Of a DNA stretch of 32,000 nucleotides, positions 1-32,000 are shown one piece after another. This DNA is from Trichlorobacter lovleyi SZ. Its GTDB lineage: Bacteria > Desulfobacterota > Desulfuromonadia > Geobacterales > Pseudopelobacteraceae. Both the position numbers and the translations under genes were made by a program. The stretch is from contig NC_010814.1 of NCBI RefSeq assembly GCF_000020385.1, positions 270,001 through 302,000 of the forward strand, in the 5' to 3' direction. The first letter of the stretch is position 1; each line of letters opens with the position of its first letter. The notes beneath the pieces are model-generated. The model was not told the DNA's origin. It saw nothing but the letters and a program-made list of their open reading frames with translations, and made no database searches.

Positions 1-206
1 GTGAACATGTCGGCATTGTCGGCAGTCTGATTCTTGCTTCGGAGCAGCTCTTTCAAGGCAGGGGCAATATGTGAGGGACATTTTATCTCTTCCCGTTCCC
101 ATCGCCCAATAGTCTTGATAGATACATCAAGCTGCTCTGCAAGAGATTTCTGGGTAAAACGTCCACGGGCCTCTTTTAGTCGAACCAGAGCTTCTGAATA
201 ACTCAT
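1..206 (-). CDS. XRE/Cro-family helix-turn-helix regulator (N-terminal part; gene continues past the left edge)
   Basis: Not in the supplied track because it runs off the edge. ATG at 206-204 reads MSYSEALVRLKEARGRFTQKSLAEQLDVSIKTIGRWEREEIKCPSHIAPALKELLRSKNQTADNADMF... with no stop down to position 1. FTQKSLAEQLDVSIKTIGRWE is a classic XRE-type HTH. AGGGA lies ~9 nt upstream of the ATG. Confidence 0.7.
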   Translation of the reverse strand, partial: MSYSEALVRLKEARGRFTQKSLAEQLDVSIKTIGRWEREEIKCPSHIAPALKELLRSKNQTADNADMF

Positions 207-775
207 ATTGCACATCCCTGGGAATTTTTGTGGACATTATGGCCTACATTATTCCCAGAGTCTAGATAAAATATTGCTTTTTGAGATAAATAATGTTTCA
301 TAATCAAAGGCATTTTAGCCTTACTGTGGGAAAGTTATTATGGATATTGAGGAAAATGTCGAAAGAACAGTCGTACGTGAAAAGTGAAATGCTCCGTTGG
401 CAAAATTTATAATACCATCGTACTGAATTATCGCGTCTTACTGTTTGCAGTGATTTTATTCTGCCAGAACGCAAAGTTTGTTTTCGGCATCTTTGATTTT
501 ATACATCCATCGAGATGGTGCCAAAAACAGCCATGCACGAAAATGACGGTCTTGTATTTTGGAGGTACGATATCGGGTTTTCCGGGGAGGTCTTTGCAGT
601 GTAATCTAAAACCTGCGAAATAAAGAGCAGATCTAAACAGAAGCAGTTCAGGAGTAGTCTCTTATGTCCTAACTTGGCTCGTCATTCGGCTTTTCTGGGC
701 TGAAGGATTTGTTGCATAAAGGTTTATTACTAACTATGGCGGATTTATCGTGACTTAGATGTATGATCCTATAAG

Positions 776-2380
776 TCAATTGCGACGAAGCCATTCAGAT
801 TCGTCCAGACCTACACGAGCAAGATTTGCCGCAAAATTATTAGCAATCCTTTGGGCGTGCGACTCTTTTAGATCGAGAATCCATTTAAATTTTATTTCAT
901 CATTTGGCCCACCGATAAAATAGTAATAATCATCTTCTTTTTGAGCCTGCACAATCCCTGTGTCCTCAAAGGGAGAAAATTCTATGATTTCCAGAGCGTG
1001 ACATTCTTTATAGCAAGTAGATAGAGGGACATAGCCTTGCAATTCATTCTTTACTAACACATCAAAATTCTGGCCATCTTTCTCCATGGGGAGAAATAGA
1101 AATTTTCTATGCGTTCCTGCCGCAATTCGAACACTGTCACATTTCTGTTGAATGCATAGTAGATAATTTTCATTTTTCTTGACCACAACACCGAGGGAGA
1201 GAGATGGGCGTTGCGACGTAGATAAAAAATTTCTTTTATGATGAGTCAATATTGAAAACTCTTCATCGCAATCAGCATTGGTGAAGTTATGAGGTCTAAA
1301 TGATTCGCAGGAATATTTCTTCAAACGGCGGCGCTCAAAGTTTTTAATATCATCTTCACTTAAGATAGCTTTACCTGAGTTGTCTACCTCACTATTTAAA
1401 AGTGCAATATATCCTTTGTTTTGCCATAACACCCTCTTATTGCTGTCAATATTTATTTTATGTTTGTCTGTAGCCTTTATTTCAGTATCTATAAACTCTT
1501 GGGATGATAACCAATCGCAAACTATATTACTGGAAACTTGCTGTGAAATATCTGCATTAGTAAGAATTGCGTTTAGTTGTCCACAAATGGTTTCCTTCAG
1601 AAGTTCTCCTGCATCCTCTGGCCAAGGTAGCATGGCTCGATGTGCAACGAAAGCTGGGTCCAGAGAAGGAGAAAAATCGGCTAATAATTTGTAGGTGTTG
1701 TTTCTAAGCTGTGTTAATGCATTCAAGCACGTATTGCTCAGTAGCCCTGCGGATACTTTTGCATATTCGATTGGTACCTCGTCGAGCAATCCCGAGTAGG
1801 ATTTAAGGCGCGGTTTCATTTCAGGCATGTGCATGAATCTTGGAGCTGCACTTTCTTTTGCCCAAATTGATATCCTGACGCCCCCAAAGGAAAGTGTAAA
1901 AGCATCTAGCGGTTTGAAGCATACAAAAGATTCGCTTAGTTGAGTCATGATTTCATTAAGATTGGTTTCGCCGGTGTAAATAAAAATCAATTTGAGCTGA
2001 TCTACTGGGACATCATTCTCAGCGGTGAGGCTCTTGATTATTTGTATTGCAAAATTGCCTCTGAAATCTGCTACATCATCTTCCTCTTCATTTAAATCTA
2101 CTCCAGTAGATGGGGAAATGTTTTTGATATCAATTCTCCAATCGAGAACAACAACGTCTGCCTTTCTTCCAATACTGACAACCATTGACAAATCATCCTG
2201 ATGTTCAGGTGCAAATGCAGTGGCCATGAGGCCTTTGGACGCAGATTCTCTAATTATTGGATTAACATCGAAGGGATGATCATCTTGCTCTGGGCAGTAG
2301 GCCTTATCATCTACAAAAAGAATGGACTGAATAAAATCTTGTGCGATGACTTCTGACATGGCCATGAATTCTCTACTCAT
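776..2380 (-). CDS. Receiver (REC)-like domain protein with uncharacterised ~340-aa C-terminal domain
   Basis: Track ORF is 776..2428. I prefer the ATG at 2380 (MSREF...): it overlaps the upstream stop as ATGAGTAG and follows GGTGGGGA, whereas 2428 lies 56 nt inside the upstream gene. The N-terminal ~170 aa shows the ordered receiver signature: ILFVDDK (acidic pair), DVVVLDWRI (Asp), LIFIYTGE (Thr), ISIWAKE (Lys). The spacers are longer than in CheY and include an acidic NEEEDDVADF insert. The C-terminal part has no motif I recognise. Confidence 0.7.
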   Translation of the reverse strand: MSREFMAMSEVIAQDFIQSILFVDDKAYCPEQDDHPFDVNPIIRESASKGLMATAFAPEHQDDLSMVVSIGRKADVVVLDWRIDIKNISPSTGVDLNEEEDDVADFRGNFAIQIIKSLTAENDVPVDQLKLIFIYTGETNLNEIMTQLSESFVCFKPLDAFTLSFGGVRISIWAKESAAPRFMHMPEMKPRLKSYSGLLDEVPIEYAKVSAGLLSNTCLNALTQLRNNTYKLLADFSPSLDPAFVAHRAMLPWPEDAGELLKETICGQLNAILTNADISQQVSSNIVCDWLSSQEFIDTEIKATDKHKINIDSNKRVLWQNKGYIALLNSEVDNSGKAILSEDDIKNFERRRLKKYSCESFRPHNFTNADCDEEFSILTHHKRNFLSTSQRPSLSLGVVVKKNENYLLCIQQKCDSVRIAAGTHRKFLFLPMEKDGQNFDVLVKNELQGYVPLSTCYKECHALEIIEFSPFEDTGIVQAQKEDDYYYFIGGPNDEIKFKWILDLKESHAQRIANNFAANLARVGLDESEWLRRN

Positions 2381-5357
2381 CAGAATCCCCACCTTCAAAT
2401 TTTTGTACACAGAATGTAACTGTTGCATTGTCGCGAGGATCAGCTACGAAGACCTCATATCCAATACTTTTAAGGACATCTCTTGTGATGTGTAGCCCCA
2501 TTCCTCTGCCGCGTCCATTTGGTGTCTCTTTTTTCGAATACCCTAACTCAAACACGCGCTCCTTAATAGATTCTTGTATAGGCGGTCCATTGTTGGAAAT
2601 GTAAAATCCCCCATCATCTGCATGTAATCTTATAACTTTATCAATATTATCATCTGTTTGCTTCAGCCAATAAACTGCGTTATCTACAATGTTGACGAAT
2701 ACGGGATATATTTTTGAACGACACGCAAAAATACTACGTAAGTTAAATCCTCTAGTGGCTTTAAGTTCGATATTGTGCCTTCGGAAGCGTTCCTTAAAAA
2801 TATCAAGAATAAAAGCAGATATATCTTTGTAGGGTATATTTTCCTGTTTCCTGTACATCCTTCTGTCAAGAGGTGTGAATAGAGACAAGTAGTTATCGAG
2901 GTGTTCAAAATTAGCGCGTAAATTTTTATATAATGATTCGTATTTTTCGTTTACATCACTTAACATCTTTAGGTCTTTTATGTTTTCTCTAATTGCCTGT
3001 GCGGTGCTGGTAAACTCATGGTGAATTACACCAACCGCAAGGCCTAGCTGACTCAGCTCGATATCAACATTAATTTGGCCTCGAAGTTCTTCCAGCTCGT
3101 TCTCTAGGGCATCATTAATATCTGCTTGGGTAATTATATGCCCGTCTTCGTCTTTGCTCCAATGAATGGCGCTTAGTTGTGACTGGACACTTTCAAGAAT
3201 TTGCTTATGTTGTCGCGCTTCAGCGGTGATCTTTTCTTCAATCTCAAGTCGTTTATTGAATAGCTCGTCATCTCCGAGCTTGGATATGTCGAGTTTTGCA
3301 AATTCAACTTTTATATTCTTCAGTGAGTCAGACAGTGTCACCATTACTTCTCTAGTCAAATCAATAACCTGTCGGTTAACAACTTTAATAACATCGTTGG
3401 TCAGTTTGGATTCAACACCTACTGATTTTTCTACATTGGCTGCGATATCATCGATAGCCTGCTGAAGTCGTACTCGTTTGTTTAGTTCAACCTTATATTC
3501 ATTTTTATAAGTGTCGATCAGGTTAGAAATTGTTTTTTTAGTGCATTGAAAATAATCTACATTAAACCTGCTCCACTCATCCTGATAAGCCTCCCACTCC
3601 TGTCGGAGGTCTTTGCTTAGAACAAAACCCTTTGGATTAGATATTCGATAGCTATCTTCAATACTGGTGACGGTTTTTAAAAGATGTAGTTCAAGATCAA
3701 GCATCTTTCTGGCTAATTCATCGTGATCATTTATTATGCTTAACGCCCGCAGTTCTTCCTCAGCTTTAGCATGTACTGTTTCTAACTCGCTTGGAATATT
3801 TATCTTATTATTGTTAAAGTCATTAAGAGCTTTTTGGAATTTTTGTTTTTTCCCAGATGCTTGACTGTCCCTTTTCTGCTTGGCTTTGAATGCTCGATCA
3901 AACTCCACCTTTTTTGCTGTCCACAATTCAGATTTCGGACCGCCATCTGCGCGGAAAAAGTCATTAGCGAGCTGTAGAAAAAAATTGATTAGAATATCTC
4001 TGAGCTGACGGTAAGCTTTGTTTTCGATAAAGCCTTCACGCCCCGCTTTTTCAGTAAGTCCTGAATTATCTAAATGTTTGATATCTATGTATCCCATCAT
4101 TAGCCGATGAGAGAAAAAATAATACTTTGCGCTTTTTGTTCTTCTTTTTTCTATATCAAGCCAATCGTAGTCACTATCACCATATGGCAATATGCGTATG
4201 CCGTCTCTATAGATGTATAAACCCCCAAGGATGTTCGTCTTTGAATGAAGAGGGCTCCAGTCATCTCGACTTAGTAGAGTGTCTTTTTCTGTTCCCTGAA
4301 GATAATGTACGGTTAAGTTAAATGGACCACAGAGTGTTTTTCTCCCGTTCGCACCATGCCAGAGAATTTCATGTTGATATGTCTCCTCGTTGTAGACTGT
4401 CACCTGCCCGGCAAACTGACCATATTCGTCGAATCTGCCACTGAAATGATGGTCCGCTTGAGCACAGTCATCAGGAGTAAAGAATATTGCTTGATCAATA
4501 AGATTATTGGATTTCGAGAGATCTTGATTTTTATAGTCTCTAAAGGCGGTATTAATCACATGTGGTGCTTCCGCATTCATTGTGTTTGTGAAGCCAAGAA
4601 GCATTTTCTGCATAGTAGAGATGTCGCCGGAATTATAATCCTTATCAAGAGAGCTCGCGAGACTCTCGTCCACAGGGGTGATGTAAAAATGGGTGCCAAT
4701 TGAATTATTGCTTAACAGAAGACCATCAAAGAAACTATCCCATTCTTTAGGATTAATTTTGAATGATTTCAGTTGCTCAAGAACTCTTTGGTAATCAATT
4801 TCATCAATTTTGTCTTCAGCGTTTACGAGGCTTTCAACCACCTCGCCGACTAGCTTTTGAACAAAATCCGAATCCGGGAAGCTGTTGTCTTCAAACTCAT
4901 AGACGGGAATATGAATATCTTCGAGAACTAAACCTGGTAGACCGAATATGTCCCAGTTTATAAATGATACGACAAGAGTCTGTGTCTCATTTTCTCTGAG
5001 AGCTCGTGTTAATATCAACACCTGTGGACCAATAGCAGAAATGGCCAAGCGGCCAATACCTTTTTCCCCCATGATAGGACGTTCAGGCTTGCTGAAAGGA
5101 TTTATTTGTGGTTTCTTTCCATACTTGCTGTCTGTTCCAATTGTAAGCCACTTCGACTCAAATTCAGCACGGGTCATTCCATATCCATTATCACGGATAA
5201 GAAGACAGTTTTTATGCCGAAAGTAATCAACTTCTACTTCGTCGGCATACGCATCGTAAGCATTTTTGAACAATTCACTTGTTGCTGTAGGAATTCCGGC
5301 GATTTGTTGGCGGCCGAGCATCTCCAAGGCACGAGCCGATGTTTTAAAATTAGCCAT
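2373..5357 (-). CDS. Dual GHKL protein: N-terminal MORC/Hsp90/MutL-like ATPase + coiled coil + C-terminal histidine-kinase (DHp+CA) core
   Basis: The track ORF starts at a TTG (5369). The ATG at 5357 (MANFKT...) has GAGG 6 nt upstream and overlaps the methyltransferase stop (ATGGCTAA). N-terminal Bergerat-fold motifs: ELFKNAYDA (ExxxNxxDA), IRDNGYGM (DxGxG), GEKGIGRLA (GxxGxG). Residues ~480-770 are K/E/L-rich and coiled-coil-like. C-terminal motifs: H-box-like LAVGVIHHEFTST (HHE codons at 3015..3023), N-box VFVNIVDNAVYWL, G1-like ISNNGPPI, F-box VFELGYS, G2 GRGRGMGLHI. Confidence 0.88.
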   Translation of the reverse strand: MANFKTSARALEMLGRQQIAGIPTATSELFKNAYDAYADEVEVDYFRHKNCLLIRDNGYGMTRAEFESKWLTIGTDSKYGKKPQINPFSKPERPIMGEKGIGRLAISAIGPQVLILTRALRENETQTLVVSFINWDIFGLPGLVLEDIHIPVYEFEDNSFPDSDFVQKLVGEVVESLVNAEDKIDEIDYQRVLEQLKSFKINPKEWDSFFDGLLLSNNSIGTHFYITPVDESLASSLDKDYNSGDISTMQKMLLGFTNTMNAEAPHVINTAFRDYKNQDLSKSNNLIDQAIFFTPDDCAQADHHFSGRFDEYGQFAGQVTVYNEETYQHEILWHGANGRKTLCGPFNLTVHYLQGTEKDTLLSRDDWSPLHSKTNILGGLYIYRDGIRILPYGDSDYDWLDIEKRRTKSAKYYFFSHRLMMGYIDIKHLDNSGLTEKAGREGFIENKAYRQLRDILINFFLQLANDFFRADGGPKSELWTAKKVEFDRAFKAKQKRDSQASGKKQKFQKALNDFNNNKINIPSELETVHAKAEEELRALSIINDHDELARKMLDLELHLLKTVTSIEDSYRISNPKGFVLSKDLRQEWEAYQDEWSRFNVDYFQCTKKTISNLIDTYKNEYKVELNKRVRLQQAIDDIAANVEKSVGVESKLTNDVIKVVNRQVIDLTREVMVTLSDSLKNIKVEFAKLDISKLGDDELFNKRLEIEEKITAEARQHKQILESVQSQLSAIHWSKDEDGHIITQADINDALENELEELRGQINVDIELSQLGLAVGVIHHEFTSTAQAIRENIKDLKMLSDVNEKYESLYKNLRANFEHLDNYLSLFTPLDRRMYRKQENIPYKDISAFILDIFKERFRRHNIELKATRGFNLRSIFACRSKIYPVFVNIVDNAVYWLKQTDDNIDKVIRLHADDGGFYISNNGPPIQESIKERVFELGYSKKETPNGRGRGMGLHITRDVLKSIGYEVFVADPRDNATVTFCVQKFEGGDSDE

Positions 5358-6477
5358 GAATTGCCTCAATGTGTTTTATGAATTGTTTGCCCATCGCAAA
5401 GGCAAGGTCAACAGGTACAGCATTTCCTATTTGTCTTGCCATAGAATTCAGATTTCCAGTGAACTCAAAGGTATCATCAAATCCCTGAAGTCGCGCCGCT
5501 TCTCTGACGCTTATTGCTCTGTCCTGTACAGGGTGACCGAACCTTCCGTTCGAATAACTGATACACCGTGTTGTTAGGCCTGTCGCCGGTTTTTTCCACC
5601 ATAAGCGTCCATAACAATCAGTATGTCCAGAATGGGTTGTACCGTCTTCATTTGTGCGAGTGTAACACTCTGGCCAGAGTGCCCTCGGCCAGTTATTACG
5701 ACCCCCACCATCATGAGTGGATGCTTTGATTCTTTCTAAGTTGATTTCCGACAACATGGCGGCGCGATGATTCAGTACATTATTTCCAGCATAACTCTCG
5801 CCGGCAGTAATAGCAGGAAGATCAGCTATTGCATCGTATACGGTTTTGTATGGGGTATCAGAGTCTTTCCCATGAGTAGGTTCTGGAATGGATATTTCTC
5901 CGTGCCTGCTCGCCAATAGAACAAAACGCCGACGTAGCTGAGGCGCTCCGTAATCTTGTGCAGCAACTACTCCATAGGCAATTTGGTAATTCAGTTTATG
6001 CAGAAGTTCTTCGAACGCAGGGAATGGACCATGCTTGTGGTTGGGAACTTTTTGCAGTCCGGGGACATTTTCCACAAATACAAAATCCGGCTCGCACTCT
6101 TTTACGATGGTGCCAAAATATGTTAATAGATCTTTACGCTCGTCCTGTTTAGGACTTTCCGTATTTTGCTTGGTGAAAGGCTGGCAGGGAGCACAGCCGC
6201 AGAAAAGTTTGTAACTGTCCTTATACTTGTCAAGCGTATGCTGAAAATCGAGAACGGTAAGTTTTTTAATGCTTTTATCGCAAAAATCTGTAGACGGAAA
6301 ATTTTTGGTAAAGGTGTTCTTTGCATCCTTATCAACGTCAAGTGCAAACGCAATATCCATTCCAGCTTTCTGAAAGCCTCTACTTGTTCCTCCACAACCG
6401 CAGAAGAAGTCGAAAACAGATATGTTTTTTTTATCATGATTTATCATAACTGTCCCATCGCAATGATGTCCATCCAT
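5350..6477 (-). CDS. dcm: DNA (cytosine-5)-methyltransferase
   Basis: All canonical C5-MTase motifs are present in order: I FDFFCGCGGTSRGF (FxGxG), IV GCAPCQPFT (PCQ catalytic Cys), VI FVFVENVPGL (ENV), VIII QLRRRFVLLAS (QxRxR), IX REAARLQGFDD, X GNAVPV. The start could also be the internal Met at 6447 (MINHDKK); neither start has a strong SD. Confidence 0.95.
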   Translation of the reverse strand: MDGHHCDGTVMINHDKKNISVFDFFCGCGGTSRGFQKAGMDIAFALDVDKDAKNTFTKNFPSTDFCDKSIKKLTVLDFQHTLDKYKDSYKLFCGCAPCQPFTKQNTESPKQDERKDLLTYFGTIVKECEPDFVFVENVPGLQKVPNHKHGPFPAFEELLHKLNYQIAYGVVAAQDYGAPQLRRRFVLLASRHGEISIPEPTHGKDSDTPYKTVYDAIADLPAITAGESYAGNNVLNHRAAMLSEINLERIKASTHDGGGRNNWPRALWPECYTRTNEDGTTHSGHTDCYGRLWWKKPATGLTTRCISYSNGRFGHPVQDRAISVREAARLQGFDDTFEFTGNLNSMARQIGNAVPVDLAFAMGKQFIKHIEAIHG

Positions 6478-6520
6478 GGCGCTGCCTTTGATACTTTTAT
6501 TGATGTAAAAAAATCCTCAC

Positions 6521-6549
6521 AATATAAAAAATAGTCAATCAAATAACAA
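6521..6549 (-). promoter_or_regulatory. Candidate sigma70-type promoter for the methyltransferase operon
   Basis: On the minus strand: TTGTTA (6549..6544), a 17-nt spacer, then TATATT (6526..6521), ~45 nt upstream of the ATG at 6477. The region is AT-rich, so chance matches are likely. Confidence 0.25.
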
Positions 6550-6583
6550 AGCCGCCCGTCAGCAAAAAACTGAAGCAGGCGGC
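6541..6583 (-). terminator. Candidate Rho-independent terminator (minus strand) upstream of the methyltransferase operon
   Basis: The minus strand reads GCCGCC-TG-CTTCAG-TTTTTTG-CTGACG-GGCGGC followed by TTTGTTATTTG. That gives two 6-bp stem segments (one mismatch, small internal loop) plus a T-rich tail. It would insulate the cargo operon from read-through coming from the tra side. Confidence 0.35.
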
Positions 6584-6809
6584 AAGATGTATAAATAAAG
6601 TTTTTTGAAGGGCACAGAGCCTACCGCCCACTGCCTTGCCCTTCATAAATGCACTAAAATACCATGTTAATACATCTTTTGGCCACAGCTGTCAATCGAT
6701 ATGCAAATGCAGAACATCCGTTTCGGAATTGACACGCATAACACACCATGTCCGACTAAGACAGGTTGCGCAACGCCTTGTAATAACTGTGTATTGCCAA
6801 TAAAATGAA

Positions 6810-6838
6810 TTGACAGAGAAATTTAAACTGGTCAAAAT
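6810..6838 (+). promoter_or_regulatory. Candidate promoter for the small plus-strand membrane-protein gene
   Basis: Perfect -35 TTGACA (6810..6815), 17-nt spacer, weak -10 CAAAAT (6833..6838). It sits ~50 nt upstream of the GTG at 6890. Confidence 0.3.
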
Positions 6839-6889
6839 ATATACATAATGCTCAGTCGAATTCAGACTGCTCATACAAGGAGGGATGAC

Positions 6890-7225
6890 GTGCCCACAAG
6901 TAAAATGAGAGCAATTATTATTTCTGCTGTCGGAACCGTTATTCCTTGCATTATTGCGGGAGCAATTGTCGGCATATTCTTTAGATCGTCATTCTGGTAC
7001 TGGACACTGGGAATCGCTGTTCTGGCGTTCCTCTATGCTTGCCTGGACCGAATACCCTTACGCCTGTTTACAGGAACAATGAAAGGGTTACCTCTGGGTG
7101 GGTTATTAAGGTATGGCTACGCAAGTACAGACAAAAGACCTGTACCCACTTTCTACGAAATCGAAGACCGAGAACGATTCAACATCTATTCTTACGATCA
7201 TTATTATGGTGATCGTGAAAAGTAA
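6890..7225 (+). CDS. Small membrane protein (2 predicted TM helices), unknown function
   Basis: Track ORF is 6848..7225. The GTG at 6890 follows a strong SD (AAGGAGGGATGAC-GTG), so I start it there (VPTSKMRAIIISAVGTVIPCIIAGAIVGIFF...). It has two hydrophobic segments and a charged C-terminal tail. This is the only convincing plus-strand gene in the window. Confidence 0.55.
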   Translation: MPTSKMRAIIISAVGTVIPCIIAGAIVGIFFRSSFWYWTLGIAVLAFLYACLDRIPLRLFTGTMKGLPLGGLLRYGYASTDKRPVPTFYEIEDRERFNIYSYDHYYGDREK

Positions 7226-7527
7226 TCCCATGCGCCTTTAGCTTTCAGCACTTCATCTCTTCGGAGAGTTATAGATCCCCTATATTCAGGAATTAACTCA
7301 TATGGTGATACGGTGTAGAAATAAATGCTGGTACCCTCAGCATTCTCGAAATGTTCAAGGATGGCTCCCGGAAGAGCAACCTCATTCCCTTTGACTGTTA
7401 ATATAGCGCCGAAATCTTTGAGACTTACTTCTACGTCTGTATCACTCAAAGATTCAGGAACTGTAAAATCATCTTGCATCAAACATATGATGCCATCTGA
7501 AACAGGTATCAAACGTTCGACTATCAT
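7204..7527 (-). CDS. Hypothetical soluble acidic protein, last gene of the tra operon
   Basis: The ATG at 7527 follows GGGGGAGA and lies 3 nt after the traG stop (AGA TAG CCA ATG). 107 aa, no TM segment or signal peptide, no recognisable motif. Confidence 0.6.
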   Translation of the reverse strand: MIVERLIPVSDGIICLMQDDFTVPESLSDTDVEVSLKDFGAILTVKGNEVALPGAILEHFENAEGTSIYFYTVSPYELIPEYRGSITLRRDEVLKAKGAWDYFSRSP

Positions 7528-7530
7528 TGG

Positions 7531-10500
7531 CTATCTCCCCCTTCTAGCAGCTGGTGGCCCACCGGATTTTGGCAAATTGCTTGACTTGCTCTGGTGCTGC
7601 AGAATTTTTGATGTACGTTGGACTTCCTGTTGAACATCTCTGGCTTTATCTGCTTTTACCCTCTCTACAGACCTGACAACTTGGGCTTCTTCACGGACAG
7701 ATTCTTTCGCTGCACGTTCTCTTCTTTCCGCCATCTTTAAGTTTGGCCCTACGACTCCTTCTACATCTCTGACTACTCCCGCCGTCTCATGCAGCGCACC
7801 CTGCCCAACAGCAATCATAGTGGCAGCCGTGCCGGCATCAATTGATCGCCCATCAGTGAATTCCTGGGTAGCTGCACTCCCAGCAAGATTCTGCTTGGAT
7901 TCTACCCTCGTTCCAACCACCTGCGAATTCGAATAATCCGCCTTGACCCCGCCATCGGCACGGACACTCCCGGTAATTCCACCACCAGACCTGGTACTGA
8001 CAACCGCCGCTCCCTGTTGTGACGACTGAACAAACTGATCCTCTGTGATTTCGGAACGCTGCCCGGCAATAAGATTCCCGCTCTTGTCCATTTTGCCCTG
8101 AACCTGGGAGTAGTGCAGGTTGCCATCCTTGTCCTTGGCGTACATAAGGACATTACCATCAAGCCCGTTCGAGAATGAACCGCCGACTACCTCCATATTA
8201 CCGGTTTTCTCATTCTTGGCGTAATACCAGTCCCCATTGACCATCATCTGTTTGCCACCAGCCTGGATCATGTAGCTGCCGGACTTCCGCGAGACATTCA
8301 GGGACTGGTTTTCGTAGCCGGTCTTGATAAAATCACCAACTGTTTTGCGCAGCCCCTTGTCTGTGGTCGATACGTTCCGGTCCAGGCGCTCGATATCAGT
8401 TCCGCTCTTGCTCTGACCAAGATCGAACTTCTGCACCCGACCACCTTGATCAATAGCAAACGACGCGAGATTGCCGTTCCGGTCGTAATCTGCCTTGTAG
8501 TCGAAGGCCTGACCAGACAGTTTGGCGACATGGGCGGCGGCACTTTGGAATCCGGCAGCACGGAGTTGCTTTTGCATTTCAAGAGCCTGCTCCTTGTCTC
8601 CCTTGGCAACGGTACCTGAATTAGACGAATTGACTATCCCGCCATCCATGCCGACATTGACAGCGCTCTTGCCGTCAGATGTCGTGAAGTTGATGTTCTG
8701 CCCCTCCATCGCCTTCTGCACCTCGGCAAAGCCCCGTTCGGTCAGGTGGCCGTTCTGATACATCTCCGGATCGTTCTTGAGTTGCGGAGCAATCTTGCCT
8801 ACCATTTGATCCGCTGCTGCGTGGACCAGCTGATTGCGGGCGATCCTCCCTGAAACATCATTGCTGGTGAGCTGCTGGTAGTTCTCGTAGCCACCCCCTG
8901 CATAAATTCCCTGGATCTTGCCACCGGTTTCCGTTGCCAAAACATGACCAGCTTCTGTACCGGCAGCAACCGGTCCACCCATCTGATTTGAGAGGCCGGT
9001 TACCTCTGAAGCATGCTTGCTCTGTTGGAACTGTGCATTCATCTGCATGAGCTGTCCGGAAGAGATCCCGTATTTATCGGCAATCTTGTTTACCGCATCG
9101 GCATTGGCAAAATCCCCAAGGGCCGTTACCTCAGAACGCATGGCATGGAAATCTCGCCAGTTTCCGCTGAAACCCAATGACCTGGCAGCGGCATAAGCAC
9201 CCATCTCCCCCTGCAATTGTCCGACACTCTTATTCATGTTAGCAGTCAAGAAGTCAGAGTAGTTTTCACCGGAACCAAAGACATTTGCCAAGGCCCGGTC
9301 ATTGGCAACTCCCATCTTGGCAAAGGCGAGAGTGTTGCCACCATAACTGCCTGAAACAACATCCTTGGTTGCAGCAGACTTGTCGAGTCCTAACCGGCCA
9401 TCAAAGGATTTCAGCTCGTAGGCTGATGACAGACCACCTTCCCGCATGGCCCTGCCGCTACCACCGAAACCGATTGATCTGCCAATCTCGCTATCAGCAG
9501 ATATTCTGCTCGAAAAATCCATCCCGAAGTCCCGGATCATATCACTCGACGCAGTAGTCTTAGCCGACATCCCGACCAGCGATTGCGCCTGTCTCGCCTG
9601 GAAGCTGTGCTCGTTGCTCCATGCCTGCGTCGGCATGGCTGTCACGTTACGCTGCATGGCTGATGCTCTGCCGGCTGGATCTTCCACCTCATGTGCCGCC
9701 CGGGTACCTGCTGACTGCACCTGATTGACCATCCCCCCGGCCATCATTGCCATAGCGTGCCCGCCGAACCGAATCAACATCCCGGTAATAACTGTAGCCA
9801 GCATCATCCCACTCATCCGGAGTGTGCCGAACATCCCGAGGATCTTCACCGTTTGATCGGGGAAGAAGTAGAGCGCATCCATGCCGAGCTTGTTCTGCCG
9901 CACCATCTCATAGGCCCGATTGGCATAGTCCACGGCAAATTGGTGAACTATGGCATCAGTGACACCCCAGGCAGTGAGCCAAATGAAGAAGCCAGCGATG
10001 ATGCCCACGGCTTTGCTGATCAGTGGCGTGGGAATGAAGAGCGCAAGGAACGGCAACAAACCAACTGCAATGGCCGTGAGTGCCGCCTTCAGGATCGGCA
10101 GCCATTCGTTGGCTGATTTCATAGCCCCGGAGGCGTTGAGCAGGAACTGATAGTTGGTGGCACCGGATGCGTTGCCACTGCGGAAAATCTCCTCCAGCCT
10201 CTGGGAGACGTAGGCCTGTTTCAGAAAGTCATCAATGCTCGCTGCACCAAGACCAGTTCCAGTATTGACGTTATTCAGAACCGTCTTGCACTGAGTCAGA
10301 GCAGCGGCATCAGTAACATCGTAACCAAGATTGGCGCACACCGATTCAATATTCTTCCCCAAATTGGCCGGGGTAAGCGCTGCCTTGATGTTGGTCCAGG
10401 AGTCAGTACAGGTAAGCGCTTGGCCCTGCGGGTTGGCGGCATTGAAATATACCGTCCAGATGGCCGGGTTGACCGCCTTGTCCAGGGAGCCAACAAAGTT

Positions 10501-11148
10501 GGTGGTAGTCTTGCGCAATTCATCCACCGTAAGGTTGGCATTGGGATTCATCAGTGCGTAGGAAACGCAATCCTTGACGTATCTCCGCATAGAAGCGTCC
10601 AGATTGCTGTCCACTGCTGACAGGGGAATGCTGGTGAGTTGAGCGAGACCCAGGAATCCTTTCCCACCGGCCTGCGTCTGGTAATTAAGGGGATCTCCGG
10701 CAGTAGTTACGATATCCACCAGGCCCCGCTCGATCTTGTTCAGGATACCGGCCACTGCCACAACGCCGTCAGGTATTCCGCCTACCGCCTGGTTCTTATT
10801 GAAGACCGGATCATAGACATGGATAGTCCCTTTGGGGACGACCAAGGCGAGATAGACCATGACGCCGATCAAAGTCGGCACGATCCAGGTCATGACGGAG
10901 CCGTTGGCTGTTCCCAGAGACTTTGCAAAGACCGTCACCCCGCCAAAGAAGAGCCCGGCGGTGATGACCACGAAATAGAGCGACTTGTAGGCGTTGTCGC
11001 CGAAGATCAGTGCCAGCTTACCGAAGGCATTCACGACGGCATCGTGGCCTCCCCAGACGTAGAACTCCATGTCCAGAGCCAAAGCCATGGTTGGGATGAG
11101 CACCAAGAGTGCCGTAAGAACGAGCCTAGATACTGTCCGTATCGACAT
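7531..11148 (-). CDS. traG: F-type conjugative mating-pair stabilisation / pilus assembly protein TraG
   Basis: 1205 aa with AGGAG upstream of the ATG. The N-terminal ~480 aa is polytopic membrane (ALDMEFYVWGGHDAVVNAFGKLALIFG..., several TM helices), as in the TraG_N domain of F TraG. It is followed by a long G/S/A/N/Q-rich periplasmic region. It occupies the terminal position of the operon, as in F-like systems. Confidence 0.88.
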   Translation of the reverse strand: MSIRTVSRLVLTALLVLIPTMALALDMEFYVWGGHDAVVNAFGKLALIFGDNAYKSLYFVVITAGLFFGGVTVFAKSLGTANGSVMTWIVPTLIGVMVYLALVVPKGTIHVYDPVFNKNQAVGGIPDGVVAVAGILNKIERGLVDIVTTAGDPLNYQTQAGGKGFLGLAQLTSIPLSAVDSNLDASMRRYVKDCVSYALMNPNANLTVDELRKTTTNFVGSLDKAVNPAIWTVYFNAANPQGQALTCTDSWTNIKAALTPANLGKNIESVCANLGYDVTDAAALTQCKTVLNNVNTGTGLGAASIDDFLKQAYVSQRLEEIFRSGNASGATNYQFLLNASGAMKSANEWLPILKAALTAIAVGLLPFLALFIPTPLISKAVGIIAGFFIWLTAWGVTDAIVHQFAVDYANRAYEMVRQNKLGMDALYFFPDQTVKILGMFGTLRMSGMMLATVITGMLIRFGGHAMAMMAGGMVNQVQSAGTRAAHEVEDPAGRASAMQRNVTAMPTQAWSNEHSFQARQAQSLVGMSAKTTASSDMIRDFGMDFSSRISADSEIGRSIGFGGSGRAMREGGLSSAYELKSFDGRLGLDKSAATKDVVSGSYGGNTLAFAKMGVANDRALANVFGSGENYSDFLTANMNKSVGQLQGEMGAYAAARSLGFSGNWRDFHAMRSEVTALGDFANADAVNKIADKYGISSGQLMQMNAQFQQSKHASEVTGLSNQMGGPVAAGTEAGHVLATETGGKIQGIYAGGGYENYQQLTSNDVSGRIARNQLVHAAADQMVGKIAPQLKNDPEMYQNGHLTERGFAEVQKAMEGQNINFTTSDGKSAVNVGMDGGIVNSSNSGTVAKGDKEQALEMQKQLRAAGFQSAAAHVAKLSGQAFDYKADYDRNGNLASFAIDQGGRVQKFDLGQSKSGTDIERLDRNVSTTDKGLRKTVGDFIKTGYENQSLNVSRKSGSYMIQAGGKQMMVNGDWYYAKNEKTGNMEVVGGSFSNGLDGNVLMYAKDKDGNLHYSQVQGKMDKSGNLIAGQRSEITEDQFVQSSQQGAAVVSTRSGGGITGSVRADGGVKADYSNSQVVGTRVESKQNLAGSAATQEFTDGRSIDAGTAATMIAVGQGALHETAGVVRDVEGVVGPNLKMAERRERAAKESVREEAQVVRSVERVKADKARDVQQEVQRTSKILQHQSKSSNLPKSGGPPAARRGR

Positions 11149-11866
11149 GTACTACTCCTGCATCAATCAGTTTAAGGTTACGCCTCCATGCGAACAGCAT
11201 GGCGATAATGGGAATGATGATGAACACCGCCGTGGAAATCAGGACAAAGTAGGCTGAAATGAGGAAGATCCCCTTGAATCCCTGGACCCAGTTATATATC
11301 GAGTAAACGGTGCTTTGAGAGGTCTTGGTGTAGTAGAGCTTGGTCACTGCCCACACCACGTTATTGTCTGTGAAAATTTTGAAATAAAGGAAATGGAAGG
11401 CAATGAAGGCCACAACCGCCTTGACGATGGCCCCGAAGATCATTCCGCCCAGGAGGTTTAGCACCATGGCACGTGTGTACTCGCCGATGAAGCACGTGGA
11501 TGCCTTTGCCATGAAGATGGCATAACCCAAAGAGAACCCCAGCGCCAACAGGAAGGCGCTGAACTTGTCAAAGAAGGTCGGCGACGGGTCACCGAACATG
11601 GGGATGTACTGTTCGATCACCCCTATGGCAACAGGAGTCAGGAATGCCGAAACAATTCCCGAGGCAAAGGAACTCCTGAATCCCACTTCCATGAATTCAA
11701 GCCTCTGCTTGGTAGTCAGGAAGCGGGACTTGATCATGCAGCCTCCCAGTTCGTTGGCGAAGTTCTGATCGATGTACGAAATTGCCTCCAGGAGTCCTCG
11801 CGGGTGGATCTCATTGCTTGGCGGTACCGGCATGATATCCGGAGTGCTGTTACTATCCTTCGACAC
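11126..11866 (-). CDS. Polytopic inner-membrane protein, unknown function
   Basis: The GTG at 11866 follows AGGAGAG. 246 aa with ~5 hydrophobic helices (e.g. FLISAYFVLISTAVFIIIPIIAMLF). Its 3' end overlaps the traG start by 23 nt. Confidence 0.72.
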   Translation of the reverse strand: MSKDSNSTPDIMPVPPSNEIHPRGLLEAISYIDQNFANELGGCMIKSRFLTTKQRLEFMEVGFRSSFASGIVSAFLTPVAIGVIEQYIPMFGDPSPTFFDKFSAFLLALGFSLGYAIFMAKASTCFIGEYTRAMVLNLLGGMIFGAIVKAVVAFIAFHFLYFKIFTDNNVVWAVTKLYYTKTSQSTVYSIYNWVQGFKGIFLISAYFVLISTAVFIIIPIIAMLFAWRRNLKLIDAGVVHVDTDSI

Positions 11867-11874
11867 GTTCTCTC

Positions 11875-12126
11875 CTATCCAGTGAACGATCTGATCAGGT
11901 TCATGATCCCGCCGCCATAGGCGACGATTGCCGCCAGCAGCAGGCAGATGGCAGCCAGGGTAGGATTACGCTGTCGGACTCCTACCCAGAAGGCCGAGAC
12001 CACAAGGGCAACGAAGAAGAAACGCCCCCAGAAACCGTAGAGCAGCGTCGCGAAGAGTTTCTGCCAGAAGCCGGTATACGCAGCCTGCCCCATATAATGC
12101 AGGGGATTGAGTTTCTCAATGGGCAC
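11875..12126 (-). CDS. Small two-TM membrane protein (VirB2/TrbC-pilin-like or TraQ-like)
   Basis: Track ORF 11875..12258 overlaps the peptidase gene by >100 nt. The GTG at 12126 follows GAGGA and lies just after the peptidase stop (TTTTGAGAGGAATTCC-GTG). The product is VPIEKLNPLHYMGQAAY...FFFVALVVSAFWVGV-RQRNPT-LAAICLLLAAIVAYGGGIMNLIRSFTG, i.e. two hydrophobic helices joined by a short basic loop. Confidence 0.55.
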   Translation of the reverse strand: MPIEKLNPLHYMGQAAYTGFWQKLFATLLYGFWGRFFFVALVVSAFWVGVRQRNPTLAAICLLLAAIVAYGGGIMNLIRSFTG

Positions 12127-12136
12127 GGAATTCCTC

Positions 12137-12649
12137 TCAAAAGATCGGGTAGGCTTTCGCCAGGATGCGGTTCTTTTCCACGAAACCGAAATAGCGGGAG
12201 TCGTAGCTGTCCTTGTGCTGTCCCATGACGAACATGACTCCCTTGGGGATTTGACCATTGAAGACGAAGTGCTGCAGCGGCTCCCCCTTCAGTGAGATGT
12301 CTTTGGCACGTACCAAATACTCGCCGTTACAGTAGAACTTCTTCTCTGCATCGACGGTGAGCTGATCACCTTCGTTGCAGCCGATGACCTTCAGCATCTC
12401 CTCCGACTTTTTCATGCCAACCTTGGCCGAAAATTCCTTATGGTGAAACAGTACGTAATCACCTCTCACCACCTTGTCCGGGTTACGCGTGAGCCAGTAG
12501 ATCCGGTGCTTGAGAGAAGGCGTGAGAGTGACACTGAACTTGTAGGGGATCAGGGTTCCCGCAACTATCAGGCAAGTGATAGCCAGCCAGAGCCGCCAGT
12601 TATGGAAATCAAGGTCTAACGGTTTCGGCATTGCGTACCACCGCGTCAC
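12137..12649 (-). CDS. traF: Conjugative-transfer signal peptidase, S26 family (TraF/TrhF type)
   Basis: N-terminal TM anchor (WRLWLAITCLIVAGTL). Motifs: Ser TLTPSLKHRIYW, Lys MLKVIGCNEGD, and the family signature GQHKDSYDSRYFGFV (SxDSRYFG), as in RP4 TraF / LepB-like peptidases. The start is uncertain: GTG at 12649 or ATG at 12634. Confidence 0.85.
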   Translation of the reverse strand: MTRWYAMPKPLDLDFHNWRLWLAITCLIVAGTLIPYKFSVTLTPSLKHRIYWLTRNPDKVVRGDYVLFHHKEFSAKVGMKKSEEMLKVIGCNEGDQLTVDAEKKFYCNGEYLVRAKDISLKGEPLQHFVFNGQIPKGVMFVMGQHKDSYDSRYFGFVEKNRILAKAYPIF

Positions 12650-13001
12650 CCATGATGATCACCCGGTTCTTTGGAATTGCCGTGATGACGTTTTCCAGCC
12701 GGTCGAAACTCTTCTTCAATTCATCATCATTCAGTTTGCCGGCCAGATAGTTGTCCCGCTGCTGAGCGATGTACCCCTTGATATCGACGGCAACTACCTT
12801 CTGGGCGAACCATCGGTCATAGCCAACTATGGTGGACAAAGATGCTCCTACAGAGACCGCCACACAGATCGCTATCATGGAAACAAGACTTGGATGCTGT
12901 TTTGGATGCTGTTTGGGATACTCTTTGGGTACCGAAACAGCATCCTTGTTGCTTTCCGATTCCTGAGAGACGTTAATCTTTATGTTGGTTTCATCATTCA
13001 T
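12609..13001 (-). CDS. trbI: TrbI-like F-type transfer protein (bitopic membrane protein)
   Basis: 130 aa with a single TM helix (LVSMIAICVAVSVGASL). The remainder resembles my recollection of F TrbI: VVAVDIKGYIAQQ matches VAFNMKQTVDAF, and NRVIIMGDAVV matches AVILVSPAVV. Size and operon position fit. Confidence 0.5.
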   Translation of the reverse strand: MNDETNIKINVSQESESNKDAVSVPKEYPKQHPKQHPSLVSMIAICVAVSVGASLSTIVGYDRWFAQKVVAVDIKGYIAQQRDNYLAGKLNDDELKKSFDRLENVITAIPKNRVIIMGDAVVRNAETVRP

Positions 13002-13024
13002 GCGTAAGTTCCCTCTTTCCTTAT

Positions 13025-14011
13025 TCAGTTTTTGTTTGCAGGAGTGGAAAGCAAAGCGGCCAGAGACTGCGATCCTGTTTCCCTCTGGATCTGATCAAGT
13101 AGATATTCCAGGCGGGCATCACCGTATGCCGTATGGTAATCCGCAATAGTGGCGTTCTTGGCATCTCCCTCACTCAAGCCGGCATCCTCAGCTTTGAGCC
13201 CCCGGGCATAGACCACGGCTGGAACCCGGTCAATCTGGTACCGCCGGAACAACAGGGGATCTACTGCAAGGCTTGTCGGTATCATCTCGCATTCTCCTTC
13301 CTGTGGGCGGCACGACTGGTCACGCTGCAGTACTGAGGCGATGAAGCTGATGGTCGGCTGGATTTTCGTCATCCCATCTACGAACCCGCGCATGACCAGG
13401 GTGACGTTCGGGTCTCCCAGGCGGGACACAGAAGCGGCATAGTTCCTGATCGTCTGGAGCGGCATGGCCGAGGAAACGAAAACATAGATGCGCTCGGAGT
13501 TGGTGAGTTTTCCTTTGCTTTCTTTTTTGGCCTTATCTGCGTAGTAGCCGGTGACCTTATCCCCAAAGACTTCTGTCTTGATTCGTTCTGTCTCACTCAA
13601 TACGCGCAACTGAAATTCATCAGAGTGGTAGTAGGAATCAAGCGTTCCGGCCAAATCAGACATTTCGCGGTCATTGCGGCTTTTGGGAATTGCCAATCGC
13701 TCTGCAAGTTGGTCGGCTTTGGCCAGGGTATTGGCAAGATCCGGCACACTCATTCCTTCCACGTCTGTCTCCTTCCACACGGTTCCATTCACAACAACCT
13801 TCACCTTTTTAAGCTTTGTCTGGATGAAGGCTCTGCCGGGTTTACCGTTACACGTGCCCACTTTATTGAGATAAACCGTATCCTCGACGATCCTGTCCAC
13901 GATGCAGCAGGTATCGGGGGTAGTGATATATCCAGGATTACCGGCAGCAGATACAGCCCAGGGTGCAGCGATAAATAAACAGGACATCAATTGAGTGCAT
14001 AGCCGACGCAA
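13025..14011 (-). CDS. trbC: F-type pilus assembly protein TrbC with ~150-aa N-terminal extension
   Basis: The TTG at 14011 follows a strong SD (AAGGAGGG). It has a signal peptide. The C-terminal half matches F TrbC blocks: RIYVFVSSAMPLQTIRNY...VTLVMRGFVDG (F: ALYFVSFSIPEEGLKRML...ATLRGMVNN) and LAVDPLLFRRYQIDRVPAVVY (F: VQIDPTLFSQYGIRSVPALVV). Confidence 0.8.
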   Translation of the reverse strand: MRRLCTQLMSCLFIAAPWAVSAAGNPGYITTPDTCCIVDRIVEDTVYLNKVGTCNGKPGRAFIQTKLKKVKVVVNGTVWKETDVEGMSVPDLANTLAKADQLAERLAIPKSRNDREMSDLAGTLDSYYHSDEFQLRVLSETERIKTEVFGDKVTGYYADKAKKESKGKLTNSERIYVFVSSAMPLQTIRNYAASVSRLGDPNVTLVMRGFVDGMTKIQPTISFIASVLQRDQSCRPQEGECEMIPTSLAVDPLLFRRYQIDRVPAVVYARGLKAEDAGLSEGDAKNATIADYHTAYGDARLEYLLDQIQRETGSQSLAALLSTPANKN

Positions 14012-15015
14012 CAGACCCTCCTTCGTGTCAGTGACCAGAGAAAATTATCCGGTGAGGTGTTGGTTGTGCCGAAGGGTGGATTCTTCGCAGCCCCCCAAAT
14101 CAGTGACGGCCTGCCAATGGGTATGCAGTCGTTGCCACGTACCGGTCTAGCTATCTGGAGACGGTAATTACTTTTGACGAGAATCGGTGTCACGACTCCG
14201 GCACTGGCGCACTGGTTGATGCCGGTATCATAGAGGAGTGTTTCACGACCGAGCTTGAACAGCATCCGGGCCGCCAGACCAGCATTCACGTTGAGGGGAT
14301 TATTCTCGATCATACTCCCTGACAGGGGATAGAAAGAGCCCCAGCTCCCCATGCACCAGAACAGGGGATCAATCGGATACGTCACAGTTGCCGCTACACT
14401 GTCGGCAACGCACGCCAACTGCGAAACCGGATTACCGAACAGGAGCGCCTCCGGGTTGATGATGAACGACAGACTGTCATCGTTCCACATGGGATCAACT
14501 TCCGTCATATAGGCCAGGTCGAACGCCCGGTTCTCCGCGCAGGGAAAATCCATGAACAGTTTCAGGATCGACCAGGCTGGGAAGTAGAAGTAATGGGCCT
14601 GCTGGAAGGCGAAGTCCGAATCGCCGTACTCCTTGCTCCGATTCTCACCAGAAGAGAAGCCGGGCTTCGGATTGGTCATGCCGGTGCCCATGACCGGGAA
14701 ACAGAACGGGTCCTTGACCGTTTCGATCAGACGGGCATGCTCCCAGAAAGCCGTAGAGACCCCAAGGATCAAAATCCCTTTGCTGTCCGGACAGGCACAG
14801 ACCGGTGAAGTGACGTTGCCGGGAGCCGGTTCGGCGCCATTGCCGTAGGAGACGCTCCCCATCTTCACCGGGAACATGCACTGCCAGCAAATATCGGTCA
14901 CCGGGTTGAGCACCTTACCCTTGCAGGCACCGCCTGCCCCGTAGGCAACCGGTACTGTTAGAAAGAGCGTGACCAATGCGATGATAGTTATGTTATTGCT
15001 CAGGTTCATCCTCAT
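13987..15015 (-). CDS. traU: F-type conjugal transfer protein TraU
   Basis: 342 aa with a signal peptide. Hallmark block GKVLNPVTDICWQCMFPVKMG (F TraU: GRFVNPITDICWSCIFPLSLG). Cys-rich throughout, as in TraU. Confidence 0.92.
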   Translation of the reverse strand: MRMNLSNNITIIALVTLFLTVPVAYGAGGACKGKVLNPVTDICWQCMFPVKMGSVSYGNGAEPAPGNVTSPVCACPDSKGILILGVSTAFWEHARLIETVKDPFCFPVMGTGMTNPKPGFSSGENRSKEYGDSDFAFQQAHYFYFPAWSILKLFMDFPCAENRAFDLAYMTEVDPMWNDDSLSFIINPEALLFGNPVSQLACVADSVAATVTYPIDPLFWCMGSWGSFYPLSGSMIENNPLNVNAGLAARMLFKLGRETLLYDTGINQCASAGVVTPILVKSNYRLQIARPVRGNDCIPIGRPSLIWGAAKNPPFGTTNTSPDNFLWSLTRRRVCCVGYALN

Positions 15016-15463
15016 ACCGCACCTTGAATTCGGACCCTTCGTCCGTGATTATGATGGCAGCTCCGTTGCTTCCGGTCTGATATCGACCGACAGATCCTTT
15101 GCCACTATTTGAACTGCCATTGGCCTGTAGTTGCTCTGGCGAAACAGCACCCCAGTCGTGGGCACGGAATCTACTCTGCACTGCCAGCAACTCTTCCATG
15201 AATTTCCCGTTACTGCTGAAGTCATCCATAACTTTTCGCGACAGGACAAATTGCTTACCTCTATCTGTATCTGAAGATTCCGAGGACTTGCTGGTGACAG
15301 CCCTCCCTGCTTTGGCAACCCAGTTGACCGGTGCCAGAATGAGTGCTGCCACGGACGGTAGCCGAGTCGTTTCTTCTACGTTTGTCCAGGATTCGTGTGA
15401 GCAGCCGACGCAAAGCGTCATGACGCCAGCTATACAGAGTGATTGAGCAATAAGTGAATTCAT
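14993..15463 (-). CDS. Lipoprotein of unknown function inserted between traW and traU
   Basis: Lipobox-like MTLCVGC-S. Its ATG overlaps the traW stop (ATGA). C-terminal block: HDWGAVSPEQLQANGSS...GRYQTGSNGAAIIITDEGS (see findings). Confidence 0.75.
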   Translation of the reverse strand: MNSLIAQSLCIAGVMTLCVGCSHESWTNVEETTRLPSVAALILAPVNWVAKAGRAVTSKSSESSDTDRGKQFVLSRKVMDDFSSNGKFMEELLAVQSRFRAHDWGAVSPEQLQANGSSNSGKGSVGRYQTGSNGAAIIITDEGSEFKVRYEDEPEQ

Positions 15464-16116
15464 GGGGTTCCTTTCCTGTTTTGTGACGATCTGGCCGCTG
15501 CCTTTGTCTTACCAACCGGCAGCGCCACTTCAGTTATCTCCATCAAACGTCCCTTCTGTTTGATGACCGATGGCACGGCCTGCAGTTTCAGTCGTTCGAT
15601 TATCTTCCGGTCGGCATAGAACAATGGACGGCTGATCCGCTTCGATACGGCCCCGAAACTCCCCTCGGTCAGGAGGAGCGTTACATCGAGTCGCTTGTCA
15701 TATTCGGAGGCAGCAAACCACTTCACCTGATCCGGGTCAGTGCCGTTGATGACAACCAGCGTTTTCGGATAGGTCACGTAATCGAGCGGGTTGAAGGTGT
15801 AACCCTTGGGGTAAAGAATCCCTCCCTTGCCGTCTGGTACGTCGATCTCAGTGGCATAGGTCATGTCAACCGGGAAGCTCCGGTTCCGCATTGCTCGCGG
15901 CAGACTCGCCTTGTCCGGTGGTCCCTGGTAATTCTCGATCTTGCGCTTGTCCAGCACCTTGTTCCAGTCCACTTGCCGGGCCCGTTCTTCGATCTCGGCC
16001 AGGGCATCCCGCTCCGTGATTCGGTACGTGGTTCCGTAAGTACCAATCACCTTGGCTTGCGCCGACGAAATACCAAGCACCAGCGCTATCACTGCCAATC
16101 CTGTGCGCCTGATCAT
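15460..16116 (-). CDS. traW: F-type pilus assembly protein TraW
   Basis: 218 aa with signal peptide ...ISSAQA. Matches F TraW blocks: FNPLDYVTYPKTLVVINGTDPDQVKWF (F: MNPLQYVPFNQTLYFINGDDPAQVAWM) and LLLTEGSFGAVSKRISRPLFYAD (F: IILVQGSIPEMQKSLDSRVYFDQ). ATGA overlap with the traN stop. Confidence 0.9.
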   Translation of the reverse strand: MIRRTGLAVIALVLGISSAQAKVIGTYGTTYRITERDALAEIEERARQVDWNKVLDKRKIENYQGPPDKASLPRAMRNRSFPVDMTYATEIDVPDGKGGILYPKGYTFNPLDYVTYPKTLVVINGTDPDQVKWFAASEYDKRLDVTLLLTEGSFGAVSKRISRPLFYADRKIIERLKLQAVPSVIKQKGRLMEITEVALPVGKTKAAARSSQNRKGTP

Positions 16117-19100
16117 TTCGGCGTCGCCTGGTACTTGTTCTGGATGTTTTGCATGATGGTCTGTTGTGAACCATCAATCTTGGTAGCAAGATCCTTCTGT
16201 ACGTCTTCGAAGTATTCCGAAAGATCGATCCTCGAAAAATCCAGTGCCTGGAATTCGTCTGGCGTAAAGCCGCGGCAGTTGGGTGCTTCTGGTACACCCC
16301 AGCCGCCGTTCGGCTGAAATGATTGCAGTTGCGGTCTCCCTTGTTCATGTATGATCCTCGCCATTTTCGAGTTGAAGCAGCAGAAACTCTTGGCCTTCTG
16401 CACACATCCCACCAACGGCCATTTCTTCTGGCAGTAGTCCCCCACGTAGTGGCACTGTTTGCCTTCTTTCTGCATCCCGGTCTGAATGTCACCCTGATCA
16501 CATCCGCTTCCCATCAGCACTTTCATTACTACCAGGACGACTACTGCGATGATAATGGTGGCTGGGTTGAACAGGGCAGCGGCATATGCCTGCAATCCGG
16601 CTCCAAGGGCAGAAGCTCCTGTCGCTCCGCTGGCCATGGTTGCGTATGCACCTGTTGCTGCCGCTCCTGACAGGGTCGTGGTAGTTCCGGCAGCGGATAC
16701 AACTGTCATGGAGGTGACTGCACCGGTAGCAGTGGTAGATATCGCCGAAATCTGCGCAGCACCGGTCACAAGTGCGTTGCCGTAATAGGCGACCTGACCG
16801 ATTTCATAGGCCATCTGAATGCCCTGAACCGCTGTCGAGATGCTGCTGCCGGTATCTTCCGAAGCCACCTTGTCGCTCTCGCAGCAGTTGTTGAGGTACC
16901 CGACCGTCATACCGGGGGGACGGCAACGCGACGCTTTTCCGTTGAAGATGTAGATCTGGCCGAGACAATTGCCATTTGCATCTTTCGGCCCGTCATCCTG
17001 AAGCATTGACTCGTCGAGAGTGGTCGTCACCTCAGACCCGGGCGCTCCAGGATTGAAACAGGGGTTCGGGGAGCACTGCATCTTGTTCTGGTATTCCATG
17101 CAAGCATACTGAGTCCCGAGCGGACAGGTATTGAACCCCTCGAAGCAGCTGTCCTTCTGCGGATTGTAGATACCGGCGGCGCTGCAAATCGGCACCGCCT
17201 CGCACTTGCCGATGGGAAACGGTGTGTATGTTGTTCCCGCCGGGCAGTCGTGCTGGACTTCGGAAACGCACTTATCAAGCGTGGTTGAAAAAGTAGTGGT
17301 AGCGGCCTGGGAGAAGGTTGGGTCCTTGGGACAGGTAACAGGTTGAAGGCACTTGAAGTCAGCCTGACTCCAGCCGTAGGTGCCGCAATTGCGGGTCAGC
17401 GTGGCCTGGCAGACGTTGAGGCTCGCGTCATAAGCACCATTGGCGCATACCGGCGACGAGAAGCAGAGATTGGCGGCAGCATCAAAGGAGTAGGTGCCGC
17501 AGTCCCTGGTAATGGTTGCTTCGCAGAGGTCAGTTGTGGTGTTTAGGGTGCCGTTCGGACAGGAAGGCACAAGAATACACAGCCCGCTGGCGCTGTCATA
17601 GGTTCCCTGGGTGCAGGTTGGCGTATAAGCGGCCCAGCAGACATCCATGTTTGGGTCGAAGTTGCCGCCTGAACAGGTCGGGTTAGTTGCAGAAAGGCAC
17701 TGATTACCATTGATGAGAGCCTGACCGGCAGGACAGACCATCTGAGTCGAAGCCATCGTGAATGCCCCGGATAACATCCAATCACTTGCCGGTGACCCAT
17801 CGGCACAATAACGATCCATGAAGTAGTAGCTGCAATTGCCGACGCTATCGCATTGCAACGCCGACAGAGCGTAACCGGTACTGGTCAGCTCGGTTCTTGC
17901 CAAGAGACTGAGGGGGGACTGAATCGTAATAGCGTCAGAGCCGAGGCAACAGTAATTTGCAGCAACATTCACCTGCCCCTGGGGGCCATTGGGGCAGGAG
18001 ATACTTACATTGCAGCAGGAGTCTGCATAAGGTGCGCAAAGAAACGATTGAGGACTGCAGGATAAAACCTGTTGTGCGCTGGCACCGGTGATGGCGTCAC
18101 ATTTGTTTGTGACCACATTGTACGTGGTGCCTGCCGGGCATTCGGGAGCTTTTTCGCAGCGCCCCCGGGAACTGTTATAGCTGTAGCCTCCCGGACAAGA
18201 TGGCACGAAGGGTTGGACGCAGAGATTGTACGAGGCGTTGTAGCTGCCATAGGTACAAATAGGCGACCGTTCGCACTTGCCTGTCGAACCGTTGTAGGCG
18301 TAGCCATTGGCAGTGTCGCAGACCGGCATCCATGCTTTTTCGCACCGATCTTTTGCCGCAATGAACGCTCCTCCGTCAGTGCATGTTGCCGACTTCACAC
18401 AACGGTCGTAGGTCTGACTGGCCGGGTTGGCGTCATAGGAATAGCCAACGGGACAATCGTTTTGAACCAGTTTCTCACAGCGGTCGGCAACCGGATTGAA
18501 GGTTCCGTTTTCCGGACAGGTCACTGCCTTGATGCATTTGTCGATACCAGAGTCCCAGGTGTAGCCGCTGCCGCACACGTTCTGGGCTGTGGCCTGACAC
18601 ATGTCACGAGTTGTCTCCAGAGTAGAGCCAGCCGGACAGACTGGTGCGGTAAAGGTTTCAACGCATTCCGTGGAACCGACCGGGCAGAATTGTCCTTGAG
18701 TCGTCTGAATGCAGTTGGCTGTTTCTCCCGGGTCACCGGCATAGCCGTTGTTATTCAGATCCTGACCGCACATGATGTTGTTGATGGCATTGGGATCAGG
18801 TGGTGGCGGGGGAGGTGGCGGCGGTGGCGGAGTGATCGTGCCGGGATCAATGTACGACAGGGCACAGTCGAGCTTGCCGGAAAATTCGACGATCTGTGAG
18901 CTTCTTGTCCCATCGAGACCGCTGGACCAAATCCCGTCACTACCCATGACGACTGCCTGCGGGTCCTGTCCGGTATAGGCGCCAGCAGCCGGCCACTTCG
19001 TGAATGGAAGTCCCGATCCGTCAATGGCGTTGAATCCGACAGGCCCGAACTCTTTCCAGGCGTCAATGTAGGTGCTCTTATCCGAGGTTGCTGTCCCCAG

Positions 19101-19487
19101 ATACGCGCCATAGCGCTTGATCAGGAAATCCAGTGTCTGCTGGCTGTCCACACTGACCGGCTTGGCCGCCCCGAACTGTCCAAGAGACAACATCCTCTTG
19201 AGCGAGGCCGTGTCGGTACCGGTCATCAGGTACTCACGGCTGATATTCGCCGAAAAGTCGAAATAGATGTCGGGAAGCGACTGGCTGCCACTGACAGCTG
19301 ATTTGGCGATGGCGTAGGTTTTGCCGTTGAATTCGGTGAAGAACGCCAGGGCATCACTGTAACGATAGGTGGTACCCGTGGTGATGGAGTCCTGGCAACT
19401 GACAACGGCCTGAGCCGTGGTGGTTACTCCGGAAAGGGAGAGCAGGAGAACGGCATAGAGAACTGAGTAGGCAATACGGAATAGCAT
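16113..19487 (-). CDS. traN: Mating-pair stabilisation outer-membrane protein TraN (unusually large, ~1124 aa)
   Basis: The track ORF extends to 19607. The ATG at 19487 (MLFRIAYSVLYAVLLLSLSGVTTTAQA-VVSC) gives a proper signal peptide, follows GAGG, and lies 5 nt after the upstream TAA. The C-terminus matches F TraN: CCESD...CHYVGDYCQKKWPLVGCVQKAKSFCCFNSKMARIIHEQGRPQL...APNCRGFTPDEFQALDFSRIDLSEYF. Confidence 0.92.
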   Translation of the reverse strand: MLFRIAYSVLYAVLLLSLSGVTTTAQAVVSCQDSITTGTTYRYSDALAFFTEFNGKTYAIAKSAVSGSQSLPDIYFDFSANISREYLMTGTDTASLKRMLSLGQFGAAKPVSVDSQQTLDFLIKRYGAYLGTATSDKSTYIDAWKEFGPVGFNAIDGSGLPFTKWPAAGAYTGQDPQAVVMGSDGIWSSGLDGTRSSQIVEFSGKLDCALSYIDPGTITPPPPPPPPPPPDPNAINNIMCGQDLNNNGYAGDPGETANCIQTTQGQFCPVGSTECVETFTAPVCPAGSTLETTRDMCQATAQNVCGSGYTWDSGIDKCIKAVTCPENGTFNPVADRCEKLVQNDCPVGYSYDANPASQTYDRCVKSATCTDGGAFIAAKDRCEKAWMPVCDTANGYAYNGSTGKCERSPICTYGSYNASYNLCVQPFVPSCPGGYSYNSSRGRCEKAPECPAGTTYNVVTNKCDAITGASAQQVLSCSPQSFLCAPYADSCCNVSISCPNGPQGQVNVAANYCCLGSDAITIQSPLSLLARTELTSTGYALSALQCDSVGNCSYYFMDRYCADGSPASDWMLSGAFTMASTQMVCPAGQALINGNQCLSATNPTCSGGNFDPNMDVCWAAYTPTCTQGTYDSASGLCILVPSCPNGTLNTTTDLCEATITRDCGTYSFDAAANLCFSSPVCANGAYDASLNVCQATLTRNCGTYGWSQADFKCLQPVTCPKDPTFSQAATTTFSTTLDKCVSEVQHDCPAGTTYTPFPIGKCEAVPICSAAGIYNPQKDSCFEGFNTCPLGTQYACMEYQNKMQCSPNPCFNPGAPGSEVTTTLDESMLQDDGPKDANGNCLGQIYIFNGKASRCRPPGMTVGYLNNCCESDKVASEDTGSSISTAVQGIQMAYEIGQVAYYGNALVTGAAQISAISTTATGAVTSMTVVSAAGTTTTLSGAAATGAYATMASGATGASALGAGLQAYAAALFNPATIIIAVVVLVVMKVLMGSGCDQGDIQTGMQKEGKQCHYVGDYCQKKWPLVGCVQKAKSFCCFNSKMARIIHEQGRPQLQSFQPNGGWGVPEAPNCRGFTPDEFQALDFSRIDLSEYFEDVQKDLATKIDGSQQTIMQNIQNKYQATPK
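17073..18686 (-). repeat. Two arrays (~9-10 and ~11 copies) of a ~20-residue two-cysteine module inside TraN (protein-level repeat)
   Basis: Recurring pattern C-[PGST]-x-G-x-[YF]-x(5-8)-C-x(5-7). Examples: CPAGSTLETTRDMC, CGSGYTWDSGIDKC, CPENGTFNPVADRC, CPGGYSYNSSRGRC, CSGGNFDPNMDVC, CTQGTYDSASGLC, CPNGTLNTTTDLC, CANGAYDASLNVC, CPAGTTYTPFPIGKC. First-Cys spacing is 18-21 residues in most units. The arrays lie at ~18099..18686 and ~17073..17735. The DNA copies are diverged. Confidence 0.75.
18798..18830 (-). repeat. Poly-proline tract (11 consecutive Pro codons by my count) in TraN
   Basis: The plus strand reads AGG TGG TGG CGG GGG AGG TGG CGG CGG TGG CGG, which is CCN x11 on the coding strand (..GTIT-P11-DPN..). 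It sits between the N-terminal domain and the first Cys-module array. Confidence 0.9.
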
Positions 19488-19492
19488 CTGGT

Positions 19493-21496
19493 TTACCTCG
19501 ACTGCATCGGCTGCTTCTGGCCGCTGGAACAGATATTGTCCTTGCCTGCCAGCCTGAGCGTCTGGATGACCGTGGCAGCTTCGGCAAACTCGTTGATGCA
19601 CTGGCAATCGATAACGATTTCTTCGCCCGGGTCGGCAGGACAGCTGTTGTTGATGCAGGTCTTGTAGAAAATGTCATAGGACTGTGCCGGTACCCGCATG
19701 TCGGTGACATTTCCGGTCGTCGTCACCTGGGTGTCGGTCTTGGCGATGCGGGTCTTGCAGGCCACTTCACATTCGGACGCCGGGTCACGTTGTGGCAGGT
19801 TGATACTGCCGTTGGCAATGTTCCACCCCGTAGGGCCGAGTCGTGGGTCCTGGAACGTCAGATTCGCTGTGTTGTCGCTGGCAGAGGAGACCACCTTCCC
19901 GAAACGAGTTGCCACATCAGAGAAGTCGTATTGCTGACTGCCGCAGACATAGGTACGCTTCTTGTGCCACCAGTCCCGGCAGATCTTGTTGGTACCCACC
20001 TGGCCGGTGAAATTCTTACAGGAAGGAAGTTGGTTGAAACCGGTTGGATTAAAGTTCTGGTAAGTCACGACACCATCGATATCCTCTTCCTTCAAGCGAC
20101 AGTCCGGATCGTTGGCCAGGGAGGCGCACTTATCCTCAACCCCTTCGGTGTAAGTGTCCTCCTTGAAGTCGAAGAAATAGCTCCAGTCGAACGAGACACC
20201 TTGAGCACCCTTTGCCGGACAGACAATGCCGGTCTGCACTGATGTGTCGAATCCGTTGATGACTCCGTCCACGGATGCCGAAGCGGAATTGCAGCCGCCG
20301 CCACTCATGTTGTTCATGTTGAAGTTGGCGGACATAAGCTGGCCGAGCTTGGCCGGGTCTGGTGTGGACACGGTGACGGGTTTAACTGTATGCCAGCCAT
20401 CTCCGCCCGGACTGCCGCCGCAGTTGTTGTGGGCCGCTCCCGGTCCTCCCGGGCCGGTATCCAGGTATTCCAATTGATAGGTTAGATCATCGACCTTATG
20501 AACCCGTATGTAGACCAGGTGATCGGTACAGAGTGCACTGCTTCCTGAGTCGTTGAAGGACTTGGTGGTGGTATCAACACGGCCAGCCCGGTCAACCGTG
20601 CAGATGCTTGACTTGCCCTGAGCCTCCCGGGCCGCACCCGAGTTGGAGATCATGTAGTAGAAACTGCTTGGGTCGGATGATTGGGAGATGGCAGCAGAAT
20701 CCCGAGCTGCCGTCAGCTGGGGCCAGTTGGTGTAATACCCCGTCAGGGTATCCACTGTTGGGGAAGAAGCGAATGCCGCGACACTCGTGGCGGCATTGTT
20801 CGTTTTGGTGGTCACTTGCCCGTAATAGGTAATGGTGGTGATGTCAGTATTGACGTTGGTAATGGTGAAGGAGGTATTGCTGGTATGAACTGCATTGACA
20901 ATACCCCCACCGATATCCTTCAACACGATGGCGCTGTTGACCCAGACCAGGTTGCTGCCGCAACTGCTGTTGATGCAATAGCAGCCACCGAGATCGGTAA
21001 TGGACGCCGGTGCTTCAGTGACCCGGCCATCAGCATCGGCGGCCCACGTATAATATTTGCAATTCGTCCAGCTACCGGCATTACAGGAGATGAAGCCGTT
21101 AGCGCAGACCCCTGACACAAGTGACGGTACAGCGTGAACATTGTCGATGGTGCCATCAGTGTTAAGATCCTGGCTGATGATAACCTGCTGCAGGTCACCG
21201 GTTCCTGACGGCTGTATCATCACCTCCAGGAATTTTGCCGATGAGGGGGCGTTCAGGGTAGCCGGGAAGCTGGTAGCGCCGTTAACCGTCTGCATGAGGT
21301 TCGATGAGTTGGTCATCGGCAACGAGATGTTGCTGTTGACAGAATTCTTACTGCCGAACCTGGAGAGCGCCGACTGGCCGGCATTCTGGCCAGCGGTCTT
21401 CCCATCGATTCCGAAGGCAGACGTGCTGCCTAACGTCACAGACATCATCAGACTAACTGCGGTATTTCTTGACCATCTCACGGATTGCATCCTCAT
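19493..21496 (-). CDS. Secreted Cys-rich protein of unknown function (possibly TraN-related)
   Basis: 667 aa. Signal peptide MRMQSVRWSRNTAVSLMMSVTLGSTSAFG. Its 5' end overlaps the traC 3' end by 44 nt, and its stop is 5 nt before the traN ATG. It has many Cys pairs (GGCYCINSSCGSN; CASLANDPDCRLKEE; KICRDWWHKKRTYVC; CINNSCPADPGEEIVIDCQC). Confidence 0.78.
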   Translation of the reverse strand: MRMQSVRWSRNTAVSLMMSVTLGSTSAFGIDGKTAGQNAGQSALSRFGSKNSVNSNISLPMTNSSNLMQTVNGATSFPATLNAPSSAKFLEVMIQPSGTGDLQQVIISQDLNTDGTIDNVHAVPSLVSGVCANGFISCNAGSWTNCKYYTWAADADGRVTEAPASITDLGGCYCINSSCGSNLVWVNSAIVLKDIGGGIVNAVHTSNTSFTITNVNTDITTITYYGQVTTKTNNAATSVAAFASSPTVDTLTGYYTNWPQLTAARDSAAISQSSDPSSFYYMISNSGAAREAQGKSSICTVDRAGRVDTTTKSFNDSGSSALCTDHLVYIRVHKVDDLTYQLEYLDTGPGGPGAAHNNCGGSPGGDGWHTVKPVTVSTPDPAKLGQLMSANFNMNNMSGGGCNSASASVDGVINGFDTSVQTGIVCPAKGAQGVSFDWSYFFDFKEDTYTEGVEDKCASLANDPDCRLKEEDIDGVVTYQNFNPTGFNQLPSCKNFTGQVGTNKICRDWWHKKRTYVCGSQQYDFSDVATRFGKVVSSASDNTANLTFQDPRLGPTGWNIANGSINLPQRDPASECEVACKTRIAKTDTQVTTTGNVTDMRVPAQSYDIFYKTCINNSCPADPGEEIVIDCQCINEFAEAATVIQTLRLAGKDNICSSGQKQPMQSR

Positions 21497-23900
21497 AACT
21501 CACTCCGCCATCAACCATTGCCTCTATTTCAGTTATCTCGCTCGCATCAGACGTGAAGACGTAGTAGGAGAAAGGATCTACGGCCAATCTGCCGACTCCG
21601 ACGCCGAAAGGAGTGTCCATGAAGATCTCCGAGTACTTGGGCTTGTTGCTCTTCGTTGACTTGAGAATCCGCATGGTAAAATCGTCGTAGTCCATCAGCT
21701 TCTCGTCCAGCGCCTTCTCGAAGTCGGACGACTCCAGATAGAATTTGAAGGCCGAGTTATTCCGGATGACATCGCCAACTCCGCCGAAGAGCTTCATGTC
21801 GAGTACCGACTGGGTGATTATGGTGAAACTGCCATGGTATTTGCGGGCACGACGGTACCCTTCCTCAATGACCTCCTTCAGGGTCGAACTCTCTCCAAGG
21901 AATTGCCATGCCTCATCAAAAACGATCAGTCGCTGATCAGACTTGTCTGAGAGATAGAGATCCTGGGTTACGGCATTTATCACCTGAAGGGTGACTACCC
22001 GGAACAATTCCTTACGGGACTTGAGGTGCTCCAGTTCCAACACCACGAACTCATCATTGGAGATGTCGAGATTGCTTTTGCCGTTGAAGAAACGGCCAAA
22101 TGTTCCGTCGCTCTTGAAGTCGGCCAGGTTGAAGGCAAGCCGGGAAGCAGCCTCCTTGATCTCGCCACCCTCTGACGAGTAGCGGTCGAAATTGAACAGG
22201 TACTCGTGGACGGTATCGATATCTGCATCGTTGCCCTTCTGCTGCCAGGCCCAGCGAACCGCTCCTTTGATGAGGGTCATCTCTGTCTCGCTGGGGATGG
22301 TTTTTCCGGTAGAAAAGACCATCTGGGCAACGATGGGAGCGATAACCGGGATGTCGTACTCGGGATCGATGATGTTGGTGAAGGGGTTCAGGCACACCTG
22401 GGAGTCTTCGCTGAAGTCCAGGTAGCGGGCACCGAACAGTTTGGTCATCTTCTTGTAGGACCCGCCGATGTCGATGATCCGGATCTTCGATTTCATGGCG
22501 AAGTAGTTGTAGACCAGATAGTTGATAAAGAAGCTTTTGCCGGCGCCGCTGGAGGCGCAGACCATGGCGTTGTGGTTGTTGACTCCCTTGTTGAAGATGT
22601 CGAGACCGAATAGATTTCCCTTGCGTCCGGCGAAGAGCATTACCGGTTTGCCCAGTCCGGAGAAGTCCCCCTGCACCGGTAACATCACGGCGATACTGTC
22701 GACGGGGAGAATATGGTCCCGGTCAAGAGTGTCGATGTTGCTGCCGTGGTCGTAGAGACCAAATGGCAGGGAAGAGATGAACAGGATGGGAAGAATCCCC
22801 TTATCCTCCTGCATGACATACCCTTGGCCCTCCCAGACCCGCTTGGCCCTGGTGACGGACTCATTTACCAGCCATTCGTCGCTGCCGTAGACCCACATGA
22901 TAGGAATTACCCGGTAGAATTTGGTGCCCCGTTCCAGTTCATCGACCGCCCAGAGGTACTCGTCTTTCTTTCTGGCCAGCGATGGGGCGAAACTGCCGAC
23001 ACCCTGCTGCTGCAGGACCATGTTGCATTTGGTGTGGAGTTTATTCTTCTGGTTCCGCAGGACGATATTCAGCGTAAAGAAGAATGGCGTCCGGATCTGA
23101 TCGGAATCGGTAGCCATCCCCATGATTCCACCAAAGAGTTGGTTGGTCTGGATCGGGTCGCCATTCAGAGGGAATGACTTCGGGGTGACGCAGCGGAAGT
23201 GTCGGGAACCGAACTTGAGAGAAGAGAACCTTTTCTCTACCTTGGTCCCGAGCAGCACCTGCTTGCGGATGATATTGCGATCATCATAGTGACTGCTATT
23301 TGCAGACGGGTCCTCATTCAGCATGCGTCTCAGCCAATCCAGCAAGTTCCCCGGATTGACAACAACCGGTGATAAGCCGGCGCCACGCAGCACTTCCTGG
23401 ATTGTTCCGAACACTTCATCAAGATTTACATGAGCACTATCCTTCACCGGAAACTTGACCGTAAAAAACATCCTGAAGTTTCGGATCGGAATACCGCTCA
23501 GACAGCCGAGGCCTTCCACACCTTCCTGAAAGAATCGGGACACGTTGTCAGAAACATCGCGTACCAGTTTGCTGTCGCGCAATTTCATGGAAGTGTAAGT
23601 GTCCACAATCTGATTCACAAAGGGGTCGGCAAACAGGATGAATTGCATGATCGAGCCATCAGGCAGGTTTACACGGAACAACCCCTCCAGAGTCCTGATG
23701 GTAGTCTCACAGGCAAAAGCCAGGGGAGCACACTCCCACATCATCCCGAAGGTGTTGTCAGTGTTCAGATAGATCTGATTCTTGGGGTCATGGGCAATCC
23801 ACGGGAAATATTCGGAAAAATTGTCCCGTTCGGTGAGGCGGCGCAATTCGCTCCTGGTGAAGCCTCCTCCACTTCCAAACAACGCTGACGCTACTCCCAT
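21453..23900 (-). CDS. traC: Type IV secretion ATPase TraC (VirB4 family)
   Basis: 815 aa. Walker A VCASSGAGKSFF, Walker B RLIVFDEAWQF. The overall length and its position after traV are typical of F-type TraC. Confidence 0.95.
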   Translation of the reverse strand: MGVASALFGSGGGFTRSELRRLTERDNFSEYFPWIAHDPKNQIYLNTDNTFGMMWECAPLAFACETTIRTLEGLFRVNLPDGSIMQFILFADPFVNQIVDTYTSMKLRDSKLVRDVSDNVSRFFQEGVEGLGCLSGIPIRNFRMFFTVKFPVKDSAHVNLDEVFGTIQEVLRGAGLSPVVVNPGNLLDWLRRMLNEDPSANSSHYDDRNIIRKQVLLGTKVEKRFSSLKFGSRHFRCVTPKSFPLNGDPIQTNQLFGGIMGMATDSDQIRTPFFFTLNIVLRNQKNKLHTKCNMVLQQQGVGSFAPSLARKKDEYLWAVDELERGTKFYRVIPIMWVYGSDEWLVNESVTRAKRVWEGQGYVMQEDKGILPILFISSLPFGLYDHGSNIDTLDRDHILPVDSIAVMLPVQGDFSGLGKPVMLFAGRKGNLFGLDIFNKGVNNHNAMVCASSGAGKSFFINYLVYNYFAMKSKIRIIDIGGSYKKMTKLFGARYLDFSEDSQVCLNPFTNIIDPEYDIPVIAPIVAQMVFSTGKTIPSETEMTLIKGAVRWAWQQKGNDADIDTVHEYLFNFDRYSSEGGEIKEAASRLAFNLADFKSDGTFGRFFNGKSNLDISNDEFVVLELEHLKSRKELFRVVTLQVINAVTQDLYLSDKSDQRLIVFDEAWQFLGESSTLKEVIEEGYRRARKYHGSFTIITQSVLDMKLFGGVGDVIRNNSAFKFYLESSDFEKALDEKLMDYDDFTMRILKSTKSNKPKYSEIFMDTPFGVGVGRLAVDPFSYYVFTSDASEITEIEAMVDGGVSYEDAIREMVKKYRS

Positions 23901-23902
23901 GT

Positions 23903-24397
23903 CTACTCCTCCTCGCCGGATGTAACGGAGTCACCCATCAACCAGCGCGGTTCATCAACGAAGAAGTAGACATAGCGCAGCATGTAGAATTCATTGTCCT
24001 GGCCGGTGTATGGCAGAAGGAGCACTCGCATGGTTTTCGGGGGTGCAACAACCGGTGTGACCGGTTCCTTCAGGAGTCCGCTGAATTTGTCGAACAGTGC
24101 CGATTGGTAGCGGTTGTAGGTACCGTTCTCTTTGGCCGACGGATGCAGGGAGATATCCTTCTTGCCTTCGGTGCAGAGACCGGCTGCTGCATTGTCAGCA
24201 TTGCAATCGTCTTCCTTGTGTTCTGCAGGTGCTTCGCTTGATTTGCCAGGACTTGCTGTCGATTCCTTGTAGGCGGTTTGCACCGAAACGCACTTGCCGT
24301 TGCTGGTTTCAGGGCAGCTAAAGCTGCTTTCGTAGGGGTTGAGCAGGGCACAGCCGCTCATTGTCAGCATTCCTATAGTAATAAGGGCTTTCTTCAC
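23903..24397 (-). CDS. traV: Outer-membrane lipoprotein TraV
   Basis: Lipobox LTMSGC. Conserved Cys pair SSFSCPETSNGKCVSVQTAY (F TraV: TEFECNATTSDTCMTMEQA). C-terminal MRVLLLPYTGQDNEFYMLRYVYFFVDEPRW (F: ALWIAPYIDNQDVYHQPSSVFFVIKPSAW). Confidence 0.85.
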   Translation of the reverse strand: MKKALITIGMLTMSGCALLNPYESSFSCPETSNGKCVSVQTAYKESTASPGKSSEAPAEHKEDDCNADNAAAGLCTEGKKDISLHPSAKENGTYNRYQSALFDKFSGLLKEPVTPVVAPPKTMRVLLLPYTGQDNEFYMLRYVYFFVDEPRWLMGDSVTSGEEE

Positions 24398-25662
24398 TTT
24401 CCGCCTCCCTTGGCAATTTTCTTGATGTCCAGATTGATTCCTTCGCTGATGACCAGTGTCACAGGCTTTGTGGCTCCGACTTCTATGACCGGCATGGTTT
24501 GCCTAGCCAGTTCCATGTAGAACTTCTGGATCTCTTTGAAGCCACTCGACAGGCCGGACCCAAGCCCAGACATGGCAATGTCTTTGGGGTCAACGGTTTG
24601 TGTTGTACCGAGAGGGCTTACGGACATGGTCGTGGCCGCAGACTTAATCGCGTCACCGGCACCGCCGAAGAAACCGGCCAACATGCTCCTGGCGATCATA
24701 GAGCCCATCTTGGCAACGACCCGGCCACGCAGGCCAATTTTGCCGTCTTCATCAACGACGAACCCTTTGATCTTCTGGTCGACCACCGCCTGCCCCTTAC
24801 GGTCGAGGCATGACAGGGAAACGAGCAGCAGTTCCGCACGCTCGGTTGCCAGGTTCCCCTTGCCGTCGGCGATAACAAAGCACCCTTTGAGGTTTGCCTT
24901 GACGCTATTGGGCAGTACCGCTGGAGTCTTTACCCTGAGCAGCACCGGAACCGGATTTCCTTTGGCTTCCGAAGTGGTTGGAGCGTCCAAGCCACTCAAC
25001 AGAGTCGCCTCCATAAAGGAAGGGGGCAGATAAACCTGGACGGTCCCGACGTCTTTTTTTTTATCATCCACATCAGCCTTGGCTGATTTACCTGATCCGG
25101 GAGACGAAACGATGGCGATATCGCCGATTTCCGTTTCGGTTGGAGACTGCAGCTGACCTGCTGCAATTCCTTGAGCTGTGGCAGGCGGAGGGGGAAGCGA
25201 GATGCTGCTGCCTTGCGGCATCGGTGGAATTGGAGGCAACGGTTGTTTTGATATTGCTGTCCTGCCAGAACCGGTTTTTTGCAATTGGCCCTGCTGCTGA
25301 GCATGATTGTCTCCCGGTACAGCGGGGGCTGTGCCGATCTGAGCCACCGGCGCTGTAGTCGGATCACCCTTTTTCTCACGGGTGATCTCATCGAGTTTCT
25401 TCGTGAGTTCGGCAACCTTGTCGTCACGCTTGGCAATTTCCTTCTGGCTTTCAAGGAATTGTGACTTTTCAAGGAGTTTTGGCTCGATGCTCAAGGGCGT
25501 CTGCTTCACACTTTTATTGAGAGCAGGATCTTTCCCTTTGTTCATGACGTAATAGCCAATCGTAAATACTGCCACCAGAATGCAGCCAGTCATAATCCAG
25601 ACAAGATTTCGGCGCTGACTGCCACTTAGCCCGTTCCAGAAAGACAGGAGCTTATTTTTCAT
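24394..25662 (-). CDS. traB: T4SS core protein TraB (VirB10-like)
   Basis: 422 aa: N-terminal TM helix, coiled-coil, Pro-rich linker (QPLPPIPPMPQGSSISLPPPP) and a C-terminal beta-rich domain. Position is between traK and traV. ATGA overlap with traV. Confidence 0.8.
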   Translation of the reverse strand: MKNKLLSFWNGLSGSQRRNLVWIMTGCILVAVFTIGYYVMNKGKDPALNKSVKQTPLSIEPKLLEKSQFLESQKEIAKRDDKVAELTKKLDEITREKKGDPTTAPVAQIGTAPAVPGDNHAQQQGQLQKTGSGRTAISKQPLPPIPPMPQGSSISLPPPPATAQGIAAGQLQSPTETEIGDIAIVSSPGSGKSAKADVDDKKKDVGTVQVYLPPSFMEATLLSGLDAPTTSEAKGNPVPVLLRVKTPAVLPNSVKANLKGCFVIADGKGNLATERAELLLVSLSCLDRKGQAVVDQKIKGFVVDEDGKIGLRGRVVAKMGSMIARSMLAGFFGGAGDAIKSAATTMSVSPLGTTQTVDPKDIAMSGLGSGLSSGFKEIQKFYMELARQTMPVIEVGATKPVTLVISEGINLDIKKIAKGGGK

Positions 25663-26602
25663 CGTCTGCCTCCTGTAAATCTGACTCGGTACGGTTTTCT
25701 GAGGACTCTTTTGGGTTGCCAGATTTGTTGACTGTCAGACTCTGCGTTGGTTGATCCATTACCGGCAGGTCACCGGTCAGTCTATGAACTCCCTGTTTCT
25801 CGGCACGTTGCTCCACCACAAAAACTCTGGAAGTGTCTCCTGCTCGCAGAACATGACGTTCAAGAGATACAGCTATGGGGTTCTCCACCAGTGCCGTACG
25901 CAGAAACATCTTCTCGTTCATCTTGAATTCGGGAGTTTCTCCCCGCAGTGATGCCTCGTACTCCTTGATCCTGAGACCTTCACCCTCGATATCTACAGTT
26001 CGTTTGAGAGTCAGAAGGATTTCACGGAACGTGAAGAAACGTTTTTCTTTCTTATTGATGCTGTAGGAGTCAGGAATGTTCTCGGTGTAAACTTCCCTGA
26101 TCGCCTTGAGCACTTTCTTCTCGAAGGGTAAACCGGCATAGAGAGACAGGTTCTCCTTGATCTTCTTCTCCTGGCCGGAAGTGAGGCGTATTGTTTGGGA
26201 TGGCACTCTTTGGGGAAATGCGACCATGCTGAAAACCTTGTCACCGCAGACGACGTAGAGCTCGGTCGGTGTCGATGAGTAGGAAAACTTATCTCCTTTC
26301 TTAATCACCTTGAACTTCACAAATGCATCCTTGCCGGTGATCTTGATCGTTACCCCCTTCTCGGTGGAGGTCAGGACTTCTCGAATGTCAGTTGGGCAGG
26401 AGATCCGATTTATGTCGGAACTCGACAGCCGAATACCAGTTGACGATTCGGGCAAGACAACGGTCGGAAACTCCCCTTCGACCGGCTTTTCAATAGTCTG
26501 GTCAATTGAAGCTTTCTGTTTCTGGAGACCACCTTGTTCCACTGCATGCGCCAATGTCGGCACCAGCAATGCGGTCAGTAAAGCAAACGTTTTACGCATC
26601 AC
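25652..26602 (-). CDS. traK: T4SS core/secretin-like protein TraK (VirB9-like)
   Basis: 316 aa with signal peptide ...TLAHA. Position is between traE and traB with overlapping junctions (ATGA with traE). Assigned mainly by synteny and size. Confidence 0.72.
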   Translation of the reverse strand: MMRKTFALLTALLVPTLAHAVEQGGLQKQKASIDQTIEKPVEGEFPTVVLPESSTGIRLSSSDINRISCPTDIREVLTSTEKGVTIKITGKDAFVKFKVIKKGDKFSYSSTPTELYVVCGDKVFSMVAFPQRVPSQTIRLTSGQEKKIKENLSLYAGLPFEKKVLKAIREVYTENIPDSYSINKKEKRFFTFREILLTLKRTVDIEGEGLRIKEYEASLRGETPEFKMNEKMFLRTALVENPIAVSLERHVLRAGDTSRVFVVEQRAEKQGVHRLTGDLPVMDQPTQSLTVNKSGNPKESSENRTESDLQEADDEK

Positions 26603-27222
26603 GCCCCCTTGTTCTCGCCTTGCGCTGGCTTCTCATAGAGACGCACCAAGACGAATTTTCCGTTTTCAAAGCGGTATTCGATGAGGTAGACCTTCAGAAC
26701 GTCCTCTGCCTTCTGATCCACCATGTAGGTCTTCTTGGTGCCGGTCACTACCAGTCGCCTTTTCTCGGCATCGTTGATGATTGAATGAATGTAAAAGGCG
26801 CTGGAGGCCTTGGTGTTTTCGATTTTGTCCGCCAGTTCATACAACTCTTTACGTGATGCCTGGAACTCGGCGGGGTCGTAGACGGCCAGCAGTTCGCTGA
26901 ACTGCGACCGGACGTTTACCGGGTTGTAGGTAAGCGCCAGACTCAGGATGTAGCGTGTGAATTCCTTGAGATATTCATCCGAGGCTTTGTCACCTGAAAC
27001 CGAGATCTTTGAATTGATGGTCGGCGGCACGAGAATCACCCGTTGACTGTTCAGGGCAGAGAACAAGCCCGCAGTGTTGATAACAACGGCGATACCGAGC
27101 GCTACGACCACGAATTTGAGCAGCCGGTTCTCGGCAAATATGTTGGAACTTTTTTGCAGAAATATGTCGAGGTTCACTTCGTTGCTCCCTTTGTAGTGGT
27201 CATTCCAGAAAATCTCTTTCAA
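26599..27222 (-). CDS. traE: T4SS inner-membrane protein TraE (VirB5/8-position F-type TraE)
   Basis: 207 aa with a single N-terminal TM helix (LLKFVVVALGIAVVINTAGLF) and a periplasmic domain. The architecture parallels F TraE: ...SDEYLKEFTRYILSLALTYNPVNV... versus F ...DASYLQQMALSFIALRLNVSSETV. Confidence 0.8.
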   Translation of the reverse strand: MKEIFWNDHYKGSNEVNLDIFLQKSSNIFAENRLLKFVVVALGIAVVINTAGLFSALNSQRVILVPPTINSKISVSGDKASDEYLKEFTRYILSLALTYNPVNVRSQFSELLAVYDPAEFQASRKELYELADKIENTKASSAFYIHSIINDAEKRRLVVTGTKKTYMVDQKAEDVLKVYLIEYRFENGKFVLVRLYEKPAQGENKGA

Positions 27223-27466
27223 AGAACTGCGGGTAACCCTTCATCGGTGCCAGACCAATGAAATAGAGTATGTGGCGCAGAAAACCACGTGGATACTGTC
27301 GTTTGAAGCGGCTGTAAGCCCATGGTACGATGATCATTGTCAGCCAGAGATATCCACCGAACTGTTGGGCGAAGATAAAACTGGCCGTCATGATTGCCAG
27401 GTCATCGGGCTCGAACCAGAGGACCTGGAACGGTTGCGTCAGATATTGGGGAAACTTGCGAGTCAA
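27200..27466 (-). CDS. traL: T4SS protein TraL (VirB3-like)
   Basis: 88 aa. The TTG start at 27466 follows GGAGA. FPQYLTQPFQVLWFEPDDLAIM... parallels F TraL [21 protein letters not shown]. One or two TM helices. Position is pilin-traL-traE. Confidence 0.75.
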   Translation of the reverse strand: MTRKFPQYLTQPFQVLWFEPDDLAIMTASFIFAQQFGGYLWLTMIIVPWAYSRFKRQYPRGFLRHILYFIGLAPMKGYPQFFERDFLE

Positions 27467-27525
27467 GTATGTCTCCGATCATGGCTACAAGATGGTGAGG
27501 GGGGCTTTCGCCCCCCCGGTTGTGG

Positions 27526-27825
27526 CTAGATGATCATCCCAAGCGAGGTGACGATCTTGTCCGAGTTGATGACGAGCACTCCTCCCAGGATGCAGAGGAC
27601 TGCCGGAACCAGCTTTTGCTGGATCATGACGACGACGCCGGCAATGATGGCAAGAACCCCGGCAATAGCGCCGAAAGGTCCCTTGAGGATGTCGGTGATG
27701 AAGAAGTCGTAGGCCTCGAAGCCGAATGAACCGGCTACGGGGGCAACGAGGGCCATGGCCTGGGATGCCGCCAGCGTTACGATCATCGCAACGAGGGACA
27801 TCAGAAGCATTTTCCGCTTGTGCAT
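27526..27825 (-). CDS. traA: Conjugative pilin precursor (TraA position; VirB2/TrbC-like fold)
   Basis: 99 aa with AAGGAGA upstream. Signal peptide MHKRKMLLMSLVAMIVTLAASQAMA, then ILKGPFGAIAGVLAIIAGVVVMI-QQKLVP-AVLCILGGVLVI. That is two hydrophobic helices with a short polar loop, the standard T4SS pilin layout. It is the first gene before traL. Confidence 0.8.
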   Translation of the reverse strand: MHKRKMLLMSLVAMIVTLAASQAMALVAPVAGSFGFEAYDFFITDILKGPFGAIAGVLAIIAGVVVMIQQKLVPAVLCILGGVLVINSDKIVTSLGMII

Positions 27826-27879
27826 GCATTTCTCCTTTGAGCTGTTGGTGTGATGGTCAGACGATGTTGCAAAATAGAT

Positions 27880-28632
27880 TCAGTGTGTTTGCGGCTTGCT
27901 CACCTCCTTTCCCTTGTCCAGCAATCCGGTTATCCGTTGGATGTCTGCACCATTCACGTGAGCACCTTCGATCCAGAGTGCCGGTGTTCCTCGTACGCCA
28001 AGCCCAGCCGCAATCTTCTCCATCTCCTCCAGTTGCTGTTGCTGTGCGCCATCGACTATGGAGATAGGTTTCCCGTCCAGCACTCCCTCGAATACCTCAT
28101 GGAATGCCTTGTCCCTGTCAGATTGCGACAGAATGTAGCGGGCCTTTTTCTCTGCGTCGGGATGTATCCTGCGTAGCGGGACGAAATAGACGTAACGGGT
28201 CACGTCAGTTCGCTTCGAGAGGAAGTTGTCAACTTTGCGGCAATAGGGGCAGTCAGGGTCGGTGAACTCGATGACCTTTTTCGGGCCGTTGCCTATTTTC
28301 AGGGCTTTATCAAGGGGGAGACTGTTGATTCGTTCTGCAACAACCTTCTCCCGCATCTCGGCTGTCAGGTTTTTGCCGTCTTTGGTCCAGATTTCACCAA
28401 AAAATAGGTATCCCTCGGGGCTGAAGTAAAATACCTGTTCGCCTGCGGTGATCTCATATAGGCCCTTGAGCGGCGATTCCCTGAAGCCATCCAATTTCAT
28501 ATTTGGAAAGGTCTTCATCAGGGTCTCTTTCTCCGTTCTCAGATTGTCGTTAGCCATAGAGAAACCCGCCGCAGTCACGATGAACATCATCAGCCCGCCG
28601 ACCATAAGTTTCTTGTTATTTGCGGTCTTCAC
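27880..28632 (-). CDS. dsbC: Periplasmic thiol:disulfide interchange protein DsbC
   Basis: The track ORF extends to 28704. The GTG at 28632 follows AAGGAGGAG and overlaps the upstream stop (GTGA). It has a signal peptide, a DsbC-like dimerisation region (PLKGLYEITAGEQVFYFSPEGYLFFGEIW), the thioredoxin active site FTDPDCPYCRK, and the cis-Pro region GVRGTPALWIEG. Confidence 0.9.
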   Translation of the reverse strand: MKTANNKKLMVGGLMMFIVTAAGFSMANDNLRTEKETLMKTFPNMKLDGFRESPLKGLYEITAGEQVFYFSPEGYLFFGEIWTKDGKNLTAEMREKVVAERINSLPLDKALKIGNGPKKVIEFTDPDCPYCRKVDNFLSKRTDVTRYVYFVPLRRIHPDAEKKARYILSQSDRDKAFHEVFEGVLDGKPISIVDGAQQQQLEEMEKIAAGLGVRGTPALWIEGAHVNGADIQRITGLLDKGKEVSKPQTH

Positions 28633-29234
28633 ATCTCCTCCTTTCGTATTCCGATGATTTCTACTCTTCTGTTTTGTTGTTTGTCCTGCGAGGCAGGGCA
28701 GCATTTGCCTTTGCCTTCGATAGTGCCGATGTGCACCCCCTTGGCCTTCAGAACCGTCGCAACCGCCTCTGCTCTACTGAAGGACAGTTTTTTGTTGTAA
28801 TCATCCGTACCGATTGTGCAGGTGTACCCGGTTACATCGACGGCATTACCTGCGGGAATATCCCTTGATATCTTTTCCAGATTGCCTTGCTCAAATTGGG
28901 AAAGCCTGGAACTGTTCAGCTGAAAGTGAACTGTCCCGAGTAGCCCTTTGATTTCAGGCAGCTCATTTCTGGGTGTAACAGTGACAACGTCTGGTTGCGT
29001 AGCGGGTGGTTGTATTGTCATCGGGTCGCTCATTCTCACCGCAAGCTTGGCAATGGCAGGGAGGATGGTCAGCTTGTTGTCCGGGCAATCGGAACAGACA
29101 ACAAAAGTGTCCCCACTCTGGGCTGATGCGGCATCAAAGGAATACGCGAATGGTCGTTGGCGTATCTCCGAAGCGAAACTTGACAGTGGAATGAGAAAAA
29201 CGAGTGACGCAGTGGTCATGAACTTTGCCAGCAT
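28629..29234 (-). CDS. OmpA-family peptidoglycan-binding protein, first gene of the tra operon
   Basis: GGAGG lies upstream of the ATG at 29234. It has a signal peptide (LVFLIPLSSFA-SE). C-terminal OmpA_C motif: VDVTGYTCTIGTDDYNKKLSFSRAEAVATVLKAKGV...NRRVEI. Confidence 0.85.
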   Translation of the reverse strand: MLAKFMTTASLVFLIPLSSFASEIRQRPFAYSFDAASAQSGDTFVVCSDCPDNKLTILPAIAKLAVRMSDPMTIQPPATQPDVVTVTPRNELPEIKGLLGTVHFQLNSSRLSQFEQGNLEKISRDIPAGNAVDVTGYTCTIGTDDYNKKLSFSRAEAVATVLKAKGVHIGTIEGKGKCCPASQDKQQNRRVEIIGIRKEEM

Positions 29235-29469
29235 GAGTCCTCCGGAAATTTAATCTTCATATTGATTATCTTCTGGGGGGGAAGGTGCGAGGGTGGTCTT
29301 TGCGAATTCCTCTTTGACGAGGTAGGAAAATTCTTAAGTTAGGCCACGCACTGGCGGCCACGGCCATACACTTGCCGTTACCAGTTGTGGCGGGAAAGCG
29401 AGTAGCGTGAATTGCTCAAATATGAGGAGTGGTGAAAATGATTGGGTTGCAGAGGAAGGGGGTATGTAT

Positions 29470-29505
29470 AAAAAAAACCGCAAACTCCATAAAGAAGTTC
29501 GCGGC
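29470..29505 (-). terminator. Rho-independent terminator after hipA
   Basis: On the minus strand, 9 nt after the hipA stop: CCGCGAAC-UUCUUUAUGGA-GUUUGCGG (8-bp stem with one G-U pair) followed by UUUUUUUU (plus-strand A-run ~29470..29478). Confidence 0.7.
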
Positions 29506-29513
29506 TTTCAGGC

Positions 29514-30806
29514 TCATCCTCGCTCGTGCCGTCTGGCGAGGTCTTTCATGGGGCCTGGTTCCAACCCCTCGAAAACGTATGGATTCAATATCTGATTCCC
29601 CCACAGCAGATTTCGATCAACTTCGCTCAACGATGCATCGTCACAGACATTCGCCCAATTCTGCTCGATGCACTGGATCTGTTTAGCGATAATGTTGACG
29701 GCCTCATCTTCGGTGAGAAGAAATTGCGGAGCGGCAGCAATGCAGGTGGTGATCCGACTTGAACGGTCGTCTCCCATGACCAGCATTGCTTGAGTGGCGA
29801 TCTGCCCATGGCGAGCCTGTGGGCAGATATCGTATGCCGGGGTTAACGTCAGCATCTGTCCGTCCCAGAAAGCTGCATGATTGCGGGCGTGGTCGTCAGT
29901 ATTGCCAACCAGAATATTGAACACGATGCGGGAAAACAGTTCGCGCAATGTTCCGGGAGCATTTCTGAATTTACTCCGGATAATTTCGGCCAATGTTTCA
30001 TAGCTTGCGTAACGGGCCATCATCTCATCCAGAGTCAACATCGTCAGAGCCGAAACAAGGCTATTGCGCTGCCACCCATTGGCCGTTGCCTTCCGATCAA
30101 AACGATCGACAAGCAGCACATCCTTGCCGGCGGCACGTTCCAGAGAGACCGGCGCCACATCAATGCCAGCCATGGCAGCTAGTCTCATTGCGACATACTC
30201 TGCTTTGACGACGGAGTATAGGTCGGTGGAAGTGGAAAATTTCGCTATGAATTTCCGGGAATCACTTTCAATGAGGGCCTTGGGTCGTGCTCCACCGATA
30301 GAGGTTCCATGCTGAAGGGCCTGTGCAAGCTCAGGGGTTAGCGGAATACCCTTCTCGACACGCTCGGTCGCCTCAATCAGTTCTTCAATGGGGGCTCCAG
30401 AGGCATATCGCGGCTCGTACTGCGTAGGCGATAACTGGAAATCAAGGGCGCCTATCCTGTCGGACCCGGACTCAATAAGGTAACTGAGTTCGTCGAGTGC
30501 TGCCGGGTCGATTCCAGACGCTTTATTTCCGAACTTCTTGTTGAGAATTACCCTGCGTCCCCAGGCATCAGGAGCAGCGTCCCGTAAACACCCCGGGATG
30601 GAAAGCCCAGAAAGGAGAGGGAGTAGCCCCTGACGCAGGGGAAGTTCAGCGTCGTAAATCGAAATAGCATTGTCGCGCTGCAGGTAGCTTTTACCGTAGT
30701 TGAAGACATATGTCGTCCCTACGGTCGTAAGCATTCCGGCCACTACCGGATCTGTCTCTCCAGGGAGCCAGATCCAGACATATAATTCTTTGTACTCAGA
30801 ATTCAT
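29514..30806 (-). CDS. hipA: HipA-family serine/threonine kinase toxin
   Basis: 430 aa. The N-terminal HipA coupling domain (LYVWIWLPGETDPVVAGML...) is followed by SIGGARPKALI (P-loop-like) and the catalytic loop LVGNTDDHARNHAAF. Its 5' end overlaps hipB by 11 nt. Confidence 0.93.
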   Translation of the reverse strand: MNSEYKELYVWIWLPGETDPVVAGMLTTVGTTYVFNYGKSYLQRDNAISIYDAELPLRQGLLPLLSGLSIPGCLRDAAPDAWGRRVILNKKFGNKASGIDPAALDELSYLIESGSDRIGALDFQLSPTQYEPRYASGAPIEELIEATERVEKGIPLTPELAQALQHGTSIGGARPKALIESDSRKFIAKFSTSTDLYSVVKAEYVAMRLAAMAGIDVAPVSLERAAGKDVLLVDRFDRKATANGWQRNSLVSALTMLTLDEMMARYASYETLAEIIRSKFRNAPGTLRELFSRIVFNILVGNTDDHARNHAAFWDGQMLTLTPAYDICPQARHGQIATQAMLVMGDDRSSRITTCIAAAPQFLLTEDEAVNIIAKQIQCIEQNWANVCDDASLSEVDRNLLWGNQILNPYVFEGLEPGPMKDLARRHERG

Positions 30807-31134
30807 CGTTTACCTTCATAGAGCTGCGAACCAGCTGGGGCAGAAGAGCCAGCTTATCGTCAACCCGGCTTATATTTCTGGAGATATTCGCGTTCCCTTC
30901 ATCCCCAAATAGGTTTACCCCAACCAGGTTGGCTACCTCAAACACCAGGCCGATCTCACACTTCGGATCGCCACGCTCGATCTTCTGCAAAGTCCTTCTG
31001 GAAATCCCTGCCCGACCAGACAGGTCTTCCTCAGTCATCTTGCGCTCTTTCCTGCCAAGCCGGATGAGTTTGCCCAACAGCTCTGCAGCATCCCGGGTCT
31101 GGCGGAGATATGTACGGTTGACTGGAGACGCCAT
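30796..31134 (-). CDS. hipB: HipB-like XRE-family antitoxin/repressor
   Basis: 112 aa. HTH: MTEEDLSGRAGISRRTLQKIERGD. It lies immediately upstream of hipA and overlaps it. Confidence 0.85.
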   Translation of the reverse strand: MASPVNRTYLRQTRDAAELLGKLIRLGRKERKMTEEDLSGRAGISRRTLQKIERGDPKCEIGLVFEVANLVGVNLFGDEGNANISRNISRVDDKLALLPQLVRSSMKVNDEF

Positions 31135-31276
31135 AGATCACCTATTGAGCATTAACGTAGTCATGTGATAGCTTCGTGATTACGATAATAGTCAAAACAT
31201 ATAAAGGCGTCAATAGAATTTACTGTTTAGCTGATGACCTGTCATGACTTAATGTCAATCCAAATGAAGCCAAATA

Positions 31277-31594
31277 TCATTCCAGTATTTTACCAAGTAC
31301 CGAGGAACAATAGTCATCCGTAACTTCACCTGATGGGATGATACGCCTTTCTACTATCGCTGCCGGTTTTGGTAGCAATTCTCTTGGCTGCTCCATGGCT
31401 ATTTGGGTTTTTGTGCGTGTTGGCGGAGTTTCGCGAGACATGAGATCCATGACCTGCATCCCTTGCTCTGATGCAAGAAAGTATTTGAGTGCTTCGTGAG
31501 TGTATGCCGACTGCTTCCGACTTTTACGGAGGCGTGCGAAGGCATTGACAATGTCGGGATCATAGGTTTTGATTTTGAGCGTGAACTGAGCCAT
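31277..31594 (-). CDS. Possible ParR-like centromere-binding adaptor
   Basis: 105 aa, 9 nt downstream of the parM-like gene. The N-terminus MAQFTLKIKTYDPDIVNAFARLRK could be a ribbon-helix-helix strand plus helix. Assigned by position only. Confidence 0.4.
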   Translation of the reverse strand: MAQFTLKIKTYDPDIVNAFARLRKSRKQSAYTHEALKYFLASEQGMQVMDLMSRETPPTRTKTQIAMEQPRELLPKPAAIVERRIIPSGEVTDDYCSSVLGKILE

Positions 31595-31603
31595 GACTCA
31601 CGC

Positions 31604-32000
31604 TCACATTCCGCCAGCAAGTGAGCGGAATCCGCGGGCATTCGCAAATTCCGGAACCGGCAGGACGATTACCTCAATATTCTTTGCCGGAAAGCCATCC
31701 TTGAGCAGTGCGGCTCCGCCACCAAACAGCAATACCCGGTCGAAGTCGGCATGCATTCCAACGTGCGCCTGCAGCTCTCCCTGGACATCCTTTATGATGT
31801 GCTCGATGTAGGCAACGCCGGCATCGCTGATTTCTCTTCTGACATCGTGTCGCTCGAATCCGTATTGCAGATAACCCTTCTCGATCAGGAAAGCTATTTC
31901 GACCGGGGTAAAAGTGCCGGAAGGTGCCAGGTCCTTGATGCGTGGCAGCAGATAGCTGGTTGCCATTTGGTGAACACCCCGTTTGTTGAGGGTCTTGCCG
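31604..32000 (-). CDS. parM: ParM/StbA-like actin-fold plasmid segregation ATPase (C-terminal part; 5' end beyond right edge)
   Basis: The reading frame stays open upstream of the track Met to position 32000 (..GKTLNKRGVHQMATSYLLP..). The C-terminal block FDRVLLFGGGAALLKDGF...VLPVPEFANARGF is typical of ParM-like actin ATPases (GGG adenosine motif, xFANAxG). Confidence 0.72.
   Translation of the reverse strand, partial: GKTLNKRGVHQMATSYLLPRIKDLAPSGTFTPVEIAFLIEKGYLQYGFERHDVRREISDAGVAYIEHIIKDVQGELQAHVGMHADFDRVLLFGGGAALLKDGFPAKNIEVIVLPVPEFANARGFRSLAGGM

Follow-up and report, generated by a model that had tools for sequence, protein, structure and literature searches.

A methyltransferase-kinase-receiver operon on a conjugative element: a candidate restriction-modification-like system with a predicted phosphorelay

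What is the function of an operon that is widespread, is coupled to a DNA methyltransferase no less closely than a restriction enzyme is, and has no recognisable nuclease? The question is raised by three minus-strand genes in the window considered here, a stretch of 32,000 nucleotides from Trichlorobacter lovleyi SZ. The first encodes a C5 DNA cytosine methyltransferase (5350-6477; 375 aa), the second a kinase (gene 2; 2373-5357; 994 aa counted from its ATG) and the third a receiver protein (gene 3; 776-2380; 534 aa counted from its ATG). A preliminary description had reported three open reading frames with overlapping stop and start codons, and all of them are present at these coordinates. 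The methyltransferase stop lies inside the gene 2 start within the 8 bases ATGGCTAA (5350-5357, minus strand), and the gene 2 stop inside the gene 3 start within the 8 bases ATGAGTAG (2373-2380, minus strand), both overlaps being read directly. The second overlap is preceded by GGTGGGG, also read directly; the longest open reading frame of gene 3 begins at 2428, and the ATG is favoured as its start by homologues and by this Shine-Dalgarno sequence. The trio lies in an island of 39-40% GC, compared to ~53% for the surrounding conjugative element, and its neighbours are conjugation genes. Near-identical DNA of this locus was searched for on plasmids and none was found. Since scans for promoters and terminators gave counts not above chance (17 promoter-like sites against 18.7 expected), no such signals are claimed.

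The three genes form one unit, as had been supposed from this locus. Of 80 related loci from bacteria and archaea, 78 have gene 2 immediately ahead of gene 3; a methyltransferase adjoins gene 2 on its upstream side in 71 of 73 loci and is close by in the others, a coupling as tight as that of a restriction enzyme. Genes 2 and 3 co-evolve (Spearman 0.87). No further conserved gene accompanies the trio in the related loci, and any output must therefore lie within the trio itself. The distribution is patchy and mobile, taking in bacteria, archaea and plasmids as well as the low-GC island found here; in a 95%-identical relative (L084) a second restriction-modification (R-M)-like cluster adjoins the trio. 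In other branches the C-terminus of the Pantoea receiver protein (629 aa) is unrelated to the 534-aa gene 3 product, and in the Campylobacter pTet partner a canonical REC domain is combined with another output; judged from these proteins, the output module differs from branch to branch within a constant frame. Among distant dual-GHKL kinases, the partner proteins show no significant homology to gene 3, and some of these kinases have no adjoining methyltransferase.

Operons of this type have been described before. Bellieny-Rabelo, Pretorius and Moleleki (2021, PMC8011034) described them in 644 regions with 91.6% linkage, reported the upstream C5-methyltransferase, defined and deposited the families PF19191 (HEF_HK) and PF19192 (Response_reg_2), and found R-M domains to be enriched around HEF_HK/Response_reg_2 genes. 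They proposed a regulatory role linked to R-M, not an effector, and left the C-terminal module undescribed; the up-regulation of Pectobacterium homologues during plant infection is the sole expression result reported for homologues. The trio has the family features, namely HEF_HK between HATPase_c_3 and HATPase_c, an adjacent Response_reg_2 and an upstream C5-methyltransferase, and its scores for HEF_HK and for Response_reg_2 are 4-fold above the Pfam cutoffs. On this domain content it can be firmly assigned to the HEF_HK/Response_reg_2 module that travels with a Dcm-type methyltransferase. The novelty first claimed for the locus falls away because PMC8011034 had already defined both families from the same operon type, and the trio corresponds in substance to an already named system. 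Neither gene 2 nor gene 3 has a model in PADLOC-DB 2.0, which gives only a faint REase_II match to the gene 2 ATPase head; the system is therefore not catalogued there. The literature yielded no experimental report on any member of the methyltransferase-kinase-receiver trio. DefensePredictor (PMC13092281) includes a predicted, unvalidated system with HATPase and REC, which its text does not identify with the trio. What is new here is the synteny across 80 loci, the absence of a recognisable nuclease, the description of the output module and its swaps between branches, and a decayed vsr gene.

The explanation that we favour, with a probability of roughly 0.55, is that the trio is a self-contained mobile R-M-like system which signals via a phosphorelay and serves defence, addiction to the carrying element, or both. 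The methyltransferase would mark host DNA with 5-methylcytosine, as its intact motifs and the recurrent companion Vsr suggest. Soluble gene 2 would act as the sensor, its ATPase head and middle block responding to DNA without the mark. The signal would travel along a helical linker of roughly 285 residues to the DHp/CA core, where the conserved residues point to autophosphorylation on H780; the phosphoryl group would then pass to D80 of gene 3, and phosphorylation would release the C-terminal module of this protein as the effector. In outline, the most plausible route predicted from the proteins leads from methylated self, through a sensor for unmethylated DNA and phosphotransfer, to an effector.

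The methyltransferase matches PF00145 (DNA_methylase, E=8e-61) and TIGR00675 (E=3e-44) in the Pfam and NCBIfam profiles, and the motifs FxGxG, PCQ, ENV, QxRxR, RE and GNAVP can all be read in its translation, with the catalytic Cys98 of PCQ at 6184-6186 (minus strand). Its identification as a C5-methyltransferase is borne out by the Pfam match and this complete motif set. The enzyme also matches the DruM profile of Druantia type II (E=1e-83, PADLOC), as would any Dcm-like enzyme; no DruE-like gene is found among the neighbouring conjugation genes.

Gene 2 encodes a soluble dual-GHKL histidine kinase with the Pfam domains HATPase_c_3 (PF13589; residues 24-133, E=8e-15, 55 bits), HEF_HK (PF19191; residues 770-836, 96.4 bits against a cutoff of 24.1) and HATPase_c (PF02518; residues 882-984, E=1e-14, 55 bits), which is the 'group 1' architecture of Bellieny-Rabelo 2021 (PMC8011034). 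Pfam gathering scores served as cutoffs, and all matches lie far above them. The kinase core, comprising DHp and CA (residues 766-994; 2376-3062, minus strand), is defined by PF19191 and PF02518 and also aligns, over residues 739-980, with the solved sensor kinase ThkA (3a0r; E=4e-7). Mean pairwise identity of gene 2 across phyla is 56%. The predicted phospho-histidine in the DHp (HEF_HK) region, H780 (3018-3020, minus strand), is conserved in 75 of 75 orthologues, as is E781, and F782 in 74 of the 75; in the CA boxes N, G1, F and G2, conservation is at least 95% at N889, D892, N893, G924, F936 and G950-G954. The receiver domain of gene 3 occupies residues 1-182 (1835-2380, minus strand), with Response_reg_2 (PF19192) matching residues 16-177 (E=3e-30, 106 bits against a cutoff of 27). 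Among 57 sequences D24, D25, D80 and K175 do not vary, and conservation of T136 is at least 90%, the invariant D80 (2141-2143, minus strand) being the predicted acceptor; in the AF2 model the fold is (beta-alpha)5-like, and Foldseek gives weak matches to CheY/receiver structures (3hdv, 3hzh). The reading of gene 2 as a Bergerat ATPase with a C-terminal kinase core, on which Pfam, the ThkA match and the conserved boxes agree, is therefore sound, and so is that of a receiver-like N-terminus in gene 3, where PF19192 lies far above its cutoff and the pocket residues are conserved; profile checks recover both DHp/CA and Response_reg_2. Kinase and receiver carry canonical two-component residue sets, and a phosphorelay is predicted.

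The remainder of gene 3 (residues 183-534 plus stop; 776-1834, minus strand) is a conserved output module of ~350 residues, delimited by alignments and AF2. In the AF2 model (pLDDT 85) a helical subdomain (183-370) is followed by a beta-rich subdomain (371-534) with a long C-terminal helix, and the alignments contain the invariants C409-x4-C414-D415, R425-x-F-x-F and a tail GLDESEWLRR. The module is found in 1,374 representative clusters at 50% identity, from many bacterial phyla and several archaeal lineages; the best 150 of these clusters all have the same architecture. Pfam gave no match for 35 members and nothing significant at E<=10, and a profile search against PDB sequences gave none either; Foldseek returned nothing significant for the whole-protein AF2 model or for the domain-only model against PDB and viral structures. 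For the beta subdomain, Foldseek places MazF/Kid/CcdB-type toxins (7bye_F, 5cca, 5co7, 6l2a) at non-significant E=0.16 to 1.2, with a TM on target of 0.49-0.58 and an rmsd of 4-6 Å; a PemK/MazF Pfam match is absent even at E<=10. A PD-(D/E)xK site in the module was rejected because the Lys position of LCIQQKCD varies (K, R, I, L, A) and no conserved Asp strand lies upstream. Cys-phosphatase CX5R and deaminase motifs were also considered, and their spacing does not fit.

Such a module could instead belong to a regulatory two-component system, in which gene 2 would sense an intracellular cue (e.g. nucleotide level) and phosphorylated gene 3 would bind DNA and control the methyltransferase or neighbouring R-M genes, with no killing effector involved. 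Most response regulators are transcription factors, the 190-residue all-helical subdomain of the model could bind DNA, and no toxin or nuclease fold was found. R-M-linked regulation is also what the authors of PMC8011034 propose, and the induction of Pectobacterium homologues in planta fits it, while being neutral for the R-M-like reading. Against this, neither Pfam nor Foldseek finds a helix-turn-helix, winged-helix or other known output domain in gene 3, the output modules of other branches are unrelated, and only the trio's own methyltransferase adjoins as a conserved possible target. Carriage of the unit by mobile elements across phyla and domains of life would also be unusual for a regulator of host physiology. 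A purely regulatory role is unlikely, and a domain that is toxic or targets nucleic acids is a likelier output of gene 3 than a transcription factor.

The other end of the predicted relay lies in the N-terminal part of gene 2. Residues 1-135 (4953-5357, minus strand; PF13589) form an ATPase head of the MutL/Hsp90/MORC class, in which E28, N32, D35, D56, G58, G60 and G97-R103 (G97-EKGIGR) are at least 95% conserved. The 'MORC-like' label given to it earlier stands in so far as the ATP-binding core aligns with its best PDB relatives, MutL, HtpG, PMS2 and MORC4 (E=0.002 to 0.06), but it is loose, the likeness being confined to that core. There follows a highly conserved middle block (residues 136-480; 3918-4952, minus strand) without a family match, in which sequence searches detected no S5 or MORC similarity; D302, H303, G378-G393, D398, E403, R406, E436 and K437...G442 are invariant. 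This block may be the transducer or the DNA-sensing part. It is joined to the kinase core by a poorly conserved linker (residues 481-765; 3063-3917, minus strand) which, with Pro+Gly at 2.8% compared to 10-12% elsewhere, 40% charged or polar residues and heptad periodicity in parts, is probably helical or coiled-coil.

The same block has to be weighed as the cutting part of a Type II-like restriction enzyme, which would cleave unmethylated DNA while the kinase core and gene 3 tune or delay it. No other unexplained part of the system is so well conserved, and acidic and His residues are among its invariant positions; the BbrUII/HgiDII model (NF050001) matches the N-terminus of gene 2 with E=1.5e-20, and a two-gene relative exists in which Dcm is paired with a GHKL restriction enzyme of this family, the ATPase head being held in common. 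However, the match covers residues 7-124 only and scores 73 bits against a cutoff of 550, and an hhalign alignment with the BbrUII/HgiDII-type enzyme (probability 98%) spans residues 4-126, the ATP-binding core, with no similarity beyond ~126. The middle block is absent from the HgiDII-type enzyme, has no PD-(D/E)xK, HNH, GIY-YIG or PLD signature and matches nothing in Pfam or the PDB. Genes 2 and 3 also co-evolve strictly (0.87), which speaks for a central and not an accessory role of gene 3, and we judge this explanation improbable.

Searches of gene 2 and gene 3 by Pfam, NCBIfam, PADLOC, PDB sequence profiles and Foldseek recovered no nuclease, toxin or other effector fold, and no nuclease was found in any conserved neighbour. 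The preliminary description was right that a nuclease, a helicase or a specificity subunit cannot be recognised; nor was a part able to read DNA sequence or methylation state identified in the trio. The same description was wrong in seeing no Vsr. A decayed vsr gene, for a very-short-patch repair endonuclease, lies downstream of gene 3 (437-733, minus strand); it matches PF03852 (E=6e-18, 64.8 bits) and has 47-56% identity to residues ~4-103 of ~145 in 39 intact Vsr proteins from related loci (tblastn), but is interrupted by an in-frame stop at 662-664 and lacks the C-terminal third. A Vsr gene is found within 42 of the 80 related loci, and in L084 an HhH-GPD glycosylase takes its place. That the trio is a repair or epigenetic-maintenance accessory, its MutL-class ATPase aiding Dcm and Vsr in very-short-patch repair or methylation maintenance and its phosphorelay reporting DNA damage, would suit these companions, the resemblance of the ATPase head to MutL as closest relative (E=0.0016) and the stimulation of Vsr by MutL in E. 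coli, but is very improbable: about half of the loci lack Vsr, the gene here is a pseudogene beside an intact trio, any m5C methyltransferase fully explains the presence of Vsr, the MutL relation is confined to the ATP-binding core, and a mobile, patchy distribution is more in keeping with a conflict system than with repair.

The R-M-like reading is favoured because of the tight methyltransferase linkage, the codon overlaps, the co-evolution and the conserved catalytic residues, because the output module is not a known DNA-binding domain and differs between branches in the way that Detocs effectors are swapped, because a patchy mobile distribution goes together with an R-M neighbourhood, and because the two-gene Dcm and GHKL-enzyme relative has the ATPase head in common with gene 2. 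Counted against it are the lack of a recognisable effector fold or DNA-reading part and the existence of some distant dual-GHKL kinases with no adjoining methyltransferase. Should the trio serve defence or addiction, it would be a second, mechanistically different case of two-component signalling in immunity, after Detocs, and would couple a DNA-methylation mark to a phosphorelay. A more specific version, which we offer tentatively, is that a MutL/MORC-class clamp reads DNA methylation and signals through the long coiled coil to the kinase, whereupon the receiver unleashes an effector of new fold. If true, this would be the first two-component system with an epigenetic DNA mark as its input and the first restriction-like immunity with a phosphorelay placed between recognition and execution, and it would provide a bacterial model for MORC-type ATPase signalling. 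Residues 136-480 of gene 2 and 183-534 of gene 3, both large conserved blocks without a known relative, are good targets for work on structure and function.

Functional R-M systems have a recognisable endonuclease that is blocked by cognate methylation, and the searches here gave neither a nuclease family nor a nuclease fold. Pgl (BREX type 2) combines a DNA methyltransferase and protein phosphorylation in one defence operon (PglW, PglX, PglZ), a likeness, compared by description only, to what is predicted for the trio; Pgl uses a Ser/Thr kinase, an alkaline-phosphatase-family protein and an N6-adenine methyltransferase, with no His-Asp relay. In the BbrUII/HgiDII family (NF050001) a C5-methyltransferase likewise lies just upstream of a protein that opens with the same HATPase_c_3 head, but these systems consist of two genes, with an enzyme of ~660 aa and neither a kinase core nor a receiver partner. 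Prokaryotic MORC/paraMORC ATPases, a class marked by an S5-fold transducer domain and family-specific motifs besides the N-terminal GHKL domain, share their operons with cytosine methyltransferases and Vsr (Iyer, Abhiman and Aravind 2008, PMC2292703). In the GHKL-Shedu nuclease VcSduA, control of a C-terminal effector has been proposed for the GHKL head, an ATPase mutant losing defence (PMC12137116). All of these proteins pair or fuse with nucleases, helicases or TIR domains; a histidine-kinase core or receiver partner is described for none of them, and the word 'receiver' is absent from PMC2292703.

Detocs (DtcA/DtcB/DtcC; Rousset et al. 2023, bioRxiv 10.1101/2023.01.24.525353) is a validated defence system wired from kinase His to receiver Asp to effector, contrary to the earlier statement that none was known, and mutants of its His and Asp abolish defence. 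It shares with the trio, where these features are predicted from sequence, a cytoplasmic kinase-His to receiver-Asp relay and a non-transcriptional effector fused to the receiver, and validated Detocs systems swap effectors just as the output modules here differ between branches. Detocs has a TPR sensor, the stand-alone buffer receiver DtcB, a PNP ATP-nucleosidase effector and no methyltransferase, whereas the trio has a GHKL ATPase sensor, no buffer receiver, a putative effector matching no known fold and an obligatory methyltransferase. The trio is not a Detocs member: PADLOC gives no sequence relation, and the operon has no stand-alone receiver gene and no PNP domain. The closest counterparts are the HEF_HK/Response_reg_2 elements of PMC8011034. 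Their prototypes come from Enterobacterales, and the one enterobacterial relative examined (Pantoea, 629 aa) has another C-terminal module. They consist of the same three genes, ordered alike, with a soluble kinase and often an adjacent Vsr; in their conserved His, Asp, Thr and Lys they agree with this locus, and nothing essential differs.

The three genes at 776–6477 lie on the minus strand and form a translationally coupled unit. The C5-methyltransferase gene (375 aa, 5350–6477) is followed by gene 2 (994 aa, 2373–5357) and gene 3 (534 aa, 776–2380). The stop codon of the methyltransferase lies inside the start of gene 2 (ATGGCTAA at 5350–5357), and that of gene 2 lies inside the start of gene 3 (ATGAGTAG at 2373–2380), as had been read in the preliminary description. 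The longest open reading frame for gene 3 begins at 2428; the ATG at 2380 is adopted here, backed by the starts of homologues and by a GGTGGGG ribosome-binding site.

The assignment of the three products as a C5-methyltransferase, a dual-ATPase kinase and a receiver protein is upheld by Pfam matches and conserved residues. The methyltransferase matches DNA_methylase (E = 8e-61). Gene 2 contains HATPase_c_3 (residues 24–133), HEF_HK (770–836; 96 bits, cutoff 24) and HATPase_c (882–984), and its kinase core resembles ThkA of Thermotoga, a kinase of solved structure (3a0r, E = 4e-7). Gene 3 opens with Response_reg_2 (16–177; 106 bits, cutoff 27), and no Pfam domain is found in its remaining 350 residues. 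All 75 gene 2 orthologues keep the phospho-acceptor H780 and E781, and 74 keep F782; conservation is 95% or more at residues of the N, G1, F and G2 boxes and at the ATP-binding positions of the N-terminal head. Likewise D24, D25, D80 and K175 of the receiver are invariant in 57 receiver proteins, and T136 is nearly so. The family H-box reads H-E-F-(N/S)-S-T (gene 2 residues 780–785, window 3003–3020). The phosphatase-linked Thr or Asn usual four residues past the His gives way to Ser or Gly, a point made for PF19191 in a 2026 preprint; the kinase may therefore be devoid of phosphatase activity.

Large parts of both signalling proteins are orphans. AlphaFold models gene 3 with confidence, both whole (pLDDT 85, pTM 0.78) and as residues 184–534 alone (pLDDT 85), predicting a receiver fold, a helical subdomain (183–370) and a beta-rich subdomain (371–534) closed by a long C-terminal helix. 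Residues 183–534 are as conserved as the receiver, with invariant C409-x4-C414-D415 and R425-x-F-x-F motifs and a nearly invariant tail, GLDESEWLRR; no match to this module was found in Pfam, in PDB sequences by profile, or in PDB or viral structure libraries by Foldseek. The sole sensible superpositions are on MazF/Kid-type toxins (7bye_F, 5cca, 5co7 and 6l2a; TM on target 0.49–0.58, rmsd 4–6 Å), and since their E-values are 0.16–1.2 this likeness is no more than a lead. In an exhaustive search the module appeared in 1,374 representative clusters, and nearly all of the best 150 show the receiver-plus-module layout. Residues 136–480 of gene 2, which likewise matched no known relative, are highly conserved (invariant D302, H303, G378–G393, D398, E403, R406, E436 and K437–G442). 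The following stretch, 481–765, is poorly conserved, charged and low in Pro/Gly (2.8%), with heptad periodicity in places, and probably forms an extended helical connector that leads to the kinase core.

The trio is widely distributed and its gene order is strongly conserved. A scan with one genome per species yielded 105 relatives of gene 3, and 80 loci were examined. These come from Bacteroidota, several classes of Pseudomonadota, Desulfobacterota, Acidobacteriota, Patescibacteria and Cloacimonadota, and among archaea from Methanosarcinales, Methanoperedens and Promethearchaeum. Five archaeal loci (L048, L050, L058, L064 and L076) hold the complete trio, often with Vsr directly 3′ and with gene 3 at ~30% identity, which argues for transfer between domains of life. 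In 78 of the 80 loci gene 2 is the immediate 5′ neighbour of gene 3 and shares its strand; contig ends cut the two exceptions. Of the 73 loci with sufficient flank, 71 have a C5-methyltransferase gene directly 5′ of gene 2, and the others have it close by. The three-gene unit observed in the preliminary description is correct, far beyond chance. Its remark that no nuclease is recognisable also holds: none is seen in the trio, and across the 80 loci no further gene, notably no nuclease or helicase, is conserved beside it. A Vsr gene occurs within 42 of the 80 loci. Mean pairwise identity falls from gene 2 (56%) to the methyltransferase (47%) and gene 3 (38%), and genes 2 and 3 have evolved in close step (Spearman 0.87). 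In the methyltransferase, conservation of the variable region is only moderately below that of the catalytic motifs, a pattern that fits a broadly shared target specificity.

Directly 3′ of gene 3, at 437–733 on the minus strand, lies a decayed vsr gene that had been missed when the absence of Vsr was claimed. It is 47–56% identical to Vsr proteins of related loci and aligns to residues ~4–103 of their intact ~145-aa forms; it has an in-frame stop at 662–664, the C-terminal third is gone, and the piece after the stop matches PF03852 in Pfam (64.8 bits). A small HTH ORF (XRE/HTH_3-like; 22.8 bits, Pfam cutoff 23) runs off the window start at 3–215 (−).

GC content is 38–45% from the window start to ~7000, with the trio inside, and 50–57% across the remainder. 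This remainder encodes the F-type conjugation proteins TraG_N, TrbC, TraU, TraN and TraC, whose nearest plasmid relatives, in Geobacter, Pelobacter and Desulfosarcina, show 50–55% amino-acid identity. Base composition and gene content together show the trio to be foreign cargo on a conjugative element. The same element carries a HipA-like toxin kinase gene at 29514–30806 (−; HipA_C E = 8e-49, Couple_hipA), presumably part of a HipBA toxin–antitoxin module. Window 552–10480 shares both element and trio, at ~95% identity, with positions 1–9906 of L084, a metagenome contig (Logan SRR22387921). The similarity stops within the vsr remnant, past which L084 has an HhH-GPD glycosylase gene where vsr would be, followed by a second Dcm and a gene of Eco57I/N6_Mtase type. 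Since L084 holds different cargo here, the site downstream of traG looks like a cargo or defence hotspot. The sole unaligned stretch, 7142–7777, spans the TraG C-terminus and two small ORFs without a Pfam match (6848–7225, +; 7204–7527, −), and may represent a swap of entry-exclusion specificity.

The proposal that the system is novel falls, because the family has been published, and in Pfam, since 2021. Bellieny-Rabelo, Pretorius and Moleleki (2021; PMC8011034) set out from three Pectobacterium genes that are induced together and defined HEF_HK (PF19191) and Response_reg_2 (PF19192). Of 644 regions, drawn from 628 strains, 91.6% had the genes of the two families linked, usually with C5-methyltransferase genes upstream and Vsr genes downstream, a layout which the remnant at 437–733 fits. 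Restriction-modification (R-M) domains were enriched in the vicinity, and the commonest architecture was HATPase_c_3 + HEF_HK + HATPase_c. Their study was purely computational and is silent on the C-terminal part of the receiver protein. A literature search found no later functional study on the family, and neither gene 2 nor gene 3 is covered by a model in PADLOC-DB 2.0. New here are the tight methyltransferase linkage over 80 loci including archaea, the want of a recognisable nuclease in the trio, the anatomy of the output module, its lack of known relatives and its variability between branches, and the only limited relation to HgiDII-type enzymes. The trio is still an attractive, uncharacterised candidate.

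The mechanism put forward in the preliminary description is reasonable as a reading of the sequence. In the version favoured here, the methyltransferase would mark self DNA; in gene 2, the ATPase head together with the middle block would respond to unmarked DNA and signal via the helical connector to the kinase core; H780 would then phosphorylate D80, and the C-terminal module of gene 3 would act as an effector damaging the invader or the cell. Such a methylation-gated phosphorelay, serving in defence against unmethylated incoming DNA and in post-segregational killing upon loss of the element, is given a probability of about 0.55. What the data show is that the catalytic residues of the three proteins are all intact, that co-occurrence is obligatory, that the genes are translationally coupled and that the unit is mobile; neither a DNA-binding output domain nor a nuclease is recognisable in the trio. 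A purely regulatory two-component system is a good deal less probable; regulation tied to R-M was the role suggested by the 2021 authors, together with a paraMORC origin.

It is also unlikely that gene 2 is itself a restriction enzyme with the relay as an accessory. Its ATPase head matches the NCBIfam model of the BbrUII/HgiDII restriction-enzyme family over residues 7–124 only. A two-gene form on the Campylobacter coli plasmid pSH89 (L083, 3959–7031) pairs Dcm with a 676-aa GHKL protein; the latter matches this model from end to end (E = 5e-100), with a score below the curated cutoff. Profile comparison aligns gene 2 with the pSH89 protein over residues 4–126 only, so the trio and the BbrUII/HgiDII type share just a methyltransferase-plus-ATPase-head frame. 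A role as a repair accessory is highly improbable: the trio stays intact while its repair companion, vsr, decays.

Further dual-GHKL kinases (HATPase_c_3 ... HATPase_c; L082 5983–10413, L085 4653–8907, L086 4727–10173, L087 4998–7837 and L088 1–9166) form a broader group that shows no HEF_HK match, and the 3′ partner in each has no Pfam domain and no significant homology to gene 3. Their neighbours include dcm (Campylobacter pTet), Vsr plus Dcm (Burkholderia) and a DUF4007/AAA_16/PAPS-reductase set (Methylorubrum), possibly a module for phosphorothioate-type modification. The trio also occurs on a Pantoea plasmid, at ~32% identity, with a 629-aa receiver protein whose C-terminal part is unrelated. 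Campylobacter jejuni pTet plasmids combine a shorter dual-GHKL kinase, a convergent dcm and a 331-aa partner in which a canonical receiver is joined to a different output. Across these relatives, then, a constant frame is combined with varying outputs. The preliminary description knew of no characterised defence system with such wiring; Detocs, however, is validated for transfer from kinase His to receiver Asp to a non-transcriptional effector, as proposed for the trio. It differs from the trio in lacking a methyltransferase and in having a TPR sensor, a buffer receiver and an ATP-nucleosidase effector. A constant frame with a varied output is the pattern of immune effector swapping known from Detocs.

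What the first reader, a model, noticed from the sequence alone, without database searches (positions are those of the whole stretch)
2373..5357. Single polypeptide carrying two different GHKL modules joined by a ~300-residue coiled coil
Seen: residues ~30-110 carry MORC/Hsp90/MutL-type motifs (ELFKNAYDA, DNGYGM, GEKGIGRLA). Residues ~880-965 carry histidine-kinase CA motifs (VNIVDNAVYW, SNNGPPI, GRGMGLHI), preceded by LAVGVIHHEFTSTAQAI, which looks like a DHp H-box (compare G-[IV]-A-H-E-[IF]). Between them lies a long K/E/L-rich segment (e.g. ELRALSIINDHDELARKMLDLELHLLK, LEIEEKITAEARQHKQILESVQSQL).

Inference: a DNA-clamping or sensing ATPase is hard-wired through a coiled-coil transducer to a kinase output. 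This would parallel how sensor domains drive DHp helices in classical kinases, but with no TM or PAS/GAF sensor. The G1 box is degenerate (NNGPP rather than DxGxG), so the second module could be a pseudo-kinase.
Basis: partly seen in the sequence, partly recalled or inferred. Interest (0 to 1): 0.7.

Follow-up and report, generated by a model that had tools for sequence, protein, structure and literature searches.

The report
MORC-like ATPase fused to histidine kinase
This gene encodes a soluble 994-residue protein with a MORC/Hsp90-type ATPase at one end and a histidine-kinase core at the other, but the architecture and its methylase and receiver-protein partners were already published in 2021, so it is a rediscovery whose mechanism is still untested.

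Summary
The gene lies on the minus strand (2373-5357) and encodes a 994-aa soluble protein with these parts:
- N-terminal MORC/Hsp90-like GHKL ATPase plus transducer (1-470)
- about 254 aa of heptad-patterned helices (477-730)
- DHp domain with invariant H780-E-F
- HATPase_c domain (839-986)

It is the middle gene of a translationally coupled cassette. A C5 DNA methylase lies upstream. A 534-aa receiver protein lies downstream, and its 350-aa output region matches nothing known.

This "HATPase_c_3 + HEF_HK + HATPase_c" architecture, its Response_reg_2 partner and the upstream methylase were described by Bellieny-Rabelo et al. 2021 (Pfam PF19191/PF19192). Geobacter lovleyi SZ is among that paper's genomes, so the finding is not new.

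A pseudo-kinase is unlikely. In 71 distinct loci the phospho-His, N-box and G2 box are invariant, and so are the receiver's Asp, Thr and Lys. The G1 Asp-to-Asn change is real but specific to one clade (60 Asn, 11 Asp).

Best reading: a restriction-modification-like defence or addiction module carried as cargo on a conjugative element. An ATP-gated clamp would control His-to-Asp phosphotransfer to an effector of unknown fold.

A distant, shorter relative lacking the helical linker (AbrB of "Ambrosia") is needed for anti-phage defence in a 2025 preprint. DNA or methylation sensing is inferred, not shown.

The parts
2373..5357 (-). Gene for the 994-aa soluble paraMORC-histidine-kinase fusion (HATPase_c_3 + HEF_HK + HATPase_c).
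   Evidence: ORF and translation. Pfam. 100% identical to a Trichlorobacter lovleyi 'ATP-binding protein/histidine kinase'.
4878..5357 (-). N-terminal GHKL ATPase fold, residues 1-160. Motif I is E28/N32 (N32 codon 5262-5264). Motif II is D56-x-G-x-G (D56 codon 5190-5192). Motif III is G97-E-K-G-x-G.
   Evidence: Pfam HATPase_c_3. All listed residues conserved in 71/71 loci. Foldseek matches to SMCHD1, MORC and Hsp90.
4713..4877 (-). Variable helical insert, residues 161-215. It is absent from the short ~685-aa sister family.
   Evidence: AF2 secondary structure. Lowest conservation in the N-terminal half (29% identity to query). Gap in alignment A6.
3948..4712 (-). Alpha/beta transducer (middle/S5-like) domain, residues 216-470, with invariant R388, P391-Y-G, R406, R440-E-G.
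   Evidence: AF2 model. Foldseek alignments of 450-500 columns to the GHKL+middle domains of MORC2, SMCHD1 and Hsp90. Conservation.
3168..3929 (-). Helical linker, residues 477-730. Six predicted helices with heptad-like pattern. It is the least conserved part of the protein.
   Evidence: AF2 helices 477-541, 545-570, 582-620, 627-657, 662-687 and 696-730. Heptad contrast z = 3.3 against shuffles, G+P 2.4%. 25-41% identity against 55-65% in the catalytic modules. Missing from the AbrB-like family.
2850..3128 (-). DHp (HEF_HK) domain, residues 744-836. The predicted phospho-acceptor is H780 (codon 3018-3020) in the motif HHEF.
   Evidence: Pfam PF19191, 96 bits. H780, E781 and F782 in 71/71 loci. 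Codon checked. Foldseek and phmmer matches to HK853.
2400..2843 (-). Catalytic/ATP-binding (CA) HATPase_c domain, residues 839-986. N-box N893 (codon 2679-2681). G1 box S-N922-N-G-P-P (N922 codon 2592-2594). F936. G2 box G950-R-G-M-G.
   Evidence: Pfam PF02518. HK853 alignment puts N922 at the G1 Asp position. Conservation.
776..2380 (-). Partner gene: 534-aa Response_reg_2 protein. The true start is the ATG at 2380, which overlaps the kinase stop by 8 nt (ATGAGTAG).
   Evidence: Pfam PF19192. Homologues start at M17 of the longer ORF. Junction sequence.
1835..2380 (-). Receiver (REC) domain of the partner, residues 1-182. Acidic pair D24/D25, phospho-acceptor D80 (codon 2141-2143), T136, K175.
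   Evidence: AF2 (beta-alpha)5 fold, pLDDT 85.7. Weak Foldseek matches to receiver domains. D24, D80, T136 and K175 in 71/71 loci.
779..1834 (-). Output region of the partner, residues 183-534. A helical domain (183-361) is followed by a beta-rich domain ending in a long helix (362-534). Invariant residues are C409, C414, D415 and R522, plus a near-invariant C-terminal 'GLDESEWLRR'. No known relatives.
   Evidence: No Pfam or PDB sequence match. No Foldseek match beyond REC in PDB or BFVD. In the top 150 of 1416 cluster representatives it sits at the C-terminal end of ~540-aa proteins or their fragments.
5350..6477 (-). C5 cytosine DNA methyltransferase, 375 aa. Its stop overlaps the kinase start by 8 nt (ATGGCTAA).
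   Evidence: Pfam DNA_methylase 8e-61, TIGR00675, PADLOC MTase_II. Junction sequence. Immediately upstream of the kinase in 81 of 85 loci.
443..679 (-). Decayed vsr (very-short-patch repair endonuclease) gene downstream of the cassette.
   Evidence: tblastn 48% identity to Vsr of L003 and L004. It has an in-frame stop and lacks the C-terminal third.

Best explanation
The gene is the kinase component of a three-gene cassette: C5 methylase, then paraMORC-histidine kinase, then a receiver-effector. The cassette is horizontally mobile and rides here as low-GC cargo at the end of the F-type transfer genes of a conjugative element in Trichlorobacter (Geobacter) lovleyi.

Shown:
- The protein has a complete MORC/Hsp90-type GHKL ATPase plus transducer.
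- It has a helical connector of about 254 aa.
- It has a HisKA-like DHp domain with an invariant His-Glu-Phe and a CA domain.
- The partner has a complete receiver active site.
- The three genes overlap by 8 nt at each junction and are co-inherited across bacteria and archaea.

Inferred mechanism:
1. The protein dimerises constitutively through the DHp four-helix bundle.
2. Like Hsp90, MutL and MORC, it closes its N-terminal GHKL gates on ATP binding, possibly around DNA.
3. Gate closure is relayed along the helical arms to the DHp/CA core.
4. This switches autophosphorylation of H780 and transfer to D80 of the partner.
5. The partner's output domain, of unknown fold, then carries out the response.

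The methylase marks host DNA, and the frequent Vsr neighbour argues that it is constitutively active. The system therefore behaves like a restriction-modification, defence or addiction module in which a phosphorelay sits between sensing and effect. Asn in place of the G1 Asp is a derived, conserved feature of the main clade. It may alter nucleotide handling, but it does not indicate a dead kinase.
For: Domain calls: Pfam, AF2, Foldseek and the HK853 alignment.

Conservation in 71 distinct loci from the genome-contig scan, the encoding-contig look-ups and the window:
- Kinase: E28, N32, D56, G58, G60, G97, K99, G100, G102, H780, E781, F782, N893, G924, F936, G950, G952 and G954 are 71/71.
- Partner: D24, D80, T136 and K175 are 71/71.

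Operon structure:
- 8-nt overlaps at both junctions.
- The methylase is immediately upstream in 81 of 85 loci and the Response_reg_2 gene immediately downstream in 81 of 85.
- Pairwise kinase and partner distances correlate at r = 0.87.

Methylase:
- 67 of 71 methylases share one target-recognition-domain type of 119-129 aa.
- That domain diverges in step with the catalytic core (r = 0.85). This is what one expects if a fixed methylation motif is read by the partner proteins.
- Vsr is present in 40 of 85 loci.

Defence and mobile context:
- Integrases, OLD-like or AAA_15/21 ATPases and XRE genes lie next to the cassette elsewhere.
- Here the cassette is 38-45% GC against 50-57% in the adjacent T4SS genes.

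Relatives:
- The N-terminal GHKL region matches the BbrUII/HgiDII type II restriction-enzyme model (E 1.5e-20) and a PADLOC REase_II model.
- A GHKL-nuclease paraMORC3 protein (VcSduA) is a validated Shedu-type defence that needs its ATPase glutamate (PMC12137116).
- AbrB of the 'Ambrosia' defence system is a distant, shorter double-GHKL homologue (31% and 25% identity).
- Mutating AbrB's N-terminal GHKL Asn (N40A), which aligns with window N32, or the receiver Asp of AbrC abolishes anti-phage defence (bioRxiv 10.1101/2025.09.30.679545).
Against: - No experiment exists for this family. Autophosphorylation, phosphotransfer, DNA binding and defence are all untested.
- The cassette has no recognisable nuclease or other effector domain. 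The partner's output has no homologue or fold match.
- All domains are acidic (pI 4.3-6.6), which gives no support for DNA binding.
- The G1 Asp that contacts adenine in GHKL enzymes is Asn here. From my own knowledge, Asp-to-Asn changes in Hsp90 and GyrB abolish ATP binding.
- Ambrosia's receiver (209 aa, canonical REC), its N6 methylase and its HNH nuclease are not homologous to the partners here. Its authors favour transcriptional control. Transfer of function from Ambrosia is therefore weak.
- The AF2 model is a monomer with low confidence around the DHp region (pLDDT below 50 at 751-781 and 820-836). The dimeric clamp geometry is conjecture.
Confidence: 0.55

Rival explanations
1. A conventional regulatory two-component system. 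The kinase senses a cytoplasmic cue such as NTP level or infection, and the phosphorylated partner acts as a transcription factor that switches on methylase or restriction genes. PMC8011034 speculated this, and the Ambrosia authors modelled it.
For: PMC8011034 discussion. In Ambrosia, reporters replacing abrA or abrD are induced on infection, and AbrC is said to carry a wHTH. Some loci have an XRE gene directly upstream of the methylase.
Against: - The partner here has no detectable HTH or other DNA-binding domain.
- Its output domains are acidic.
- The minimal conserved unit is only methylase, kinase and partner, with no separate nuclease gene to regulate in most loci.
- The 350-aa output is far larger and more conserved than a DNA-binding output would need to be.
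- AbrC is not homologous to it beyond the generic REC fold.
Confidence: 0.15
2. A pseudo-kinase. The C-terminal GHKL no longer binds ATP because G1 Asp has become Asn. The DHp serves only as a dimerisation domain for a MORC-like ATPase, and the partner is a phospho-independent adaptor.
For: Asn922 replaces the adenine-contacting Asp, and the second Gly of DxGxG is lost. The ATP lid between the F and G2 boxes is short.
Against: - H780, E781, N893, G924, F936 and G950/G952/G954 in the kinase, and D24, D80, T136 and K175 in the receiver, are invariant in 71 loci spanning many phyla and archaea. This is hard to explain without phosphotransfer.
- 11 of 71 family members keep the canonical D[NST]GPG box.
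- The short sister family has DNGPG.
Confidence: 0.1
3. A DNA-repair accessory rather than an immune system. A MutL-like GHKL module would assist Vsr in repairing T:G mismatches created by deamination of the 5-methylcytosine that the linked methylase makes.
For: Vsr genes lie in 40 of 85 loci, often directly adjacent. MutL is a GHKL+transducer protein, and from my own knowledge E. coli MutL stimulates Vsr.
Against: - Vsr is absent from about half the loci and is a pseudogene here, while kinase and partner are intact.
- From my own knowledge, Vsr accompanies many C5 methylases irrespective of partner genes.
- A repair role gives no reason for a His-Asp relay or for a 350-aa effector.
- The mobile-element and defence-island context fits conflict systems.
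Confidence: 0.07

Closest known systems
HEF_HK / Response_reg_2 'two-component-like' family (Bellieny-Rabelo, Pretorius & Moleleki 2021, Genome Biol Evol, PMC8011034; Pfam PF19191 and PF19192)
   Same: Identical architecture: 'group 1' HATPase_c_3 + HEF_HK + HATPase_c, found in 174 of 222 sequences in that study. The same adjacent Response_reg_2 gene (91.6% linkage in the paper; 81 of 85 loci here). The same upstream C5 methylase and Vsr neighbour. No TM segments. Geobacter lovleyi SZ is listed among the paper's genomes.
   Different: Nothing essential; this is that family. Points added here:
- The clade-specific G1 Asp-to-Asn change.
- The conserved methylase target-recognition domain.
- The transducer domain and the six-helix linker.
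- The partner's 350-aa output has no fold match.
Ambrosia anti-phage system of Pseudomonas aeruginosa (AbrR-AbrA-AbrB-AbrC-AbrD; bioRxiv 10.1101/2025.09.30.679545)
   Same: AbrB is a soluble protein with an N-terminal HATPase_c_3 and a C-terminal HATPase_c. It sits between a DNA methylase gene and a receiver gene. It is homologous to the window protein in the GHKL (31%) and transducer (25%) regions. Defence requires the N-terminal GHKL Asn and the receiver Asp.
   Different: - AbrB is 747 aa. Its ~685-aa family lacks the helical linker of about 250 aa and has a canonical DNGPG G1 box.
- The methylase is N6-adenine, not C5.
- The receiver is a 209-aa canonical REC, not homologous to the 534-aa partner.
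- Ambrosia has a separate HNH nuclease and an XRE regulator, which this cassette lacks.
paraMORC3 / Shedu type I-D (e.g. VcSduA; PMC12137116) and GHKL-type type II restriction enzymes (NCBIfam BbrUII/HgiDII family)
   Same: An N-terminal GHKL ATPase with a clamp-like middle domain is thought to gate a C-terminal output. Linked to C5 methylases and to defence. The window protein's residues 7-124 match the BbrUII/HgiDII model (E 1.5e-20).
   Different: In those proteins the output is a fused PD-(D/E)xK nuclease. Here it is a DHp+CA kinase core that passes the signal to a separate protein. The score is far below the family cut-off (73 against 550 bits).
Eukaryotic MORC, SMCHD1 and Hsp90
   Same: GHKL plus transducer fold (Foldseek E 1e-10 to 1e-8). 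Long helical segments and a constitutive dimerisation element lie distal to the ATP-gated N-terminal domains. There is a functional link to cytosine methylation.
   Different: Only 11-14% identity over the Foldseek alignments. None of those proteins has a kinase core. Their dimerisation is by coiled coil, hinge or C-terminal domain, not by a DHp bundle.
Detocs (defensive two-component system, DtcA/B/C; bioRxiv 10.1101/2023.01.24.525353)
   Same: A His-Asp phosphorelay used in phage defence, with a receiver fused to an effector rather than to a DNA-binding domain.
   Different: No homology was tested. From my own knowledge, Detocs has a TPR-type sensor, a buffer receiver and a nucleosidase effector, with no methylase and no second GHKL module.

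Membership tests
HEF_HK-containing HK-like proteins, group 1 (PMC8011034) | HEF_HK (PF19191) domain above the Pfam gathering score | tested here: met
   96.4 bits against a cut-off of 24.1, residues 770-836.
HEF_HK-containing HK-like proteins, group 1 (PMC8011034) | N-terminal HATPase_c_3 and C-terminal HATPase_c in the same polypeptide | tested here: met
   PF13589 at 24-133 (55.4 bits) and PF02518 at 882-984 (55.2 bits).
HEF_HK-containing HK-like proteins, group 1 (PMC8011034) | Adjacent gene encoding a Response_reg_2 (PF19192) protein | tested here: met
   The downstream gene at 776-2380 scores 105.9 bits against a cut-off of 27, with an 8-nt overlap.
HEF_HK-containing HK-like proteins, group 1 (PMC8011034) | Soluble protein with no transmembrane segment | tested here: met
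   Maximum 19-residue hydropathy is 1.61, and that segment lies within a predicted beta-strand of the GHKL fold.
HisKA-type sensor histidine kinases | H-box His followed by an acidic residue on DHp helix 1 | tested here: met
   H780-E781 in 71/71 loci. AF2 places them in helix 744-802, though with low pLDDT.
HisKA-type sensor histidine kinases | N box Asn, F box and G2 box (GxGxG) in the CA domain | tested here: met
   N893, F936 and G950/G952/G954 in 71/71 loci. Aligned to HK853.
HisKA-type sensor histidine kinases | G1 box DxGxG with the adenine-contacting Asp | tested here: not met
   The window has S-N-N-G-P-P. Asn922 sits at the Asp position. Across loci it is Asn in 60 of 71 and Asp in 11 of 71.
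HisKA-type sensor histidine kinases | ATP-dependent autophosphorylation and transfer to a receiver Asp | not testable with these tools
   Needs biochemistry. Only the conservation of donor His and acceptor Asp supports it.
MORC / paraMORC GHKL ATPases (Iyer et al. 2008, PMC2292703) | GHKL motifs I-III intact: E/N, DxGxG and a Gly-rich lid | tested here: met
   E28, N32, D56, G58, G60, G97, K99, G100 and G102 in 71/71 loci.
MORC / paraMORC GHKL ATPases (Iyer et al. 2008, PMC2292703) | S5-like transducer domain following the GHKL fold | tested here: met
   Foldseek alignments of 450-540 columns to MORC2 (9cdh), MORC3/4 and SMCHD1 (6mw7) cover GHKL plus middle domain. The catalytic Lys was not pinpointed.
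MORC / paraMORC GHKL ATPases (Iyer et al. 2008, PMC2292703) | Assignment to one of the named paraMORC1-5 families | not tested
   The 2008 paper does not mention a kinase fusion. No reference sequences of paraMORC1-5 were available for comparison.
Ambrosia defence system | Five-gene set: XRE, N6 methylase, AbrB, small REC AbrC and HNH AbrD | tested here: not met
   Only an AbrB-like protein is shared, and distantly. The methylase is C5. The partner is not AbrC-like. No HNH or XRE gene lies within the cassette.
BbrUII/HgiDII-family type II restriction enzymes (NF050001) | Full-length match above the NCBIfam cut-off, including the nuclease part | tested here: not met
   73 bits against a cut-off of 550. 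Only model positions 6-121 of 659 matched.

The most novel reading that the evidence does not exclude
The ~995-aa paraMORC-kinase is a sensor of unmethylated foreign DNA. ATP-driven closure of a MORC-like clamp would be transmitted along helical arms of about 250 aa to a DHp/CA core. That core would phosphorylate a receiver fused to an effector of an undescribed fold. This would be a restriction-modification-type immunity that uses a His-Asp phosphorelay in place of a directly coupled nuclease. In the main clade the kinase ATP site has swapped the otherwise universal GHKL Asp for Asn, which may change nucleotide specificity (for example towards GTP).
Probability: 0.25. Interest if true: 0.7.

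Novelty: already known. Interest (0 to 1): 0.35.

Why it matters
If the inferred mechanism is right, this widespread cassette would show how a MORC/Hsp90-type ATP-gated clamp can be wired to a histidine kinase. It occurs in about 295 of 185,579 species genomes, in bacteria and archaea. It would also show that a phosphorelay can sit inside a restriction-modification-like immune or addiction module. The pairing of a DNMT1-like C5 methylase with a MORC-like ATPase echoes the eukaryotic link between MORC proteins and DNA methylation. The partner's 350-aa output region is a conserved, confidently modelled region with no known relative, so it is a candidate new effector. The architecture itself has been in Pfam and the literature since 2021, however, so what remains of value is the untested mechanism, not the discovery.

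Tried and rejected
1. Identity of the partner's output. I tried these searches:
- Foldseek of the full AF2 model against PDB and BFVD.
- Profile searches of the middle (A5) and C-terminal (A4) domains against PDB sequences.
- Per-member Pfam scans at E up to 10.
- A profile search of 1.84 billion cluster representatives.
None gave anything beyond the REC domain. In the top 150 hits the C-terminal domain occurs only at the C-terminal end of this ~540-aa family (or its fragments). I considered PD-(D/E)xK, HNH and zinc-site readings of the C409-x4-C414-D415 motif. None could be supported.

2. Co-variation of kinase or partner regions with methylase specificity. I abandoned this because 67 of 71 methylases share a single target-recognition-domain type, so there is no specificity variation to track.

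3. Iyer et al. 2008. I read it for a prior description of the kinase fusion and found none.

4. MADS (bioRxiv 10.1101/2023.03.30.534895). I checked it as a possible relative. My term search of that preprint found no GHKL, MORC or HATPase mention, and its histidine-kinase mentions refer to a boundary gene of the defence hotspot.

5. Megablast of the cassette against PLSDB plasmids gave no match.

6. The promoter/terminator scan of 300-7700 was no better than shuffles.

7. PADLOC 2023 has no model for the kinase or the partner beyond a weak REase_II hit on the GHKL motif.

Full report
**1. What is there**

The feature is a real gene, but on the minus strand. The ATG is at 5357, the TAG stop at 2375-2373, and the product has 994 residues.

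Pfam places three domains above their curated thresholds:
- HATPase_c_3 at 24-133
- HEF_HK (PF19191) at 770-836, 96 bits against a cut-off of 24
- HATPase_c at 882-984

An AlphaFold2 model built on 36 homologues (mean pLDDT 74) gives this layout:

| Residues | Element |
|---|---|
| 1-160 | GHKL fold |
| 161-215 | variable helical insert |
| 216-470 | alpha/beta transducer domain |
| 477-730 | six long helices |
| 733-741 | small hairpin |
| 744-825 | two DHp helices |
| 839-986 | CA domain |

Foldseek against the PDB supports both ends. Some 450-540 columns of the N-terminal half align with SMCHD1, MORC2, MORC3, MORC4 and Hsp90 (E 1e-10 to 1e-8). The C-terminal 220-250 residues align with HK853, ZraS and the engineered light-regulated kinase 4gcz (E about 1e-7, 18-21% identity).

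The helical region is G+P-poor (2.4%). Its heptad-type hydrophobic contrast is above shuffled controls (z = 3.3). It is the least conserved part of the protein, at 25-41% identity against 55-65% in the catalytic modules.

There is no TM segment, and Pfam found no PAS or GAF domain.

- A roughly 250-aa transducer domain also lies between the two ATPase folds.
- The "coiled coil" is about 254 aa in six helices, not one continuous 300-residue coil.

**2. Surroundings**

The gene is the middle of three translationally coupled genes:
- The upstream gene (5350-6477) is a C5 cytosine methylase. Its stop overlaps the kinase start (ATGGCTAA).
- The downstream gene encodes a Response_reg_2 (PF19192) protein. 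Homologues show that its true start is the ATG at 2380, giving 534 aa, and this overlaps the kinase stop (ATGAGTAG).
- Further downstream is a decayed vsr gene at about 443-679. It has an in-frame stop and has lost its C-terminal third.

The cassette lies directly after traG of an F-type type IV secretion gene set: TraG, TrbC, TraU, TraN, TraC, TraB/TrbI and TraK. Its GC content is 38-45%, against 50-57% for the transfer genes. It is therefore acquired cargo of a conjugative element.

The protein is 100% identical to a Trichlorobacter (Geobacter) lovleyi protein found on a 3.9-Mb contig.

**3. The partner**

The AF2 model of the partner is confident (pLDDT 85.7). It shows:
- a receiver fold at 1-182
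- a helical domain at about 183-361
- a beta-rich domain closed by a long C-terminal helix at 362-534

The receiver active site is complete and invariant: D24/D25, D80, T136 and K175.

The 350-residue output region matched nothing:
- nothing in Pfam, including relaxed per-member scans
- nothing in profile searches of PDB sequences
- nothing by Foldseek in PDB or BFVD beyond the receiver domain

A profile of the C-terminal domain finds 1416 cluster representatives. In the top 150 it sits at the C-terminal end of ~540-aa proteins or their fragments. Its invariant residues are C409, C414, D415 and R522, with a nearly invariant terminal "GLDESEWLRR". I could not assign it a function.

**4. Comparative evidence**

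The kinase family is large. More than 4200 clusters match, and the listed full-length hits are about 995 aa. A scan of one genome per species found relatives in 295 of 185,579 genomes. These include archaea: Methanoperedens, Methanosarcinaceae, Halobacteriota and Promethearchaeum.

My ORF and phmmer survey covered 85 loci with a full-length kinase:

| Feature | Loci (of 85) |
|---|---|
| Methylase immediately upstream | 81 |
| Response_reg_2 gene immediately downstream | 81 |
| Vsr in the locus | 40 |
| AAA_15/AAA_21 ATPase in the locus | 17 |

Precomputed annotation of other contigs shows integrases, an OLD-like gene and XRE genes nearby.

Conservation across 71 distinct loci:
- N-terminal ATPase motifs are invariant: E28, N32, D56, G58, G60, G97, K99, G100, G102.
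- The H-box is invariant: H780, E781, F782.
- The N, F and G2 boxes are invariant: N893, F936, G950/G952/G954.
- The receiver catalytic residues are invariant.

Kinase and partner divergence are tightly correlated (r = 0.87).

The methylases form essentially one lineage. In 67 of 71 loci the target-recognition domain is of one alignable type, 119-129 aa long. It diverges in step with the catalytic core (r = 0.85). This is what one expects if a fixed methylation motif is functionally coupled to the other two proteins.

**5. The G1 box**

Alignment with HK853 places Asn922 at the position of the adenine-contacting Asp of DxGxG. This is not decay:
- Asn is found in 60 of 71 loci.
- The 11 most divergent members of the same operon family have D[NST]GPG together with an NHEF H-box.
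- The short sister family has DNGPG.

Every other catalytic residue stayed fixed after the change. I read Asn922 as a derived, selected state whose biochemical consequence is unknown. It might, for example, change nucleotide preference.

**6. What is already known**

[quoted passage not shown] They reported:
- 91.6% linkage between the two genes across 644 regions
- HATPase_c_3 + HEF_HK + HATPase_c as the dominant architecture (174 of 222 sequences)
- the upstream C5 methylase and the downstream Vsr
- absence of TM segments

They proposed that the N-terminal ATPase takes the sensor position and that the family branched from paraMORCs. Geobacter lovleyi SZ is in their genome list. They did no experiments.

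A 2025 preprint (10.1101/2025.09.30.679545) validated "Ambrosia" in P. aeruginosa. It has five genes: an XRE regulator, an N6 methylase, AbrB, the small receiver AbrC and the HNH nuclease AbrD. Table S1 of the preprint gives AbrB as 747 aa with HATPase_c_3 and HATPase_c. Another member of its gene family is annotated HEF_HK.

Its first 399 residues align with the window protein at 31% identity in the GHKL region and 25% in the transducer. AbrB N40A and AbrC D60A both abolish defence. N40 aligns with window N32.

AbrB's ~685-aa relatives lack the long helical linker. AbrC is not homologous to the 534-aa partner.

A GHKL-nuclease paraMORC3 protein, VcSduA, is a validated Shedu-type defence (PMC12137116).

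Iyer et al. 2008 (PMC2292703) defined the paraMORCs and their restriction-modification context but did not describe the kinase fusion.

**7. Mechanism**

Shown:
- the domain composition
- intact catalytic motifs in both ATPase modules, except the G1 Asp
- an intact receiver
- operon coupling and co-inheritance with one methylase lineage
- mobile-element context

Inferred:
1. The protein dimerises through the DHp bundle.
2. The N-terminal GHKL domains close on ATP binding, as in Hsp90, MutL and MORC, possibly around DNA.
3. The helical arms relay this to the DHp/CA core.
4. H780 is phosphorylated and passes the phosphoryl group to D80.
5. The partner's unknown output domain then acts.

The methylase would mark self DNA, and Vsr linkage argues that it is active on host DNA. 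I put about 0.55 on this overall reading. I put much less, about 0.25-0.35, on the specific claim that the input is unmethylated DNA.

Rivals:
- a transcriptional two-component system (0.15)
- a pseudo-kinase (0.10)
- a repair accessory for Vsr (0.07)

**8. Verdict**

It is a published, Pfam-curated family, however, and Geobacter lovleyi SZ is among the genomes that paper analysed.

Points that I did not find in the papers I read:
- the clade-specific G1 Asn
- the single conserved methylase target-recognition-domain type
- the methylase's closer resemblance to DNMT1 than to M.HhaI or M.HaeIII
- the short linker-less sister family that contains a validated defence protein
- an effector region with no known fold relative

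Interest is moderate and lies in the untested mechanism.

Noticed in passing
window 443-679 (-): A vsr (very-short-patch repair endonuclease) pseudogene lies just downstream of the cassette. It is 48% identical to intact Vsr genes at the same position in other loci. It has an in-frame stop after the N-terminal segment and has lost the C-terminal third.
   Followed up: yes
window 1-7500 versus 7500-32000: There is a sharp GC step. The methylase-kinase-receiver cassette and its flanks are 38-45% GC, whereas the conjugation genes are 50-57%. This suggests the cassette was acquired separately from the element that carries it.
   Followed up: partly
window 7531-26602 (-): A near-complete F-type type IV secretion gene set: TraG_N (1205 aa), a signal-peptidase-like gene, TrbC, TraU, TraN-like (1164 aa), TraC, TrbI/TraB and TraK. 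The 100%-identical kinase is recorded on a 3.9-Mb contig. This suggests an integrative conjugative element in the T. lovleyi chromosome. A DsbC-like thiol-disulfide isomerase gene lies just beyond, at 27880-28704.
   Followed up: partly
window 29514-30806 (-): A HipA-family toxin kinase gene (HipA_C plus Couple_hipA). A small ORF directly upstream at 30796-31134 overlaps it and could be its HipB-type antitoxin; I did not check.
   Followed up: no
window ~1-215 (-): A small XRE/HTH_3-like ORF (MSYSEALVRLKEARGRFTQKSLAEQLDVSIKTIGRWE...) runs off the left end of the window, downstream of the vsr remnant. The Pfam HTH_3 score is just under the cut-off (22.9 bits against 23).
   Followed up: partly
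window 5350-6477 (-): The best matches of the C5 methylase among solved structures are eukaryotic DNMT1 catalytic domains (E 3.5e-31), including the segment just before motif IX. These are well ahead of M.HaeIII (3e-18) and M.HhaI (2e-15). Pairing a DNMT1-like methylase with a MORC-like ATPase echoes the eukaryotic link between MORC proteins and DNA methylation.
   Followed up: partly
proteins P0421, P0447, P0448, P0489 and others; alignment A6: There is a large sister family of ~685-aa soluble proteins with the same GHKL + transducer + DHp + CA order. They lack the ~250-aa helical linker and the N-terminal inserts, and they have a canonical DNGPG G1 box. The experimentally validated Ambrosia AbrB belongs near this group.
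   Followed up: partly
loci L001, L003, L012, L013, L017, L020-L022, L024, L025, L050, L053, L056, L073: In 17 of 85 loci a ~600-aa AAA_15/AAA_21 (OLD/ABC-type) ATPase gene follows the receiver gene directly, sometimes followed in turn by vsr. It may be an optional fourth component. The window has none.
   Followed up: no
loci L019, L033, L036, L086: The complete cassette also occurs in archaeal assemblies: Methanoperedens, Methanosarcinaceae, Halobacteriota and a Promethearchaeum (Asgard) MAG. The kinase is 45-47% identical to the window protein, which indicates inter-domain horizontal transfer. In L086 the kinase and receiver genes appear split.
   Followed up: no
loci L055, L070, L074, L081: Four gammaproteobacterial loci (Marinomonas, Xenorhabdus, Vibrio, Shewanella) carry a methylase with a different, longer target-recognition domain (150-163 aa). 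They also have a real intergenic gap before the kinase gene, unlike the overlapping arrangement elsewhere. This may be a specificity switch.
   Followed up: no
kinase alignment columns 779 and 922 (loci L058, L061, L069, L075-L078, L080, L082, L084, L085): Two changes are correlated. All 11 members with the canonical G1 Asp have N-H-E-F in the H-box. Most members with G1 Asn have H-H-E-F. A few are intermediates with NHEF plus NNG (L052, L060, L063, L072).
   Followed up: partly

Follow-up and report, generated by a model that had tools for sequence, protein, structure and literature searches.

Organization of the cassette

The window, a stretch of 32,000 nucleotides from Trichlorobacter lovleyi SZ, contains a three-gene cassette on the minus strand in the order C5 DNA methylase, a protein combining a GHKL ATPase with a histidine kinase, and then a receiver protein, followed by a Vsr remnant. 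The genes overlap, and both cassette junctions consist of 8-nt ATGnnTAn overlaps, from which we take the cassette to be a single operon. It forms low-GC cargo beside TraG/TraN conjugation genes. No second receiver gene was found in the cassette and no nuclease gene was found beside it in the window.

The first gene encodes a C5 cytosine DNA methyltransferase (5350-6477, minus strand; PF00145, E 8.3e-61; MTase_II in PADLOC) with intact PCQ and ENV motifs. The second (2373-5369, minus strand; PF13589, PF19191 and PF02518) encodes the cognate kinase-like protein and probably starts at the ATG at 5357, as suggested by the junction sequence; the N terminus of the kinase is conserved in the family as MA.FKT. 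The kinase consists of an N-terminal GHKL ATPase (HATPase_c_3, paraMORC-like), a conserved middle region and coiled coil, a HEF_HK DHp domain, and a C-terminal HATPase_c domain. Its HEF_HK match (PF19191) has an E-value of 1.3e-27, and it carries an HHEF H-box (H784, nt 3018-3020), G-boxes and GHKL motifs, with further strongly conserved, unassigned motifs in residues 300-460, such as ADHH at residue 305. At its N terminus the protein is similar to the start of restriction enzymes of the BbrUII/HgiDII type (NF050001, E 1.5e-20), but this match covers only the GHKL part (residues 11-128). Similarly, the PADLOC match of the kinase is to the N terminus of REase_II only, and neither Pfam, PADLOC nor NCBIfam recognizes a nuclease domain in the protein.

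Directly downstream of the kinase gene lies the last gene of the cassette (776-2380, minus strand), which encodes an RR-like protein of 534 residues followed by a stop codon. An N-terminal receiver is followed by about 350 residues (186-534), referred to here as the C-terminal module. The ATG at 2380 is the preferred start because it is preceded by a Shine-Dalgarno-like site (AAGGTGG), lies in an 8-nt overlap that takes in the upstream gene's stop codon, and coincides with the aligned N termini of homologues; a longer reading frame of 550 residues beginning at 2428 appears less likely. Sequence searches retrieved 144 homologues at E<=1e-3, most of them 520-570 residues long. Directly downstream of the RR-like gene, the remnant of a gene for the very-short-patch repair endonuclease Vsr (430-640, minus strand; PF03852, E 2.9e-16) preserves no more than the middle of the domain (profile positions 34-71 of 74).

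By sequence, the protein belongs to the HEF_HK/Response_reg_2 pair described by Bellieny-Rabelo et al. 2021 (PMC8011034), as its ‘RR-like’ half, and hence to the published Response_reg_2 / RR-like OG_4 family. Since this family and its fixed HEF_HK kinase and C5 methylase partners have been reported, the gene is not in itself a discovery; it is a new member of a described family whose cassette is known only from sequence. The earlier study defined only the receiver and DHp domains, leaving the C-terminal module of the RR-like protein unanalysed, and proposed a generic regulatory role linked to restriction-modification (R-M) systems in a paper without experiments (PMC8011034). Our literature searches found no functional or experimental work on any member of the cassette.

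The receiver domain

The original prediction placed a receiver-like domain at the N terminus on the basis of four short strings, which do occur in receiver order in the translation of 776-2380: FVDDK (residues 22-26), VVLDW (77-81), IYTGE (134-138) and IWAKE (172-176). Residues 1-185 (1826-2380, minus strand) match the Pfam family PF19192 (Response_reg_2) over profile positions 1-177 of 180 with an E-value of 3.6e-30 and a score of 105.9 bits, where the cut-off is 27, so that the assignment as a receiver domain is far above chance at the sequence level. Pattern of conservation, predicted fold and structural matches agree with it. The AF2 model (mean pLDDT 87.7) has a (βα)5 flavodoxin-like N-terminal domain in which β1 (19-23), α1 (39-48), β2 (52-56), α2 (61-73) and β3 (76-79) form the first half, and α3 (109-119), β4 (130-136), α4 (141-151), β5 (156-175) and α5 (176-182) the second. 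In Foldseek searches with the full-length model, the receiver domain 4dad was matched in the PDB at a probability of 0.99 and a viral receiver protein in BFVD at a probability of 1.00 (r.m.s.d. = 3.9). Thus, as had been proposed, the N terminus is a genuine receiver-type domain, and it falls in the CheY-like superfamily. The PF19192-type sequence is divergent, and a sequence profile retrieved no PDB receiver. When just the receiver domain was used to look for other architectures, in a search limited by its word index, two fragments were all that came back.

The residues of the phospho-acceptor pocket are strongly conserved across 129 diverse homologues. The acidic pair is formed by Asp 24 (99%) and Asp 25 (95%), the predicted phospho-acceptor is Asp 80 (100%; nt 2141-2143), and the pocket further contains Thr 136 (91%, the remainder being serine) and Lys 175 (98%). 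Directly after Asp 80, an acidic insertion (residues 82-107) contains the segment DLNEEEDDVADF at residues 95-106. This loop had been singled out in the original prediction; it is present, and it is modeled as disordered (pLDDT <50 at residues 90-104), but it is not a family feature. Among homologues, the loop after Asp 80 varies from 5 to 76 residues with a median of 8, and its net charge is -3 or lower in about half, so the acidic loop is restricted to some clades.

Layout and conservation of the C-terminal module

The C-terminal module is modeled mostly at pLDDT >90 in the context of the full-length protein, its polar positions are strongly conserved, and its charge is acidic to neutral overall. 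Among the homologues recovered, it is found only fused to a Response_reg_2-type receiver.

The module begins with a conserved helical subdomain (residues 186-295; 1496-1825, minus strand) whose helices are predicted at pLDDT >90 in the full-length model. Its conserved residues are Gly 212, Asn 216, Arg 226, Asn 228, Asp 241, His 247, Asp 256 and Trp 290. When the subdomain is modeled without the receiver, about residues 206-247 and 267-279 fall below pLDDT 50, and judging from the models it probably packs on the receiver domain. A variable insert follows (residues 296-365; 1286-1495, minus strand), which is slightly basic and the least conserved part of the module (column conservation 0.23-0.31). 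The conserved β-rich core (residues 366-505; 866-1285, minus strand), delineated by AF2 secondary structure, contains the motifs FSILTHHK, PxLxLG, YxxCIQQxCDSxR (Cys 409, Gln 411, Cys 414, Asp 415 and Arg 418), RxFLFLP (Arg 425) and WxxDLK (Lys 505).

Lastly, a C-terminal helix (779-865, minus strand) ends in R522-V-G-L-D-E-S-E-W-L-R-R533, the motif with the highest conservation in the family. Conservation reaches 0.75-1.00 at residues 522-532, where model confidence is low (pLDDT 43-50). We regard this tail, RVGLDESEWLRR, as a candidate docking element, whose partner may be the kinase, the methylase or another copy of the RR-like protein.

The remaining strings pointed out in the original prediction are also found in the translation (PRFMHMPEMK at 180-189, CIQQKCD at 409-415, CYKECH at 456-461 and ESHAQR...EWLRR at 506-533). 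The scattered cysteines to which it drew attention are of two kinds: Cys 409 and Cys 414 in CIQQKCD are 99-100% conserved in the family, whereas CYKECH is clade-specific. Family-wide conservation extends to Asp 241, His 247, Cys 409, Gln 411, Cys 414, Asp 415, Arg 418, Arg 425 and the C-terminal tail. From the alignment, Asp 241, His 247, Cys 409 and Cys 414 are candidate metal or catalytic ligands, being near-invariant, and may form a putative active or ligand site together with Gln 411, Asp 415, Arg 418, Arg 425 and Lys 505.

Searches for a known effector or output fold

The module had been described as free of any familiar effector motif, and this is borne out by searches of Pfam, NCBIfam, PADLOC, PDB sequences and Foldseek. 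Residues 186-534 have no match in Pfam, NCBIfam or PADLOC, and Pfam searches with the C-terminal modules of 27 family members at E<=10 gave no consistent family. Searches of PDB sequences, one using the protein itself and the others two profiles, returned noise only (glomulin, NMD3). With the full-length model, Foldseek gave only weak flavodoxin-like or receiver matches in the PDB and only receiver matches in BFVD, with none for the C-terminal module. A model of the module alone is of moderate quality (pLDDT 70), so a structural relative may have been missed; its best PDB match has an E-value of 0.068 at a probability of 0.06, with nothing at E<0.01. The β-rich core aligns with the MazF/CcdB-like structure 5cke_A below significance (E 0.68, probability 0.51, r.m.s.d. 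6.5), and the TM-score of this non-significant match is 0.54 when normalized to the 101-residue target. The match of the core to 5cca in the PDB, at a probability of only 0.35, is likewise below significance, and Tudor-like Foldseek matches of the module are not significant either.

Specific classes were considered and rejected. PD-(D/E)xK, HNH, PLD/HKD, GIY-YIG, TIR, SIR2 and HEPN domains have no profile, structural or conserved-motif match, and profile and structure searches gave no motif or fold match to a protease or membrane effector in residues 186-534. The same region shows no Pfam or Foldseek match to wHTH, LuxR HTH, AAA+/Fis, GGDEF or CheB methylesterase outputs; the plain DNA-binding output of an ordinary response regulator is thus not what Pfam or Foldseek find here. 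Motifs spotted by eye were discarded because their acidic or histidine partners are not conserved family-wide and because they disagree with the predicted secondary structure. These are a PLD-like H380-x-K382; a PD-(D/E)xK/RecB-like D503-x-K505 with a following helix containing Gln 510, of which only Lys 505 reaches 88%; and a caspase-like Q-x-C414 and a HEPN-like R226-N-N. One homologue (P0102) carries the JGI label ‘YutE/DUF86’, which Pfam did not reproduce.

Distribution and co-evolution of the cassette

A profile of the C-terminal module retrieves proteins that form about 1,600 clusters when grouped at 50% identity. The homologues come from Bacteroidota, Proteobacteria, Patescibacteria, Acidobacteriota, Actinomycetota and from several lineages of archaea, and among their neighbors are toxin-antitoxin, R-M and ATPase/nuclease systems. 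The closest relative is on a metagenomic contig (L001), with an RR-like protein 95% identical to that of the window. No near DNA match to the element bearing the cassette was found in the E. coli genomes, plasmids and phages searched. No member of the family was found in the phage collection, and 1 of 72,556 plasmids has one; this says nothing for or against a role in defence.

We surveyed the gene neighborhood in 75 species-representative genomes carrying the RR-like gene. The kinase gene adjoins it in all 75 loci, and the methylase gene is adjacent in 71; in the other four it is displaced but nearby, divergent, or frameshifted together with other cassette genes. None of the 75 loci has an intact kinase and RR-like gene without the methylase, whose presence wherever the pair is intact fits a protective role. 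An intact Vsr gene is found in 37 of the loci, 13 of which have it on the same strand immediately downstream. The only other recurring neighbors are a second methylase (14 loci), an AAA ATPase (12) and HNH_2 (10). HNH_2 was considered as a dedicated nuclease partner and rejected, as it occurs in those 10 loci only and is absent from the window; no other nuclease family recurs.

The pairwise identities of the kinase and RR-like protein co-vary (Spearman 0.86), and the methylase co-evolves loosely with both. In two loci (L016 and L037), the methylase is 74-76% identical to that of the window with an RR-like protein only 36-38% identical; as judged by these identities, the methylase is swapped between cassettes. 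Mean column conservation is 0.65 in the kinase, the highest of the three proteins, versus 0.47 in the RR-like protein.

A model for the cassette and its alternatives

The reading that we favor, to which we give about an even chance, is that the RR-like protein is the phosphorylation-gated effector of a low-GC cassette for R-M-like defence, which a conjugative element carries as cargo. The trio would act as a self-contained R-M-type defence or addiction module. The methylase, given its intact motifs and the linkage to Vsr, would mark host DNA, while the kinase would use its N-terminal, MORC-like GHKL ATPase clamp to sense a signal related to DNA, the simplest being incoming DNA that is unmodified. 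This signal would run through the coiled coil to the HEF_HK/HATPase_c core, which would autophosphorylate on His 784 and pass the phosphoryl group to Asp 80 of the receiver, a transfer suggested by the full conservation of catalytic residues on both sides and the tight co-evolution of the two proteins. Phosphorylation would then release or assemble the C-terminal module of about 350 residues, whose output, assigned by elimination, may be an attack on DNA or another growth-arresting activity.

Judged from sequence, the module is the most likely seat of the restriction or toxic activity of the cassette. It is the best effector candidate by elimination because the kinase has no recognizable nuclease domain and no dedicated nuclease recurs, and its candidacy is further supported by its size, confident folding, conserved polar positions and occurrence only in fusion with this receiver. 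The original prediction of an effector in a conflict-type operon thus stands as far as the module is the best candidate for the output, but its toxicity and new fold are conjectural, and no catalytic motif was identified in it. That no known nuclease, NADase, protease or membrane-effector motif or fold was detected in it counts against the favored reading, and its acidic-to-neutral charge is not typical of DNA-binding proteins. With regards to R-M, the methylase is present and intact, but profile searches identify no nuclease, and the apparent swapping of methylases also counts against this reading, because the restriction side should match the sequence specificity of the methylase. A narrower proposal, that the C-terminal 350 residues are a new enzymatic effector fold gated by phosphorelay from a MORC-like DNA-sensing kinase, is tentative and somewhat less likely than not; such an enzyme is possibly metal- or thiol-dependent, built around the near-invariant Asp 241, His 247, Cys 409 and Cys 414.

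The conserved tail invites a different reading, in which the module is a non-catalytic adaptor that, once phosphorylated, docks through the tail on the GHKL/S5 clamp of the kinase or on the methylase and switches on an activity there, for example MutL/MORC-like clamping, compaction, or nicking by the middle region of the kinase. Conservation peaks in the segment R522-R532 although model confidence there is low, which is frequent in docking motifs, and within the trio it is the kinase that shows the highest conservation, with its motifs in residues 300-460 and a BbrUII/HgiDII-like N terminus; moreover, paraMORC GHKL proteins have been predicted to serve R-M systems as motor or clamp subunits (PMC2292703). 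However, that likeness is confined to the GHKL part of a kinase with no detectable nuclease domain, and a well-folded module of 350 residues with near-invariant cysteines, histidine and aspartate exceeds the needs of an adaptor, so we regard this as rather unlikely. Somewhat harder to sustain is a true response regulator with a novel DNA- or RNA-binding output that controls the methylase, as an epigenetic switch or R-M controller. It would agree with the regulatory role suggested by the authors of PMC8011034, the HNH_2 nucleases near 10 of the 75 loci would be possible regulated targets there, and the slightly basic residues 296-365 diverge like a specificity element. Yet neither Pfam nor Foldseek finds a DNA-binding fold, whether HTH, wHTH or another, the module carries a net acidic charge, and the genes are translationally coupled in a single operon. 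Furthermore, since 65 of the 75 loci lack HNH_2 and no other nuclease family recurs, mostly only the methylase would be left to regulate.

Vsr accompanies C5 methylases generally, which counts against the least probable of the alternatives, one we consider very doubtful, namely that the genes serve 5-methylcytosine-linked DNA maintenance with Vsr and are not a conflict system at all, the GHKL protein being MutL-like and the module processing T:G mismatch intermediates or signaling damage. The 37 loci with Vsr, including the 13 with the gene directly downstream on the same strand, and the remnant in the window speak for it, as does the stimulation of Vsr by MutL in E. coli (PMC2292703). Nonetheless, half of the loci have no Vsr, and in the window Vsr has decayed while the trio is intact. 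The patchy, horizontally transferred spread over bacteria and archaea and the defence-island and mobile settings instead fit a conflict system.

What is at stake differs between these readings. If the module is an adaptor or regulator, interest moves to the kinase and the finding is an ordinary member of a described family. Should the trio be a defence system, as we favor, it would join two-component signaling with restriction-modification, both among the best-studied bacterial paradigms, and offer a tractable bacterial model for DNA reading by MORC-type GHKL ATPases; the orphan module would add a new effector domain whose on-switch, Asp 80, is defined, which makes it directly testable. A new enzymatic fold switched on by the kinase would make this the first R-M-type immune system gated by a two-component phosphorelay, spread across Bacteria and Archaea. 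The cassette is widespread and is absent from PADLOC 2.0.

Comparison with known systems

The closest counterpart is the HEF_HK/Response_reg_2 pair itself (PMC8011034), which shares with the window cassette the Pfam domains PF19191 and PF19192, the N-terminal HATPase_c_3 of the kinase, and the order methylase, HK-like, RR-like and Vsr. The architecture is identical, making the window gene a typical member.

Among characterized defence systems, Detocs also gates an immune effector by a His-Asp phosphorelay, using the kinase DtcA, the buffer receiver DtcB and the receiver-PNP effector DtcC (bioRxiv 10.1101/2023.01.24.525353). The window cassette resembles it in having, in a defence setting, a cytoplasmic histidine kinase and a receiver that is joined to an effector of non-transcriptional type, although here the effector is a candidate only. 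There is no sequence relationship, and the RR-like protein has no PADLOC match. The window cassette also lacks a buffer receiver protein, its effector is not a PNP nucleosidase, its kinase has a GHKL/MORC-like N terminus, and a DNA methylase is an obligate partner.

The MORC/paraMORC GHKL ATPases of R-M systems (PMC2292703), with which the GHKL-nuclease Shedu protein VcSduA (PMC12137116) and the BbrUII/HgiDII-type enzymes are grouped, share the N-terminal HATPase_c_3 domain and are likewise linked to cytosine methylases and Vsr. Their GHKL proteins are joined to recognizable nucleases or helicases or have these encoded next to them, whereas the GHKL part in the window is followed by a histidine-kinase core and has as its only partner a receiver protein with an orphan module. 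Finally, classical response regulators (OmpR/PhoB, NarL/LuxR, NtrC, CheB and PleD) have the same (βα)5 receiver with its acidic pocket, threonine and lysine, and, as here, a cognate kinase is encoded upstream. The window receiver differs in belonging to PF19192 and not PF00072, in its expanded loops, and in being joined to an output that matches none of the known ones.

Organization of the cassette

The receiver protein (RR) gene lies within a single open reading frame at 776-2428 on the minus strand. Its likely start is the ATG at 2380, since this codon has an AAGGTGG Shine-Dalgarno-like site upstream, forms an 8-nt overlap (ATGAGTAG) with the stop codon of the preceding gene and coincides with the starts of homologues. 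The resulting gene (776-2380) encodes a 534-residue protein, in whose translation all peptides quoted in the original prediction occur at the places and in the order given. It is the third and last of three overlapping minus-strand genes, preceded by a C5 cytosine DNA methylase (5350-6477; PF00145, E = 8.3e-61) with intact FxGxG, PCQ and ENV motifs, and by a kinase-like protein (HK; 2373-5369, 994/998 aa). HK has an N-terminal GHKL ATPase domain (PF13589), a HEF_HK DHp domain (PF19191) with its histidine at residue 784 in HHEF, and a C-terminal HATPase_c kinase domain. Its conserved N terminus and an 8-nt overlap with the methylase stop codon (ATGGCTAA) imply that it starts at ATG 5357, not TTG 5369. 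At both junctions (methylase/HK, 5350-5357; HK/RR, 2373-2380; minus strand) start and stop codons thus overlap by 8 nt in the pattern ATGnnTAn, which suggests that translation of all three genes is coupled.

Between its GHKL domain and coiled coil, HK carries strongly conserved motifs at residues ~300-460 (ADHHfxGxFDexGQF, GGLYiYxdxIRxLPYG and EKAGREGFIENkAY) that are covered by no Pfam family and could form a DNA-binding or catalytic site.

Directly downstream of RR, a gene for Vsr, the very-short-patch repair endonuclease, is reduced to a remnant (430-640, minus strand). With only Pfam positions 34-71 of 74 left, it is a pseudogene, unlike the intact methylase gene.

The N-terminal receiver domain

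The N-terminal domain of RR is a receiver with a complete phospho-acceptor pocket, as originally proposed. Residues 16-177 match PF19192 (Response_reg_2) with 105.9 bits (E = 3.6e-30; cut-off 27 bits), and in the full-length AlphaFold2 model (73 input homologues; mean pLDDT 87.7, pTM 0.81) residues 1-182 form a (beta-alpha)5 domain. Foldseek matches this domain to the receiver 4dad (probability 0.99) and to a giant-virus receiver protein (probability 1.00, r.m.s.d. 3.9 Å over 136 columns). Conservation across 129 aligned homologues (about 25-55% identity) reaches 91-100% at D24/D25, D80, T136 and K175, and D75 and W81 are likewise invariant. The domain is nevertheless divergent, since the family sequence profile matched no receiver in the PDB. 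The acidic loop noted after the phospho-Asp strand is present and disordered in the model, but it is not a family-wide feature: the loop after D80 ranges from 5 to 76 residues (median 8) among homologues, and the acidic insertion is confined to some clades.

An orphan C-terminal module

In the full-length model the remainder of the protein (residues 186-534) consists of a helical subdomain (186-295), a poorly conserved insert (296-365), a beta-rich core (366-505) and a long C-terminal helix (506-533). Pfam, NCBIfam and PADLOC contain no family matching these ~350 residues, and a scan of 27 modules from homologues (E<=10) gave no consistently matching family. Sequence searches of the PDB with RR and two profiles returned only noise for the module. 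The structure search called for by the original prediction, run with Foldseek on the AlphaFold2 models, also found no relative: for the C-terminal-only model the top PDB match had E = 0.068 at probability 0.06, the only moderate-probability matches were non-significant ones to MazF-type toxins (0.51 and 0.35, E about 0.7), and BFVD yielded receiver matches only. The output module singled out earlier is indeed undescribed and has no detectable relatives in these resources.

The C-terminal-only model is weaker (pLDDT 70), with the loss centred on helices at residues ~206-247 and 267-279, which exceed 90 in the full-length model. As this drop occurs when the receiver is left out, the helical subdomain probably packs against it, although the shallower alignment may also contribute.

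Across the 129 homologues, conserved polar residues include N216, R226, N228, D241 (100%), H247 (97%) and D256 in the helical subdomain, C409 (100%), Q411, C414 (99%), D415, R418 and R425 in the core, and also K505 and Q510. Among the scattered cysteines pointed out originally, C409 and C414 are therefore family features, whereas those of CYKECH are not kept. No other stretch of the protein is as well conserved as the tail R522-V-G-L-D-E-S-E529-W530-L-R532, though its pLDDT is only 43-50. The eye-catching HxK and DxK strings were rejected as motifs, as they are not kept across the family.

A profile of the module searched against 1.84 billion proteins (E<=1e-3) matched 1,597 cluster representatives. 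In the best 150 of these it always lies at about residue 190-550 of a 510-620-residue protein, the shorter matches being truncations, so the module is known only as a fusion to this receiver. It is an orphan: well folded, conserved and restricted to this architecture.

Conservation of the trio

The comparison covered 80 related loci in GTDB species representatives from Bacteroidota, Proteobacteria, Patescibacteria, Acidobacteriota, Streptomyces, Methanosarcinales, Methanoperedens and one Asgard archaeon; 75 had sufficient upstream sequence for counts. HK adjoins RR in 75/75 and the methylase is adjacent in 71/75. It is inverted and downstream in locus L014, divergent with Vsr between in L084, and frameshifted along with other cassette genes in the long-read MAGs L070 and L081. 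Every one of these loci in which HK and RR are both intact also carries a methylase; the trio with a C5 methylase is obligate. Vsr is present in 37/75. The neighbours next in frequency are a second methylase in 14 loci, an AAA_15/21 ATPase in 12 and an HNH_2 nuclease in 10, so the core includes no dedicated nuclease.

Pairwise identities of HK and RR are tightly correlated (Spearman 0.86), and HK, with intact catalytic motifs, is the co-evolving cognate kinase. Co-variation of the methylase with its partners is loose (0.44-0.51; 0.44 with RR). The methylases of L016 and L037 share 74-76% identity with that of the window, while HK is 42-46% and RR 36-38% identical, indicating that the methylase module has been exchanged between otherwise divergent cassettes.

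RR is split by a frameshift in L006, L052 and L061, and HK in L018 and L061; the methylase is intact where in view. Decay of RR or HK before the methylase is the order expected if the methylase is protective, in few cases, some of which may be assembly errors.

Genomic setting

G+C content is 38-45% in the cassette, 38-47% with its flanks (776-7500) and, after a sharp break, 50-57% in the remainder (7500-32000). This high-GC part encodes TraG_N (7531-11148), TraN-like (16113-19607), DsbC-like (27880-28704) and HipA (29514-30806) proteins and is the backbone of an integrative or conjugative element. Low G+C beside conjugation genes marks the cassette as acquired cargo on a conjugative element. 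No near DNA match was found in plasmid, phage and E. coli collections. The RR protein occurs on 1 of 72,556 plasmids and was not found in phage records; its homologues are surrounded by toxin-antitoxin, R-M and ATPase systems.

The ~1 kb between the methylase and TraG-like genes (6478-7530) holds only two small open reading frames without Pfam matches (6848-7225, plus; 7204-7527, minus) and presumably contains the cassette promoter. Consensus-like -35/-10 sites occur on the minus strand at 6549-6521 and 6472-6443. At the window end, a small XRE-type helix-turn-helix frame (1-206, minus; MSYSEALVRLKEARG...) runs off the sequence and may regulate a neighbouring cargo module.

Possible function and relation to the published family

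The reading to which we give roughly an even chance is that the trio acts as an R-M-like or addiction module. DNA would be sensed by HK through its GHKL end, and phosphotransfer to D80 would activate the C-terminal module as candidate effector. The latter assignment follows by elimination, because HK contains no recognisable nuclease and conservation extends to no further gene, and from the near-invariant Asp, His and Cys pattern. Were the activity to reside in the kinase protein itself, the RR module would be an adaptor, which we consider rather unlikely. A repair-linked function, with Vsr in about half of the loci, appears very improbable.

For the R-M-like reading, no simple type II-like model accounts for the loose methylase coupling, which suggests that HK and RR read methylation status generically or via contact with the methylase, not through a sequence specificity of their own. 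Should the C-terminal module prove to be a phosphorylation-gated enzyme, its importance would rise sharply.

Bellieny-Rabelo et al. (2021; PMC8011034) found HK-like and RR-like genes linked in 91.6% of 644 regions, often with C5 methylases upstream and Vsr genes downstream, and linked the kinase with paraMORC ATPases. The only role they proposed was regulatory, and the RR-like C-terminal module was left out of their analysis; that RR is a true regulator seems unlikely to us. PADLOC 2.0 has no model for RR, and no later functional work on the family was found in the literature searched. The original observation is thus confirmed and its interpretation partly supported: the orphan output module is undescribed, but the gene as a whole is a typical member of this already described, experimentally untouched family.
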